This document shows positions 1 through 58,470 of a DNA stretch of 58,470 bases, piece after piece. A program made the position numbers and the translations under genes. The notes under the pieces were generated by a model. It ran no database searches. It had not been told where the DNA came from and saw nothing but the letters and a program-made list of their open reading frames with translations. The stretch is from an uncultured Candidatus Saccharibacteria bacterium (GTDB lineage Bacteria; Patescibacteriota; Dojkabacteria; JAOAGR01). How positions within the stretch are numbered: position 1 is the first letter of the stretch; every line of letters starts with the position of its first letter. Location: NCBI GenBank assembly GCA_964503755.1, contig CAZDBO010000002.1:194261-252730 (forward strand), read 5' to 3'.

Positions 1-194
1 CTTAATCAAAATAATAAATTTTGTTTTATTCATATATTTATGGAATATTTGTGTGAAAATACTTGGTCAATTATTTAATTTATACATAATTTCTTGCTAA
101 GAGGTAATATAATAACATCAGATAGTGACCAATGTCAATAGTTATCAACAAGATAGAGGTTTTGTTATAAATTGAAATTTGCTAAATTATTAAT

Positions 195-1370
195 ATGATT
201 AGAAAAAATTTAACGTTATTACTGTTTTGTTTTATTGCAATCTATGTGACCAATCCAATACATGGAGAAGTAATGAATTCACCAAATTATCAATTACATC
301 TTTACGAAAGCGAGGTTGGATTTGATACTAGTACAGATACTATGATGATAGGGAGTAGTCTTAATTTTAGATTCGGAGGAGATTTTGAAAATTTTGATAC
401 TGCCTTTACTAGTGGAGGAAATTTTAAAATCAAATCAGGATTTCAACCAACATATGAAGCCAATGTACCAGAAATATCTATAGCTTCTACCAATGATAAT
501 GGAGTAATATTATTTGATAGAGCAATAATAGAGATAGATCCAAATAACGATCCGACATCAGCAAATGGTGCATGGTTTGCTTTGCAAATATCAAAGAATA
601 GTTCATTTCCTCAATCAGAAACGTATTATATCAATAGAACTACAGATTCTATAGACTATACAAGTAACCAAAATTTATTAAATTATTCAAATTATTATGA
701 TACCTGTGCGCAAACAAATAATCAAAATGACCTCGATTGTGGAACTATTACAGGACATAAATATTACATAAAAGGATTAGAACCTAATACAACCTACTAC
801 ATAAGAGCAATAGCAATGAATGGAGACTCAACCAATAGCCAACCTGGTCCATACGCCACATTTACAACCGGGAATTTATACCTAACACTTACTTTAAGCA
901 CACAGAATATTAATTTAATCGGAATAAATACTTACACCGCAACACTAAGTAATTATATAGACGTAAGTATAGAGACAAACAACCAATACGGATACAACCT
1001 ATACGTACAAAGCCAAGGAGACAATACAAATGCAGGATTATACTCTTCTTCTAAGAATTTCTTAATTCCATCGAACTATTCAGGCAATTTGGATAGTGTA
1101 ATAGGAACCAATAGATATGGTATAGGAGCAACAAAAATATCAGGTCCTGGCACTATAGCTAACGCATATGATGAGACACTAACGGGAAGAAACTCAACCT
1201 ATGTAGGTCAATTAAATACAACACCGACATTACTTTGTTCATACAACAATCCGCATACCAGTGGAAATCCAGATATAATTAGAACTCGAGCAAAAAGCAC
1301 TGTAGGTGGTGATACGCCTTCATCAAACGACTACAATGACATTTTGACATTCACTGCACAAGCCATATAA
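195..1370 (+). CDS. Secreted/surface protein with a fibronectin type III-like domain and a C-terminal beta-rich (WxL-like) domain
   Basis: N-terminal hydrophobic signal (LTLLLFCFIAIYV); FN3-like YYIKGLEPNTTYYIRAIAMNG; C-terminus YNDILTFTAQAI resembles the WxL-type final strand. Confidence 0.6.
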   Translation: MIRKNLTLLLFCFIAIYVTNPIHGEVMNSPNYQLHLYESEVGFDTSTDTMMIGSSLNFRFGGDFENFDTAFTSGGNFKIKSGFQPTYEANVPEISIASTNDNGVILFDRAIIEIDPNNDPTSANGAWFALQISKNSSFPQSETYYINRTTDSIDYTSNQNLLNYSNYYDTCAQTNNQNDLDCGTITGHKYYIKGLEPNTTYYIRAIAMNGDSTNSQPGPYATFTTGNLYLTLTLSTQNINLIGINTYTATLSNYIDVSIETNNQYGYNLYVQSQGDNTNAGLYSSSKNFLIPSNYSGNLDSVIGTNRYGIGATKISGPGTIANAYDETLTGRNSTYVGQLNTTPTLLCSYNNPHTSGNPDIIRTRAKSTVGGDTPSSNDYNDILTFTAQAI

Positions 1371-1373
1371 AAA

Positions 1374-2351
1374 ATGTTGAATATATTCATAAAATCTCTT
1401 TTAATCTTTTTTTTCAATGTTTTAGTATTCGTTGTATTTATCACTCCAATACACCTTGATTTTGCACAAGCCCAAACTAATAATCAGCAAGAATCAGATG
1501 CATCTAAAAATAATTCAGAAAATACATACAATGACAATAGTATTACTATAAGTCCCGCAAAGATTTATAAAAGATTAACAAAAGAATCAGGATTTAATGA
1601 AAAGATATTCCTTTCTACGAATTTAGAAATACACAATCTAACTGTAGAAATTCTGAAGAAAGAATTATTTCACTCAGACAATTACATAAATATAAAACTA
1701 CCAAGCGAGCTGATCAAAATAAGCACAAACGTTGACACAAAAACGATTGATATCTTTATTAATACAAACAAGGCTAAAAATCCACTCAATATTTACAAAC
1801 TTACAATTTTAGTTAACACTAAAAACGATAAGGCTAATGTAATAACAAGATTTGAAGTGCCAATTATAATTAATATAACTGATTTTAATTTTGAAAATAA
1901 CCAAAAAATATATCCAAAATTTAAACTACATCAAATAAACAAACTAAACTTTAGCAATAAAATCGACTACCGATTAGAAATTATAAATCCTCACGAATAT
2001 ATATTTCTATTAGGAGGCGAAGTAATAATCAGTGATAACCAAGACAAAATACTAACTAAATCTAGCATTCGCGAAACACCAGAACTAGATTTTTACCCGC
2101 GTCAATATATCGACTTTAAAAAAAGCTTCAATATATCTGAAAACAATGATCTAGTACAAAGTTTTTTACCTAAACAAATAAAAGTTCAGACTTTTGTAAG
2201 TGTTGACGATGATATCCTGGAATTAGAAAGGATTGAAATATTAGTAATACCAGAAAGTTTTATTTATTTATCAGCAATAACGATTATATGCTTGTTATCA
2301 ATATCTATATTTATCAAGAAATCCAGACAAAATACAAAAAGTAAGAATTAA
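1374..2351 (+). CDS. Membrane-anchored Ig-like protein, DUF916/DUF3324-like partner of the upstream surface protein
   Basis: Signal peptide, SITISPAK start of a beta-sandwich region, C-terminal TM (FIYLSAITIICLLSISIFI) with basic tail; starts 3 nt after the upstream stop. Confidence 0.5.
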   Translation: MLNIFIKSLLIFFFNVLVFVVFITPIHLDFAQAQTNNQQESDASKNNSENTYNDNSITISPAKIYKRLTKESGFNEKIFLSTNLEIHNLTVEILKKELFHSDNYINIKLPSELIKISTNVDTKTIDIFINTNKAKNPLNIYKLTILVNTKNDKANVITRFEVPIIINITDFNFENNQKIYPKFKLHQINKLNFSNKIDYRLEIINPHEYIFLLGGEVIISDNQDKILTKSSIRETPELDFYPRQYIDFKKSFNISENNDLVQSFLPKQIKVQTFVSVDDDILELERIEILVIPESFIYLSAITIICLLSISIFIKKSRQNTKSKN

Positions 2352-2355
2352 GGAA

Positions 2356-2631
2356 TCATTTTCTTATAAGCTGTTTCAATAGTTCTGAAGTAGCTTGGAC
2401 ACTCTTGGGTATCATTTTATAAAAATCTTTACCATAGATAGTTACAACCTTATATTTATTGTGTGGTATGTGAACTTTTATTTTAATTGTATTTTTCTTA
2501 TTTTGTACTGAGAATGTCGCAGTAATATCAAAATTATGGTTGTATTTCTCTAACTTAGCAAACTTAGATCTTACTAAGCTTTCTAGTTCTGATGATGAAT
2601 GTATATTCTCAAATAAAACCTGAAGATTCAT
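2356..2631 (-). CDS. hpf: Ribosome hibernation promoting factor (short HPF/RaiA type)
   Basis: 91 aa; pattern MNLQV..ENI..S.ELESLVRSKFAKLEKY...GKDFY matches the S30AE/HPF fold, divergent. Confidence 0.6.
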   Translation of the reverse strand: MNLQVLFENIHSSSELESLVRSKFAKLEKYNHNFDITATFSVQNKKNTIKIKVHIPHNKYKVVTIYGKDFYKMIPKSVQATSELLKQLIRK

Positions 2632-2674
2632 GATAATATCATTTTAGTACTTTATAATCTATAAGTAAACTGAT

Positions 2675-2953
2675 ATGAAATATATACTTTTATTAATAAT
2701 TAAAATTTATCAATTTTTATTCTCATTTGATCACGGCATACCGAGTAAGGTGTTCAATGGCATAAGAGTATGTATACACTATCCCAGCTGTTCAGCTTAT
2801 GGTTATGAATCAATAAAAAAGTATGGAAGTATAATAGGTGGCTATCTTGCGATAAAAAGAATATTGAGATGCCATCCTCTTACAAAATCCAGATACGACC
2901 CCGTGCCAGAAATAAAAATTCCCAAAAGATTCGAATTTATAAAAAAAATATAG
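2675..2953 (+). CDS. yidD: Membrane protein insertion efficiency factor
   Basis: CIHYPSCSAYGYESIKKYG...RILRCHP...YDPVP hallmark motifs. Confidence 0.92.
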   Translation: MKYILLLIIKIYQFLFSFDHGIPSKVFNGIRVCIHYPSCSAYGYESIKKYGSIIGGYLAIKRILRCHPLTKSRYDPVPEIKIPKRFEFIKKI

Positions 2954-4267
2954 ATGAGAAAATCATTGCCAAATATAGATCTAATACTTCTAATAGTACC
3001 AATTATTTTATCTTTTATTGGTATAATAACATTATATACTCTAACATTACAAGACAGTATAAATTCATCTAGATACATCAAAGAATTTCAAAGCCAATCT
3101 ATTTTTCTTGTTGTATCAATAATTTTTCTATTTATTTTTACTTTAATGAAATTTGAGCTTATTTATAATCAAAAATTTTTAATATTTATTTTTTTTATAA
3201 TATTTTTTTTAAATATAATTACATCATTTTTTGGTAGTGAAATTAATGGTGTACGACGCTGGATAAGCATAGGCAACATTACCATCCAACCATCAGAAAT
3301 TAGTAAAATTATTACTATTTATTTAATATCAAGTCTGCTAGCCAACGAACCTAAAAAACAAATTAAAGGATATTCCTTTAAAACCAACCTTTTATTATTC
3401 TTTAAAAATAATAAAAACTATATTTTTTCAATATTGATAATTTTAGGAATAACATTCTCTGTATTTATCCAAAAATCTTTAACCAACACAATTATCATTC
3501 TTATGACTAGCTTAATCATTTTTATATACAATAGTAAAAATAAACTTATCACAACAACTTTATTAACAAACATAATATCTACAATTTTATCTACATTAGA
3601 AATTAATAATATAGCAACCTTTAATAACACATATTTTTATATTGGATTGACAACATTTAGTATACTATTATTTTATTTTATTTCTAAGAAAAAGTTTTTC
3701 AATCTATTTCTGTATACTATATCTGTTCTGTCAATAACATTAATAATATTCCCATATTTTTGGAATAATTTTTTAGCGGACTATCAAAAAAACCGTCTTA
3801 TAAATTTCTTAAATGAACCAAGTGATATCTATCAATCCAAAACGGCAATAATAAATATAGGTAGTGGTCAGGTATTCGGGCAAGGTATAACCCCAATAAG
3901 TCTAAATAGAAGCATTCTCACACCAGAGGCGGCAACTGATTTTATATTTTCGATATATGCTCTACAATTTGGATTTATTGGTATATCAATATTATTAATG
4001 TTGTATTTAATTCTAATTTGCAGACTGGTTTATCTGGGATATCAATCAAAACAAAAGAAGCATTTTTTATTTTTTATAGGTTTTGCATTTTTGATTGGAA
4101 TACAATCCATATTAAATATATCAATGAATATAGGATTAATCCCAATCGGTGGTAGCACACTGCCATTTATAAGTGCGGGAGGATCATCATTAGTGACATT
4201 GTTTATTGGAATAGGAATCTGCCAAAAAATGTACCAAAAAGAAAAAGAGAAAAGGTTCAAATTCTAA
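2954..4267 (+). CDS. rodA: SEDS family peptidoglycan polymerase (RodA/FtsW)
   Basis: RRWISIGNITIQPSEISK, IGSGQVFGQG, TDFIFS, LPFISAGGSS motifs; multi-TM. RodA versus FtsW is not resolvable from sequence alone. Confidence 0.85.
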   Translation: MRKSLPNIDLILLIVPIILSFIGIITLYTLTLQDSINSSRYIKEFQSQSIFLVVSIIFLFIFTLMKFELIYNQKFLIFIFFIIFFLNIITSFFGSEINGVRRWISIGNITIQPSEISKIITIYLISSLLANEPKKQIKGYSFKTNLLLFFKNNKNYIFSILIILGITFSVFIQKSLTNTIIILMTSLIIFIYNSKNKLITTTLLTNIISTILSTLEINNIATFNNTYFYIGLTTFSILLFYFISKKKFFNLFLYTISVLSITLIIFPYFWNNFLADYQKNRLINFLNEPSDIYQSKTAIINIGSGQVFGQGITPISLNRSILTPEAATDFIFSIYALQFGFIGISILLMLYLILICRLVYLGYQSKQKKHFLFFIGFAFLIGIQSILNISMNIGLIPIGGSTLPFISAGGSSLVTLFIGIGICQKMYQKEKEKRFKF

Positions 4268-4893
4268 TTATTTTGTCTAATAACCAAAGCATCTTCCGTC
4301 GCTATTAGTACATATTTTCTTTTTTCATTCATCACCTGATTTCCAGCACCTGATATAAATACCGTATCTACACAAAAATCTAGATGCTTATTCTCATAAA
4401 AATCATAAAAAGTTTTATCAAATCCGCCATTTATATCGATATAATCATTTGGATAATTGTTATCTTTTTTAATGTAATCCGATTGTATTCGATATACTTT
4501 TAACATTGGTTTTAATCCTAACATTACGCATACATCTTTCCACTTTACAAAAATGGCCTCAATCATAAACTTGTCCCCCCTAAATTCTGAACTTAATGAC
4601 AGATTAGTATCATTTCCCTCTGTTTTATAAAAAATATAATTCTTCGGAAGACTTTTTGATGTATACTTTAGATGAAACGTAGGTATACCATCCTTGATGA
4701 CTCTTTCTGATATTTCAATTTCAGCTATTTCTGTTTCTTGTGTAAATACCTGATACGTATAAAGCCAAGCATTAATCATAAAAAACAATGAAAAAGTCAA
4801 TATAATAAATAAAATTATAACTATGAACAATGTGCTAAATATGATTCTATTCTTTAATGAAAAACTTTTGCTCTTATCATTTTGCTGTTGCAT
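4264..4893 (-). CDS. Uncharacterized N-terminally membrane-anchored protein
   Basis: 209-aa ORF, one long N-terminal TM, soluble domain with GDKFMIEAIFVKWK..MLGLKP; TATAAT 7 nt upstream of ATG. Confidence 0.75.
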   Translation of the reverse strand: MQQQNDKSKSFSLKNRIIFSTLFIVIILFIILTFSLFFMINAWLYTYQVFTQETEIAEIEISERVIKDGIPTFHLKYTSKSLPKNYIFYKTEGNDTNLSLSSEFRGDKFMIEAIFVKWKDVCVMLGLKPMLKVYRIQSDYIKKDNNYPNDYIDINGGFDKTFYDFYENKHLDFCVDTVFISGAGNQVMNEKRKYVLIATEDALVIRQNN

Positions 4894-4963
4894 AGACTTA
4901 ATTATAAATTAAAGTGTTTCATTTAGCACTTTAATATGATTTAATTACACTTAAGAAAAAATA

Positions 4964-7105
4964 ATGAATACTAATAAAAAATTTGAATTAGATTATAATT
5001 TACCGGTTGCGCAGTATGAAGATATCATTATAGAAAAACTTCAAACATCCAATAACATAATTATAGTAGGGGATACTGGATCAGGAAAAACAACTCAGAT
5101 CCCCTTGATACTAATAAATCAATTCACTGACGCCAAAATTGTTGTAACAGAACCTCGCAGGATAGCAGCAACGTCTCTTTGTAATTATCTTTCACAGTGG
5201 ACGCTCACTACACCTGGAGATTTGATTGGATACAAAATAAGATTTGAAGAGAAAAAAAGCGAAAAAACCAAATTACTTTTCGCAACTGATGGAATTTTAC
5301 TGAGAGAATGTTTATTTGATCCTTTACTTTTGAAATACGACATTATAATGGTCGATGAGGCACACGAGAGAGGAATTAATACAGACTTTTTAATAGGATT
5401 ATTAGTACAAATCCAGAATAAACGGAATACAGAAAACCACAAACCACTCAAAATAATTGTTACATCAGCTACATTAGAAGAAGAAAAATTTATTAAATTC
5501 TTCGAAGAAAATGCTATATATCCTCCAGAGATTATCAGAGTACCAGGTCGCAATTATGATGTAGATGCGTATTTACTAAAAGAAGAAGTCAATGATTTTT
5601 ATAAACAAATAGTAACCGCTCTAAAATACATTATCAACAACAAAATACCATCAAATTTCATATACGATGATACTCTTAGTACAAAAGGAAACATAGAAAA
5701 TAACAATACTACATACAAATATAATAATATTTTAATTTTCTTACCAGGTAAAAGGGAAATAAATCTGACTAAAAATCTTATTCAAGAACAAATTCGTGAT
5801 ATTGATGTTTTAACAGTACATTCCGAATTGCCAATTCAAGAGCAAAACGAAATTTTCAAACAAATTACAAAAACAACAGCCATTTTAGCAACAAATATTG
5901 CCGAAACATCACTTACGATACCAAATGTCAAATATATTATCGATACAGGACTTATTAAATCAATGGAATACGACACAAATAGTGGGATAAAATCTTTAAA
6001 AACACATTATCATTCAAAGCATGGAATACTTCAGAGACGGGGTAGGGCAGGAAGGCTATGCCATGGTATATATCTGGGTTTATTTACAAATAGTCAATAT
6101 AACGATTTTTTAGAATATTCTATTCCTGAAATCTTACGATCCAAACTAAACGAAATAACTCTGTTACTTATATCTTTGGGAATAAAAGAAATAGAGAATT
6201 TTCATTTTATAGATAAACCTAAAAATTCATTTATCAAAAAATCTATCGAAGAGTTAGTATCCATTGGGGCTATAACTAAAAAAAGAATAATAACGGACAA
6301 AGGACTAAAACTGTTATCAATGCCCTTGGATCCATTTATCGGTAATATAATATTAGAAGCTCAGAACGAAGGAGTTGTATATGAAATATGTACTTTAATT
6401 CCACTTTTTGAGTCTAAACCATTATTTTACGAACTAAATGTATCAATATTAAATAAAATATATGGAAAACATATCGATAAATTTAATAGTCAAGAAGAAT
6501 TAATAGATCACATATATAGAAGTAGAGAAAGCATAGTAAATCAAAAATCAGACTATCTAACTTATATAAAATTGATAAATAAACTTTCTTATCACAATTA
6601 TTCTACAGATTGGTGTGATCTCTATGGTGTGAATGGTGAAGCATTATTAGAATGTATCAAAATCCGTGATGATCTTCTTAAACTAGCTGAAGAAAATAAT
6701 ATCCGTATAAATAAAAATATCAACTTCTATTCGCCTAAAATAGACATCGTTCTCTTTAAAACACTTAAGTACAATTTATTAATTAGAATAGGTAAAAACA
6801 AATTTAGAGCTTTGAATCACAAAAATATGATTGTAAAAATAAATCCGGGCAGTATTTTATATAACAATGCAAATACAAATTTACTAATTTCAAACGAGAT
6901 CATTCAAATAGACGATATCTATCAATATTCGCGATCTTATAGTGTGCGTTTAGCTCATTCTATAGATATAAAAATAATTCAGAGATTATCTCCAAAACTT
7001 TATCAAAAAATAATTAGACAAAAATTTAACAAAAAACATAGAAAATTTTACGTCAAAGGTAAAAAACGATATAAAAACCGTCAAATAAGAAAGTATAAAC
7101 ATTAA
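4964..7105 (+). CDS. hrpA: DEAH-box RNA helicase, HrpA-like
   Basis: GDTGSGKTTQ, DEAHER, TSAT, ATNIAETSLT, QRRGRAGR; HA2-like region; very basic C-terminal tail. Confidence 0.85.
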   Translation: MNTNKKFELDYNLPVAQYEDIIIEKLQTSNNIIIVGDTGSGKTTQIPLILINQFTDAKIVVTEPRRIAATSLCNYLSQWTLTTPGDLIGYKIRFEEKKSEKTKLLFATDGILLRECLFDPLLLKYDIIMVDEAHERGINTDFLIGLLVQIQNKRNTENHKPLKIIVTSATLEEEKFIKFFEENAIYPPEIIRVPGRNYDVDAYLLKEEVNDFYKQIVTALKYIINNKIPSNFIYDDTLSTKGNIENNNTTYKYNNILIFLPGKREINLTKNLIQEQIRDIDVLTVHSELPIQEQNEIFKQITKTTAILATNIAETSLTIPNVKYIIDTGLIKSMEYDTNSGIKSLKTHYHSKHGILQRRGRAGRLCHGIYLGLFTNSQYNDFLEYSIPEILRSKLNEITLLLISLGIKEIENFHFIDKPKNSFIKKSIEELVSIGAITKKRIITDKGLKLLSMPLDPFIGNIILEAQNEGVVYEICTLIPLFESKPLFYELNVSILNKIYGKHIDKFNSQEELIDHIYRSRESIVNQKSDYLTYIKLINKLSYHNYSTDWCDLYGVNGEALLECIKIRDDLLKLAEENNIRINKNINFYSPKIDIVLFKTLKYNLLIRIGKNKFRALNHKNMIVKINPGSILYNNANTNLLISNEIIQIDDIYQYSRSYSVRLAHSIDIKIIQRLSPKLYQKIIRQKFNKKHRKFYVKGKKRYKNRQIRKYKH

Positions 7106-8394
7106 TATGGTATAGGGAATTTTTTATTTAATTCTGCAATTTCGTTTCGTATTCTATTTTTCAATTTATCATCCTTAGGATTTCTGCACACTTTTACTAT
7201 ACATTCAGCTAAAAAATCTACTTCTTTTTCTTTGTATCCTCTAGTAGTAATAGCCGGTGTTCCAATACGTATTCCACTTGGATTTACTGGAGAACGTGTA
7301 TCAAAAGGTATTGTACTTTTACTAACAGTAATGCCTGACTCATCTAAAGCTTCTTGTATAGTCTTTCCCGAATATCCAAATGACCTAACACTATCAAATA
7401 TTATCATATGATTATCGGTACCATCTGTATACATTATTATTCCATTATCTTTGAAAACTCTTTCAAATAATTTTGCGTTATTAACCACTTGTTTAGCATA
7501 TTCCTTAAAAGACTCTTGCAACGCCTCGCCAAAGGCCACCGCTTTAGCATATATCAAATTCATTATCGGACCTCCTTGGATACCTGGAAATACTGCTCTA
7601 TCAATAAGAGTGGGCAAATTTCTTATACTTTTTTTAACTTTTTTCAAAGGATTACTAACTCTACCTTTTGAAAGAATTAAACCCCCCCTAGGACCTCTTA
7701 ATGTTTTATGAGTCGTACTGGAAACAACATGAAACCCATAATCAAAAGGATTTCGCATAATACCTGCAGATATCAATCCAGCAATATGTGCAATATCAGC
7801 CCAGAGTACAGCACCTATCTCTTGTCCAATTTCTGCAAATTTAGCATACTCTATATCTCGTGGATACGCAGAATAACCAACCAAAATCATTTTTGGCTTA
7901 TGTTTTCTCGCTAAATCCCGTATTTTATCAAAATCAAATTGACCTGTCTCAAAATCTTTGACTGTATAACGCACAAAGTTATAAACTTTTGACATAAATG
8001 TAACTGGACTACCATGAGTCAAATGTCCACCATGCGATAGTTCAAATCCTAAAATAGTATCACCAGGCTCTAGGTATGCAGTTAATACAGAAATATTGGC
8101 TATAGCGCCTGATAATGGTTGAACATTAGCGTGATCACAATTAAAAAGTTTACAAGCTCTTTCAATAGCAAATTTTTCTATCTGATCTGTAAACTCTTGG
8201 CCACCATAATATCTTTTACCAGGATAACCCTCAGAATACTTATTTGTAAATACTGTCCGCATTGCTTCTAATACCGCCTTAGAGACATAATTTTCTGATG
8301 CTATTAGTTCTACACCATCTTGTTGTCTTTTTATTTCACCAATTAACAAATCATAAAGCAATCTATCTTGGTTTTTGATATTCTCAAAGTTCAT
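7102..8394 (-). CDS. glyA: Serine hydroxymethyltransferase
   Basis: ELIASENY, NKYSEGYPGKRYYGG, GGHLTHG, TTHKTLRGPRGG (PLP lysine). Confidence 0.98.
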   Translation of the reverse strand: MNFENIKNQDRLLYDLLIGEIKRQQDGVELIASENYVSKAVLEAMRTVFTNKYSEGYPGKRYYGGQEFTDQIEKFAIERACKLFNCDHANVQPLSGAIANISVLTAYLEPGDTILGFELSHGGHLTHGSPVTFMSKVYNFVRYTVKDFETGQFDFDKIRDLARKHKPKMILVGYSAYPRDIEYAKFAEIGQEIGAVLWADIAHIAGLISAGIMRNPFDYGFHVVSSTTHKTLRGPRGGLILSKGRVSNPLKKVKKSIRNLPTLIDRAVFPGIQGGPIMNLIYAKAVAFGEALQESFKEYAKQVVNNAKLFERVFKDNGIIMYTDGTDNHMIIFDSVRSFGYSGKTIQEALDESGITVSKSTIPFDTRSPVNPSGIRIGTPAITTRGYKEKEVDFLAECIVKVCRNPKDDKLKNRIRNEIAELNKKFPIPY

Positions 8395-8402
8395 AATCTA
8401 TG

Positions 8403-8411
8403 TGTTATAAT
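8403..8411 (+). promoter_or_regulatory. Extended -10 promoter element (TGnTATAAT), 9 nt before ATG at 8421
   Basis: TGTTATAAT seen directly in the 26-bp divergent gap. Confidence 0.6.
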
Positions 8412-8420
8412 ATTTGTATT

Positions 8421-9029
8421 ATGAAATTTTTTATCGCTATTATTTTAACTATTTTAGCATTTTATTTATCAATCGGCATACAAATTTTATTAGTTCCATT
8501 ACCAGAACCAAAAATATCTATAGACTTTATAAATGGTAACCTAGAATATCCTGACCAATTTTCCCCTATACTTTTTGAAAAAATAATAAAACAAACATCA
8601 ATTGTAAATAACAAAGAAATTTATGTATACCCAGAGACAAATATACAAAATTCGATGCTTATATACACTATAGTGCTATTTGTGACCGTGTATTTATCAA
8701 TAATCTTATTTGGAAGACATCCTATTATATACCTACCATCTATCATGGGCAGTTTACTGGCAACATCGGTGATGTTTTATCTTATCCTAAATATCCAAAA
8801 TATCGACCCATCAACAATATTTTTAATCAATAACATAAAAAATGAACAAAATTTTATAATCGCGTATATAGTGATAGTAATATCATATACAACATTCGCA
8901 ATATTTCAAAGTATAACAACGAATCAAAAGAATAAAATAATAAATTCTCAACAAAGAATTTATCATCAAAATCAAAATTTTAATTTGCCAAATACAAATC
9001 AACAAAAAGTAAATAGCCATCGAAGATAA
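8421..9029 (+). CDS. Hypothetical multi-pass membrane protein
   Basis: About 4 hydrophobic segments and a Q/N-rich tail; start moved from 8400 to ATG 8421 because of the adjacent -10 box. Confidence 0.7.
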   Translation: MKFFIAIILTILAFYLSIGIQILLVPLPEPKISIDFINGNLEYPDQFSPILFEKIIKQTSIVNNKEIYVYPETNIQNSMLIYTIVLFVTVYLSIILFGRHPIIYLPSIMGSLLATSVMFYLILNIQNIDPSTIFLINNIKNEQNFIIAYIVIVISYTTFAIFQSITTNQKNKIINSQQRIYHQNQNFNLPNTNQQKVNSHRR

Positions 9030-9039
9030 AACAAAATCT

Positions 9040-12000
9040 CTATTTCTTTTTAGCGAAGTAAGCTTTGAAACTAACAATATTTGCTTTTTCATCAAAGTCT
9101 ATACGTATAATCAGATAATATTTGGTTGAAGGATTCTTAATAAGCAAATCATTAGTAGGACTTAAAAATGATACAAACTTTGTTCGTGGAAATTCAGTAT
9201 CTGTGGTATTATCAGCCATTGGCTGCGATCCATGTTTTAACACAAGAGAATTATATTTCTGTACCATACCTAGATTATATGAATGAGTGATAAAATTGAC
9301 ACTACCAACAAATCCACTCCTATTATTAATTCTACCTGAACTTGGTTTCATTTGAATATTACTCTCATCTGAAGGTGTACCAACTTTTGAAACTGTGTAC
9401 GCTAAAGCTGTAGCTATTTCACACATTCCTCCGCCGGGGTTACTCCCATCGGCTGGTTTACTAGGATCGGGAAAAACTCTTCCTTTATCCCAAGGAACTT
9501 CTACACCAGTAATAATTATCCCTTGATCAGAACCTGGTCTATAAAGGTGTGAAAGGTGAGTAGCATTAAAATATCCCATTCGTCTGAGAACTGAGAAATC
9601 GCCACCAGGTGATATAACATGCGTGCCCACCAATGGTCCTGCATCTTTTCTACCCGTTGCTTTATCCCACTGATTCACTAACATCAAATACTGAGCAGCA
9701 GATGCTGTACCTGTATTATACAATGACATTTTGTACTCAAACATTGTACCTTCTACTGCCTGATAATCATTTTCAATCTGATTAATATTTTGCGACGAAT
9801 TAGAATAGCTAGGATTTCGAGCAAAACAATTTTTGGTCAGTTGTAACCTTGGATCATTAATTTCTTTAAGCATAGATTCTATATTAGGCCATGCAGCCAT
9901 TAACTTAGAATTAGACCAATCGGGTTTCTCTCCATTTCTAAAATAACCAGGATTGTACTTAGAGTTAACTTTATCCCCAACACAAAATAGCTCAGTTCTT
10001 GGATCAAATATTCTAGGATTCGGATCGAAAAGCTTTACATCTGCAAAAGTGATTGGATATCTGGTCATATTACTATAATAATCACTATCACTTAACGAAT
10101 TGGGTACTCTTCTGACTAAACCACGATTACAATCATTACGTGGATCACCTTTTCGCTTTGAATCTATGGGGGTATATCTTTCCATCGTATAGACAAATGC
10201 ATTAGAAACTTTACAGGTACCACCATCTTGTCCTTTGAAAGGAATATCAAACTCCTTTCTTCCACCTTCAGAATACTGTTGATACTCATTAAAACGATTT
10301 CTTACTGATACAACCGCACAATTAATTTGCTCTTGCCACGAATCTGCTCCATCTAAAAAACAACCAAAAATACCACTTTCAGAGAGACTAAAAGTGCTCT
10401 CCTGAAACCATATAGCAGCAATAAAAGCACAAGATACATTATACTCTGCGGCTTTTTGACACATATATCTAACTCTACTGCGAATCAAATTTATATTATC
10501 TTCCCCTTTTCTTCTTAATACAGCTGCAACAATTCTTTCTTCTATTTCCTGGTTTACATCGGTATTATTTACAGTAGCTATTCGGCTATTATTTCCGAAT
10601 TTTTCATCAACAAAAGGTGTATCATTACTAATACACCATGTAGTTTCACAGTAAGATCCGTCATTTTCTGAAGAATATTCATCTCCTGTAGTGCTAACAT
10701 CTACAGTCATATCTTCTAAATTAAATGGAAGCAGATTGATTTCCACTTCTTTTCCAAAAAGTCTCATCAAGGGATCTTCGCCTGTAATGATTTTATTTAA
10801 TTTCACCATACAGTTCCATTTTGCTGGGTAGTACATAGGATTATCATATACGACAAATCCAAAACGTTTGAAAAGTGGACTTGATGAGTCATTAGGAATG
10901 TATTCTTTTGATGAAGAGGGAATGTTTTTTGATTTCACAGGATTGACTATTGGATCTGTTCCATTAAGTCCAGATATAGCAAATAGATTTGAATATATCT
11001 CTGTACTGCCTTTATTTTCGATTTTCATATAAAGCGGTGTCATCCCGTATAAAATGTCGGGAGAATAAAATGTCATACCATGAATATCATACTTATGTAT
11101 GTATGAACCAACAATCCTACCTCCATCATAAGTAAAATCAAATATAGTTGGTGTATTTATTGGGTCCATTGGAGGAAAGCCACAATTATTAAATTCATAA
11201 AGACCCAAATAATTAGTACAATCTGTTGTATAAGCTGCATAACGCCAGTGATAGATCAGGGCAGGATACGAATTGGCTGTAATACTTCCTTCGATAGGTA
11301 TTTGAGATAGTATTACTCTAACAAGTGAACCTGATGGTTCTAAAAAAATATCTAGTGTTCTAACTCCAAACCAAGTTATGTTGCTTATGTTGATCTTACT
11401 AATTCTTCCATTAAATCCATTTACTTGTGGTATTGGAAAGATTGTAACTCTTATATCACCGTAATTATTTGATTCGAATACAAAATAGGGGACTTCAATT
11501 AAATAGCCTTCATTAAAAGAGTTTGCGTCTTCTTTTTCTCCAGAATAAGTCAATATTACATAAAAAGTAGTAGGAGTTGGTACTATTTTTAAAAATACAT
11601 ATTGTGATCCACACACACTGACCCCAAAACAATTATTTGATGATATTTCATTTACATTTAATCTTAAATTATTGGGACTGCCGTCATAGATATTTGAGAT
11701 TCTATAAATCTCAATCACATTGGATGTGCTACGAGAAACACCATAAACAACATCATCATTCTGAACAAAATCCCATGCCTGAGTCGCTGGAGAATTTAAA
11801 ATATCTGTATATGTTACATCTGATTTTGATACCACAGGGAAATTAAGCCCCAGATCGCTCATAACTGGAATTACAACCTGAAAAACACGAACATTATCTC
11901 CAGTAGAAATGATATTTACGACATCTAGATTCTCCATTTTATTATCACCATTAATATCGACAATATGTCTTCGATATGACGCAAATTGTACTAACGAAAA

Positions 12001-14406
12001 TTTCTCGCTATTTTCAAATAAAACTTTACACAACACATCAGATGAACTAAATCTTTGTATCAAATAAGTCATTAGGGCTAGTTGTTCTTGTGAGGGTATA
12101 TAACAAATGAACGGTTTAACCTCCCCTGTTGTACCATCAGAGCCAGGTCTGTTTAAATTTCCAACAATATATCTTGGCTTGCCCAAACTATCCAGAACTA
12201 AAACCATATCTTGTCCGGCATATTCATAAACATTATAGTCAGGATATCGCAATCCTAACTCTCCATAATCCTTTGAAAAAATGGCTGTCAAATCCCAATA
12301 ATTATTATCATACTGTATACCTAGAGCATGACCACGAGATTTTGCTCTATCTAAGTCACCAATAAGAGTATATGGAATAGCATCTTTTGTCGGTACATTA
12401 GTCTTTATAGGTTTTCCATGAATAGCAACTTCTTTTTTATCACACGTAAGCCCTGCCCTTGGAACATTCCATTTGCCTGTCAATTCAGAATCGGTTGAAT
12501 AGTTGGCATAGTTTAAAGCTTGACTGACCACATAATTTTGTAATCCTCCAGCAATAACACAATGTGTCAACATAAAATCAACTGCAAGTACATTTCCTCG
12601 TGTACCTTTTACATTACGTGTACCTTGATTTGTAGTTGAAGTATCATTGTCTTCATTCAATAGTTCTTGTATATTTTGAGCATCAGCATACAGCTTTTTT
12701 CTTTCAGTATCCAGCAATTCCACTCTATAAACCCCAGAAGCTGAGTCACCCGTTGCTTTAATCCTTCCAAACTCTGTATATTCAGAACACCAAGAGGGGG
12801 AAAGATAATTTATCCACGGATCATTAAAAGATTTATTATTCCATAAGTCTCTAAGATTTTGTTGTGAAGCAAGAGTTGATCCAACTGGTATACTCTTATT
12901 CTGATAACCAATAACGTTATTACCTTCTTCTACAGAAAGCAAATCACACCCCTGCCGATTAATATAAGATTGTATACAAATCTTTAATTGTTCTTCTGAT
13001 ACAAACTCTTTTATTATCGCAAAAGTTTGTTTAGTTGAATTTGGTAGCCTATCATATCCAAAGTAATATTTGTTATTATTTTGTTCACATCGTGCAATAT
13101 CATTTTCTATACTTCGGCATACATCACTTAACTGATTTGTTCCAAGATTACAACCATTATTTTCTAATTCTTGTAAGTATTGATTACGACAAGAATCATC
13201 AGGTGGTGGAAAAGGATTTGGTAATGGTGAAGGTGCAGGATTTGCAAATCTAACAATCTTGTCGAGACTATACGCATAATTTATCTCTTTTGCGTTTGTA
13301 ATGCTTCTAATAGGATTAGGAATACCAAACCTTGAATAATTTGTGGGAAGCAGTTGATTAGTTTGGACTATATTAGCGAATAAATTATACACAAAATTAA
13401 CTACCTTGGCTGTCGCACCTTGTTCAACTTGCTGATTTGGATCCACAATCGTGGTGAAAGGATCATAAATAGCAAACGTAGACAAAGTTTTTCCTTTTAC
13501 ATCTGTATTTCCTCGACCAATACCCATGTTTGGCAATCTAAATATCTTTGTACTTTCGAGAGTCAAATTTCCAAAACTATTTACAAAAGCATTTTCATTT
13601 GATTGTCCACCGTACCCTTGTACTTCTATTGTCACCGGAAGCACGGCTCGCTTTCCTCCTGACTTTCCCTCAACAGGAACAAACTGTTGTATATCATCAT
13701 GCCCCCATAGAAAATTTGAACCTACTGTAGAAATGTCTTTTACTACCTGACCCACATTAGTAACTGTACGAACTCCAAATATATCGATATTAGAATTATT
13801 CGTAAAAGTTTCTGCCAAATTGACTATTGGCGCTAAAACCGTATCAAGGAAAGAAATCAATGGATTTGTATTCACGGCATTGTCATTTGTTGAAGAATTA
13901 GTATTAGATTGTACGTTAGTATTTTCAAATGTTAAATCATTTGCAACAACATTTTGTAAAGAAAGAATACTTACATTACGCAAACACTCACTATTTGCCT
14001 CTGCTTCTTTTATATAGCATCCCAAAATACGTTCACTAGTTCTAGGCACATCAAGATTAAGAGTCGTAATCATAGGGGAGGGGGGAGTTCTCAAGGTAGC
14101 TTTAACTATAGAAGTTTCTATATTTATTGGAAGAGTATATTTTATGTTTTCCTTATCGGGTGCAGGTCCACTAAATCCATCACTTAAAAAATATGCCGTA
14201 TATGTAGAGTGATCCAGATTAACATTATATTCGTTGTATATAATCTCTGTATTTTGAAATCTTGCATTTAAAAACTCTTGAATATCAATTTCATTCGAGT
14301 ATACTGTCCAATCTACTCTTCCCTGATCAATGCTGTAGTAGTAATAAAATATTCCAATTAATATAACAAGTAAGAAAGAATTTATTTTTCTTAAAAATAG
14401 AAACAT
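9040..14406 (-). CDS. Giant (1788 aa) membrane-anchored extracellular protein with a lysozyme-like domain and a C-terminal VanW-like domain
   Basis: N-terminal TM; AAEYNVSCAFIAAIWFQES..IFG..SWQEQI..ERYTP (about 10170-10480) resembles lysozyme-superfamily glycosidases; GGGMCEIATAL..HSY..DLLIKN..YLIIR (about 9043-9700) resembles VanW. Confidence 0.7.
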   Translation of the reverse strand: MFLFLRKINSFLLVILIGIFYYYYSIDQGRVDWTVYSNEIDIQEFLNARFQNTEIIYNEYNVNLDHSTYTAYFLSDGFSGPAPDKENIKYTLPINIETSIVKATLRTPPSPMITTLNLDVPRTSERILGCYIKEAEANSECLRNVSILSLQNVVANDLTFENTNVQSNTNSSTNDNAVNTNPLISFLDTVLAPIVNLAETFTNNSNIDIFGVRTVTNVGQVVKDISTVGSNFLWGHDDIQQFVPVEGKSGGKRAVLPVTIEVQGYGGQSNENAFVNSFGNLTLESTKIFRLPNMGIGRGNTDVKGKTLSTFAIYDPFTTIVDPNQQVEQGATAKVVNFVYNLFANIVQTNQLLPTNYSRFGIPNPIRSITNAKEINYAYSLDKIVRFANPAPSPLPNPFPPPDDSCRNQYLQELENNGCNLGTNQLSDVCRSIENDIARCEQNNNKYYFGYDRLPNSTKQTFAIIKEFVSEEQLKICIQSYINRQGCDLLSVEEGNNVIGYQNKSIPVGSTLASQQNLRDLWNNKSFNDPWINYLSPSWCSEYTEFGRIKATGDSASGVYRVELLDTERKKLYADAQNIQELLNEDNDTSTTNQGTRNVKGTRGNVLAVDFMLTHCVIAGGLQNYVVSQALNYANYSTDSELTGKWNVPRAGLTCDKKEVAIHGKPIKTNVPTKDAIPYTLIGDLDRAKSRGHALGIQYDNNYWDLTAIFSKDYGELGLRYPDYNVYEYAGQDMVLVLDSLGKPRYIVGNLNRPGSDGTTGEVKPFICYIPSQEQLALMTYLIQRFSSSDVLCKVLFENSEKFSLVQFASYRRHIVDINGDNKMENLDVVNIISTGDNVRVFQVVIPVMSDLGLNFPVVSKSDVTYTDILNSPATQAWDFVQNDDVVYGVSRSTSNVIEIYRISNIYDGSPNNLRLNVNEISSNNCFGVSVCGSQYVFLKIVPTPTTFYVILTYSGEKEDANSFNEGYLIEVPYFVFESNNYGDIRVTIFPIPQVNGFNGRISKINISNITWFGVRTLDIFLEPSGSLVRVILSQIPIEGSITANSYPALIYHWRYAAYTTDCTNYLGLYEFNNCGFPPMDPINTPTIFDFTYDGGRIVGSYIHKYDIHGMTFYSPDILYGMTPLYMKIENKGSTEIYSNLFAISGLNGTDPIVNPVKSKNIPSSSKEYIPNDSSSPLFKRFGFVVYDNPMYYPAKWNCMVKLNKIITGEDPLMRLFGKEVEINLLPFNLEDMTVDVSTTGDEYSSENDGSYCETTWCISNDTPFVDEKFGNNSRIATVNNTDVNQEIEERIVAAVLRRKGEDNINLIRSRVRYMCQKAAEYNVSCAFIAAIWFQESTFSLSESGIFGCFLDGADSWQEQINCAVVSVRNRFNEYQQYSEGGRKEFDIPFKGQDGGTCKVSNAFVYTMERYTPIDSKRKGDPRNDCNRGLVRRVPNSLSDSDYYSNMTRYPITFADVKLFDPNPRIFDPRTELFCVGDKVNSKYNPGYFRNGEKPDWSNSKLMAAWPNIESMLKEINDPRLQLTKNCFARNPSYSNSSQNINQIENDYQAVEGTMFEYKMSLYNTGTASAAQYLMLVNQWDKATGRKDAGPLVGTHVISPGGDFSVLRRMGYFNATHLSHLYRPGSDQGIIITGVEVPWDKGRVFPDPSKPADGSNPGGGMCEIATALAYTVSKVGTPSDESNIQMKPSSGRINNRSGFVGSVNFITHSYNLGMVQKYNSLVLKHGSQPMADNTTDTEFPRTKFVSFLSPTNDLLIKNPSTKYYLIIRIDFDEKANIVSFKAYFAKKK

Positions 14407-14445
14407 TTCTTTAAGCTAAATATAATACAAAAATCTACTTAATAA

Positions 14446-16371
<1,926 letters not shown>

Positions 16372-16432
16372 TTACTTTATAGAAACAAATTAATAAAGAT
16401 TTATATTTTCAAATGCTTAGATTGAAACATTT

Positions 16433-17593
16433 TTATATGTCTTCAAAAATCTCACCATCCAACTCATCATAAATACCACCATCATAATAATCAGAATATT
16501 CTCCAATATCAGGATTAGTGATTTTATAATCTGTTTGCTCTTCCTCGTTAGATGATGAATTAAAACTGGCATCATTCATAAAATTATCTTCATTTCCTGT
16601 AGTATCATTGTAATCATTAACATTATTATTACTACTATTACTATTCTCCCCTGGTGAAACATAATCACTATTTTGAGAATCTGGTAAGCTATTTGATCTG
16701 ATTCTGGTAAAAATTTTTTCAAGAACAGTAATCACAACATTGTCCACTTCAAAATCTTCTACCAAAAAAGAAAAATCTTTAATCAGCTTATAATCGTTAG
16801 GTATATCTAAAAGATAAATCTTCGGATTAAGTTTATCATTTGGTTTTAAACTGTATGTTTCAAAAGTAGCACTAACTTTTACTTTTTCATTATATTCTTC
16901 CTGATACTCTAGAAATATTAGATTCAAAATCGGAGTACTATTTTCTACATCTTTCATAAAATCTAAAAATTTATCTTTAGGACCTGTTATTTCTAGATTT
17001 ATTTTTATTAAGCGACCAACACCACGATTATTAGTCACAAAATCAGGTACGAACTCATACTCACCGGAACCTAGACGAGTAAATTTTGCTTTATTCACTG
17101 TTGTGGTCTCAGGTTGTTGAGTGTCTTCATTAATCTCTCTATCTTCAGCAATACTACGTTCTAAGCCATAATAATCAGCTTTTTGTTGTAGCTGATCAAC
17201 TAAGTTACCAACTAAAATTTCCTCTGGTAATATCTCAGCCAATCGATTTTCATAATCCAATAGTAAACTATAGTTTGACTGAGCACGGATTAGGTTCGAA
17301 AAGTTTTGATCCAGAATTTTTTTATCTTCAGTATATTTTACAACGTAGTTATTATAATTAAAGAAAGATTCTATTGCAGGAAGAACGAAATAAAAAATAG
17401 AAACTCCGAAAAGAATAATTACAAATATGGGATATCCATAGTACACAATTTTGTTTTCTCTTACTTTTTTAAGTAATAACTTATATCTTTCCGATTCCGC
17501 CTGTTTTTTTTGTTCAAGTATAGGATCATCAACTAGCTGATCCAAAGTAAAATTTTTATTTTCTAAATTTTTTTGTGGTATTTCGTTATTCAT
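16433..17593 (-). CDS. pilO: Type IV pilus alignment protein PilO-like with an acidic low-complexity C-terminal tail
   Basis: TM, coiled coil, ILPEE..LVDQLQQKA..GL and LEITG..FLDFMKDVEN patterns; follows pilM and pilN-like genes. Confidence 0.65.
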   Translation of the reverse strand: MNNEIPQKNLENKNFTLDQLVDDPILEQKKQAESERYKLLLKKVRENKIVYYGYPIFVIILFGVSIFYFVLPAIESFFNYNNYVVKYTEDKKILDQNFSNLIRAQSNYSLLLDYENRLAEILPEEILVGNLVDQLQQKADYYGLERSIAEDREINEDTQQPETTTVNKAKFTRLGSGEYEFVPDFVTNNRGVGRLIKINLEITGPKDKFLDFMKDVENSTPILNLIFLEYQEEYNEKVKVSATFETYSLKPNDKLNPKIYLLDIPNDYKLIKDFSFLVEDFEVDNVVITVLEKIFTRIRSNSLPDSQNSDYVSPGENSNSSNNNVNDYNDTTGNEDNFMNDASFNSSSNEEEQTDYKITNPDIGEYSDYYDGGIYDELDGEIFEDI

Positions 17594-18251
17594 TCTCGTT
17601 TGATAACTGTCCTGAACTAAATTTTGATATTGGTACTTTAATAACTATGTTTAGTTTTGTTGATCTAAATACTTGATTATTTGAGTAGAACCCTGATGCT
17701 GATACTGCAAAATCATTGACAAAAGAAAAGCTAACAAGCTCTACATTTCCACCAAAATCAGAATTATTCCTAATAGCTGTAATAAATGCTGGTAATTCTT
17801 CATAACCATTTTCATTTATTTCCAAAGAAACTTCTACATCCTGCGATTCTCTAGCTATATCAAAAGAATTAATCTTTGCCTTGGGATAAATTTTGCTTAA
17901 CTTGTCATAAAAAGCATTAAATAAAAAGTTTCTATCAGCAAGCTGTTCTAAAAGCCTAGCTTTATCATTAATAACACCAATTTGATGTAAAACATTAGAT
18001 CGAGAACAGTCTGAAATATCAGAAGGTGAATCTACATAACACCCATTAGCACTCTTTCCAAGCCTATGTATTTCGATAAGCTTTTTATCTAATTCACCAT
18101 CAAAATATAACTTTGTTAAATATCCTGTTACTCCTAGAATTATGGATAAAATAATCAAAGCAATATTTAAAATCTGATACCAATTGATCTCTGATTTTAT
18201 TATTTTTTGTTCCTGATATTCTTTTCTTATTAAATTTAACCCTCGACTCAT
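17586..18251 (-). CDS. pilN: Type IV pilus alignment protein PilN-like
   Basis: Single N-terminal TM, coiled coil and ferredoxin-like region; lies between pilM and pilO. Confidence 0.6.
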   Translation of the reverse strand: MSRGLNLIRKEYQEQKIIKSEINWYQILNIALIILSIILGVTGYLTKLYFDGELDKKLIEIHRLGKSANGCYVDSPSDISDCSRSNVLHQIGVINDKARLLEQLADRNFLFNAFYDKLSKIYPKAKINSFDIARESQDVEVSLEINENGYEELPAFITAIRNNSDFGGNVELVSFSFVNDFAVSASGFYSNNQVFRSTKLNIVIKVPISKFSSGQLSNENE

Positions 18252-18260
18252 GATAAAAAA

Positions 18261-19304
18261 TTAAAAAATGTCTGATTTACGTGCTAACCCTATAGCGACA
18301 GTATATGCTGAGGGATTTTTTTTCAAGAAAGCAACATCACCAGAATCAATAATAATATTTGCCCACGGATCAGCTATAACAACCTCTAATTGTAATTTTT
18401 CTTTACAATATTCTAAAAATCCTGGCATATTTGACGCCTCACCTGTCAAATAAATCCTTTGTGGTGGAATCTCACTATATTCTGTTCTAAAGAAATCAAT
18501 AGATCTTCTTACATCATTTAGTATTATATCAATAACAGGTTCTATCACATCTGCAAGCTTACCTCCAAAATTACCTCTCGCCATTCCATAAGTCTTTTTA
18601 TATGCCTCAGCTTTAATAAAATCTAAAGAGAATGTTTGAGAAATAGCCTTTGTTACGCTGTCTGATCCATAAGGTATGGAATCAGAGTAGAGAAGTTTAT
18701 CTTTAAAAGCCACACTAACATCAGTACTCTGTGACCCAACATCTACGATAAGATAAGTGGAAGTCAAATCTGTAGCTTGAGGATATATGGCCCTCACTGT
18801 TGCAATACCTTCTGTCTCTGCTGCTATAGGTTCTAATCCTATGCTACTTAAAAGTTCTACATATCTGTCCAAATAATCAATTCTTACCGCCACTCCCAAT
18901 ACATCTATGATTCTTTGACCATCAACTATTTTTTCACCTATAACTACTTTATCTATTCTCATCTGTTCAATAGGTGCATTAATCCATTTTTTCATTTCAA
19001 AAATAACAGCATTTTCCAATTCTTCATCATTCATATAAGGAAGATGCATCAACTGTCTGATTACATGACTTTCTGGTACTGCAAAAATAACTTGTTTTAC
19101 TGAAGATAGATTTGAACTATTCAATATATCTTTTATAGCTTTAGCTAGCCTTTTGAAACTTTCTTCATCCTGTACAACCAATACACCTGCTGGAGTAGAG
19201 CCATAAGCATAACCTACAATGCGAGTGTTTACATCTGTACTATCAAGTCTAATAGCCTTTATAGAATGATTTCCTATATCAATTCCAAAATATGGTAACG
19301 CCAT
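18261..19304 (-). CDS. pilM: Type IV pilus assembly protein PilM (FtsA/actin-like)
   Basis: FGIDIGNHSIK, LIVDVGSQSTD, IYLTGEAS, YTVAIGLA. Confidence 0.92.
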   Translation of the reverse strand: MALPYFGIDIGNHSIKAIRLDSTDVNTRIVGYAYGSTPAGVLVVQDEESFKRLAKAIKDILNSSNLSSVKQVIFAVPESHVIRQLMHLPYMNDEELENAVIFEMKKWINAPIEQMRIDKVVIGEKIVDGQRIIDVLGVAVRIDYLDRYVELLSSIGLEPIAAETEGIATVRAIYPQATDLTSTYLIVDVGSQSTDVSVAFKDKLLYSDSIPYGSDSVTKAISQTFSLDFIKAEAYKKTYGMARGNFGGKLADVIEPVIDIILNDVRRSIDFFRTEYSEIPPQRIYLTGEASNMPGFLEYCKEKLQLEVVIADPWANIIIDSGDVAFLKKNPSAYTVAIGLARKSDIF

Positions 19305-19343
19305 ACAGTATTAAATTATACATTTTTGAATCAAATGTCAAAG

Positions 19344-22300
19344 CTACAATCCAACAACTGAACGATTGTATCTAGAAGGGCCAGAACCAATATATTCTCC
19401 AGCCCTCAAAGCCAGTATTGGATCATACATGATATGTATATAAGGATAGCGAGGATCATCGTCATAATTTTCACTTGGTTCACCTGATTGTCTAAAAATA
19501 AGGTTCGGATTCTGATATATAAAACAATAAGTTACTTGTGAAGGATGATTACATTCTGAAGTTCGTTCTCTTAATACAATACGATTAGTATAAACACTAC
19601 CATAAACAATATTTGTCGTTGTACTGTAATCAGTGGTCAATGACTCTCTTGCTATAAACATACCTTTATATAAATTGAAAGACGATTGATTATTAAAATT
19701 AACCACATTATTACTTAAATTATATGAACCAGTACCCACAAACTCTATCCTGTTTGCAAAAAATATATACTTAGTTTCAGATAAACTATCAGAATACGTC
19801 AAAAGCATGGAATTATTAGATGGACCATAGCTAGCAATTTGACTTCTAGGATTAATCTTCAAGGTACAATTTGGACAAAAAACAATGACAATACCACCTT
19901 CATTTTCTGTAGTCGGATAAGTAAAATTGATTGTATACTCTGTATTTGTATCCGCAGTTTCAGGTTCATACATTACTATCGTACCTGATGGAGTAGGAGT
20001 AATTGAAGAATCTCTATCTCGTACTGGTATCTTTTCTACTATATTTCCCAAATTATTTTGCAAATTTGATAACTTTGCCTGAATATTGTTTATATATGTA
20101 TTATTATCTCGACTAATACGATAATCCACACCTAAGACCATGAATACTGCGTCTATAGAACTATTGCTTACTATGTAATCAAAAATTTTATGATCACCAT
20201 TTGGATTACCTACCTGTGTATTTTTTAACCCAACATCTCCTCTTTGAGTACTGTAAAATAGGTTCATGCAAGGACGACTTCTGTCAAATCTATTAGAAAA
20301 ATCACTTATACTTTGTCCTCCCAAAGTAGTAGTACCATTCTGTGAGAAAACCACATTCCGTCTTCCTAAGTTGTCACGGACAATGACATAAAGAGTTAAA
20401 CTAGTATCTGTCAATCTTGTCGCATCTATTTGGATATCATTACGTCCGCCTTGCAATACCCTTATACGAACAAGCGGATTTACCTGTGATGATGTTAAAG
20501 GATTTAATAATTCTGTTATCTGTTGATCAGTCATTTCATTAGTGATACCAGTCAAAGGTGCACTATTATTAAACCTATAATAAATTCTTTCTATTGTTCC
20601 TCTCAGCGGTATTATGGTTATATTCCATCTATATGGAGTAATACAACTAGAAGAAATTTGGAAACTTGATAGGCTATCAAATGTTCCTGTTGCAGGTGGA
20701 TTACCTGTTGGTGGGTTACCTGGGGGACCACCTGGTGGATTATTTTGCCCATTAATATTACAATCAAATGTCAACTGGTTATTTGTAGTGACTCGTAAAA
20801 GTATAGGTATATTTCGAGATCCAGCTAAATTATTAAACTCGGTTCTTGCGAAAATTGAACGCGGTATATTTATATTATAATTCAGGTTAACACCATCATT
20901 ATTTGAATTAATTGTATATTGATTATTTGTAACATTTGCTGTGGAATTTGATCTAATAATACTTAAAGTACCTGTGTCGTTAAGGTTATCATCTTGTATA
21001 GAGATATTACTTAAATCAATAGAATATCTACTAATAGAACTGATATTTGAAAATACTGCATCATTAATACGGAAAGATAAAGATAAACCTGAATTTAATA
21101 AATCAACATTACCGCTTGGTGAATTTATAACGCATCTAACACTAGAATTATATCGAGTTTGGATCACACAATAATTACTACAGTTTTGAGCTGGACTTGC
21201 AGGTCTTGAACTACTACCCGATACTTCATATACCATACCCCCCGATGGAGATGGTCCTGCATTCCTACACCATCTATTACCATTTACCCAATCTACATAA
21301 TTTACTCCAAAAACTATACCTTGTGAAAAGTCCAAGACTCTACCAGAACAATTAGAGCCTGGTGCATTTGGCATGTTTGTAGTTATTCCGTTATATATAT
21401 TATCTGGCACACGAAAAGTCGCGATAGTTAGGTTTCCCTGGATATTTATACTACTATTATTACTATTGATCAAATAATAATTACACCGATCATCCAATTG
21501 TGTACCCATTAGGTTTGCTGGTCTCATCCAAAATGTACTAAAGTTTGGTGCATTTGAATGTCGCACGGAAGAAATTGTGACTACAGAACCCGGTCTAGGT
21601 AAACCTATAATAGTGTTATCTGAAAATATACTATTAACACTCCTAGAAACCTCTTGACTACTATTTATTGGGGTATATCTTATTTCCATGGATTGACATG
21701 AATCAGGTATAGAAGGTATAGACCTGTATACATAATGCCATACCATATTTTGGTTTGTTACCATGCCCTCTCCATTGTGTGGAGCTATATATCCTTGATC
21801 TTTGGCAAACATGCGAAAATTATTTCCTACAAAATAATAATAGTTACCATTCATCACTACCTGAAATACACCACCATAAGGTATTTGTTGATTACTACAA
21901 TTTATAGTATATGAGGTTATTGAGCCAGAATTAATTCTATACCATCTATAACCACTACACCGATCAGGCCTTCCATCTTGATCATCATAATAATAAGAAA
22001 AATACAAATTATTTCCAATAACAGAAAAATCGCCAATTGAAACATCATAGTTTGAAACATTAAAGCTATTGATAAAATTATTTGTAGTACAATTATTTGA
22101 ACTTATTGAACATGTTGCTATGTTAATCGAATCATAATCTATGTTATTTGATCGAATACGCTGTGAATATAATACGTAAAATGTATTATTAGCATAATAC
22201 AACGATGATCCAGTTACATTATTTCCTTGTGGAATTTGATATAATTGAGTGATTGAAAAACGATTTAAAGATGTATCTAACACAATTCTTCCAATTCTGA

Positions 22301-23255
22301 CGGGCTCATAAGTAACATCTAATCCCCCTGAAGAATTCCTTAGGACATTGACTCTATTGTATACAACATAATTGTTTTCTTGTCCAAGGCTAAAAACATC
22401 AAGTAAACGAAAATATAATCTATCTACAGGAGTAAAATTACGATATGTAGCCAATGTAGGATTTGGCTCATTAATACCAGGATAATACGCACATAATGCT
22501 GTATTATTATTTTTATACGAGCAATGATTTATTCTAATAGAACTCGTATTAATCTGGCCATTTAAAATTATATTTTTAATATCAAACCAAACTTGATTAT
22601 TTTGTCCTGCATTTTTATCATCACTAAAGACACCCACAAAATACGCTATGTTATTTTGAAAGTGTTTAAAAGTCATCCACCAATCTTCTGATCCTACTCT
22701 GCCAGTACCAATGTTAAGAAATCTATGTATATTATATTCCGTCCGTCTGAGTGAACCTGAATCAAAATAATATATAAGTAAAAAGAAATCACTATTTAAG
22801 GATCTTTTCGCAACCGTAATAAAACCTCCACCCAAACTGTTATTGCTAGTATTATCAAAATCATTTACCATCACTAAACTATAAAATCCGAAATCGCTAC
22901 CATATCGTAAATCTAAATTAGAGTTACTTGAAGGATTATCCCACGAACCAACTCCATTATTCCCTGATCCATTAAATATACGAATTCTTACGAACGTTGT
23001 TATGCTACCATTTGAAAAAATTTTTTCACCGAATACTCCCAATATAGCTTCAGGGTTAGAATTGCTACCAGTCCTGACTTTATCAATTCCTAGAATATTA
23101 TTATTTGGAGATGTTAAAGTTAAACCACTCGATAAGTTATTGGAAGCAGGAGGAACATCTAATACCTGAGCACGAGCAAAAAAACCTATTCCCAGAAGAA
23201 TATAAGAAGTAAAAAAAACAAATAGAAAAATTATAATTTTAATATTTTTTGTCAT
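19344..23255 (-). CDS. Giant (1303 aa) secreted protein, putative pilus-associated adhesin in the PilY1 position
   Basis: Signal peptide, N/S-rich beta domains, Cys pairs, PPGGPPGNPP linker, beta-helix-like C-terminal region; lies directly downstream of the minor pilin run. Confidence 0.55.
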   Translation of the reverse strand: MTKNIKIIIFLFVFFTSYILLGIGFFARAQVLDVPPASNNLSSGLTLTSPNNNILGIDKVRTGSNSNPEAILGVFGEKIFSNGSITTFVRIRIFNGSGNNGVGSWDNPSSNSNLDLRYGSDFGFYSLVMVNDFDNTSNNSLGGGFITVAKRSLNSDFFLLIYYFDSGSLRRTEYNIHRFLNIGTGRVGSEDWWMTFKHFQNNIAYFVGVFSDDKNAGQNNQVWFDIKNIILNGQINTSSIRINHCSYKNNNTALCAYYPGINEPNPTLATYRNFTPVDRLYFRLLDVFSLGQENNYVVYNRVNVLRNSSGGLDVTYEPVRIGRIVLDTSLNRFSITQLYQIPQGNNVTGSSLYYANNTFYVLYSQRIRSNNIDYDSINIATCSISSNNCTTNNFINSFNVSNYDVSIGDFSVIGNNLYFSYYYDDQDGRPDRCSGYRWYRINSGSITSYTINCSNQQIPYGGVFQVVMNGNYYYFVGNNFRMFAKDQGYIAPHNGEGMVTNQNMVWHYVYRSIPSIPDSCQSMEIRYTPINSSQEVSRSVNSIFSDNTIIGLPRPGSVVTISSVRHSNAPNFSTFWMRPANLMGTQLDDRCNYYLINSNNSSINIQGNLTIATFRVPDNIYNGITTNMPNAPGSNCSGRVLDFSQGIVFGVNYVDWVNGNRWCRNAGPSPSGGMVYEVSGSSSRPASPAQNCSNYCVIQTRYNSSVRCVINSPSGNVDLLNSGLSLSFRINDAVFSNISSISRYSIDLSNISIQDDNLNDTGTLSIIRSNSTANVTNNQYTINSNNDGVNLNYNINIPRSIFARTEFNNLAGSRNIPILLRVTTNNQLTFDCNINGQNNPPGGPPGNPPTGNPPATGTFDSLSSFQISSSCITPYRWNITIIPLRGTIERIYYRFNNSAPLTGITNEMTDQQITELLNPLTSSQVNPLVRIRVLQGGRNDIQIDATRLTDTSLTLYVIVRDNLGRRNVVFSQNGTTTLGGQSISDFSNRFDRSRPCMNLFYSTQRGDVGLKNTQVGNPNGDHKIFDYIVSNSSIDAVFMVLGVDYRISRDNNTYINNIQAKLSNLQNNLGNIVEKIPVRDRDSSITPTPSGTIVMYEPETADTNTEYTINFTYPTTENEGGIVIVFCPNCTLKINPRSQIASYGPSNNSMLLTYSDSLSETKYIFFANRIEFVGTGSYNLSNNVVNFNNQSSFNLYKGMFIARESLTTDYSTTTNIVYGSVYTNRIVLRERTSECNHPSQVTYCFIYQNPNLIFRQSGEPSENYDDDPRYPYIHIMYDPILALRAGEYIGSGPSRYNRSVVGL

Positions 23256-23662
23256 ACTCTAAACCCACTTAAATATTTTTTTACACTTTCTATAAGACTT
23301 TTATTTGTCATAGCCATTTTATTAAAGTATCCATCACATCCTTTTTCATATGCATACCGTATCGTATTAACTACTCCCACGTTGGTTAACATTACGACGA
23401 CCGGTGTGCCATATTTTTCTGGATTTGTTTTAACTTTATCAAGTACCTCAATACCACTGATACCCTCAGGCATCATTATGTCTAAAAGTAAAAGATCATA
23501 TTTTTTTTGTACTATTTTTTCTAACGCCTCATCACCACGAGTTGAAGTATCTATATCATGAAATCCTGCACTATTTAAAGCCTCAACCAACATTTCTAGT
23601 ATATCCTGTTCATCATCCAGTATAAAAATTTTTTTATCAAATATATCACTATCTTGATTCAT
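23252..23662 (-). CDS. Single-domain response regulator (CheY-like receiver)
   Basis: ILDDE, LLDIMMP (phosphoacceptor Asp), VMLTN, YFNK all intact; no output domain. Confidence 0.92.
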   Translation of the reverse strand: MNQDSDIFDKKIFILDDEQDILEMLVEALNSAGFHDIDTSTRGDEALEKIVQKKYDLLLLDIMMPEGISGIEVLDKVKTNPEKYGTPVVVMLTNVGVVNTIRYAYEKGCDGYFNKMAMTNKSLIESVKKYLSGFRV

Positions 23663-23702
23663 ATAATATTAATTTAGTTAGTTTTTAGATTCATGTCAAT
23701 AT

Positions 23703-24581
23703 TTATAGTTCAAAGTAAACATAATCATAAATACTATCTGTCACAAACGTCCTACCACCAGTAGGCAGCCTGAAATATACCAAAGAATTTGAACCTAAAT
23801 ATACATCAGATTGTAAAAGTATTTCTAATGATCTAGTCGATGCTATTACACGAGAATTATTCAAATCATAAACGTAAAGTCCTATCTGACAATTGGCATT
23901 ATCTCCGATATACCTAGCTGATATATAAAAAGTGCGATATGATTGTGGACTTGTTAAATTACTCGTTTGTGTTAACTCTTGTTTGTTTTCAACATGTTTC
24001 CACATCCCATGCTGTATATTAACCTGAACTCCTTTGTATTTTCCCACAATAATGTTATTATTATCCCACCCAACTCTTGTAAAAATGAAATCATTCATAG
24101 AACAATTTCGTATATCTACCACTACATTCCCAATAACAGGTGCATTCTGAGAACTAGCAAAATTTTCCACTAATCTCAAAACTACTGTCTGTTCTTGTTT
24201 TACATTAACGCGATTATCTTGAGTAGCTCTGGCATACACTTTAAGTTGCTGATTATCTATCTGTTGGTTGTTTAAGTTTAAACCTGATTGGGAAAAACAA
24301 CTAGAAATATCAGAAAATTCATTCGTTTGTGTATTTCTATTAACACAATTTCTAAAATCGATATTATCATGTAACGAAATCACATTATTAATAAAACCCT
24401 CTGAATATAGCAAGGATCTTTCATACTCAGAGGTACGTGCAATACTAAACTCAGTACTGATAATTCTGTCTGATATACTAAGAAGTATTGCCACCATTAC
24501 TACACTAATTATCAATATCAAAAGAAGGGCATTACCTGCAAACTTTGTATTAATAAATCTTTTGATCCTTTGCATGTACAA
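23703..24581 (-). CDS. Minor pilin, PilX/GspK-like
   Basis: KFAG|NALLLILIISVVMVAILL prepilin-like N-terminus lacking Glu5, as in the PilX class; last of four consecutive pilin genes. Confidence 0.65.
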   Translation of the reverse strand: MYMQRIKRFINTKFAGNALLLILIISVVMVAILLSISDRIISTEFSIARTSEYERSLLYSEGFINNVISLHDNIDFRNCVNRNTQTNEFSDISSCFSQSGLNLNNQQIDNQQLKVYARATQDNRVNVKQEQTVVLRLVENFASSQNAPVIGNVVVDIRNCSMNDFIFTRVGWDNNNIIVGKYKGVQVNIQHGMWKHVENKQELTQTSNLTSPQSYRTFYISARYIGDNANCQIGLYVYDLNNSRVIASTRSLEILLQSDVYLGSNSLVYFRLPTGGRTFVTDSIYDYVYFEL

Positions 24582-24595
24582 ATATTTTGACTAAT

Positions 24596-25219
24596 TTATC
24601 TGTTTCTTGCAACAACCGCAAAAGCATATCTATAATTTGAAGAATTCTGTCCTGAACAATGATACAAATTTAATCTTGGTAAGAGGTCAGTTGAACATGC
24701 ATCTATAGTAATGTAAATTATCTGAATATCAGATAAATCAGATTTTGTTCTCACATTAAAACTCCTTATCTGTACACTAGAAGAATGCATAGATGACATA
24801 CCAGAAGTATCATCATTACAATAGTTATAATTAGATGAAGAACTAGTACCACTTAAATCACTACTTCGATTAAGTGTTTTCTCAGTCAATCTAGATCTAT
24901 CATTTGCGTAATTTATTATCTTTATATTGTCATTATTTAGGTTCATAATTATCGTAGTAGTATTATTATTTCTTGGAGGACAAATGAAAAAACTTTTTGT
25001 ATTTCTAAAAGTATTTTTTATATTTAATGCTATATTTTGTATCTGAGTCAAGAAAGAATTTTTAGCATCTTGTGCAACTGAAAGGTCCACAACCCGCATA
25101 AAAAGTGTAGACAATACTAATAAAACTACCATAAAAATCACCATAGATATTAATAACTCAATAAGAGAAAATCCTATTAATTTTTTATTTATAAGCATTT
25201 TAGCACTAGTTTTTAACAT
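24596..25219 (-). CDS. Minor pilin with type IV N-methylation site (PilW-like position)
   Basis: KKLIG|FSLIELLISMVIF. Confidence 0.85.
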   Translation of the reverse strand: MLKTSAKMLINKKLIGFSLIELLISMVIFMVVLLVLSTLFMRVVDLSVAQDAKNSFLTQIQNIALNIKNTFRNTKSFFICPPRNNNTTTIIMNLNNDNIKIINYANDRSRLTEKTLNRSSDLSGTSSSSNYNYCNDDTSGMSSMHSSSVQIRSFNVRTKSDLSDIQIIYITIDACSTDLLPRLNLYHCSGQNSSNYRYAFAVVARNR

Positions 25220-25860
25220 ATCGATGCTTTATTTACTCTTAATATATAACTAGGCACCGTCACCATACGAGTATTGTCGTAATTATATCTAGCAGTAATG
25301 TTCAATATTATAAAATTTCCTTCAATTTTTCTCTCTATTCGCAATTGTATATTTTGTAAATCAATACGAGAATTATTTAATCCTGCCAATTCTGGACCAT
25401 TATATGATACGTATTCACTCTGAGACTCAAAAAGATTGAGTTGTATATTTGTATTCTGATTATCTTGTGCAATATTTGGTATTGACATAGAATAATATAT
25501 CCTTTGAATTTGGTTATCACAAAAACGACCAAAATTATGCAAGGGTGTCTGTTGTGGATTTAAATTTGGAATTAAACTTGAGCGTATTTGACTTATGTTT
25601 GACAGATTATTTGATTTAGCAAAAGCTAGTGTATCTACAATATATTTTTGTTGTTCTGCAAGAATATTTATGATTTGGTTTAAAGACTCTCTAACAGTAT
25701 TGGTTTCTGCTTTAAGATAAATGCTAATAGTAAAAACGGCAACTGTAGTAATGACTATACTACTGACCGCCATCCCAACCAGGAGATCTACAAGCGTAAA
25801 TGCCTTGAATTGCCTTGAATTAATAATATTAAATTTTCTTTTTAACAACTTGAACCACAT
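25213..25860 (-). CDS. Minor pilin (PilV-like position) with Asp at +5
   Basis: RQFKA|FTLVDLLVGMAVSSIVI. Confidence 0.75.
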   Translation of the reverse strand: MWFKLLKRKFNIINSRQFKAFTLVDLLVGMAVSSIVITTVAVFTISIYLKAETNTVRESLNQIINILAEQQKYIVDTLAFAKSNNLSNISQIRSSLIPNLNPQQTPLHNFGRFCDNQIQRIYYSMSIPNIAQDNQNTNIQLNLFESQSEYVSYNGPELAGLNNSRIDLQNIQLRIERKIEGNFIILNITARYNYDNTRMVTVPSYILRVNKASIC

Positions 25861-26561
25861 ATTCTTATATATCCATCTTTTGATATCCTTATCGTATTTG
25901 TAACACCCAATATGGAATTAGTTCTTATTTTTATATCACAGGAGTTATTAATATTTATATTATTAGCTAATATTTTTGTATAACCCGCTGAAAAAAATAT
26001 GTAATCCCCACATGTAGAAGAATCTCTTCTCACACCATTAATTATTTTTTCCCAAAAGACATCTAGAGTGCTTGATTCTTTACACTGTACAGTGTATGCT
26101 GTTGCATTATTAATGACTACTGATATTTCATAAGGTGTGTTTTCAACAACAAAAAAATTACTGCTATTACATGAGAAACTTGAAGCACGATTATTAAATA
26201 ATTCTTGTATTCTCGAAGTAACTTTCTCCGGAGCAAAACTTTCACGCGACGGAGTAAAATATATCACGCCTCTCACCAGTTTTAACCCTGATGCACCTTG
26301 TTCATTTTCTATTTTTACATAAGTTCCAATCACAACTCCATTATTTTCCAAAAATATATCACCATCCGCTAAAACAAACTTACTCTGGGCTACAGACTGA
26401 GAGCCAAGCAAAAAAGAACGTATCTCACGTATAGCATTATCTAGAAGTGAGGTATCTTGTATATAAAATACCCCTGCAATTGTTGATGCAGTTAAAAAAA
26501 CAATAATTGTCATTACAACAATTATTTCTATAAGCGTGAACCCTTTCAAACGTGTATTCAT
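25842..26561 (-). CDS. Minor pilin (FimT/FimU/GspH-like)
   Basis: RLKG|FTLIEIIVVM; C-terminal TIRISKDGYI strand typical of the GspH/FimT class; ATG at 26561 (TTG at 26564 is an alternative). Confidence 0.85.
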   Translation of the reverse strand: MNTRLKGFTLIEIIVVMTIIVFLTASTIAGVFYIQDTSLLDNAIREIRSFLLGSQSVAQSKFVLADGDIFLENNGVVIGTYVKIENEQGASGLKLVRGVIYFTPSRESFAPEKVTSRIQELFNNRASSFSCNSSNFFVVENTPYEISVVINNATAYTVQCKESSTLDVFWEKIINGVRRDSSTCGDYIFFSAGYTKILANNININNSCDIKIRTNSILGVTNTIRISKDGYIRICGSSC

Positions 26562-26600
26562 CAATATAACAATAGAAAATTATTAGTCTCAATGCAAGAT

Positions 26601-27035
26601 TTACTCAGATTGAATATAAGTAACCTTGTTTATTTTTACATTTTTTTTGGAGGATTCAATTATGGCATCAGCATCTGTTTTTGCTCTATCTGGATTTTCT
26701 GTATCGAATATATAAACAACAATATGATCGCTTACATAAGGTGTAAAAAATTCAATTGAGAATCTTTCATCGGGATCATAATAAGGAATACTATTTTTTG
26801 CATATAATTCAGCTTGATAAAAAATATCATCTTCAATTCTCCTCTCAGCACTTTGAAAAGGTTGATCTATGACTTCATTCGAAGTATTAAAAACACCAAG
26901 CATAGATAAAATCGCGTATGTAAAGATACCACAAGTCAAAAGGGAAAAAACGGACGCAAGATAAAAATTAATTTTCTTTTGCTTTTCTACAAATTCTTCT
27001 TTTTTCTTAAATTTATAAATATTTGAACTTTTCAT
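26601..27035 (-). CDS. Hypothetical single-TM protein
   Basis: One TM (FYLASVFSLLTCGIFTYAILSMLGVF); start moved to ATG 27035 because the longer ORF overlaps tRNA-Pro. Confidence 0.65.
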   Translation of the reverse strand: MKSSNIYKFKKKEEFVEKQKKINFYLASVFSLLTCGIFTYAILSMLGVFNTSNEVIDQPFQSAERRIEDDIFYQAELYAKNSIPYYDPDERFSIEFFTPYVSDHIVVYIFDTENPDRAKTDADAIIESSKKNVKINKVTYIQSE

Positions 27036-27053
27036 CCAAAAAATACTAAATAT

Positions 27054-27130
27054 TGGTCGGGGTAAGCAGACTCGAACTGCTGATCTCAAGACCCCCAGCC
27101 TTGTGCTTTAGCCAACTAAGCTATACCCCG
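27054..27130 (-). tRNA. tRNA-Pro, anticodon GGG
   Basis: Cloverleaf: acceptor CGGGGTA/TACCCCG, anticodon arm CAAGG-CTGGGGG-TCTTG, T-loop TTCGAGT, encoded CCA. Confidence 0.97.
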
Positions 27131-27139
27131 ATTATTTTT

Positions 27140-27148
27140 ATTATATCA
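27140..27148 (-). promoter_or_regulatory. Extended -10 promoter (TGATATAAT) for tRNA-Pro
   Basis: TGnTATAAT 9 nt upstream of the tRNA 5' end. Confidence 0.65.
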
Positions 27149-27152
27149 AAAT

Positions 27153-27932
27153 CTATGGCTCGATATAAATCTTTGATTTGTCATATTCAGAACACAGATA
27201 TAAAAGTCCATCTGAATCAAAAATATATTGTACATAGGTTTTATCCAAATACTCATCACAACTTTGAACTCTAGAAAACTGATATTCAGTAGAGGATATA
27301 TCCACAACCAAAGCATCAGAAGTATTAATTTGTTTCGTATATAAATATAATTTATTTGATGGTGTTCCAATATTTGTGGCAGATGAGTTATTGATATAGA
27401 TTTCGGGAATATGATTATAAAAATATCGATAGCTCTGAATTTGTTTTAGTAAAACCAAAATAATTTTTTTCCTATCCTCATCACGAGCTCTCTTTGCTTC
27501 AGTATTGTCTATATAATCTTGAGATTCACCTATAGCTGGAGTAGGAGATAAAGTAACAGTCGGAGTTAAGTTTACTTTATTTGTTGTTTTATTAGTTGTC
27601 TTATTTGAACTAGTCTTATTTTGTGATGATTTATTATTTGTTGACGAAATTGATTGTTTTGGTGTTTGATAATTGTTCTCAATTTTTGTATTCGTATCAT
27701 TATCTTGTTTTTTCTCTAAACTTTGATCATACTGTACCTTTAAATCTAAATCTAATCCCGCAATATAATCATTTTGATCAACATAATTTACTGGTTTAAC
27801 CTTAATCTGATTCTCAAAATATTTTAATTTATCAGAGGCAAAAATATTATTACTAAATAAAAAATATAAAATACATAAAAGAACAAAAACATTTATATTC
27901 AAAACTAAAATTTTAGATAAAATACCTTTCAT
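27153..27932 (-). CDS. Membrane-anchored protein with an S/T/N/K-rich linker and a C-terminal pilin-like head
   Basis: N-terminal TM; low-complexity linker; AKRARDEDRKK..LKQIQSYRYFYNHIP resembles the post-helix segment of GspG-type pilins. Confidence 0.5.
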   Translation of the reverse strand: MKGILSKILVLNINVFVLLCILYFLFSNNIFASDKLKYFENQIKVKPVNYVDQNDYIAGLDLDLKVQYDQSLEKKQDNDTNTKIENNYQTPKQSISSTNNKSSQNKTSSNKTTNKTTNKVNLTPTVTLSPTPAIGESQDYIDNTEAKRARDEDRKKIILVLLKQIQSYRYFYNHIPEIYINNSSATNIGTPSNKLYLYTKQINTSDALVVDISSTEYQFSRVQSCDEYLDKTYVQYIFDSDGLLYLCSEYDKSKIYIEP

Positions 27933-30520
27933 ATCACTGCAATAGATGCAACACGATCATCTTCATCTAATTTAAACAAAATCACACCACTAGTAACGCG
28001 CCCACTTTCTTGTATATCTTTTACATTTATTCTAATTGATTTACCTTGTACTGATAATATTAAAAGATCTCTATCTGGGTGATCGATGATGCGTGCTGAT
28101 TTAATAAAACGAGTCTTGGATGTAATTTTATGAGCTAGCATACCTTTTGTGGCTCTTCCTTTGGTAGGATACTCGGATAATAAAGTCATTTTTCCATATC
28201 CTTTTTCTGTAACAGTCAATATCCGATCTTCATCGATTCTTACGACATCCATCATAATCACAATATCATCACTGGACAGGCGAATACCTGTAATCCCTCT
28301 CGCACTACGTCCCATTACGCGCACAGACTTGCTATTAAATCTCACAGCTCTTGCTTTTTTAGTTATGATAATAACATCAGATTTTACATCAATATTACGC
28401 ACAAAGGCAAGTTCATCTCCGCTGTCCAAATTTATTACAGTTATACCATTTCTACGTATTTCTGATATTTCGGTTTTGTCTATTTTTTTGATAATTCCTC
28501 GCTTAGTACACATGAAAATATACTTAGTTTTATCAAATTTCTCCCCTTCTTGAGATTGATCTTGATCAATAATCTCTTTATTCAACTGTCTTACCAATAC
28601 CGCAGTTATAGTTTCATTAGTATCTATGGATACAAAATTGATTACAGGTGTTCCTTTTGATTTTTTCTGTTGTTCAGGTATATCAGCTACTTTTAGAGTA
28701 TACGCTTTACCTTTATTTGAAAACAAAATAAGCTCGCTATGGGTATCACAATAAATGATATGTTCTACATAATCATCCTTTTTGGTCACAGCCCCAACAC
28801 TTCCTTTTCCTCCACGTGATTGAGATTTAAATTCTTTTATATCAACACGTCTTATATAACCAGCCTTTGATATAGTAACAATAACATCTTTTTTTTCAAC
28901 TAGGTTTAAACCAAATTCATCTGATTGTCCATTTTGATATTGTTTCACGACTCGTGTTTTTCTCTCATCACCAAACTGTTTTTTTATACTTTCAAGATTC
29001 GACTTAATATGACTTAATATCAAACTTGGGGAATCTAAAAATATTCGTGCTTGTTCTAGAGAATTTTTTACTTCATTTAATTCCTCTTGAATCTTAGCTC
29101 TCTCAAGAGCAGCTAATTTTCTAAGTTGCATGTCCAAAATAGCCTGTGCTTGCACATCAGTAAAACCAAATCGATCCATCAAATTTGTTTTAGCAGAATC
29201 TGCACTTGGTGAATTACGAATAATACTAATAATTTCATCAATAAAATCTAATGCCTTTTTCAACCCCTCGAAGATATGTTCTTTTTGAACATTTTGATTC
29301 GCTTCGAAAATTTTTGCTCTTATCTCTACCTCGATTCTATGTTTTAAGAATAATTCAAGAATTTTCTTCAAACTTAAAGTATGTGGCTCTCCATCTACTA
29401 TAGCAACCATATTTATATTGAACGCAAGTTGCATCTCTGAATTGCGATACAGTTTGTTCAAAAGCACATGAGAATTTACCCCCTTTTTTAGCTCTAAGAC
29501 CAATCTTATTCCCTCTTTACTGTTACTCTCATCACGAATATCACTAATACCTTCTATTTTCTCTTCTTTCAAAAGATCATGAATTCGCTCAGCTAATTTT
29601 GCCTTGTTTACCTGATATGGTAACTCTGTTACAACTATTTGAACACGTCCTTTTGTTGTCTCTTCAAGTTTGGTAATTGCTCGCATGATTACTCGTCCAC
29701 GTCCCGTTTCATAAGCTTGAATGAGTCCGCCATCATCTATAAATTCTGCACCTGTAGAAAAATCCGGACCTTTTACATACTTTATAAGTTCAGTAGTGGT
29801 AACATCAACCATAAAATTAGGGTAGGGAATAGGCATATCCGATAGCTGTGCATCCCTCGCAGTATAATAATCTTTAGCTATATATTGCGAAAAAGAATAA
29901 GTTATATCGGCGGTTTTAAGATAAATGTCAATCAAATAAATAAGCGCATCAATAATTTCAGTAAGATTGTGAGGGGGTATTTTTGTTGCCATACCAACTG
30001 CAATACCATCTGCGCCATTGATAAGTAAATTGGGTATCTGTGTTGGTAATACTGACGGTTCTAGTTCGTCGCCAGTATAGTTGGGAACAAAATTAACAGT
30101 TTGATTTTCTATACCTTCAAGAAACTTAGTAGTAATTTTGGCAAGTCTAACCTCGGTATACCTCGCAGCAGCTGGCGAGTCACCGTCAATAGATCCAAAA
30201 TTTCCCTGTCCATCAACCAGAGGATATCGCATCACCCAATCCTGAGCTAATCTTGCCAACGCATCATAAACGGAGGCATCACCATGCGGATGGTATTTTT
30301 TCAATACCTCACCTATAACTCCCATTGACTTTTTATATGAACCATCCGGTAAAATCCGATCTTTATACATTGCATAGAGTATCCTTCTTACAACAGGTTT
30401 TAACCCGTCACGCACATCAGGAAGTGCTCGCGCAACAATAACACTCATCGCATAATCTATGTATGACTTTTTTAATTCTTCTTCTACTGATACTATTTTT
30501 ATATTTTGAGCTTGTGACAT
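27929..30520 (-). CDS. gyrA: DNA gyrase subunit A
   Basis: [25 protein letters not shown] (catalytic Tyr), GyrA-box QSRGGKG, C-terminal beta-pinwheel repeats. Confidence 0.97.
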
Positions 30521-30588
30521 TAGTTCGATTATACAATAAATATTTTCAATACAATTAATGAAATAAATATTTGAAAAAATTGACTAAC

Positions 30589-31143
30589 TTATACTACCGG
30601 CGGCATCTGTCCATTATTTAATGCCATATATCGATCTAATTCTTTAGCCGTAATAATTTTTGAGTGATCCTTGACTCTTTCAAGAAATATAATACCATCA
30701 AGATGATCCATTTCATGTAAAATAATATGACTCATTTCATTTTTAAATTCTTTCTTATTTAATTTTCCATTATCATCAAGATATTCTAAAACAACTCTAA
30801 CCGGTCTTTTCACCGGACCAAATAATGAATTTTCTCCAGTACCTACCGATGCACATCCTTCCCAGAGTGTTGACTGTTTTTCATCTAATTCCAAAATTTT
30901 AGGATTAATTACTCTGATAAATCTATTTTTATTTAAGTCAAAAGCAACAAACACTCTTACATTCCAACCTACCTGTGCTCCTGATAAGCCCACTATCAAA
31001 ACATCTCTTGATGTTTTTCTACATAATCTTTCAAGATCATCAAGAAGTCTAATCACGTCAGCATCTATTGATTTAATTTCTCTAGAAACTAACTTTAATT
31101 TCGGGTCTGGATATTGTAGTATTTTATTAAACCTTTTTGCCAT
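30589..31143 (-). CDS. def: Peptide deformylase
   Basis: VGLSGAQVG, EGCAS, HEMDHL motifs. Confidence 0.93.
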   Translation of the reverse strand: MAKRFNKILQYPDPKLKLVSREIKSIDADVIRLLDDLERLCRKTSRDVLIVGLSGAQVGWNVRVFVAFDLNKNRFIRVINPKILELDEKQSTLWEGCASVGTGENSLFGPVKRPVRVVLEYLDDNGKLNKKEFKNEMSHIILHEMDHLDGIIFLERVKDHSKIITAKELDRYMALNNGQMPPVV

Positions 31144-31705
31144 TTTTTCTTAACTTATATTGAAAATCAATTATAGCAGAATCAATACTACAATTACTCT
31201 TAATTTTTTTATATAACTCTTCTAAACAATGTATAACTTTTACATACGAGCTTATATTAATTAGATATTCAATTCCATTTAAATAATCTTGCCTGTCTTT
31301 TTTTTCTTTTGACTTTATAGAATTTATTAGTTCATTAAAGTCTTTGAACAGAACATCTATATCATTTGTTTCCGAATCATCAATTCTCTCATATTCTATT
31401 TGCATTCTAGACAAGATTGTTTTTAAGAAAACATTTTTTTTAGAGATAAAAACAATATTACGTTCCGTTTCTTCTATTAGCTTTAAAAGCATATCCTGAA
31501 TAATTGGAGTAAATGTTTCAGATTTCAGGAATGAGATGCATTCATTAGATGAAATGTTATTATAAAAAAAGTATGTTTTTATTAGTTGTTTCACAGATTC
31601 AACCGTATAACTATCATCTTGTGGCGATAAAAAATAAAATTTTGAATATTTATCTTTGTATTTATTTAAAAAACTTTCCTGACTCCCAATGTAAATTAAT
31701 TTCAT
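31127..31705 (-). CDS. holB: DNA polymerase III delta-prime-like protein (short, divergent)
   Basis: YTVESVKQLI and QDMLLKLIEE..FIS..LKTILSR resemble the delta-prime core (QNALLKTLEE..TIxSR). Confidence 0.55.
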   Translation of the reverse strand: MKLIYIGSQESFLNKYKDKYSKFYFLSPQDDSYTVESVKQLIKTYFFYNNISSNECISFLKSETFTPIIQDMLLKLIEETERNIVFISKKNVFLKTILSRMQIEYERIDDSETNDIDVLFKDFNELINSIKSKEKKDRQDYLNGIEYLINISSYVKVIHCLEELYKKIKSNCSIDSAIIDFQYKLRKNGKKV

Positions 31706-31742
31706 TATTTGACAATCATAGCAAATTTAATAAAACTATTAT

Positions 31743-33542
31743 GTGATGCCGGCTGGTGTAATAACAAGTATTTTAGATGTACTCTTAAACGAAAATATAA
31801 TCTCGGCTGATCAATACAAACAAATTAAAAATGAATCATTAATTAAAAAAATCCCACCAGAAAAACTACTATTAGAATGCAAATTAGTAAACGAAGAACA
31901 AATAACGCATGCAAAATCTATTCTTTACGGCTTGCCAATCATTGATATTAAATCGATTAAAATCGATAAACAAATATTATCTTTATTACCAATAGATGAA
32001 TGTAAAAAAAACAAAATCATAATCTTTGAAAAAAAGACTGACAATACATATAAGGCTGCTATTGCAAATCCACTTAATCTACAATATTTAAGACTTATTG
32101 AACAAAAGATAAATGGAAGACTAGAGCTATTTGTAGCAAACGAAAGTGATATAAAATCTGTATTAAGCCAATTCACAGATACTAAGATAAGTTCTGAATT
32201 TTCAAATGTCATAGAAAAAGCAAAATCTGACGAGGATATAATCGATATATCGAAAATCGAAGACACAAAACTTAACGATGTTGATCTAAAAAACACCCCG
32301 ATTGCGAAACTAGTTACTCTTATCATCCAAACCGCAATAATAGAAAAATCTTCAGATATTCATATTGAACCACAAGAAAACATAATAAGAGTAAGATACA
32401 GGATAAACGGAATTTTGATAGAAAAGATTACGATTCCACCTGCACTTGGTCCTGCATTAGTTTCAAGAATAAAAATACTTGGGAAAATGCCAATTGATGA
32501 AAAAAGAAAACCACTCGATGGTCGCTCACAAATAAAATATGAAGGTAATGAAATAGATCTGCGTATATCATCCTTACCAACAGTATGGGGAGAAAAAATT
32601 GTAATACGTTTACTTAGGAAAGATCTTGGTATCTTAAACCTTGAAGATACAGGTATGAGAGGAAATGCCCTAAAAGTATTTAAAGAAGGATTAAAAGCAA
32701 CTACTGGTATTATACTAGTCACAGGCCCTACAGGTTCGGGAAAAACCGTGACAGTTGCTACTAGCATGTCTATATTAAACAAACCAGAAGTAAATATAGT
32801 TTCTATTGAAGATCCGGTTGAAATCCGTATTCCAGGAATCAATCAAGTGCAGGTAAATGAGGAAGCTGGTCTTACATTTGCATCAGCTCTAAGAGCATTT
32901 TTAAGACAAGATCCTGATATCATATCTGTAGGAGAGATACGTGACCAAGAAACCGCACAACTAGCAGCACAGGCTTCGTTGACGGGTCATCTCGTAATCT
33001 CAACATTACATACAAATAGTGCTGCAGGAACATTACCACGACTTTTGGATATGGGAATAGAACCATATATTGTGGCATCAACCGTGACTATATGTTGTGC
33101 ACAGAGACTCTGTCGGAGAATTTGTAAACATTGCAAATATGCTTATCATGCCAAAGAAGAAGAAATATTAGAATTACGAAGAGTTTTAGGTCATACTTCT
33201 TATTTCGATGAAAACAAATATTTACAATTCCAATCTAAACTCATAGAGACACAAAAAATACCCATTGAAAATACGAATTTAGAATCAAATAACATATTTC
33301 TATTTAAAGGAAGAGGATGTGAAAAATGCAATTTTACTGGATATACTGGTCGAATTGGTATATTTGAAGTATTTAAAGTTTCAGAAAAAATCGGAGCACT
33401 TGTAATGAAACATGCAAGTACGAGTGAAATCGAAAATCAAGCAATTAGCGAAGGGATGATAAGAATGGTAGAAGATGGATATTTTAAAGCATTAGAAGGA
33501 ATTACTGCCATCGAAGAAGTTCAAAGAGTAATACATTCATAA
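31743..33542 (+). CDS. pilB: Type IV pilus assembly ATPase PilB/GspE
   Basis: N-terminal MshEN-like region, GPTGSGKT, EDPVE, LRQDPDII.VGEIRD, STLHTN, CxxC..GCEKC zinc site; ATG alternative at 31746. Confidence 0.95.
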   Translation: MMPAGVITSILDVLLNENIISADQYKQIKNESLIKKIPPEKLLLECKLVNEEQITHAKSILYGLPIIDIKSIKIDKQILSLLPIDECKKNKIIIFEKKTDNTYKAAIANPLNLQYLRLIEQKINGRLELFVANESDIKSVLSQFTDTKISSEFSNVIEKAKSDEDIIDISKIEDTKLNDVDLKNTPIAKLVTLIIQTAIIEKSSDIHIEPQENIIRVRYRINGILIEKITIPPALGPALVSRIKILGKMPIDEKRKPLDGRSQIKYEGNEIDLRISSLPTVWGEKIVIRLLRKDLGILNLEDTGMRGNALKVFKEGLKATTGIILVTGPTGSGKTVTVATSMSILNKPEVNIVSIEDPVEIRIPGINQVQVNEEAGLTFASALRAFLRQDPDIISVGEIRDQETAQLAAQASLTGHLVISTLHTNSAAGTLPRLLDMGIEPYIVASTVTICCAQRLCRRICKHCKYAYHAKEEEILELRRVLGHTSYFDENKYLQFQSKLIETQKIPIENTNLESNNIFLFKGRGCEKCNFTGYTGRIGIFEVFKVSEKIGALVMKHASTSEIENQAISEGMIRMVEDGYFKALEGITAIEEVQRVIHS

Positions 33543-33572
33543 TAGACAAAAAATTTTAAATATTTTAATCTG

Positions 33573-33586
33573 ATATATATATATAT
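33573..33586. repeat. (AT)7 dinucleotide run ending in the pilT start codon
   Basis: atatatatatatat(g) seen directly. Confidence 0.8.
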
Positions 33587-35558
33587 GAACGACAATAATA
33601 TAGCAAGCCCTTTTCTAGAACAACAAGTGAATAACTTTTCTACATCATCGGGGCAACAACAAAATACACAACCTATCCTGACTCAAACTCAGCAACAAAT
33701 CCAAGCATTTCAACAAGTCCAACAAAATCAACAAAATTTTTCAACACAGCAAATAGATACAAATTTTGATGGTCAAAATATACCAAATAATAAAATCTTC
33801 AGTAACTCAAATGTAAATACACCTGAAGTATTTCAATATCCATCCCAACCCACAGCAAATAATTTATTGAATCAACCCGAACAAATTTTTAATGGCCAAA
33901 ACTCTTTTGATCAACAACAGTATTTAGGGGGAAATGATTATAACAATAATACAAATGTCTATTCGAACAATTCAGAAAATGACATGAGTTTTAACACACA
34001 AGATATAACATCTAATTTACAATCCAATCCAAGCCAAGACAATTTAAATCAATCTCAAATTATTAATAACGAATCGTTTAATAATTTTCAACAGATCTCA
34101 AATAATCAAGGTAATCAAACGGATTTTACAACATCAATAGGGGGTTATGTTTCACCATACGCCCAACAATTATCCAGCCAACAAATTACAAATACCGATG
34201 TATTACAACCTGAAAGTAACCCAAACTATAATGCCAGTGGAGTAGAACAGAACTCAATGGATATAAATTCAGATAACATAGCAACAGCACCAAACACCAA
34301 TCAAACGCAGGATAATAATCCTAATGTATCTCCAAATCAATCTTCTAACATATTTAATCAATCAGAATCATTTGACAACTCAACAAACATTTATACAACA
34401 AATAATTCTTCATCCGATCAAAATATAAATACTACTGAAGAATTAAATCCACAGAACATTTACGACGTTAAAACAAATACTACCATCAAAAAAGAAAGAT
34501 TTAAAAGTATTTCTGAGTTGTTAGATAAAGTTTTAGAATTAAAAGGATCAGATCTCCATATTGCAGCAGGCTATCCTCCCACTATACGTATCGATGATAT
34601 TTTAAGACCGGTTGGGGATACTCTTACAAAAGAAGAAGTTAAAAATTTCGTTTTCCAATCACTATCTCAAGGTCATAAAGAATTGTTAGAAATCAACAAA
34701 GAAGTTGATCTTTCTTATCAACATGAAGATAAAGCAAGATTTAGAATAAATGCTTACTTCGCAAGAAACTCGTATGCTGCTGCTTATCGCCTGATTCCTC
34801 AACGGATCAGATCATTAACCGAACTTGGTTTACCAAATATATTGTTAGAATTAACAAAATACTCTCAAGGATTATTTCTGGTAACAGGCCCTACTGGTTC
34901 TGGTAAATCAACCACCCTTGCGGCAATGATACAACATATTAATGAAACAGAAGCAAAACACATCTTAACAATTGAAGATCCAATCGAATATGTATATCCA
35001 AAGGCAAAAGCATTTGTCAGTCAAAGAGAAATAGGAACTGACACGCATGATTGGAATATAGCTCTTCGCAGTGCATTAAGAGAAGATCCTGATGTCATAT
35101 TGGTTGGTGAATTGAGAGATTTAGAAACTATCCAATCAGCACTTACTTTATCAGAAACAGGACATTTAGTTTTTGCAACATTACACACTAATAGTGCGGC
35201 TCAATCAATAGATCGTATAATTGACGTATTTCCGCCACACCAACAAGAACAAATTAAAAATCAATTAGCCGGAGTCTTAAAGGGTATACTTAGTCAAAGA
35301 CTAGTTCCACTTATTGGCGGAGGTAGAAAAGCTGTAATAGAGCTAATGATAGTAACACCAGCCATACAAAATCTTATAAGAGAAGGAAAAGTATTTCAAA
35401 TTGACAATGTCATAGCAACAAGTGCTGATCTAGGTATGATTCAACTAGAAAAATCCCTCGTTCAGTTGATTAGGGCTGGTGCAATAACAGTGGATACGGC
35501 ATTTGAATATGCAATACGCCCAAATGAACTACAAAAAATGCTAAAAATTAATATGTAA
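33585..35558 (+). CDS. pilT: Type IV pilus retraction ATPase PilT with a ~295-aa Q/N-rich N-terminal extension
   Basis: SDLHI, GPTGSGKSTT, EDPIEY, LREDPDVI.VGELRD, AIQNLIRE (AIRNLIRE variant) from about 34490 onward. Confidence 0.93.
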   Translation: MNDNNIASPFLEQQVNNFSTSSGQQQNTQPILTQTQQQIQAFQQVQQNQQNFSTQQIDTNFDGQNIPNNKIFSNSNVNTPEVFQYPSQPTANNLLNQPEQIFNGQNSFDQQQYLGGNDYNNNTNVYSNNSENDMSFNTQDITSNLQSNPSQDNLNQSQIINNESFNNFQQISNNQGNQTDFTTSIGGYVSPYAQQLSSQQITNTDVLQPESNPNYNASGVEQNSMDINSDNIATAPNTNQTQDNNPNVSPNQSSNIFNQSESFDNSTNIYTTNNSSSDQNINTTEELNPQNIYDVKTNTTIKKERFKSISELLDKVLELKGSDLHIAAGYPPTIRIDDILRPVGDTLTKEEVKNFVFQSLSQGHKELLEINKEVDLSYQHEDKARFRINAYFARNSYAAAYRLIPQRIRSLTELGLPNILLELTKYSQGLFLVTGPTGSGKSTTLAAMIQHINETEAKHILTIEDPIEYVYPKAKAFVSQREIGTDTHDWNIALRSALREDPDVILVGELRDLETIQSALTLSETGHLVFATLHTNSAAQSIDRIIDVFPPHQQEQIKNQLAGVLKGILSQRLVPLIGGGRKAVIELMIVTPAIQNLIREGKVFQIDNVIATSADLGMIQLEKSLVQLIRAGAITVDTAFEYAIRPNELQKMLKINM

Positions 35559-35569
35559 ATAATATAAAT

Positions 35570-36790
35570 ATGGCTATATTCAATTACAAAGTAATTGACC
35601 AAAAAAAACAAATCAGATATGGCGAAATTGAAGCAGAAAATTTAGAACAAGCATCAGATTTTTTGTTATCACAAAATCTAACTATACTTCAACTAAAAAA
35701 GAAAGGAATAGATCTAGAAGCATTACAAAAAATTAATATTGGCGGTATACCTCTAAAAGAAAAGGTCACTTTTATAAGACAACTGGCATTTATGGTTGAA
35801 GCTGGTATCCCATTGGTGCAAGCTTTGGAAATATCTCGCGAACAAATAATCAATCTTTATTTTAAGGATGTTGTAAAAAAAATTAAAGAAACCATTGAAG
35901 GTGGTAGTACATTATCTAAAGCACTATCTGCATATACCGATATATTTGATCCGTTAGAAATTAATTTGATAAGGGCAGGAGAAGAATCCGGCAATCTAGA
36001 TAAAATTCTTACAAGAGTTGCTGATGAATTAGAAAAAAAAGCTGATTTTCAAGCTCGAGTGCAAGGTGCTCTTATATATCCTGCAATTGTATTGATAATC
36101 ATAATTGTTGTTGTAGTTTTGCTTATGACTACAATGATTCCCCAAATGACTGAATTATATGAATCAATGAACCTAGAAATACCTCTAGCTACACAAATTG
36201 TTGTAAACATTAGTAAATTTATTACAAGTTGGGGAGGAATTGTATTGCTTGTATCTATAATATTTGCATTTGGATCGTTATTTTATTATTACAGCACCCC
36301 CTCAGGTAAAAAAGTTTTAGATAAACTTGTATTAAAAATACCAATAGCAGGTGAAATTATTGGTAAATCTCAGGTCGTCTCATTTGCTAATACATTTTCG
36401 ATGCTTTTAAGTGCAGGTATTCCTATAGTAGATGCTCTAAATCTAGTAGGAAATTCTTTATCCAACAAAACTTTCCAAGATGCTATCGAAGAATGTGCAA
36501 AAAAAGTAGAAAAAGGTATACCATTATCTTCTCCTTTGTTAGCAAATCCTGATATACCACCACTGCTTGGTCATATGATTAGAGTAGGTGAGGAGATAGG
36601 TAAAGTAGATGAAGTAACTTTCAAGGTTGGCATACAATTTCAAAAAGAGGTTGACAATCTAGTAAATAACTTAAACAAACTGATGGAACCAATGATTCTT
36701 ATTTTGATGGGTGTTGTAGTAGGTGGTCTTGCGATCGCGGTATATTTACCAATATTCAATCTTGCAACTGCTATTGGAATGCCTCAGTAA
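35570..36790 (+). CDS. pilC: Type IV pilus platform protein PilC/GspF
   Basis: Two T2SSF repeats (FIRQLAFMVEAGIPL; AGEESGNLD; FSMLLSAGIPI; VGEEIG), 3 TMs. Confidence 0.95.
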   Translation: MAIFNYKVIDQKKQIRYGEIEAENLEQASDFLLSQNLTILQLKKKGIDLEALQKINIGGIPLKEKVTFIRQLAFMVEAGIPLVQALEISREQIINLYFKDVVKKIKETIEGGSTLSKALSAYTDIFDPLEINLIRAGEESGNLDKILTRVADELEKKADFQARVQGALIYPAIVLIIIIVVVVLLMTTMIPQMTELYESMNLEIPLATQIVVNISKFITSWGGIVLLVSIIFAFGSLFYYYSTPSGKKVLDKLVLKIPIAGEIIGKSQVVSFANTFSMLLSAGIPIVDALNLVGNSLSNKTFQDAIEECAKKVEKGIPLSSPLLANPDIPPLLGHMIRVGEEIGKVDEVTFKVGIQFQKEVDNLVNNLNKLMEPMILILMGVVVGGLAIAVYLPIFNLATAIGMPQ

Positions 36791-36792
36791 AT

Positions 36793-37869
36793 TTAGGAAA
36801 TCTGATATTCACCTTTTTCATTGATTCTAACTATATCTAAGATTTCTAATTCTTGCAAAATAACATTTACTTCTGAAATATCTATGCCAGTTTTTGAAGA
36901 AATCATGTCTGCCGATAAATAATCCGACTTTAATAAATCCAAAATAACTTTATATCTTGGATCTTCAAATTGTATTTCAGATTTGTTTTGCAAACTTAAA
37001 TCCTGCCGATCAAATCCATAAGCAGTCAATATATCATCCGCAGAAAGTACAAGACTTGAGATATTATTTTTGATCAATAAATTGTTACCTTTATAACTTT
37101 CGCGAAATATATCCGCAGGAACAGAAAATACCAACCTTCCCTCATCAAAAGCTAGTTTTGCAGTAATCAAAGATCCACTCTTTTCACCAGCTTCAATAAC
37201 CAAAACCCCTCTAGATAATCCTGCAATAATCCGGTTTCTTAGTGGGAAATAATGAGGTTGAGGCTCTGTGTCAGGAAAAAGTTCAGAAATAACTGATCCT
37301 CCCTCATCAATAATTCTTTGTGCTAATTTTTTATTTGATTGTGGGTAAATATTATTTAGTCCAGAACCTAACACAGCTATACACTTCAACCCATAAACTA
37401 AAGATTCTTCATGGGCAATAGAATCAATGCCATACGCGAGCCCCGAAATAATTGTAAAATCTTTCATATGAGAAAAACCTTGTACAAAATATTTAACCGT
37501 TTTTATACCATAACTCGTAGCCTTACGTGTTCCAACAATAGCTAAAGATTTGAGATACACATAGTCAAGATTGCCTCTAAAAAACAAAATAGGTGGAGGA
37601 CTATATATTTGTTTTAAAGCCTCAGGATAGATAGAATCCAAAAAGGTAACAATTTCATATTTATAATATTTTTCCGCGATTTTACAGGCTTTAGCAAATT
37701 CACCTTTATTCAACTTATCCAACTTTTTAGGTATTAAATCTCTCAATACATCATAATTTAGTCTTTGAGCAAGTATCTCTTTTTTATTTTTTAATAGATG
37801 CAAAATCGTTCTATCTCCAATACCATTTAAAGCTTTTAATGTTAGTAGATTGAATTTGAGATAATCCAT
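36793..37869 (-). CDS. dprA: DNA-processing protein DprA
   Basis: YPEALKQIYSPPPILF, AIVGTR, ISGLAYGID, FPLRNRIIAG, SGSLITA; start moved to ATG 37869 (TAAAAT 7 nt upstream). Confidence 0.95.
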   Translation of the reverse strand: MDYLKFNLLTLKALNGIGDRTILHLLKNKKEILAQRLNYDVLRDLIPKKLDKLNKGEFAKACKIAEKYYKYEIVTFLDSIYPEALKQIYSPPPILFFRGNLDYVYLKSLAIVGTRKATSYGIKTVKYFVQGFSHMKDFTIISGLAYGIDSIAHEESLVYGLKCIAVLGSGLNNIYPQSNKKLAQRIIDEGGSVISELFPDTEPQPHYFPLRNRIIAGLSRGVLVIEAGEKSGSLITAKLAFDEGRLVFSVPADIFRESYKGNNLLIKNNISSLVLSADDILTAYGFDRQDLSLQNKSEIQFEDPRYKVILDLLKSDYLSADMISSKTGIDISEVNVILQELEILDIVRINEKGEYQIS

Positions 37870-37887
37870 AGATAGAATTTTATATTT

Positions 37888-38550
37888 ATGCAAGTAAAAA
37901 TAGAACATAGTTGGTATGAAGTACTCAAAGAAGAATTTGAAAAAGAATATTTTATAAATTTAGCTAATTTTCTAAGAAATGAATATAAAACAAAAACAAT
38001 ATATCCAAAAGGTAAAAATATTTTCAATGCATTTAATCTCTGCCCGTTTTATAAGCTCAAAGTGGTAATATTAGGGCAGGATCCATATCATGGCCCAAAT
38101 CAAGCACACGGTCTGGCATTTTCGGTCCCAGAAGGAGTTACAACGCCTCCATCACTTAAAAATATTTTCTTAGAATTAGAAAATGACTTACATATTAAAA
38201 GACAAAAAACAAATCTTTCAGACTGGGCAGAGCAAGGAATATTACTTTTGAATACAATACTTACTGTAGAAGCAAACAAACCTACGTCGCATGCAAACAT
38301 AGGATGGGAAACTTTCACAGATAGTGTAATTAAAATAATTTCAGAAAATAAAAATCAGATCATATTTCTTCTATGGGGTAGTCATGCACAAAAAAAAGAA
38401 ACGCTGATAGATAAAAATAAACACTTTATTATTAAATCAGCCCATCCATCACCATTATCCGCCAATAGAGGATTTTTAAGATCAAAACCATTCAGCAAAA
38501 TCAACAAAATATTAGAATCACTCAATCAAGAACCTATTAAATGGGGATAG
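37888..38550 (+). CDS. ung: Uracil-DNA glycosylase (family 1)
   Basis: GQDPYHG, PPSLKNI, LLLN, HPSPLS. Confidence 0.97.
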   Translation: MQVKIEHSWYEVLKEEFEKEYFINLANFLRNEYKTKTIYPKGKNIFNAFNLCPFYKLKVVILGQDPYHGPNQAHGLAFSVPEGVTTPPSLKNIFLELENDLHIKRQKTNLSDWAEQGILLLNTILTVEANKPTSHANIGWETFTDSVIKIISENKNQIIFLLWGSHAQKKETLIDKNKHFIIKSAHPSPLSANRGFLRSKPFSKINKILESLNQEPIKWG

Positions 38551-38588
38551 ATAGTATTTTTGTCTTAATTTCTTTATAATCTCTGATT

Positions 38589-40364
38589 ATGTCATCAAAA
38601 AAATATAATACTGAGTGGGATCTTAAGGTTATATTAAATAAATTCAATGTAGACTCTATAGAATCACTTATCTCATATGAAAATAAAAAATATACAGATT
38701 TTTTTAATCGATGGAATAATACAAATATAGTTGAGAATATTGAGACATTGTTAGAATATCTCAATGAATTCAACAAAATTTTGGAAGATCATGGTGAGTA
38801 TCTAGTAGCATCAGTATATGTAGAGCTAAGGCTTTCCCTAAATAGTGAAGATAACGAAGCTAAATCTTTAGAAAATAAAATTTTTGATATAGAAAAATAC
38901 ATACAACAAAATTTTGAATCTCATCGTCAAAAGATAGTTAAGTATCTAAAAGAGAATCCAGAAATAATAAATAAACCTGAGCTTTCTAAATATAAACATC
39001 TACTAGAAATAACTCTTGAAGATGCCAAATACAGACTTTCAGAAGAGGGAGAAAATATTCTTTTTGCATTATCAAAGACTGCATTATCAAACTGGAAAGA
39101 CCTAACAAGTAAACTACTATCAACATCAACTGGAAAAATAAAAGAAGAGGGAGTAGAAAAAAAATCCACTTTTGAAGAATTACTTACGATATCAACAAAA
39201 GATATATCAAAAGTGAAAAGGGATAAAGCAGTATACGCTTTAAATAAAATATTTGAGAAATGGAGTCCAGTCATAGAAGCAGAAATTAATAGCGTACTTG
39301 AATATTCAAAAACAATAGATGAACTTAGAAAATATTCTAATCCCGAACAAAAAAGGCTTTTGAATGATGAAGTATCAGAAGAGTTCGTTGATTCTCTTGT
39401 TAATGCAGTGAAGAATAATTACTCATTCTCTCAAGAATACTACAAAACTAAAGCAAAATTATTAGGTAAAAGAAAATTAAAATACAATGAAAGATTATTA
39501 AAATACGGTGATGTACAACAAAAATTCTCTTCTGGTGAAGCTATAAAGTTAGTATACAACGGTTTAAATGAAATCGGAAACGAATACGCTCAAATATTTG
39601 AAAAGATGTTAATCGACGGGCATATAGACTTTTTACCTAAAAAAGGGAAAAGAGGTGGAGCATTTTTCATGGGTTTTGCAAAACAAATACCAGGGTTTAT
39701 CTTGTTAAATTACACCGGCACACTGAATGATATTTCTACAATCGCACACGAGACTGGGCACGCAATTCATTTTGAACTTACAAGAACTACACAACCTGGA
39801 GTATACTGCGACTATAGTACTGCAATTGCAGAGGTTGCTAGTACATTTTTTGAGGATTTAGTTACTGATTTTGTTTTAAGTCATGTTAAAAAAAATGATG
39901 ATAGAATTGCTTTTATTGTAAATAAGTTAGATGATTTTATATCTTCAGTGCATAGACAGATAGCTATTTATTCTTTTGAAAGAAGATTACATGAAGAGTT
40001 TAAAAGTAAAAGATACTTATCTTCAAAAGATATTGATCAAATGTTCGTCGAGGAAATGTCTACATATTTAGGCAGTAGTGTTGACATGAAAGGATTTGAA
40101 AAATATTGGGTCTATATCAATCATATCAGATACTTTTTTTATGTTTATAGCTACGCGAGTGGTCTAATAATCTCTAAAACCTTACAAGCTTTGTATAAAG
40201 AAGATAGAGAAAATATCAATAAAGTAAGACATGTGCTTTCCGCCGGTTGTTCAAACTATGTAAAAGATATATTCGCTGATATCGGACTCGATGTAGAAGA
40301 TGAAAATTTTTGGAGAATTGGGCTTGAAAATAATAATATTTATCTTGAGGAGATAAAAAAGTGA
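38589..40364 (+). CDS. pepF: Oligoendopeptidase F (peptidase M3B)
   Basis: WDL N-terminus, GKRGGAF, AHETGH zinc motif, AEVAS, FYVYSYA. Confidence 0.9.
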   Translation: MSSKKYNTEWDLKVILNKFNVDSIESLISYENKKYTDFFNRWNNTNIVENIETLLEYLNEFNKILEDHGEYLVASVYVELRLSLNSEDNEAKSLENKIFDIEKYIQQNFESHRQKIVKYLKENPEIINKPELSKYKHLLEITLEDAKYRLSEEGENILFALSKTALSNWKDLTSKLLSTSTGKIKEEGVEKKSTFEELLTISTKDISKVKRDKAVYALNKIFEKWSPVIEAEINSVLEYSKTIDELRKYSNPEQKRLLNDEVSEEFVDSLVNAVKNNYSFSQEYYKTKAKLLGKRKLKYNERLLKYGDVQQKFSSGEAIKLVYNGLNEIGNEYAQIFEKMLIDGHIDFLPKKGKRGGAFFMGFAKQIPGFILLNYTGTLNDISTIAHETGHAIHFELTRTTQPGVYCDYSTAIAEVASTFFEDLVTDFVLSHVKKNDDRIAFIVNKLDDFISSVHRQIAIYSFERRLHEEFKSKRYLSSKDIDQMFVEEMSTYLGSSVDMKGFEKYWVYINHIRYFFYVYSYASGLIISKTLQALYKEDRENINKVRHVLSAGCSNYVKDIFADIGLDVEDENFWRIGLENNNIYLEEIKK

Positions 40365-40914
40365 ATGTGAACAATCAAAAACCTAAAACAATAAAAATAT
40401 TTCTAGCCGATGGAGAGCCGACAGGTACCAAGATTGTAGAGTTATCAAACTGGACAGGTATTGCGTATCTAATACCTAGAAATAGCTTAGAAAGCACATT
40501 AAATAATCACGAAAATCAAGAAGATCTAAATTCTCAATACGTTGGAGAAGCTGAGGAATTCTCGAAAGGAATAAGACACCACAACAAAAACAACAAAAAC
40601 AACAAAGATTTCTGGAATGTTGTCATGGTATTTACCTCTGAGGATGATAATCTGACAAAAGCCCATGTAAAATATTTAGAAAGTAAAATTGTTCAACAAG
40701 TCAAAAATAACAATACGGTTATACTACAGAACGAAAGTGTTCCACCTTTAGGTAAATTACCCAGAACAGATATAGCTCAAATGAAAGAAAATTAATTTTT
40801 TCCTCTCCAAGTGCTGCTTCTGGTTTTACAAAAGGAAGAGGCGCAAACGGATGGCTAGATTCGAAAAATAAAGAAAGTAAAACACTAGACGAATTAAAAA
40901 GACGACAGAGCTGA
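40361..40914 (+). pseudogene. Decayed GIY-YIG nuclease / DUF4357-type gene
   Basis: Frame 1 KTIKIFLADG..SNWTG..YVGEAE..KDFW..LTKAHVKYLES stops at 40795; a shifted frame from 40798 reads FSSPSAASGFTKGRGANGW..KTLDELK* (DUF4357-like C-terminus); the GIY segment and the linker are missing. Confidence 0.75.
40581..40607 (+). repeat. 9-bp tandem repeat x3 (acaacaaaa) inside the pseudogene
   Basis: acaacaaaa acaacaaaa acaacaaag, encoding NKNNKNNK. Confidence 0.85.
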
Positions 40915-41094
40915 AAGTATTAATATTGTTCTTGTCCTAGTTATTAAACTAACTAAATTAGAGGATTCGACCAATCTTGAATTCAGTAGTCCTGATCGTA
41001 TCAACCGATGAATATCACACATAAACACAATTTGTTATATATACATATATTAAACGTGAATAAGAAATCTTTTTATTTTTATTAAAAATACGAA

Positions 41095-41172
41095 TGGGGT
41101 GAAAGACGGGACTCGAACCCGCGACCTCCTCTTCCACAGAGAGGCGCTCTAACCAACTGAGCTACTATCACC
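41095..41172 (-). tRNA. tRNA-His, anticodon GTG
   Basis: Cloverleaf with encoded G-1 opposite C73, anticodon arm CCTCT-CTGTGGA-AGAGG, TTCGAGT loop, CCA; one U5:U68 acceptor mismatch. Confidence 0.96.
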
Positions 41173-41189
41173 ATTTTAAATGACATTTT

Positions 41190-41198
41190 ATTATAGCA
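41190..41198 (-). promoter_or_regulatory. Extended -10 promoter (TGCTATAAT) for tRNA-His
   Basis: TGnTATAAT 17 nt upstream of the tRNA. Confidence 0.6.
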
Positions 41199-41217
41199 TA
41201 AAAACGAAGACTAAAAT

Positions 41218-49985: not shown

Positions 49986-51749
49986 ATGTTAAAAAACAAC
50001 ACGAAAAAAGAACTGAATATATTGACTAAAACAATTCTCATTGGTGGTGCAGCTGGTGAAGGCGTCAAAAGTAGTGGTCATTTGTTAAGCAGATTATTAA
50101 TTAAGCATGGATACAATGTTTTTTTATATGATGAATACCCATCTTTGATCAAAGGCGGACATAATTCAGTTCGTATTACTTACTCTATATACCCTGTTTA
50201 TAGTACGACAAAATTAATAGATGTATTAATATGTCTTGATGATAAAACTTTTGAAGAACATAAACATGAATTAAATGAAGGAGCAATCATAATAGTAGAT
50301 CCTAAGATAGTTAAACCTAATATAGATGATTTAATCAATATTTCTTGTGAGATCTTAGAAGTCGAAGTATCACAAATATTAAGACTACACAAAATCCATA
50401 AATTGATGAAAAATCTGTGTTTTATAAGTTTCTTTTGCAACTTAATAGGAATAGAACAACAAAAATTAGTTGAGGAATGCAAATTGGTATTTGATAATAT
50501 AAAGAATATTGACCCTAATTTAACAGCAATAGATCTAATATACAGATACACAAGTGATTGTTCAAATTTGTATAAATCAAAATTTTTTTCTAATAACCAA
50601 AATACGTTAGTAAATAATCTATTTTTATCTGGTAACGAATTAGTAGGTATCGGAGGTATAGAAGGTGGAATAAAATTTTATGCCGGGTACCCAATGACTC
50701 CATCCTCAACCATACTAGACTTTTTTATAAAGTGGCAGAAAGAATATCAAATAGTTGTTAAGCAAAGCGAAGATGAGATCGCAGCTATAAACATGGCAAT
50801 AGGTGCATCATTTGCTGGTGCTCGAAGTATGGTAGCAACATCAGGAGGTGGTTTTAGTTTGATGGTAGAGGGATTAGGATTAGCTGCCATAACAGAAACT
50901 CCTCTTGTGATAATAGTATCTCAAAGACCAGGACCAGCAACAGGATTACCCACATGGACAGCTCAAGGAGATCTGCAATTTGTATTACACGCTTCACAAG
51001 ATGAATTCCCAAGAGTAGTATTTGCACCAACATCACATGATGAAGCACGAAAAATTACACAAATAGCTCTTAATATTGCTGATAATTACCAAATACCTGT
51101 GATTATTTTATTAGATAAATATCTATCAGAAAGTTTTATAAACTATGAATGGAAAGACACAACGATACGCAACAGTCGCACAAGTCTCCTAACTGAAGAT
51201 AAATTAGAACGAATGCCGGAATACAAAAGATATGAAATTACTTCAAACGGAGTGTCAATGCGAACCATACCAGGACAGAAAAATGGTATCCACCTTGCTA
51301 GTGGAGATGAATCTGATGAATATGGGTATCCAAATGAAACAGCATCAAACCGTAAAAACAAAGTAGAAAAACGATGGAAAAAAGTAGAATTTATAGGAAA
51401 AGAAATACCAGAAATAAATGTTTATGGTTCTCCAAATGCGGAAATAGTTCTTATAACATGGGGTAGCACTACTGGTAGCATACTGGAAAACATAAGACGA
51501 CTAAATAATAAAAATATTAAATTAATAGCATTAAATACTTTATTTCCATTACCATCAGACGATATAAAAGAAGCCATCGGACGTTATGAAAAAATTTTTT
51601 GTGTTGAAAATAATTTCACAGGTCAATTAGCACAAATATTAGAATATGAACTAGAAATTGAATTTACAGGAAAATTATTAAAATACGATGGTAGGCCAAT
51701 TTTTCCAGAAGATGTAATTGAATTTTTAAATGAACAAAATTTAATTTAG
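49986..51749 (+). CDS. korA: 2-oxoacid:ferredoxin oxidoreductase alpha subunit (fused gamma-alpha)
   Basis: GGAAGEG, YPSLIKGGHN, YAGYPMTPSS, EDEIAA, TSGGGFSLM, QRPGPATGLPT; substrate not resolvable. Confidence 0.93.
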   Translation: MLKNNTKKELNILTKTILIGGAAGEGVKSSGHLLSRLLIKHGYNVFLYDEYPSLIKGGHNSVRITYSIYPVYSTTKLIDVLICLDDKTFEEHKHELNEGAIIIVDPKIVKPNIDDLINISCEILEVEVSQILRLHKIHKLMKNLCFISFFCNLIGIEQQKLVEECKLVFDNIKNIDPNLTAIDLIYRYTSDCSNLYKSKFFSNNQNTLVNNLFLSGNELVGIGGIEGGIKFYAGYPMTPSSTILDFFIKWQKEYQIVVKQSEDEIAAINMAIGASFAGARSMVATSGGGFSLMVEGLGLAAITETPLVIIVSQRPGPATGLPTWTAQGDLQFVLHASQDEFPRVVFAPTSHDEARKITQIALNIADNYQIPVIILLDKYLSESFINYEWKDTTIRNSRTSLLTEDKLERMPEYKRYEITSNGVSMRTIPGQKNGIHLASGDESDEYGYPNETASNRKNKVEKRWKKVEFIGKEIPEINVYGSPNAEIVLITWGSTTGSILENIRRLNNKNIKLIALNTLFPLPSDDIKEAIGRYEKIFCVENNFTGQLAQILEYELEIEFTGKLLKYDGRPIFPEDVIEFLNEQNLI

Positions 51750-51751
51750 TT

Positions 51752-52600
51752 ATGAGCATTAACTTAAATAAAAACACAAATATACATACAAACAAAAAAT
51801 GCAGATGGTGTCCTGGTTGTGGTAATGTACCGATCTTATATATGTTGCAAAGAGCTCTAACTGAATTAGATATACCAGTAGAAAAAATAGTGATTGTTTA
51901 TGATGTCGGATGTCACAGCAAGGGTGCTGAACTTACAAATGTTTATTCGTTTTATGGATTGCATGGAAGAGCATTGCCAGTTGCTCAAGGAATAAAGCTT
52001 GTAAATCCTGATCTAAAGGTAATTGTAATGTCCGGTGATGGTGGAGGACTTGGTCTTGGTATAGGACATTTGATTCATGTGTGCCGAAGGAATATAGATA
52101 TTACTTACATATTACATGACAACCAACTTTATGGGCTAACAACCGGTCAAGCATCCGCTAGGACAGAAAAAGGAGTCAAGACAAAAAGCACACCAGATGG
52201 CAACTTAGAAGATCCAATACATCCAATTAAGCTTCTCCACTCTGTTGGATGCAGTTATATAGCACGCACTTTCAGTGGACATCCACATCATTTATTAGAA
52301 ACTTTAAAAGATGCAATAAAACATAAAGGATTCTCTTTTGTTGATGTATTACAACCATGTATAACGTTTAATAAACACAATACTTATGGCTGGTTTAATG
52401 AACGAATAAAAATAATTAAGGATGAAAATAATTTACACAATATTTATACAAGTGATAATTTAGAGGAAATAACTCTTGGAGTATTTTGGAGAGAAAATAA
52501 AACTTGTTTAGAGGATGAAATCAGTATAGGAAAAGTAGCAAGTGATGAAATAACACAAACACCCGATATGAATAAAATAATACAGCATTATAAGGTTTAA
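51752..52600 (+). CDS. korB: 2-oxoacid:ferredoxin oxidoreductase beta subunit
   Basis: WCPGCG, LHGRALP, GDGG TPP motif, DNQLYGLTTGQ, QPCITFN. Confidence 0.93.
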   Translation: MSINLNKNTNIHTNKKCRWCPGCGNVPILYMLQRALTELDIPVEKIVIVYDVGCHSKGAELTNVYSFYGLHGRALPVAQGIKLVNPDLKVIVMSGDGGGLGLGIGHLIHVCRRNIDITYILHDNQLYGLTTGQASARTEKGVKTKSTPDGNLEDPIHPIKLLHSVGCSYIARTFSGHPHHLLETLKDAIKHKGFSFVDVLQPCITFNKHNTYGWFNERIKIIKDENNLHNIYTSDNLEEITLGVFWRENKTCLEDEISIGKVASDEITQTPDMNKIIQHYKV

Positions 52601-53700
52601 AAAACGCTTTTTGTACCCAATTCTATCTGAATCTCCGAAAATATAGCGTTATTTATCTCTATTTCAATATTAGTTTGATTAATTGATAGTAAATATTTAA
52701 TGATACTTAAAGTATAACTATCTTTATAATTACTTCGTACTAAAACTTTAGTTTTGTTTCGCTCTTCCTCAAATGTGTCAACAGATGCAATGTTCAACCC
52801 ATAATTACTTAGTAAATTCGTGTATCTATCAGCTATATAAGAATCGACAGCATAGTTATGAATAGAGATTCTAGCTTGCTCTTTTCTTATCTGTAAATTG
52901 TCAATTATTCTAAAAATACCAATATCATCAATATTATTAATGTTTTTCTCTGATTTTGTCGAATAAGAATTAATATTATTTATCACATATTTGAAATCTT
53001 CTAGACACAAATTAGTGAATAAATTTTCATTATCGGCATCATAATTGAAATTACTTAAAAAAAATGTTCTCTGCCATAGATTTTTGGCTGAATTTAAAAA
53101 ATCATAAAATGCGTCATTCTTTGAATAAACAACAAAATCAATTTTTATATTCATCTGATTTATTGCAAAGTATTTTATTGAATCAATAAGTTTTCGTTTT
53201 TCCAAATAAACCTCATTGCGTCGAATAAAATCGTATAATTTACCTGTATTACCAAAATTATCAATAACAAAATCAACAACTGAAATGTCGAAAAAATAAT
53301 AATTACTTTTCTCCATTTTAGAAAAAATATATAAAAATGCTCCTTTCTTAATATCCGACTCATCTATTAGTAAAAAAGTAATTAATGGATTTTTATAATA
53401 ATTTTCATCACATTCGCTTTTGAAATAGGATACCTGATTAAATAACTCATTCTCTAGGAATTTTTGTCTATACATCAAAAATGTTACCGCAATGAGCGTT
53501 AATAATACAAATAAAATACCCAGATATATCCACCACCTTATTCCTTTTGAACTTTTGAAATCGTAATTTTTTGTATTTGTAAATGGTGATGATTTTTTGT
53601 TTTGCTTGATATGATTTTTTCTTTTACTCTTATCTAAAAACCGCAATAAAAAATCTGCAATAACCTTTAAAATTAGTTTACTTTTATTTATATTTTTCAT
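52597..53700 (-). CDS. Single-TM protein with a degenerate LCP-like region and a LytR C-terminal-like domain
   Basis: TM, NIKIDFVVY segment as in LCP proteins, ISIHN...A..Y..LL..YGLNI..V as in LytR_C. Confidence 0.5.
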   Translation of the reverse strand: MKNINKSKLILKVIADFLLRFLDKSKRKNHIKQNKKSSPFTNTKNYDFKSSKGIRWWIYLGILFVLLTLIAVTFLMYRQKFLENELFNQVSYFKSECDENYYKNPLITFLLIDESDIKKGAFLYIFSKMEKSNYYFFDISVVDFVIDNFGNTGKLYDFIRRNEVYLEKRKLIDSIKYFAINQMNIKIDFVVYSKNDAFYDFLNSAKNLWQRTFFLSNFNYDADNENLFTNLCLEDFKYVINNINSYSTKSEKNINNIDDIGIFRIIDNLQIRKEQARISIHNYAVDSYIADRYTNLLSNYGLNIASVDTFEEERNKTKVLVRSNYKDSYTLSIIKYLLSINQTNIEIEINNAIFSEIQIELGTKSVF

Positions 53701-53705
53701 AAAAA

Positions 53706-54665
53706 TTAAACAGGAATATTAGTGAAATATTTTAAAAATACATCAGAAATAGGCGCTCTAAATTTATAAATCTTACCGTCATAATTTATAAATTCGATAG
53801 AATATGCATGTAAACATAACCTACCAGACGTCAAATGATTATTCTTTATTTCTTCTTTTAATTTTTTAAACATATATATATCATCACCCAACACTGGTGC
53901 ATTTAGATCTTTTTGATGTACTCTAATCTGATGAGTACGACCTGTAAGTATTTGTACATCAAACAGGTATAAACAATATCCATTTAATGTCTTAAAATCC
54001 AATACTGTAAATATACTTTTAGCATATTTTCCTTGTGATTTTGCATCTTTAGAACTAACAAAAAGCTTACGATCAAGAGGATGTCTATAAATATATGATG
54101 AGTGTTCAATAATTTGATCTTTATTAAAAAATTGTGCTTTTGAAATGCCAATTGATAAGTATCTTTTCTCTACTTTTCTCTCTGCAAACTGTCGAGTTAA
54201 CCACCAAAGAGATTTGGGATTTTTAGCAATAATCAAAAGTCCTGATGTGGCTTTGTCTAATCTATGTACGATACCAGGCCTAAGCATATCACCAGGCAAA
54301 TCTTTATAAAGCGTAACAATTTTGTTAGCAATAGTATCATTTTGTGAACTCGAAGTAGGATGAACAGAAACGCCCTCAGGTTTATTTATTATGAGAAAAT
54401 CATCGTTTTCATAGATAATATCCAAATCAAATTTATCATTATACTCAATCTTTTTTGTAACAGGTTTTATATCTGGAAACTCTATCACATCTCCAGGACA
54501 CACTTTATATCCCGCCTTATAACAAATTTTTTCGTTAACCTTAACTTGATTACTCTCGATTATGTCTTTAATACATTTGCGCGTTGAATAAGGTATTTTG
54601 ATAGACAAATAAAGATCTAGTCTTTTACCAACATCGATATCATCAAAACTCACCTCAAATCTCAT
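53706..54665 (-). CDS. rluD: RluA-family pseudouridine synthase with S4 domain (RluD-like)
   Basis: GKRLDLYL, INKPEG, IVHRLDKATSG (catalytic Asp), TGRTHQIRVH, LCLHA. Confidence 0.9.
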   Translation of the reverse strand: MRFEVSFDDIDVGKRLDLYLSIKIPYSTRKCIKDIIESNQVKVNEKICYKAGYKVCPGDVIEFPDIKPVTKKIEYNDKFDLDIIYENDDFLIINKPEGVSVHPTSSSQNDTIANKIVTLYKDLPGDMLRPGIVHRLDKATSGLLIIAKNPKSLWWLTRQFAERKVEKRYLSIGISKAQFFNKDQIIEHSSYIYRHPLDRKLFVSSKDAKSQGKYAKSIFTVLDFKTLNGYCLYLFDVQILTGRTHQIRVHQKDLNAPVLGDDIYMFKKLKEEIKNNHLTSGRLCLHAYSIEFINYDGKIYKFRAPISDVFLKYFTNIPV

Positions 54666-54669
54666 AAGT

Positions 54670-55497
54670 TTATTTTCTCCTTTTGTTTTTGTTTTTTCGT
54701 CTAGTTTTATTATTATTTTTTTTTACTCTTTTTTGAGAATTTGGATTTGCAATATTATCCCCTGCAATATTCAATTTAATCTCGTCTTGAGTAATGTTAA
54801 TTTTTTTGTTTACTGTCTTATCTGGACTAACATTTGAAGGAGATATTACAACATTTTTTTTCAAATCATAAATATTTTTATATTTATCAATGTCAAAATT
54901 ATTAAAAAAATCAATTAATTTTCTAGCAAAATCACGCAAATATACAGATAAATTTTTTGCAAAACTACTTTCCTTATGTACATGATTATTTTCAATCTTT
55001 TTATAAATTTCTGATGTCTCTAAATCTACATTAGTGCCACAATCAGGACAATATTTATGAGTATAATCAATAACATAGCCACAATTTTTACAATTAATCC
55101 TGTTTTGATATCCACAATTAGTACAATATTTTTGCCCTTCTAACAACATATGATTACAATTAAGACATATAGATATCTTTCCTGCAACACCAAAGAAAAA
55201 TTTTTTCTCAAGATCAAGAATATTTTTTTCTTCAATAGTATAAGGTGAACGAATAATACGATAAAAAAAATATCCAACTACACCAGATACTACGAACAAA
55301 ATAAAAATAAATATATAAATTATAAATGACCTAACACTATATCTTTTTATAAAATCGATAAATCCAGCAAAACCGAATAAAATCCAGATTATTAAGAAAA
55401 CTAAAAAAATATAAAATCTAACAGTATCAGATGTTTTTTCAGTATCTAGAAACAAATAATACGCTAAAAAATTATTTAATACATCACTTTCATTCAT
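54670..55497 (-). CDS. Membrane protein with a double zinc ribbon and basic tail
   Basis: 2 TMs; CLNC, CTNC, CKNC, CPDC. Confidence 0.75.
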   Translation of the reverse strand: MNESDVLNNFLAYYLFLDTEKTSDTVRFYIFLVFLIIWILFGFAGFIDFIKRYSVRSFIIYIFIFILFVVSGVVGYFFYRIIRSPYTIEEKNILDLEKKFFFGVAGKISICLNCNHMLLEGQKYCTNCGYQNRINCKNCGYVIDYTHKYCPDCGTNVDLETSEIYKKIENNHVHKESSFAKNLSVYLRDFARKLIDFFNNFDIDKYKNIYDLKKNVVISPSNVSPDKTVNKKINITQDEIKLNIAGDNIANPNSQKRVKKNNNKTRRKNKNKRRK

Positions 55498-55565
55498 AAT
55501 TTAATTTTAATACAAAGAGAATAAAAGTAAAAATATTGAAAAATAAATCAAATTGTGATCAGAAT

Positions 55566-56135
55566 TTAATTAGCTTTAGAAATCCTTTCGGAGTAAGTTA
55601 TATCATCTGTATTTACCTTTATTACATCGCCAATATTTATAAACAACGGTACTTGTATCTCTAGACCAGTTTCTAACTGAGCTTTTTTCATAGCACCAGA
55701 GGTAGTATCGCCTTTTACTGCAGGCTCTGTATAGGTTACTTTGAGATCGACAGATTTGGGAATCTCAATATTTAAAGGATTACCCTCAACAAAAATCATA
55801 ATAACCCTCTCTCCCTCGGGAACAAACATTAAAGATTCTTTCACTCTCTCATAATCAAGCTGATATTGTTCATAAGTTTCATTATCCATAAAATAAGCAT
55901 AAGTTTCATCATGATAAAGATATTGAACTGTTTTTTTAGATACATTCACTTGTTCAAAACGCATTTGTTGGCTAAAACCTTTTTCTACAGTAGCACCTGT
56001 TATCAAGTCACGTGCTTTGACTTTGACAGTACCACTACCTCTACCCATCTTGATAAACTCATAATTTATAACAACCCAAATTTTTCCTTCGTATTTAAAT
56101 ACTGTGCCGTTTCTTAGATCATTTGCCCAGAGCAT
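55566..56135 (-). CDS. efp: Elongation factor P
   Basis: ANDLRNG, KMGRG loop, YFMD.ETYEQ, PAVKGDT, LETG..VPLFI..GD. Confidence 0.95.
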   Translation of the reverse strand: MLWANDLRNGTVFKYEGKIWVVINYEFIKMGRGSGTVKVKARDLITGATVEKGFSQQMRFEQVNVSKKTVQYLYHDETYAYFMDNETYEQYQLDYERVKESLMFVPEGERVIMIFVEGNPLNIEIPKSVDLKVTYTEPAVKGDTTSGAMKKAQLETGLEIQVPLFINIGDVIKVNTDDITYSERISKAN

Positions 56136-56179
56136 AAGCAATGATTTATATCATTACAAAAACGGTTAGTCAATTTTTA

Positions 56180-58470
56180 TTACTGTGCATAAACTATCAA
56201 ATAATCAAAACTTACATCACTTGTCATCATAGTATCAATAATTATCTTAAATCCAATTCCATCCAGTTTTTCTACTCGATAACTTATATCCGTGTTTACA
56301 GGTGTTACAAATATTTTGGCGTGTTGATTAACATTTTCATTTTGAACCAATACCTCAATCCCACCTGCTAAGATAGTTGCTGTACCAATATTATTTTGCA
56401 CAATATTAATACTAATCTTTTCTGTTACAATTTCCTTAGCTTTTAGTATACCATTAACTGTTAAATTACCTTCTATGATCAACTCCTCTGATATTTCATC
56501 ATATCTCATCGATACCATTTCAATTCTCAATACACCATTTATTCTCACATTCTTATCCGTAAATATATTATTCTCATCATCACCATCAACCTCAAAATAT
56601 CTATAACTCTCCACTTTTTCATTCAATTCTTTTATTGCCTGTATTGTGAATATCATCATATAACTATCATATCTCACGCCTTTATAACCATTATCTAACG
56701 TTGCTGCCAACTCTGGAAATACATCTTCTACCTCCTGAGCTATCAATCCATAATTTAACTCATCGTTTGTACCATCTGTCCAATAAAATGATACAGGACG
56801 TAATTGTAAAAACTTATCTAATATATTTTCAACATTATTTATGTTTGTCTTCAATCTTATGTCTGACGAACAAGTACCAGCTATCTGTGTACCCGACCAA
56901 TTACGTACACAATTATTAACCTGTACCTCACCATTAACTGTAAGACGATAAGATGCAGTCAGATTATTGATAGCAACATTACCACTTGGATTAACAACTA
57001 ATGTTCTCTGCATCACAGACAATGGCCCATCAACTCTTATTCCTCCAAAACCCACATTTAAGTCACTATGTACATTTAAACTTTTCCCAATATTTACATA
57101 GTCATTTACATTTATATTATTTGATCTAATACTCCCTGCCGATAATGAATATATCTCAGCCCCTAAAGTGTCTATAACATGTATGCCATTGAATCCATCA
57201 GACAAATAAACATGATTTCCATAAATGAAAACATGATAAGCATTCCCACCAGAATTATTGAAAGTCGTAACCAATGTGGGGTTTGAAACATCACTAACAT
57301 CTATTACATCCATTCCATCGTCATCATTTGCGACATACGCATAATTTGATGATAATGTAACATATCTAGCATTATCAGAAGTATCTATAGTAGATACTAA
57401 TGTAGGTGAAGACGGATTAGATACGTCTATTATCACTAAACCATTCGTTCCATCTGCTATATATGCATACCTTCCCACCACATAAACATTATTTGCTGTA
57501 CCTGTAGTATTATAGCTACCAATCAGACTTGGAGACGCCGGATTTGAAACATCCAATATTAATAATCCCGCACTACCATCTGCAACATACAAATATCGAC
57601 CAACTATAAATACTCCATAGGCATTTCCTGATGTATCATAATTGCTAACAAAACCAGGATTAGGCCAGTTTCCTATGTCTAATATTTGTATTCCGCTTGT
57701 ATCATCAGCTACGTATGCATATCTACCCGAAATAACAAAAGCATAAGCATTACCTGTAGTATTATATGATCCATCTAATGTCGGATTGCTGGGATTAGAA
57801 ACATCTAACCTTAAAAAACCTGCTGCACCGTCCGCAACATAAAGGTATCTACCAGCACGATAAACCCAATAAGCATCACCAGATGTATCATAAGTAGTCA
57901 ACAAACTAATATTAGCAGGATTAGAAACATCTAAGATTCTTATTCCTGAAATACCATCAGCAACATATGCATATGTATCAGATACATACGCACTTACCGC
58001 AAAACCACCTGGCGTATCATAAGTTCCAATTAAACTCAAATCTATAGGATTACGAACTCTTAATTTCCCATTATTTATATCCAGTCGACTACCAGGACTA
58101 CTAGTCCCAATACCTACTCTACCATTTGCATCTATAAACATCCTTTCTGTATTGTTTGTTCTTATTGACAGTCCTACATTATCCGTTGTCCCTATAAAAT
58201 TACTACTCGGATTTGTTCCACTATTTCCTGTTAAACTCCAACCTATGCCATTAAATGATCCAAATGTTCCATTTCCCAATAGTACATCATTTGCATTACC
58301 TGTGAAGTTCGTTATCAATAGATTTCCACTACTATCTGTCCTCAATATCGCTCCATTCGCTCCTGATGCATAGTTTGCAAATCTTGCTGTACCGGTTGTG
58401 TGTAATTGAGCTGACGGACTTGTTGTACCTATTCCTACATTGCCATTATGATGTATCCACATTGCTGTTT
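56180..58470 (-). CDS. Partial giant surface/tail-fibre-like protein: LVIVD beta-propeller, peptidase S74 intramolecular chaperone and an extra C-terminal domain
   Basis: Frame stays open to the window edge (..TAMWIHHNGNVGIG); GNVGIGT motifs; SSDIRLKTNI..L.PVSF.W..GLIAQEVE..PELA. Confidence 0.85.
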   Translation of the reverse strand, partial: TAMWIHHNGNVGIGTTSPSAQLHTTGTARFANYASGANGAILRTDSSGNLLITNFTGNANDVLLGNGTFGSFNGIGWSLTGNSGTNPSSNFIGTTDNVGLSIRTNNTERMFIDANGRVGIGTSSPGSRLDINNGKLRVRNPIDLSLIGTYDTPGGFAVSAYVSDTYAYVADGISGIRILDVSNPANISLLTTYDTSGDAYWVYRAGRYLYVADGAAGFLRLDVSNPSNPTLDGSYNTTGNAYAFVISGRYAYVADDTSGIQILDIGNWPNPGFVSNYDTSGNAYGVFIVGRYLYVADGSAGLLILDVSNPASPSLIGSYNTTGTANNVYVVGRYAYIADGTNGLVIIDVSNPSSPTLVSTIDTSDNARYVTLSSNYAYVANDDDGMDVIDVSDVSNPTLVTTFNNSGGNAYHVFIYGNHVYLSDGFNGIHVIDTLGAEIYSLSAGSIRSNNINVNDYVNIGKSLNVHSDLNVGFGGIRVDGPLSVMQRTLVVNPSGNVAINNLTASYRLTVNGEVQVNNCVRNWSGTQIAGTCSSDIRLKTNINNVENILDKFLQLRPVSFYWTDGTNDELNYGLIAQEVEDVFPELAATLDNGYKGVRYDSYMMIFTIQAIKELNEKVESYRYFEVDGDDENNIFTDKNVRINGVLRIEMVSMRYDEISEELIIEGNLTVNGILKAKEIVTEKISINIVQNNIGTATILAGGIEVLVQNENVNQHAKIFVTPVNTDISYRVEKLDGIGFKIIIDTMMTSDVSFDYLIVYAQ
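57165..58040 (-). repeat. Seven ~42-aa LVIVD-type protein repeats
   Basis: Y[DN]T.G.A..V...GRY[AL]YVADG..G[LIF].[IL]LDVSNP..P repeated 7 times. Confidence 0.9.

Follow-up and report, generated by a model that had tools for sequence, protein, structure and literature searches.

A large exported protein of Dojkabacteria and neighbouring CPR lineages with putative lysozyme-like and VanW-like domains: a candidate peptidoglycan-remodelling enzyme

The window analysed here, a stretch of 58,470 nucleotides of Dojkabacteria DNA, contains a gene for a protein of 1788 residues, all public copies of which are labelled "hypothetical protein". To our knowledge, the lineage from which it stems has no cultured member. 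The locus raises the question of what this protein does and, should it act on peptidoglycan, whether the wall concerned is that of the producer or that of a host. A sequence-only reading had described a membrane-tethered fusion of a lysozyme-like and a VanW-like domain, presented away from the cell on a long stalk and suited to remodelling or breaching a host wall. The gene and the N-terminal part of its product are laid out as follows.

9040-14406, minus strand: whole gene, 1788 aa plus stop codon, a single ORF in the ORF list
14299-14406, minus strand: aa 1-36, predicted export signal, hydropathy maximum of 2.07 found at the N-terminus only
12037-14298, minus strand: aa 37-790, mixed alpha/beta, Cys-containing body (AF2 secondary structure and conservation)
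13201-13239, minus strand: aa 390-402, PAPSPLPNPFPPP, Pro-rich, carrying the family consensus YPNP
10837-11994, minus strand: aa ~805-1190, all-beta, predicted beta-propeller (AF2 strands, model residues 775-1158)

The gene is genuine and under purifying selection, since dN/dS amounts to about 0.10 in comparison with a 78%-identical orthologue in locus L001 and stays below 0.2 in each segment. No ORF of at least 80 aa is present on the opposite strand within 9040-14406. The reading frame and the motifs quoted in the earlier reading were found at the positions given there, that is PAPSPLPNPFPPP at aa 390-402, AAEYNVSCAFIAAIWFQES at aa 1319-1337, ERYTP at aa 1409-1413, GGGMCEIATALAY at aa 1658-1670, HSY at aa 1708-1710 and DLLIKN at aa 1753-1758. 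The protein contains 29 Cys residues and one hydrophobic segment, located at the N-terminus. Paired Cys had been noted before, and many of the Cys are invariant or nearly so across the family. Neither paralogues in the window nor internal repeats were found, no RNA family was found near the gene, and a scan for promoters and terminators gave counts no better than those in shuffled sequence.

Searches with the whole protein and with seven segments against Pfam, NCBIfam and PDB sequences returned no match, and both domain assignments discussed below therefore rest on the family level. A match to Plasmid_RAQPRD (E 0.19) is sub-threshold and was discarded as a chance hit. A word-indexed homologue search, performed with the single protein and with an alignment of 22 sequences, recovered nothing beyond the target and one orthologue; exhaustive HMMER search was needed to recover the family, whose full-length members form about 25 clusters with the same architecture and lengths of 1660-2000 aa. 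These occur only in Dojkabacteria-type (CPR) bacteria and neighbouring CPR lineages. Three alignments were used, comprising 22 full-length sequences (A1), 28 sequences of the lysozyme-like domain X (A2) and 21 sequences of the VanW-like domain Y (A3). Profiles of all three gave nothing significant against PDB sequences. The C-terminal part of the protein, to which both domains belong, comprises the following features.

10633-10653, minus strand: aa 1252-1258, YCETTWC, preceding domain X, a C-x3-W-C motif with the family consensus YCEETWC
10117-10572, minus strand: domain X, aa ~1279-1430, divergent lysozyme-superfamily (GH23/SLT-like) domain, putative glycan-strand cleaver
10396-10401, minus strand: Glu1336-Ser1337, where a modelled helix ends; putative catalytic acid
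9628-10116, minus strand: aa ~1431-1593, connecting region with conserved DNQCNxGL, TRPNL and CFP, the latter with C1527
9043-9627, minus strand: domain Y, aa ~1594-1788, divergent VanW-type domain, putative L,D-transpeptidase / L,D-carboxypeptidase
9421-9423, minus strand: Cys1662 (GGGMC), putative acyl-enzyme nucleophile
9283-9285, minus strand: His1708, putative triad histidine
9148-9150, minus strand: Asp1753 (DLLIKN), candidate triad aspartate

Domain Y appears from family sequence comparisons to be a divergent VanW domain, in which case the earlier proposal was right in kind. Pfam VanW (PF04294) is matched by 13 of the 21 family Y domains (best E 1.4e-7) and by seven of the 22 full-length members, and no other family recurs; those VanW matches for which scores are listed fall below the 27-bit gathering score (e.g. 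26.1 bits). The target itself, whole or in segments, does not match Pfam VanW at E<=10. When 7.3 Gb of plasmids were searched by tblastn, the only match was an annotated vanW gene (Nonomuraea). In hhalign, the family Y profile aligns with the product of this gene at 87.1% (E 3.9e-6, 56 columns); the alignment spans PGxxFSFN...GGGxCExATT and covers only the N-terminal half of domain Y, in which the motif order is that of the canonical VanW protein. Cys1662 aligns to the VanW nucleophile position, is conserved to at least 90% in A1 and is invariant in A3 (n=21), while His1708 is invariant in A3 and nearly so in A1. Asp1753 is nearly invariant as well and matches the DLxhxN motif of canonical VanW. 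The canonical Nonomuraea copy carries Ser at the nucleophile position. VanW domains have been described as Cys-His-Asp L,D-transpeptidases that also exhibit L,D-carboxypeptidase activity; they were reported to be without a PDB neighbour, and L,D-transpeptidase activity was seen in only three of seven assayed VanW proteins from organisms other than C. difficile (PMC11348318). To call VanW domains "cell-wall-associated", as had been done, is too modest for enzymes of this kind. The second module would therefore be expected to crosslink or trim peptide stems and is not obviously a wall-breaching hydrolase. Among the relatives, the C-terminal module varies between VanW, VanY and a C39-like Cys peptidase; VanY/LdcB-type LD-carboxypeptidase domains (1.6e-24 and 9e-29) are either added to VanW or replace it. 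This module swapping supports a role on peptide stems.

Domain X is best described as a putative, very divergent GH23-like domain of the lysozyme superfamily, a statement that draws on sequence conservation and on a predicted structure. It has the lowest dN/dS of the gene (0.05). E1336 is invariant in A1 (n=22) and A2 (n=28), and S1337 is conserved to at least 90% in A1. In the AF2 model (pTM 0.75, core pLDDT >90), a helix formed by model residues 87-98 terminates exactly at E97-S98, i.e. at aa 1336-1337, with a pLDDT of about 91. In structural comparison by Foldseek, g-type lysozymes, lytic transglycosylases and lysins account for 10 of the 20 best matches in PDB and for 12 of the 25 best in BFVD. 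The top neighbours include g-type lysozymes, MltF, SltB3 and phage SLT proteins, one of the latter being the best match (E 0.011, prob 1.00), but no match in PDB or BFVD reached E <1e-3 and TM-scores were just 0.3-0.4. Sequence-based matches to known families are similarly faint: SLT_2 is matched weakly by three of 28 domain X sequences (E 0.007-0.1), the domain X profile found "lytic transglycosylase c" in PDB at a non-significant E of 1.5, and a PHROGs search gave nothing recurrent. In an hhalign comparison with one neighbouring bona fide SLT protein the probability was 0.5%, with the ES motifs in register. A phmmer search of 1.84 billion proteins detected relatives of domain X in T4SS clusters (E 1.5e-8 to 1e-3), and hhalign relates the domain to proteins in the VirB1 slot of CPR T4SS clusters at 98.7% (E 4.4e-16). 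Two small homologues, P0032 and P0027, are encoded directly downstream of a VirB4-like ATPase in two T4SS clusters, in which Amidase_2 and M23 hydrolases adjoin them; the contigs of P0030 and P0022 are too short to show gene context. Lysozyme and peptidase genes have been reported beside virB4 (PMC12102498), and the homologues just after VirB4 match these published genes in position. At the family level, the lysozyme-like assignment appears right in kind, given the invariant Glu-Ser at the helix end, the structural neighbours and the homologues in the VirB1 slot.

The region preceding these domains gave no support to the spacer or stalk that had been proposed. Residues 37-790 have no recognisable relative and no match in Pfam or PDB, while family motifs, among them WGDDxxQQ, YPNP, CDEFSVEE and LTCDKKE, and invariant Cys, Trp and Asp columns run through them. 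The most conserved parts of the whole protein are aa 31-400 and 501-800; identity to the 78%-identical orthologue reaches 88-98% for aa 201-400 and 601-750, and dN/dS is 0.06-0.07 in the conserved N-terminal body. The AF2 model of aa 31-1230 has a pTM of 0.73 and therefore indicates a packed body. Its structure is mixed alpha/beta as far as about aa 790, and only the stretch at about aa 805-1190 is all-beta. All Foldseek matches of this all-beta region in PDB are beta-propeller proteins (e.g. SF3B3, DDB1, Seh1, Utp proteins, DPP8/9; best E 6e-4). No segment of the protein varies more than the first part of the propeller region, aa 801-1000, with dN/dS at 0.18 and identity to the orthologue at 42-60% for aa 851-1000. 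As the N-terminal 1200 aa are conserved, compact and propeller-bearing, the picture of a long stalk that presents the modules away from the cell is unsupported. Nor does the Pro-rich segment aa 390-402 qualify as a hinge: it is ordered in the AF2 model (pLDDT 87-89), its YPNP is conserved, and it lies distant from the enzymatic domains rather than beside them. Conserved residues continue into the flanks of domain X. C1253, W1257 and C1258 of the YCETTWC motif are invariant in 22 sequences, and C1426, N1427, G1429, R1433, W1497 and C1527 in or around the connecting region (dN/dS 0.09) are near-invariant. A beta-propeller is also present in PilY1. A PilY1-like pilus tip adhesin was considered and rejected; the propeller is the sole shared feature and a prepilin-type signal is lacking. 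Pfam gave no family for the protein and hence none of the pilus-adhesin kind.

The N-terminus is composed of a basic n-region (R6, K7), a hydrophobic core of 16-17 residues at about aa 10-26 and the sequence V35-Y-S37. An (A/V)-x-S motif is found at about positions 31-37 in nearly all relatives, VYS 35-37 being the version of the target, and suggests a possible signal-peptidase site. Going by sequence, the N-terminus is compatible with a signal anchor as well as with a cleavable Sec signal peptide. Of the proposed membrane tether, the N-terminal hydrophobic segment stands, but anchoring is made less certain by the family-wide conservation of a motif at which cleavage may occur. The overall architecture is therefore that of a Sec-type signal or anchor, a compact body of about 1150 aa ending in a beta-propeller, and two modules with intact putative active sites.

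The gene lies where it had been reported, past gyrB and at the end of a run of pilus genes: gyrB ends 39 nt before it, and the gene closes a PilM/PilN-like/PilO-like/pseudopilin run. The conserved synteny block also includes gyrB, SHMT and a DEAD helicase. Because housekeeping genes share the block, linkage to pilus genes is weak functional evidence, and a gene order that streamlined genomes have kept might be all that lies behind it. Every recovered locus, that from a complete genome included, carries one copy of the gene at this same place. Family members share 24-29% identity, while values in the same loci are 33% for FtsW and 26-33% for PilN/O-like proteins; divergence resembles that of other envelope proteins and therefore gives no special arms-race signal. 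Neither VirB4 nor T4SS pilin genes were found among the scanned neighbours of the gene in the window. On its other side it is faced by a convergent gene.

8400-9029, plus strand: four-TM protein, ~172-209 aa, likely start at 8421 (MKFF)

This neighbour has no Pfam match. The window, L003, L005, L006, L007 and L008 all carry it at this place and in this orientation.

A protein with a lysozyme-like and a VanW-type C-terminal module most likely reshapes the bacterial cell wall. We propose, with a probability of roughly 0.55, that it is a large exported peptidoglycan-remodelling enzyme of Dojkabacteria and neighbouring CPR lineages that cuts and re-crosslinks or trims the wall, most likely that of its producer. 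The enzymatic identity is very probable, whereas the choice of the own wall as target is close to an even call. Domain X would cleave the MurNAc-GlcNAc glycan strand via Glu1336, as a muramidase or a lytic transglycosylase, in the manner of its small relatives that occupy the VirB1 position in T4SS clusters of Patescibacteria. In domain Y, Cys1662 and His1708, together with an Asp that is probably D1753, would act on a tetrapeptide stem at the L,D bond that joins residue 3 to D-Ala4; the stem may then be transferred to a neighbouring stem, yielding a 3-3 cross-link, or D-Ala may be released, which would amount to trimming. The propeller-containing body might position both activities, either against the sacculus or on a partner protein. 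In sum, the wall would be cut locally and re-stitched or trimmed, and a plausible purpose would be the opening and stabilising of passages for envelope-spanning structures such as the adjacent type IV pilus.

By analogy with canonical, N-terminally anchored VanW enzymes, the wall acted upon is most likely the producer's own. The target resembles Ldt4, Ldt5 and YoaR in its N-terminal export/anchor layout, which favours this reading (PMC11348318), as do the single copy at a fixed locus and the ordinary divergence. The possible signal-peptidase site and the module swapping fit a released, outward-acting enzyme equally well. It is conceivable, though rather unlikely, that the protein is displayed or released to cut, trim or cross-link host peptidoglycan and in this way to breach, feed on or fasten to a host. 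Cultivated CPR/Patescibacteria are episymbionts that use pili in host contact (PMC13293708), and domain X is homologous to proteins encoded in the slot beside virB4, whose lysozyme and peptidase genes were reported to be essential for epibiotic growth in Southlakia (PMC12102498). Enzymes that adapt to different target walls typically exchange C-terminal modules, as is seen here with VanW, VanY and C39-like; one face of the propeller is variable, and cleavage at the signal-peptidase site would release the protein. However, the wall that known VanW enzymes build or trim is that of the producing cell, the compact N-terminal region offers no extended stalk with which to reach out, divergence is no higher than for other envelope proteins encoded at these loci, and the gene occupies one conserved core-genome position instead of a variable island.

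Differing C-terminal modules on one scaffold would also be in line with a polymorphic antibacterial effector, in which a conserved delivery or binding body carries interchangeable wall-damaging ends and the small four-TM membrane protein, conserved directly downstream in six loci, serves as immunity protein or partner. We consider this improbable: the gene is single-copy at a fixed core-genome locus, no orphan toxin/immunity cassettes were seen, and VanW chemistry has no obvious toxic effect. Rather than a periplasm-facing inhibitor, the product of the convergent downstream gene is a polytopic protein, and it does not co-vary with a toxin module because the members that carry it all have the VanW-like end. 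More improbable still is a structural or adhesive surface protein, perhaps pilus-associated or a wall-spanning scaffold, with catalytically dead domains that only bind peptidoglycan. Two thirds of the protein do consist of a conserved non-enzymatic body with a beta-propeller, the two C-terminal domains of the target are too diverged for their Pfam families, and the Nonomuraea VanW with its Ser shows that the nucleophile can be replaced. Yet no positions of the two domains are more conserved than the putative catalytic residues, with E1336 present in 28/28 and C1662 and H1708 in 21/21 sequences, and it is domain X that has the lowest dN/dS. The least probable of the ideas considered, and a speculative one, is covalent stapling of two walls, in which domain X would first open the glycan mesh and the VanW thioester would then link stems of the epibiont, or a pilus or anchor protein, onto host peptidoglycan, so that the two cells would be joined permanently; choice of the host surface would fall to the propeller body, and the swappable C-terminal modules would correspond to the chemotypes of host walls.

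Remodelling of the own wall remains our preferred reading. The gene belongs to the conserved core of a genome of about 0.74 Mb, its product has about 200 kDa, and, if the assignments hold, envelope biology or host interaction in the lineage probably depends on it. Under the same condition, domain Y would be the first candidate L,D-transpeptidase of the VanW type to be reported from CPR bacteria and also the first candidate of that type in fusion with a glycan-cleaving domain, such that cutting and 3-3 re-cross-linking would be coupled in one polypeptide. Domain X would then stand for a lysozyme-like family that is specific to CPR bacteria, has escaped annotation and also occupies the "missing VirB1" position in T4SS of Patescibacteria; a VirB1 next to virB4 has been hard to find in published surveys of Patescibacteria (PMC12102498). 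E1336, C1662 and H1708 would then be concrete mutable residues for biochemistry.

Among known systems, Ldt4 and Ldt5 from C. difficile and YoaR from B. subtilis (PF04294; PMC11348318) share with the target an N-terminal hydrophobic segment and an extracytoplasmic catalytic domain, the latter location being a prediction in our case. PGxxFSxN, GGGxC(Q/E)xATT, His and DLxhxN follow each other in the same order as in VanW L,D-transpeptidases, and Cys and His are kept. Compared with these enzymes, the target has Cys helix, His and C-terminal motif set further apart by long insertions, lacks PG_binding_4 and G5 domains and is about four times as long; its VanW-like domain sits behind a 1250-aa body and a lysozyme-like domain. 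With GH23 enzymes (SLT PF01464, SLT_2 PF13406; goose-type lysozymes), the AF2 model of domain X has in common that it is mostly helical and that a Glu-Ser at a helix end is followed by a small beta-hairpin. In contrast, a significant sequence or profile match is lacking, structural agreement is limited to the TM-scores mentioned above, a long helix is present between catalytic helix and hairpin, and four conserved Cys as well as FGC and YTPxD motifs are peculiar to the domain X family.

VanY/LdcB enzymes of the LAS family (PF02557) provide a further point of comparison. A domain of this type follows or replaces the VanW-like module at the C-terminus of the relatives P0014 and P0020, whereas the protein encoded in the window is devoid of it. 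LdcB-type LD-carboxypeptidases and VanW enzymes would share the same target bond, that between residue 3 and D-Ala4 of tetrapeptide stems. A parallel in general design is offered by monoderm VirB1-like SLT + CHAP proteins. PrgK, TcpG and CwlT are further bifunctional wall hydrolases of monoderm trans-envelope machines. In our protein the second domain is of the VanW type and not CHAP or NlpC/P60, no CHAP or NlpC match being present in any family member, and the gene resides beside type IV pilus genes and gyrB, outside a T4SS cluster. The target also adds a propeller-containing body of 1150 aa. Like the VirB1-like proteins, it would combine a glycan-cleaving domain and a Cys/His domain acting on stems in a single exported, N-terminally anchored polypeptide, and both are encoded beside an envelope-spanning machine.

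The giant gene is a single unbroken ORF (window 9040-14406, minus strand) encoding 1788 aa, opposite which the ORF listing contains no ORF of at least 80 aa. The ORF list and a position check agree with the sequence-only reading on coordinates, length and the places of the quoted motifs:

aa 390-402, PAPSPLPNPFPPP, Pro-rich stretch
aa 1319-1337, AAEYNVSCAFIAAIWFQES, in the domain X region, ending at E1336-S1337
aa 1409-1413, ERYTP
aa 1658-1670, GGGMCEIATALAY
aa 1708-1710, HSY
aa 1753-1758, DLLIKN

The protein contains 29 cysteines and is strongly hydrophobic at the N-terminus only. An orthologue of 78% identity resides in an identical gene order, and dN/dS between the two amounts to 0.10 for the whole gene and stays under 0.2 in each segment; the gene is thus real and constrained end to end. 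Searches with the whole protein and seven segments against Pfam, NCBIfam and PDB sequences yielded nothing meaningful even at E ≤ 10, the sole listing being a chance sub-threshold match, and the two domain names proposed earlier, lysozyme-like for domain X (~aa 1279-1430) and VanW-like for domain Y (~aa 1594-1788), therefore had to be tested via relatives.

When aa 1200-1788 were used in an exhaustive HMMER search of 1.84 billion representative proteins, 31 were retrieved. About 25 of these comprise 1660-2000 aa and align by the corresponding C-terminal part; a few short relatives (240-730 aa) match the 'QES' region only. Distant members were missed by a word-indexed search. C1253, W1257, C1258, C1316, C1326, W1333 and E1336 are invariant in a 22-sequence alignment, and S1337, Y1411-T1412-P1413, G1658, G1660, C1662, H1708, D1753 and N1758 are among the near-invariant residues; the two motifs singled out beforehand turn out to be conserved more strongly than anything else in the C-terminal third. 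Among the species genomes collected, the family is found in Candidatus Dojkabacteria (WS6) MAGs, including one complete 738-kb genome. Two further MAGs carry a Saccharibacteria label but encode GyrB proteins 72-74% identical to that of the window, and one variant stems from candidate division CPR3. All full-length members are publicly named 'hypothetical protein' except the CPR3 variant, which is named for its VanY domain.

As judged from its sequence, domain Y is a divergent VanW domain, and the earlier assignment is supported at family level by Pfam, tblastn and hhalign. When 21 family Y domains were scanned singly, 13 matched Pfam VanW, the best at E 1.4e-7, and no second family came up repeatedly; 7 of 22 full-length members match it as well. 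A tblastn search of 7.3 Gb of plasmids with one Y domain gave a single match, an annotated vanW gene in a glycopeptide-resistance cluster. Its product features PGQTFSLN, GGGGSQFATTMYNA, EHQP and DLDLKWRN, and the family presents PGxxFSFN, GGGWCELATT, HWTHS and DGDLxIxN in the same order. The hhalign comparison of the family profile with that VanW domain (probability 87%, E 3.9e-6) aligns the Cys of the family with the position of the nucleophile. VanW domains, whose fold is without PDB neighbour, are L,D-transpeptidases with a Cys-His-Asp triad for which L,D-carboxypeptidase activity has also been shown (PMC11348318); describing them as 'cell-wall-associated', as done before, is outdated now that an enzymatic function is published (PMC11348318). 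The plasmid-search match, the 'vanW' gene of a Nonomuraea gerenzanensis glycopeptide-resistance cluster (NZ_LT559118.1; L009:588-2582), itself has Ser (GGGGSQF) in place of the catalytic Cys of VanW L,D-transpeptidases; its product may rely on another nucleophile or lack activity.

For domain X, direct sequence evidence is weak. Three short relatives match SLT_2 (E 0.007-0.1), the domain profile finds a lytic transglycosylase in the PDB at E 1.5, and hhalign against a neighbouring SLT protein was not significant, though the two ES motifs aligned. The AF2 model (28-sequence alignment; pTM 0.75, core pLDDT > 90) has a helix whose C-terminal end coincides exactly with E1336-S1337. Foldseek gave no match below E 1e-3 with this model; still, 10 of the top 20 PDB matches are g-type lysozymes, MltF, SltB3, a phage lysin or SagB, and the BFVD matches are led by a phage SLT transglycosylase (E 0.011, prob 1.00), with a transglycosylase or lysin annotation on 12 of the top 25. 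By hhalign, the short relatives are homologues of domain X (98.7%, E 4e-16), and two of them are encoded directly downstream of a VirB4-type ATPase in Patescibacteria T4SS clusters. This is the slot of machine-associated wall glycosidases, and in Southlakia lysozyme and peptidase homologues at that position are reported to be essential for epibiotic growth (PMC12102498), which lends independent contextual support. We conclude that domain X probably adopts the fold of the lysozyme superfamily, with its active site laid out as in GH23, and that it forms a new family outside PF01464; the lysozyme-like call is right in kind. The two stand-alone homologues (L012:10001-11575 and L014:4786-6027), immediately 3' of the ATPase gene, consist of a TM, a DUF11-like region, a GQGRNT motif and the QES domain. 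They adjoin Amidase_2/Polysacc_deac_1 or Peptidase_M23 proteins, both clusters adjoin dnaN-dnaA, and in CPR T4SS the homologues may represent the 'missing VirB1'.

Four arrangements follow domain X among the relatives: VanW-like in most members, VanW-like plus VanY (VanY E 1.6e-24), VanY alone (E 9e-29; one source calls it an LdcB-type LD-carboxypeptidase) and a papain-like Peptidase_C39_2 (32 bits, above cut-off). Peptide stems are conceivable substrates of all these modules; enzymes of the VanW and LdcB types share, as partly inferred, the residue-3 to D-Ala4 bond of tetrapeptides as target. Relative P0018 (1996 aa) extends ~200 aa past its VanW-like domain with an HKTGRAVDL stretch that recalls LAS/M15 metallopeptidase motifs, and the extension has no Pfam match at E ≤ 0.1.

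The N-terminal 1200 aa had been taken for a spacer or stalk, yet they are conserved and modelled as a packed multi-domain body (aa 31-1230: pLDDT 69.7, pTM 0.73), mixed alpha/beta to ~aa 790 and all-beta at ~aa 805-1190. Foldseek matches are exclusively beta-propeller proteins (best E 6e-4). Between the orthologues aa 201-400 and 601-750 are 88-98% identical (dN/dS 0.06-0.07), and the supposed Pro-rich 'hinge' at aa 390-402 holds the family YPNP motif at pLDDT 87-89. In two regions, aa 111-221 (nt 13744-14076) and aa 277-354 (nt 13345-13578), pLDDT falls below 50 despite 86-96% identity to the same orthologue. Two long helices are predicted within these regions; they may bind a partner or membrane, or the low pLDDT may reflect a shallow alignment. 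The N-terminus opens with a basic n-region, then a hydrophobic core of 16-17 residues and, 5-10 residues later, an (A/V)-x-S motif kept in nearly all relatives (VYS 35-37 in the target). This pattern is compatible with signal peptidase I cleavage, and the protein may be either tethered or secreted.

The giant gene begins 39 nt past gyrB, with no terminator-like site found between them, at the end of a pilus gene run as noted before. The order is gyrA, pseudopilins, response regulator, a 1303-aa protein, PilM, PilN-like, PilO-like, gyrB and giant gene, with further pilus and DNA-uptake genes beyond gyrA:

8400-9029, plus strand, four-TM protein, likely start 8421 (relatives start at MKFF)
14446-16362, gyrB
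27929-30520, gyrA
31743-37908, PilB, second T2SSE ATPase, PilC and DNA-uptake protein DprA
L003:15380-16027, L005:5615-6142, L006:4036-4554, L007:15206-15727 and L008:14659-15186, four-TM protein in other loci

Within 14446-37908, type IV pilus genes are sandwiched by gyrA and gyrB; distant Dojkabacteria share this unusual arrangement, in which a pilus/competence block separates the two gyrase genes. The order from PilM to the giant gene is kept where the giant protein is only 24-29% identical (GyrB 72-74%); in one distant locus the giant gene is convergent with gyrB. The block also retains genes for SHMT and a DEAD helicase, so the synteny is ancient but not pilus-specific. The four-TM protein (~172-209 aa, no Pfam match) is encoded convergently and directly downstream in six of six loci covering that flank, making a conserved gene pair; given the MKFF starts of its relatives, the mechanical start at 8400 probably precedes the true one by 21 nt. 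The 1303-aa protein (19344-23255, minus strand), between response regulator and PilM, has no Pfam match. Its slot is conserved in position and its sequence diverges fast, without BLAST similarity to the 1250-aa (L007) and 1100-aa (L008) proteins in the same slot. A mechanical 162-aa ORF with TTG start (26601-27089, minus strand) overlaps a tRNA gene (27057-27130), so that, should this be a real gene, its start must lie further downstream.

The best-supported reading is that of an exported peptidoglycan-remodelling enzyme. As to mechanism and ALTERNATIVES, the putative catalytic Glu1336 of domain X would cut glycan strands, Cys1662 and His1708 of domain Y would attack tetrapeptide stems, which would then be re-cross-linked (3-3) or trimmed, and the propeller body would position the enzyme. 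We favour action of this enzyme on the producer's own wall, e.g. making and stabilising passages for the pilus, on three grounds: canonical VanW enzymes share its export layout and act on the wall of their own producer, the giant gene has a fixed place in the core genome, and it has diverged no more than is usual for the envelope proteins encoded in these loci. Attack on a host's wall, as suggested from sequence, has a lower but appreciable probability. A polymorphic effector or a purely structural protein is less likely, given the fixed locus and the invariance of the catalytic residues.

Both enzymatic modules are of known kinds. New are their fusion in one protein, the 1150-aa propeller body, the presence in CPR of an enzyme of VanW type, and a lysozyme-like family, so far unannotated and specific to CPR, with further members in the VirB1 slot.

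What the first reader, a model, noticed from the sequence alone, without database searches (positions are those of the whole stretch)
33585..34490. PilT retraction ATPase fused to a ~295-aa prion-like Q/N-rich disordered domain
Seen: a continuous ORF whose first ~295 residues are dominated by Q/N/S/T with regularly spaced F/Y, with a single Lys and no Arg, His, Cys or Trp before YDVK. A complete PilT follows (AIQNLIRE). Established: canonical PilT is about 350 aa with no such extension, and Q/N-rich sequences with spaced aromatics are the signature of prion-like, phase-separating domains. Inference: a hexamer displaying six such tails could condense or cluster the motor at a pole or host-contact site, or act as an autoinhibitory or heritable switch for retraction. 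I know of no described T4P motor like this. It sits with the orphan receiver and the PilO tail in a possibly novel pilus control system.
Basis: partly seen in the sequence, partly recalled or inferred. Interest (0 to 1): 0.82.

Follow-up and report, generated by a model that had tools for sequence, protein, structure and literature searches.

The report
PilT motor with long disordered arm
A pilus-retraction motor in an uncultured ultra-small bacterium (Dojkabacteria) carries a real, translated 292-residue floppy, glutamine/asparagine-rich N-terminal arm, but what its relatives conserve is a tiny docking-type motif (GYxSPY) and an acidic, lysine-free character rather than the "prion-like" composition.

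Summary
ORF 33585-35558 (+) encodes 657 aa. Residues 1-292 are 38% Q+N with one Lys and no Arg/His/Cys/Trp. A complete PilT follows (TIGR01420 450 bits; AIQNLIRE). The arm is translated: the frame stays open although 94 of 292 codons are one step from a stop. Three diverged relatives keep the start MNDNN and only in-frame indels. dN/dS is 0.26-0.36 in the arm against about 0.02 in the core.

The arm is not unique. In a core-only search of 1.84 billion proteins, all 32 single-core relatives with at least 65% core identity carry 124-410-aa N-terminal extensions. GyrA places the window in Dojkabacteria/WS6. The relatives do not share Q/N richness (14-38 Q/N per 80 aa, tracking an AT-bias proxy). 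They share predicted disorder, net negative charge (94% of 144 arms) and short motifs. GYxSPY is invariant in 27/27 aligned sequences (window aa 187-192), and LNPxxD[LV] sits next to the core. Aromatic spacing is no more regular than in shuffles.

Best reading: a disordered acidic tether or regulatory arm with docking peptides, comparable to the CpaF N-terminal disordered region. Its binding partner is unknown. Prion or condensate behaviour is possible for this lineage's extra roughly 165-aa Q/N tract but is untested. I rate it a new variant of a known kind, of moderate interest.

The parts
33585..35558 (+). Whole gene: PilT retraction ATPase with an N-terminal disordered arm (657 aa plus stop). 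It is the middle gene of pilB-pilT-pilC.
   Evidence: the same gene order is found in L081-L084
33585..34460 (+). N-terminal arm, aa 1-292. Q/N/S/T-rich, net charge about -24, 1 Lys, predicted disordered.
   Evidence: composition; pLDDT <50, no secondary structure; dN/dS 0.26-0.36
33585..33662 (+). Conserved extreme N-terminus, aa 1-26 (MNDNNIASPFLEQQVNNFSTSSGQQQ). This is the start-codon region. 'M[ND]DNN' is shared with more distant relatives.
   Evidence: invariant M1 N2 D3 N4 N5 S8 P9 F10 L11 E12 Q13 Q14 ...; P0005 MNDQNN; P0083/P0103 MDDNNL
33585..34079 (+). Lineage-specific extra Q/N tract, about aa 1-165, lying upstream of the GYxSPY motif. It holds nearly all the 80-aa stretches with at least 30 Q/N. 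In other clade members the motif lies 23-50 aa from the start.
34122..34175 (+). Conserved island DFTTSIGGYVSPYAQQLS (aa 180-197). It contains the short linear motif GYxSPY (aa 187-192, nt 34143-34160).
   Evidence: G, Y, S, P, Y invariant in 27/27 sequences; they are the only invariant columns upstream of the core; 27 of 32 relatives at >=65% identity
34443..34469 (+). Motif next to the core, LNPQNIYDV (aa 287-295). It corresponds to LNPExDL in relatives. A short helical turn is predicted here.
34485..35558 (+). Folded PilT core (aa 301-657): N-terminal PAS-like domain plus ATPase domain. Walker A nt 34887-34913, Walker B 35085-35120, His box 35157-35189, AIQNLIRE 35361-35384.
31743..33542 (+). 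pilB (assembly ATPase; MshEN + T2SSE domains), immediately upstream with a 42-nt gap.
35570..36790 (+). pilC (platform protein, T2SSF domains), immediately downstream.

Best explanation
This is a genuine single-chain PilT retraction ATPase of a Dojkabacteria (WS6, Patescibacteria/CPR) bacterium. Its first ~292-300 residues form an intrinsically disordered, net-acidic N-terminal arm almost free of Lys and Arg. The arm is a trait of the clade, not a one-off.

In the window protein the arm consists of three conserved elements separated by fast-evolving polar spacer. The elements are a conserved extreme N-terminus (aa 1-26), an invariant short linear motif GYxSPY (aa 187-192), and a motif next to the core, LNPxxxxDV (aa 287-295). 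The spacer's Q/N richness reflects AT-biased drift under selection against basic residues and stops.

Proposed mechanism (inferred, not shown). Each PilT hexamer carries six flexible arms whose docking peptides bind a partner at the pilus base. Candidates are PilM, PilC, PilB and the cytoplasmic tail of the PilN/PilO proteins. Docking would keep the motor tethered near the machine or gate its engagement, so that extension and retraction can alternate quickly. The arm would tune pilus dynamics rather than catalysis, as reported for the N-terminal disordered region of the Tad motor CpaF.

Shown here: the fusion, its translation, predicted disorder, clade-wide conservation, the motifs, and purifying selection. 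Inferred: docking, the partner, and the effect on retraction.
For: Real and translated. The frame is open although 94 of 292 codons are one substitution from a stop. Three diverged lineages (dS 0.5-0.9) keep the start MNDNN and only in-frame indels. dN/dS is 0.26-0.36 in the arm against 0.015-0.025 in the core. The internal Met134 is not conserved in any of the three relatives, and Met225 is kept in only one. There is no ATG or GTG between codons 225 and 448. Missing Shine-Dalgarno sequences are the rule in this genome, so the lack of one here says nothing.

Clade trait. In an unbiased core-only HMMER search, every single-core representative above about 53% identity has a long N-terminal extension. 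All 32 relatives at >=65% identity have 124-410 aa. gyrA-def-holB | pilB-pilT-pilC | dprA synteny shows these are orthologues. GyrA hits are named Dojkabacteria/WS6.

Docking-type architecture. G, Y, S, P and Y of GYxSPY are the only invariant columns in the arm across 27 sequences. Other extended PilT groups likewise have a short N-terminal aromatic/hydrophobic motif ([DN]FxYP, or MPF[IV]DL) ahead of a long variable linker.

Disorder. pLDDT is below 50 and no secondary structure is predicted for aa 1-300 in two AlphaFold2 runs. The motif does not dock on the monomer core.

Selected physical property. 94% of 144 arms are net negative, median -17. In the window, 153 of 292 codons are one step from Lys, yet the four closest sequences have only 1-5 Lys.

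Precedent. Truncating the CpaF N-terminal IDR lowers pilus extension and retraction events without lowering ATPase activity (PMC12019362). A regulatory C-terminal IDR is reported in M. xanthus PilU (PMC13584747).
Against: No binding partner was identified. AlphaFold2 gave only a trivial confidence rise at the motif (residues 22-24 of the truncated model reach pLDDT >=50). The resemblance between the PilO-like N-tail (LDQLVDDPILEQ) and PilT arm motifs rests on four close sequences, and only 'DDPI..QKK' is conserved.

The window lineage has lost or blurred two motifs that relatives keep (DNLLDDPxQVxxIL and [IV]P[TS]V). It has also gained about 165 aa of Q/N-rich sequence upstream of GYxSPY, so its arm may have acquired a different or additional role.

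Other CPR groups (Saccharibacteria, Gottesman-, Davies-, Wolfebacteria) have canonical short PilTs. An arm is therefore not required for pilus function in small cells. All evidence is computational and comes from uncultured organisms.
Confidence: 0.55

Rival explanations
1. Prion-like or phase-separating domain. The Q/N-rich arm self-associates, clustering PilT hexamers into condensates or amyloid-like assemblies. These would act as a localisation device, an autoinhibitory store, or a heritable switch for retraction.
For: The arm meets the Q/N-rich criterion of at least 30 Q/N per 80 aa (maximum 36; 119 overlapping stretches, nearly all within aa 1-220). It is predicted disordered. It has 23 F/Y 'stickers', 14 of which stay aromatic in all four close relatives. 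Six arms per hexamer gives multivalency (established PilT hexamer, e.g. 2ewv and 6ojx). Fraction of charged residues is low at 0.089. From my own knowledge there is a precedent for a prion-forming Q/N-rich domain in a bacterial hexameric ATPase, Clostridium botulinum Rho.
Against: Q/N richness is not conserved among orthologous arms (14-38 per 80 aa; many are P/A/S/T-rich) and it tracks an AT-bias proxy. Aromatic spacing is not more regular than chance (P=0.31). Net charge is -24 with no counter-charge, and the arm has 15 prolines. From general knowledge, both features disfavour amyloid prions and homotypic coacervation. What is invariant is a six-residue motif, not the composition. There are no DNA repeat expansions. 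No PLAAC or PAPA score was computed and no experiment exists.
Confidence: 0.15
2. Autoinhibitory arm. The motif(s) fold back in cis or in trans onto the PilT hexamer (pore, subunit interface or N-terminal domain) and hold the motor off until a signal or partner displaces them.
For: The invariant SLiM and the conserved motif next to the core sit immediately before the first core helix. A regulatory or autoinhibitory role has been proposed for the IDR of M. xanthus PilU (PMC13584747), and allosteric modulation for the CpaF IDR (PMC12019362).
Against: Two AlphaFold2 monomer runs show no docking of the motif on the core (pLDDT about 32-41 around it). The hexamer context was not tested. Arm length varies from 124 to 410 aa in close relatives, which fits a tether better than a precise intramolecular latch.
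Confidence: 0.15
3. Functionless low-complexity expansion. In this reading the arm is tolerated compositional drift in a small AT-rich genome, with no role of its own.
For: The arm evolves 10-20 times faster than the core at non-synonymous sites. Composition follows the genomic bias proxy. Length is highly variable. Other CPR lineages manage with canonical PilT.
Against: dN/dS of 0.26-0.36 is well below 1, with dS the same as in the core. The ORF is kept despite 94 stop-adjacent codons, and Lys is avoided despite 153 Lys-adjacent codons. Every orthologue at >=65% identity keeps an arm. Five motif residues are as invariant as the catalytic residues. Streamlined ~0.7-0.9 Mb genomes (contig sizes) are unlikely to keep ~900 nt of useless coding sequence.
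Confidence: 0.1
4. Mis-called start. The real protein would start downstream, near 34490, and the upstream open frame would not be translated.
For: There is no Shine-Dalgarno sequence before 33585. In-frame ATG codons exist at codons 134 and 225, and a TTG at codon 312.
Against: Almost no gene in the window has a Shine-Dalgarno sequence. Met134 is Ile in all three close relatives, and Met225 is absent in two of three. TTG312 lies inside the first conserved core helix. The first 26 residues are the best-conserved part of the N-terminal half. The arm is under purifying selection and contains an invariant motif.
Confidence: 0.03

Closest known systems
Canonical PilT retraction ATPases (Aquifex aeolicus 2EWV/2GSZ, Geobacter metallireducens 6OJX, Pseudomonas aeruginosa 3JVV)
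   Same: Residues 301-657 align end to end with them (E=1.9e-104 to 1e-92). The core has Walker A, Asp box, Walker B, His box and the AIRNLIRE-type motif (AIQNLIRE). It scores 450 bits on TIGR01420 and sits between pilB and pilC.
   Different: The canonical proteins are about 345-390 aa and start within about 20 residues of the first helix. This one has 292-300 disordered residues in front.
CpaF, the Tad-pilus motor of Caulobacter crescentus, with its N-terminal intrinsically disordered region (PMC12019362)
   Same: It is a PilT/VirB11-like hexameric pilus motor with an N-terminal IDR that is invisible in cryo-EM. [quoted passage not shown] The IDR is present only in a subset of orthologues. 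This is the best functional analogy for a tether or regulatory arm.
   Different: The CpaF IDR is about 79 aa, is followed by a three-helix bundle, and belongs to a bifunctional Tad motor. Here the arm is 292 aa, Q/N-rich and net -24, sits on a dedicated T4aP-type PilT, and carries a different conserved motif.
Myxococcus xanthus PilU C-terminal IDR and the MXAN_6705 N-terminal extension (PMC13584747)
   Same: These are PilT-family paralogues with lineage-restricted disordered extensions. The PilU one is about 112 aa, conserved only in myxobacteria, and proposed to be regulatory or autoinhibitory.
   Different: The PilU extension is at the C-terminus. Both are shorter, come from a different phylum, and are not reported as Q/N-rich or as carrying this motif.
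Bacterial candidate prion domains, e.g. Clostridium botulinum Rho (from my own knowledge; not checked with the tools)
   Same: A Q/N-rich, disordered N-terminal region attached to a ring-shaped hexameric ATPase. The window arm meets the >=30 Q/N per 80 aa census criterion.
   Different: Prion behaviour was shown experimentally for Cb-Rho; nothing has been tested here. This arm is much longer, strongly acidic and contains prolines. Its Q/N richness is not kept in orthologues.
'Disordered linker plus terminal docking peptide' tethers such as the FtsZ C-terminal linker/peptide and the SSB linker/acidic tip (from my own knowledge)
   Same: The architecture matches: a long linker of variable length and composition, evolving fast, with a few invariant residues in a short peptide. 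That is the pattern seen.
   Different: The proteins are unrelated, the peptide here is N-terminal or internal, and the binding partner is unknown.
Tandem PilT-PilT proteins of Lentisphaerae (~732 aa)
   Same: They are also oversized PilT-family proteins and appear among the top hits.
   Different: Their extra length is a second ATPase core (two aligned stretches), not a disordered arm. Core identity is only 36-42%.

Membership tests
PilT/PilU family type IVa pilus ATPase (TIGR01420) | Whole-protein score above the curated cut-off and full-length match to the model | tested here: met
   450.6 bits against a cut-off of 319.1; aa 309-648 match model positions 2-343 of 343
PilT/PilU family type IVa pilus ATPase (TIGR01420) | Walker A, Asp box, Walker B and His box of the secretion-ATPase superfamily | tested here: met
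   GPTGSGKST 435-443, EDPIEY 464-469, DPDVILVGELRD 501-512, TGHLVFATLHT 525-535. All are invariant in relatives.
PilT proper (as opposed to PilU or PilB) | AIRNLIRE motif near the C-terminus, and best matches to solved PilT rather than PilU or PilB | tested here: met
   AIQNLIRE at 593-600. PilT chains score E=1e-104 to 1e-85, PilU 9n32 scores 1.4e-74, and PilB/GspE score >=1e-30.
PilT proper | Genomic association with a type IV pilus machine | tested here: met
   pilB-pilT-pilC operon. pilM, a PilN-like and a PilO-like gene, and pilins with N_methyl motifs lie at 16.4-27 kb.
PilT proper | Powers pilus retraction; ATPase activity; forms a hexamer | not testable with these tools
   Needs biochemistry or genetics.
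Prion-like / Q/N-rich domain | At least 30 Q+N in 80 consecutive residues (Michelitsch-Weissman census criterion; from my own knowledge) | tested here: met
   Maximum 36; 119 overlapping stretches qualify
Prion-like / Q/N-rich domain | Intrinsic disorder | tested here: met
   pLDDT <50 and no secondary structure over aa 1-300. This is an indirect predictor; IUPred was not available.
Prion-like / Q/N-rich domain | Depletion of charged residues and proline | tested here: inconclusive
   K/R are nearly absent, but D+E is 8.6%, net charge is -24 and Pro is 5.1%
Prion-like / Q/N-rich domain | Evenly patterned aromatic 'stickers' | tested here: not met
   Gap CV 0.805 against 0.898 +/- 0.167 in shuffles, P=0.31
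Prion-like / Q/N-rich domain | Composition conserved in orthologues, which would indicate that composition is the selected feature | tested here: not met
   The relatives' maximum is 14-38 Q/N per 80 aa. N and Q content correlate with the AT-bias proxy.
Prion-like / Q/N-rich domain | Above-threshold PLAAC/PAPA score; self-propagating aggregation or phase separation | not tested
Aggregation needs experiments.
IDR tether carrying short linear motifs | Short invariant peptide(s) embedded in otherwise unalignable, length-variable disordered sequence | tested here: met
   G, Y, S, P and Y are the only invariant arm columns in 27 sequences. Arm length is 124-410 aa. Arm dN/dS is 0.26-0.36.
IDR tether carrying short linear motifs | A defined binding partner for the motif | tested here: inconclusive
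   No docking on its own core in AlphaFold2 monomer models. The similarity to the PilO-like N-tail is weak. Complex prediction was not possible with these tools.

The most novel reading that the evidence does not exclude
Dojkabacteria, and probably further Patescibacteria lineages, have an undescribed class of 'armed' PilT retraction motors. A terminal docking peptide (GYxSPY; in other groups [DN]FxYP or MPF[IV]DL) sits on a 100-700-aa acidic disordered arm and tethers or gates the motor at the pilus base. In the window's lineage the arm has additionally gained a ~165-aa Q/N-rich tract. That tract could make the six-armed hexamer condense or switch state, as a prion-like layer of control over retraction in an episymbiont.
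Probability: 0.12. Interest if true: 0.75.

Novelty: new variant of a known kind. Interest (0 to 1): 0.5.

Why it matters
Type IV pili are the main known device by which cultivated Patescibacteria find, bind and move on their hosts (PMC12206443, PMC9894109). How these reduced cells control extension against retraction is unknown, and I am not aware of the regulators used by model bacteria having been described in them. A clade-wide disordered arm with an invariant docking motif on the retraction motor is a concrete candidate for that control. It is also testable: the motif peptides can be screened against the few pilus-base proteins, and versions with and without the arm can be compared in vitro. 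The case extends recent findings that disordered extensions tune pilus motors (CpaF, M. xanthus PilU) to a much larger and more widespread example. It is a caution as well: in an AT-rich genome, Q/N-rich 'prion-like' composition can be a by-product of mutational bias acting on a linker whose selected features are charge and a few motif residues.

Tried and rejected
1. Full-length homologue search. It could be biased by low-complexity words, so I repeated it with the core only against 1.84 billion representatives. The result was the same.

2. GTDB genome scan for taxonomy and distribution. It did show that many CPR PilTs are canonical. Taxonomy came from GyrA instead.

3. Cluster-member look-up for organism names. 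Only the Dojkabacteria label of P0040 was returned.

4. Two AlphaFold2 runs looking for the motif docking on the core. There was no docking, only a 3-residue rise to pLDDT >=50. The hexamer and complexes could not be modelled.

5. PilO-like protein as a candidate partner or motif-sharer. Only three close homologues exist and only 'DDPI..QKK' is conserved. I keep this as a lead and do not claim it.

6. Candidate second motif in the window protein. 'NNLLNQPEQIF' (aa 92-102) lies on the wrong side of GYxSPY and is not kept in P0002/P0003. The positional equivalent 'SDNIATAP' (aa 229-236) is degenerate. I treat this motif as lost or decaying in this lineage.

7. Repeat expansion as the origin of the arm. 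There is only a 9-nt x 4.8 CAACAAATC tract, so this is rejected.

8. Internal promoters or terminators. Counts equal those in shuffles, so the scan is uninformative.

9. Rfam. Nothing falls in the region.

10. Shine-Dalgarno evidence for the start. The genome lacks Shine-Dalgarno sequences generally, so this is uninformative.

11. Literature. I found no description of extended PilT in Patescibacteria or of a prion-like PilT.

12. PLAAC/PAPA scoring. I did not attempt it because I could not reproduce the parameter tables reliably.
Full report
**1. The observation**

The ORF listing gives one ORF at 33585..35558 (+), with an ATG start and 657 aa.

- 'YDVK' starts at residue 293.
- Residues 1-292 contain 63 N, 49 Q, 35 S and 24 T.

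I compared this with the other 44 ORFs of the window (17,129 residues; Q+N 11.2%, K+R+H+C+W 14.1%).

- Q+N is 112 observed against 32.7 expected (P=2.7e-33).
- Basic plus rare residues are 1 observed against 41.2 expected (P=2.6e-18).
- No other ORF in the window exceeds 35% Q+N in any 60-residue stretch; this one reaches 48%.

The C-terminal part is a complete PilT.

- Pfam T2SSE matches aa 309-575.
- NCBIfam TIGR01420 scores 450.6 bits against a cut-off of 319.1, over the whole model.
- The best solved relatives are PilT chains: 2ewv E=1.9e-104, 6ojx 1.2e-97, 3jvu 9.9e-93. They score ahead of PilU and far ahead of PilB/GspE.
- Walker A, Asp box, Walker B, His box and AIQNLIRE are all present.

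One part of the description fails. The aromatic residues are not regularly spaced: the gap CV is 0.805 against 0.898 +/- 0.167 in 20,000 shuffles (P=0.31).

**2. Is the arm translated?**

- The reading frame has no stop in 302 codons, while the other five frames have 18-35 stops.
- 94 of the 292 arm codons are one substitution away from a stop.
- Three close relatives were found. Their cores are 97.5-97.8% identical to the window's; their arms are 60-73% identical.
- All three begin with the same MNDNN, share a well-conserved first 26 residues, and differ from the window only by in-frame indels.
- Codon-level comparison of the window with loci L081 and L084 gives dS 0.5-0.9 in both arm and core. 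dN/dS is 0.26-0.36 in the arm and 0.015-0.025 in the core. The arm is therefore under purifying selection, relaxed but real.
Met134 is Ile in all three relatives, and Met225 is missing in two.
- The only start-like codon near the core, TTG312, lies inside the first core helix.
- The lack of a Shine-Dalgarno sequence means nothing here, because almost no gene in the window has one.
- No Rfam family, tandem repeat array or enriched promoter or terminator signal lies in the region.

**3. Organism and context**

The gene sits in a pilB (31743-33542) - pilT - pilC (35570-36790) operon. It is flanked by gyrA-def-holB on one side and dprA on the other. The same arrangement is present in the close relatives (L081, L082, L084) and in a relative with 69% core identity (L083).

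A pilM / PilN-like / PilO-like / pilin cluster lies at about 16.4-27 kb. It includes a stand-alone receiver protein.

Named GyrA homologues are almost all 'Candidatus Dojkabacteria' or 'candidate division WS6'. The one named PilT relative (P0040, 68% core identity by BLASTP; 67%) is also Dojkabacteria. GC content is about 30%.

**4. The arm is a clade trait**

I searched 1.84 billion representatives with the core alone, to avoid any low-complexity bias.

- Every single-core hit above about 53% identity has the core starting 120-520 residues, and in some up to 750, into the protein.
- Canonical ~350-aa PilTs appear only at 53% identity and below.
- Combining both searches, all 32 single-core relatives at >=65% core identity have arms of 124-410 aa. 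Arms are still present in most relatives down to about 50% identity.
- Other CPR lineages recovered from GTDB genomes (Saccharibacteria, Gottesman-, Davies-, Wolfe-, Lipton- and Kaiserbacteria) have ordinary short PilTs at about 47-54% identity. The trait is therefore lineage-restricted, not general to CPR.

**5. What is conserved in the arm**

Composition is not conserved.

- The maximum Q+N per 80 residues ranges from 14 to 38 among 33 relatives. About a third reach 30.
- Over 144 arms, N and Q fractions rise with an AT-bias proxy taken from the core (FYMINK/GARP ratio): Spearman rho 0.54 and 0.46. A and G fractions fall (rho -0.58 and -0.38).

Three things are conserved.

- Predicted disorder. 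Two AlphaFold2 runs give pLDDT below 50 and no secondary structure for aa 1-300, with a confident PilT fold after that.
- Net negative charge. 94% of 144 arms are net negative, with a median of -17. In the window, 153 of 292 codons are one step from a Lys codon, yet the four closest sequences have only 1-5 Lys.
- Short linear motifs. In an alignment of 27 sequences, the only invariant columns upstream of the core are G, Y, S, P and Y of 'GYxSPY' (window aa 187-192). 27 of 32 relatives at >=65% identity match G[YF]xSP[YF].

A motif next to the core, LNPExDL (window: LNPQNIYDV, aa 287-295), is also widespread. Relatives carry two more motifs, DNLLDDPxQVxxIL and [IV]P[TS]V. Both are degenerate or lost in the window lineage.

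In relatives GYxSPY lies 23-50 residues from the start, but in the window lineage it lies at residue 187. This lineage has therefore gained about 165 residues upstream of the motif. That gain holds nearly all the Q/N-dense stretches.

More distant armed PilTs show the same plan with other N-terminal motifs: [DN]FxYP in one group and MPF[IV]DL in another.

**6. Mechanism**

The pattern is a long, fast-evolving linker of variable length, with a selected charge and a handful of invariant residues in short peptides. This is the signature of a disordered tether carrying docking motifs. My knowledge of FtsZ and SSB linkers supplies the analogy; I did not test that comparison here.

Within pilus motors the closest precedent is CpaF. 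Its 79-residue N-terminal IDR is dispensable for ATPase activity, but removing it lowers both extension and retraction events (PMC12019362). M. xanthus PilU has a lineage-specific 112-residue C-terminal IDR with a proposed regulatory role, and MXAN_6705 has a disordered N-terminus (PMC13584747).

I therefore propose that the six arms of the hexamer dock on a component of the pilus base and tether or gate the retraction motor. The partner is unknown.

- AlphaFold2 monomer models show no docking on the protein's own core.
- The PilO-like protein's cytoplasmic tail (LDQLVDDPILEQ) resembles both the relatives' DNLLDDP motif and the window's N-terminal SPFLEQQ. Only three close homologues exist and only DDPI..QKK is conserved. 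This is a lead only.

**7. The prion-like reading**

This reading is not excluded for this lineage. The arm passes the Q/N census criterion, is predicted disordered, has 23 aromatic residues, and would be hexavalent.

Several findings count against prion-like behaviour being the selected function.

- The composition is not conserved and follows the mutational bias proxy.
- Aromatic patterning is not regular.
- The arm has a large uncompensated negative charge and 15 prolines.
- The invariant features are motifs.

PLAAC and PAPA were not available. I give this reading about 0.15.

**8. Novelty and verdict**

I found no paper describing extended PilTs in Patescibacteria. The Saccharibacteria pilus papers and the CPR protein-family survey mention PilT only as conserved. 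No paper in the library links PLAAC-type bacterial prion analysis with twitching motility.

Disordered extensions on pilus ATPases are known, so this is a new variant of a known kind. It is unusually long, is conserved across a clade, and carries an invariant motif. It is not a categorically new system.

Interest is 0.5. The finding is real and gives a testable handle on pilus control in CPR bacteria. However, the eye-catching 'prion-like' label is probably a compositional by-product.

Noticed in passing
relatives P0083, P0093, P0103, P0107, P0109, P0128, P0131-P0133 etc. (group B); P0145-P0171 etc. (group C): Armed PilT representatives at 47-62% core identity carry other short N-terminal motifs ahead of long variable arms. 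One group has [DN]F[AST]YP, often after 'MDDNN[LI]' (the window protein starts MNDNNI). Another begins 'MPF[IV]DL[NS]'. This suggests a broad, undescribed family of N-terminal docking peptides on PilT.
   Followed up: partly
proteins P0006, P0010, P0014, P0017 ... (about 60 of the hits): PilT-family proteins of ~720-750 aa, named Lentisphaerae/Lentisphaeria where a name is given, consist of two tandem PilT cores in one polypeptide (two aligned stretches, 36-42% identity).
   Followed up: no
L057:about 4400-5000 and L075:about 4500-5000 (upstream of the PilT core): In a Coriobacteriia locus and an actinobacterial locus the PilT reading frame extends about 170-200 aa upstream. Those sequences look like response-regulator receiver domains (e.g. 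'MAAKKALIVHDDAGLVEQVK...'), which would be receiver-PilT fusions. Start codons in these high-GC loci were not verified.
   Followed up: no
window 16433-17593 (-): PilO-like protein with no Pfam hit: a cytoplasmic N-tail, one TM helix and an outer domain. Its N-tail 'LDQLVDDPILEQKKQ' resembles PilT arm motifs. It also has an acidic, N/S-rich ~80-aa C-terminal tail (containing 'DYVSPG') that varies or is absent in its three known homologues.
   Followed up: partly
window 23252-23662 (-): A stand-alone 136-aa response-regulator receiver domain is embedded in the pilin / large-protein cluster, immediately downstream of (overlapping by 4 nt) a 1303-aa protein with no Pfam match (19344-23255). No kinase was seen among the ORFs I scanned.
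   Followed up: no
whole window (upstream 30 nt of 46 ORFs): Almost no gene has a recognisable Shine-Dalgarno sequence. The upstream regions are simply A/T-rich, which suggests SD-independent initiation in this organism.
   Followed up: partly
window 41098-41171 (-) tRNA; 41218-42258 (-) tyrosine recombinase; 42000-47000: A tRNA gene lies directly beside a phage-integrase-family recombinase. Next to them is a stretch of lower GC (0.24-0.27 against about 0.31). This may be an integrated element or a Xer-type recombinase locus.
   Followed up: no
window 27057-27130 (-) vs ORF 26601-27089 (-): A tRNA (61.8 bits) overlaps the 5' end of the mechanically listed TTG-start ORF 26601-27089. That ORF's real start, if it is a gene, must lie further downstream.
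   Followed up: no
window 33693-33735: The only repeat in the arm's DNA is a 9-nt unit (CAACAAATC) x 4.8 at 67% match, encoding QQI/QQV/QQN. The low complexity is therefore compositional and not a recent slippage expansion.
   Followed up: yes
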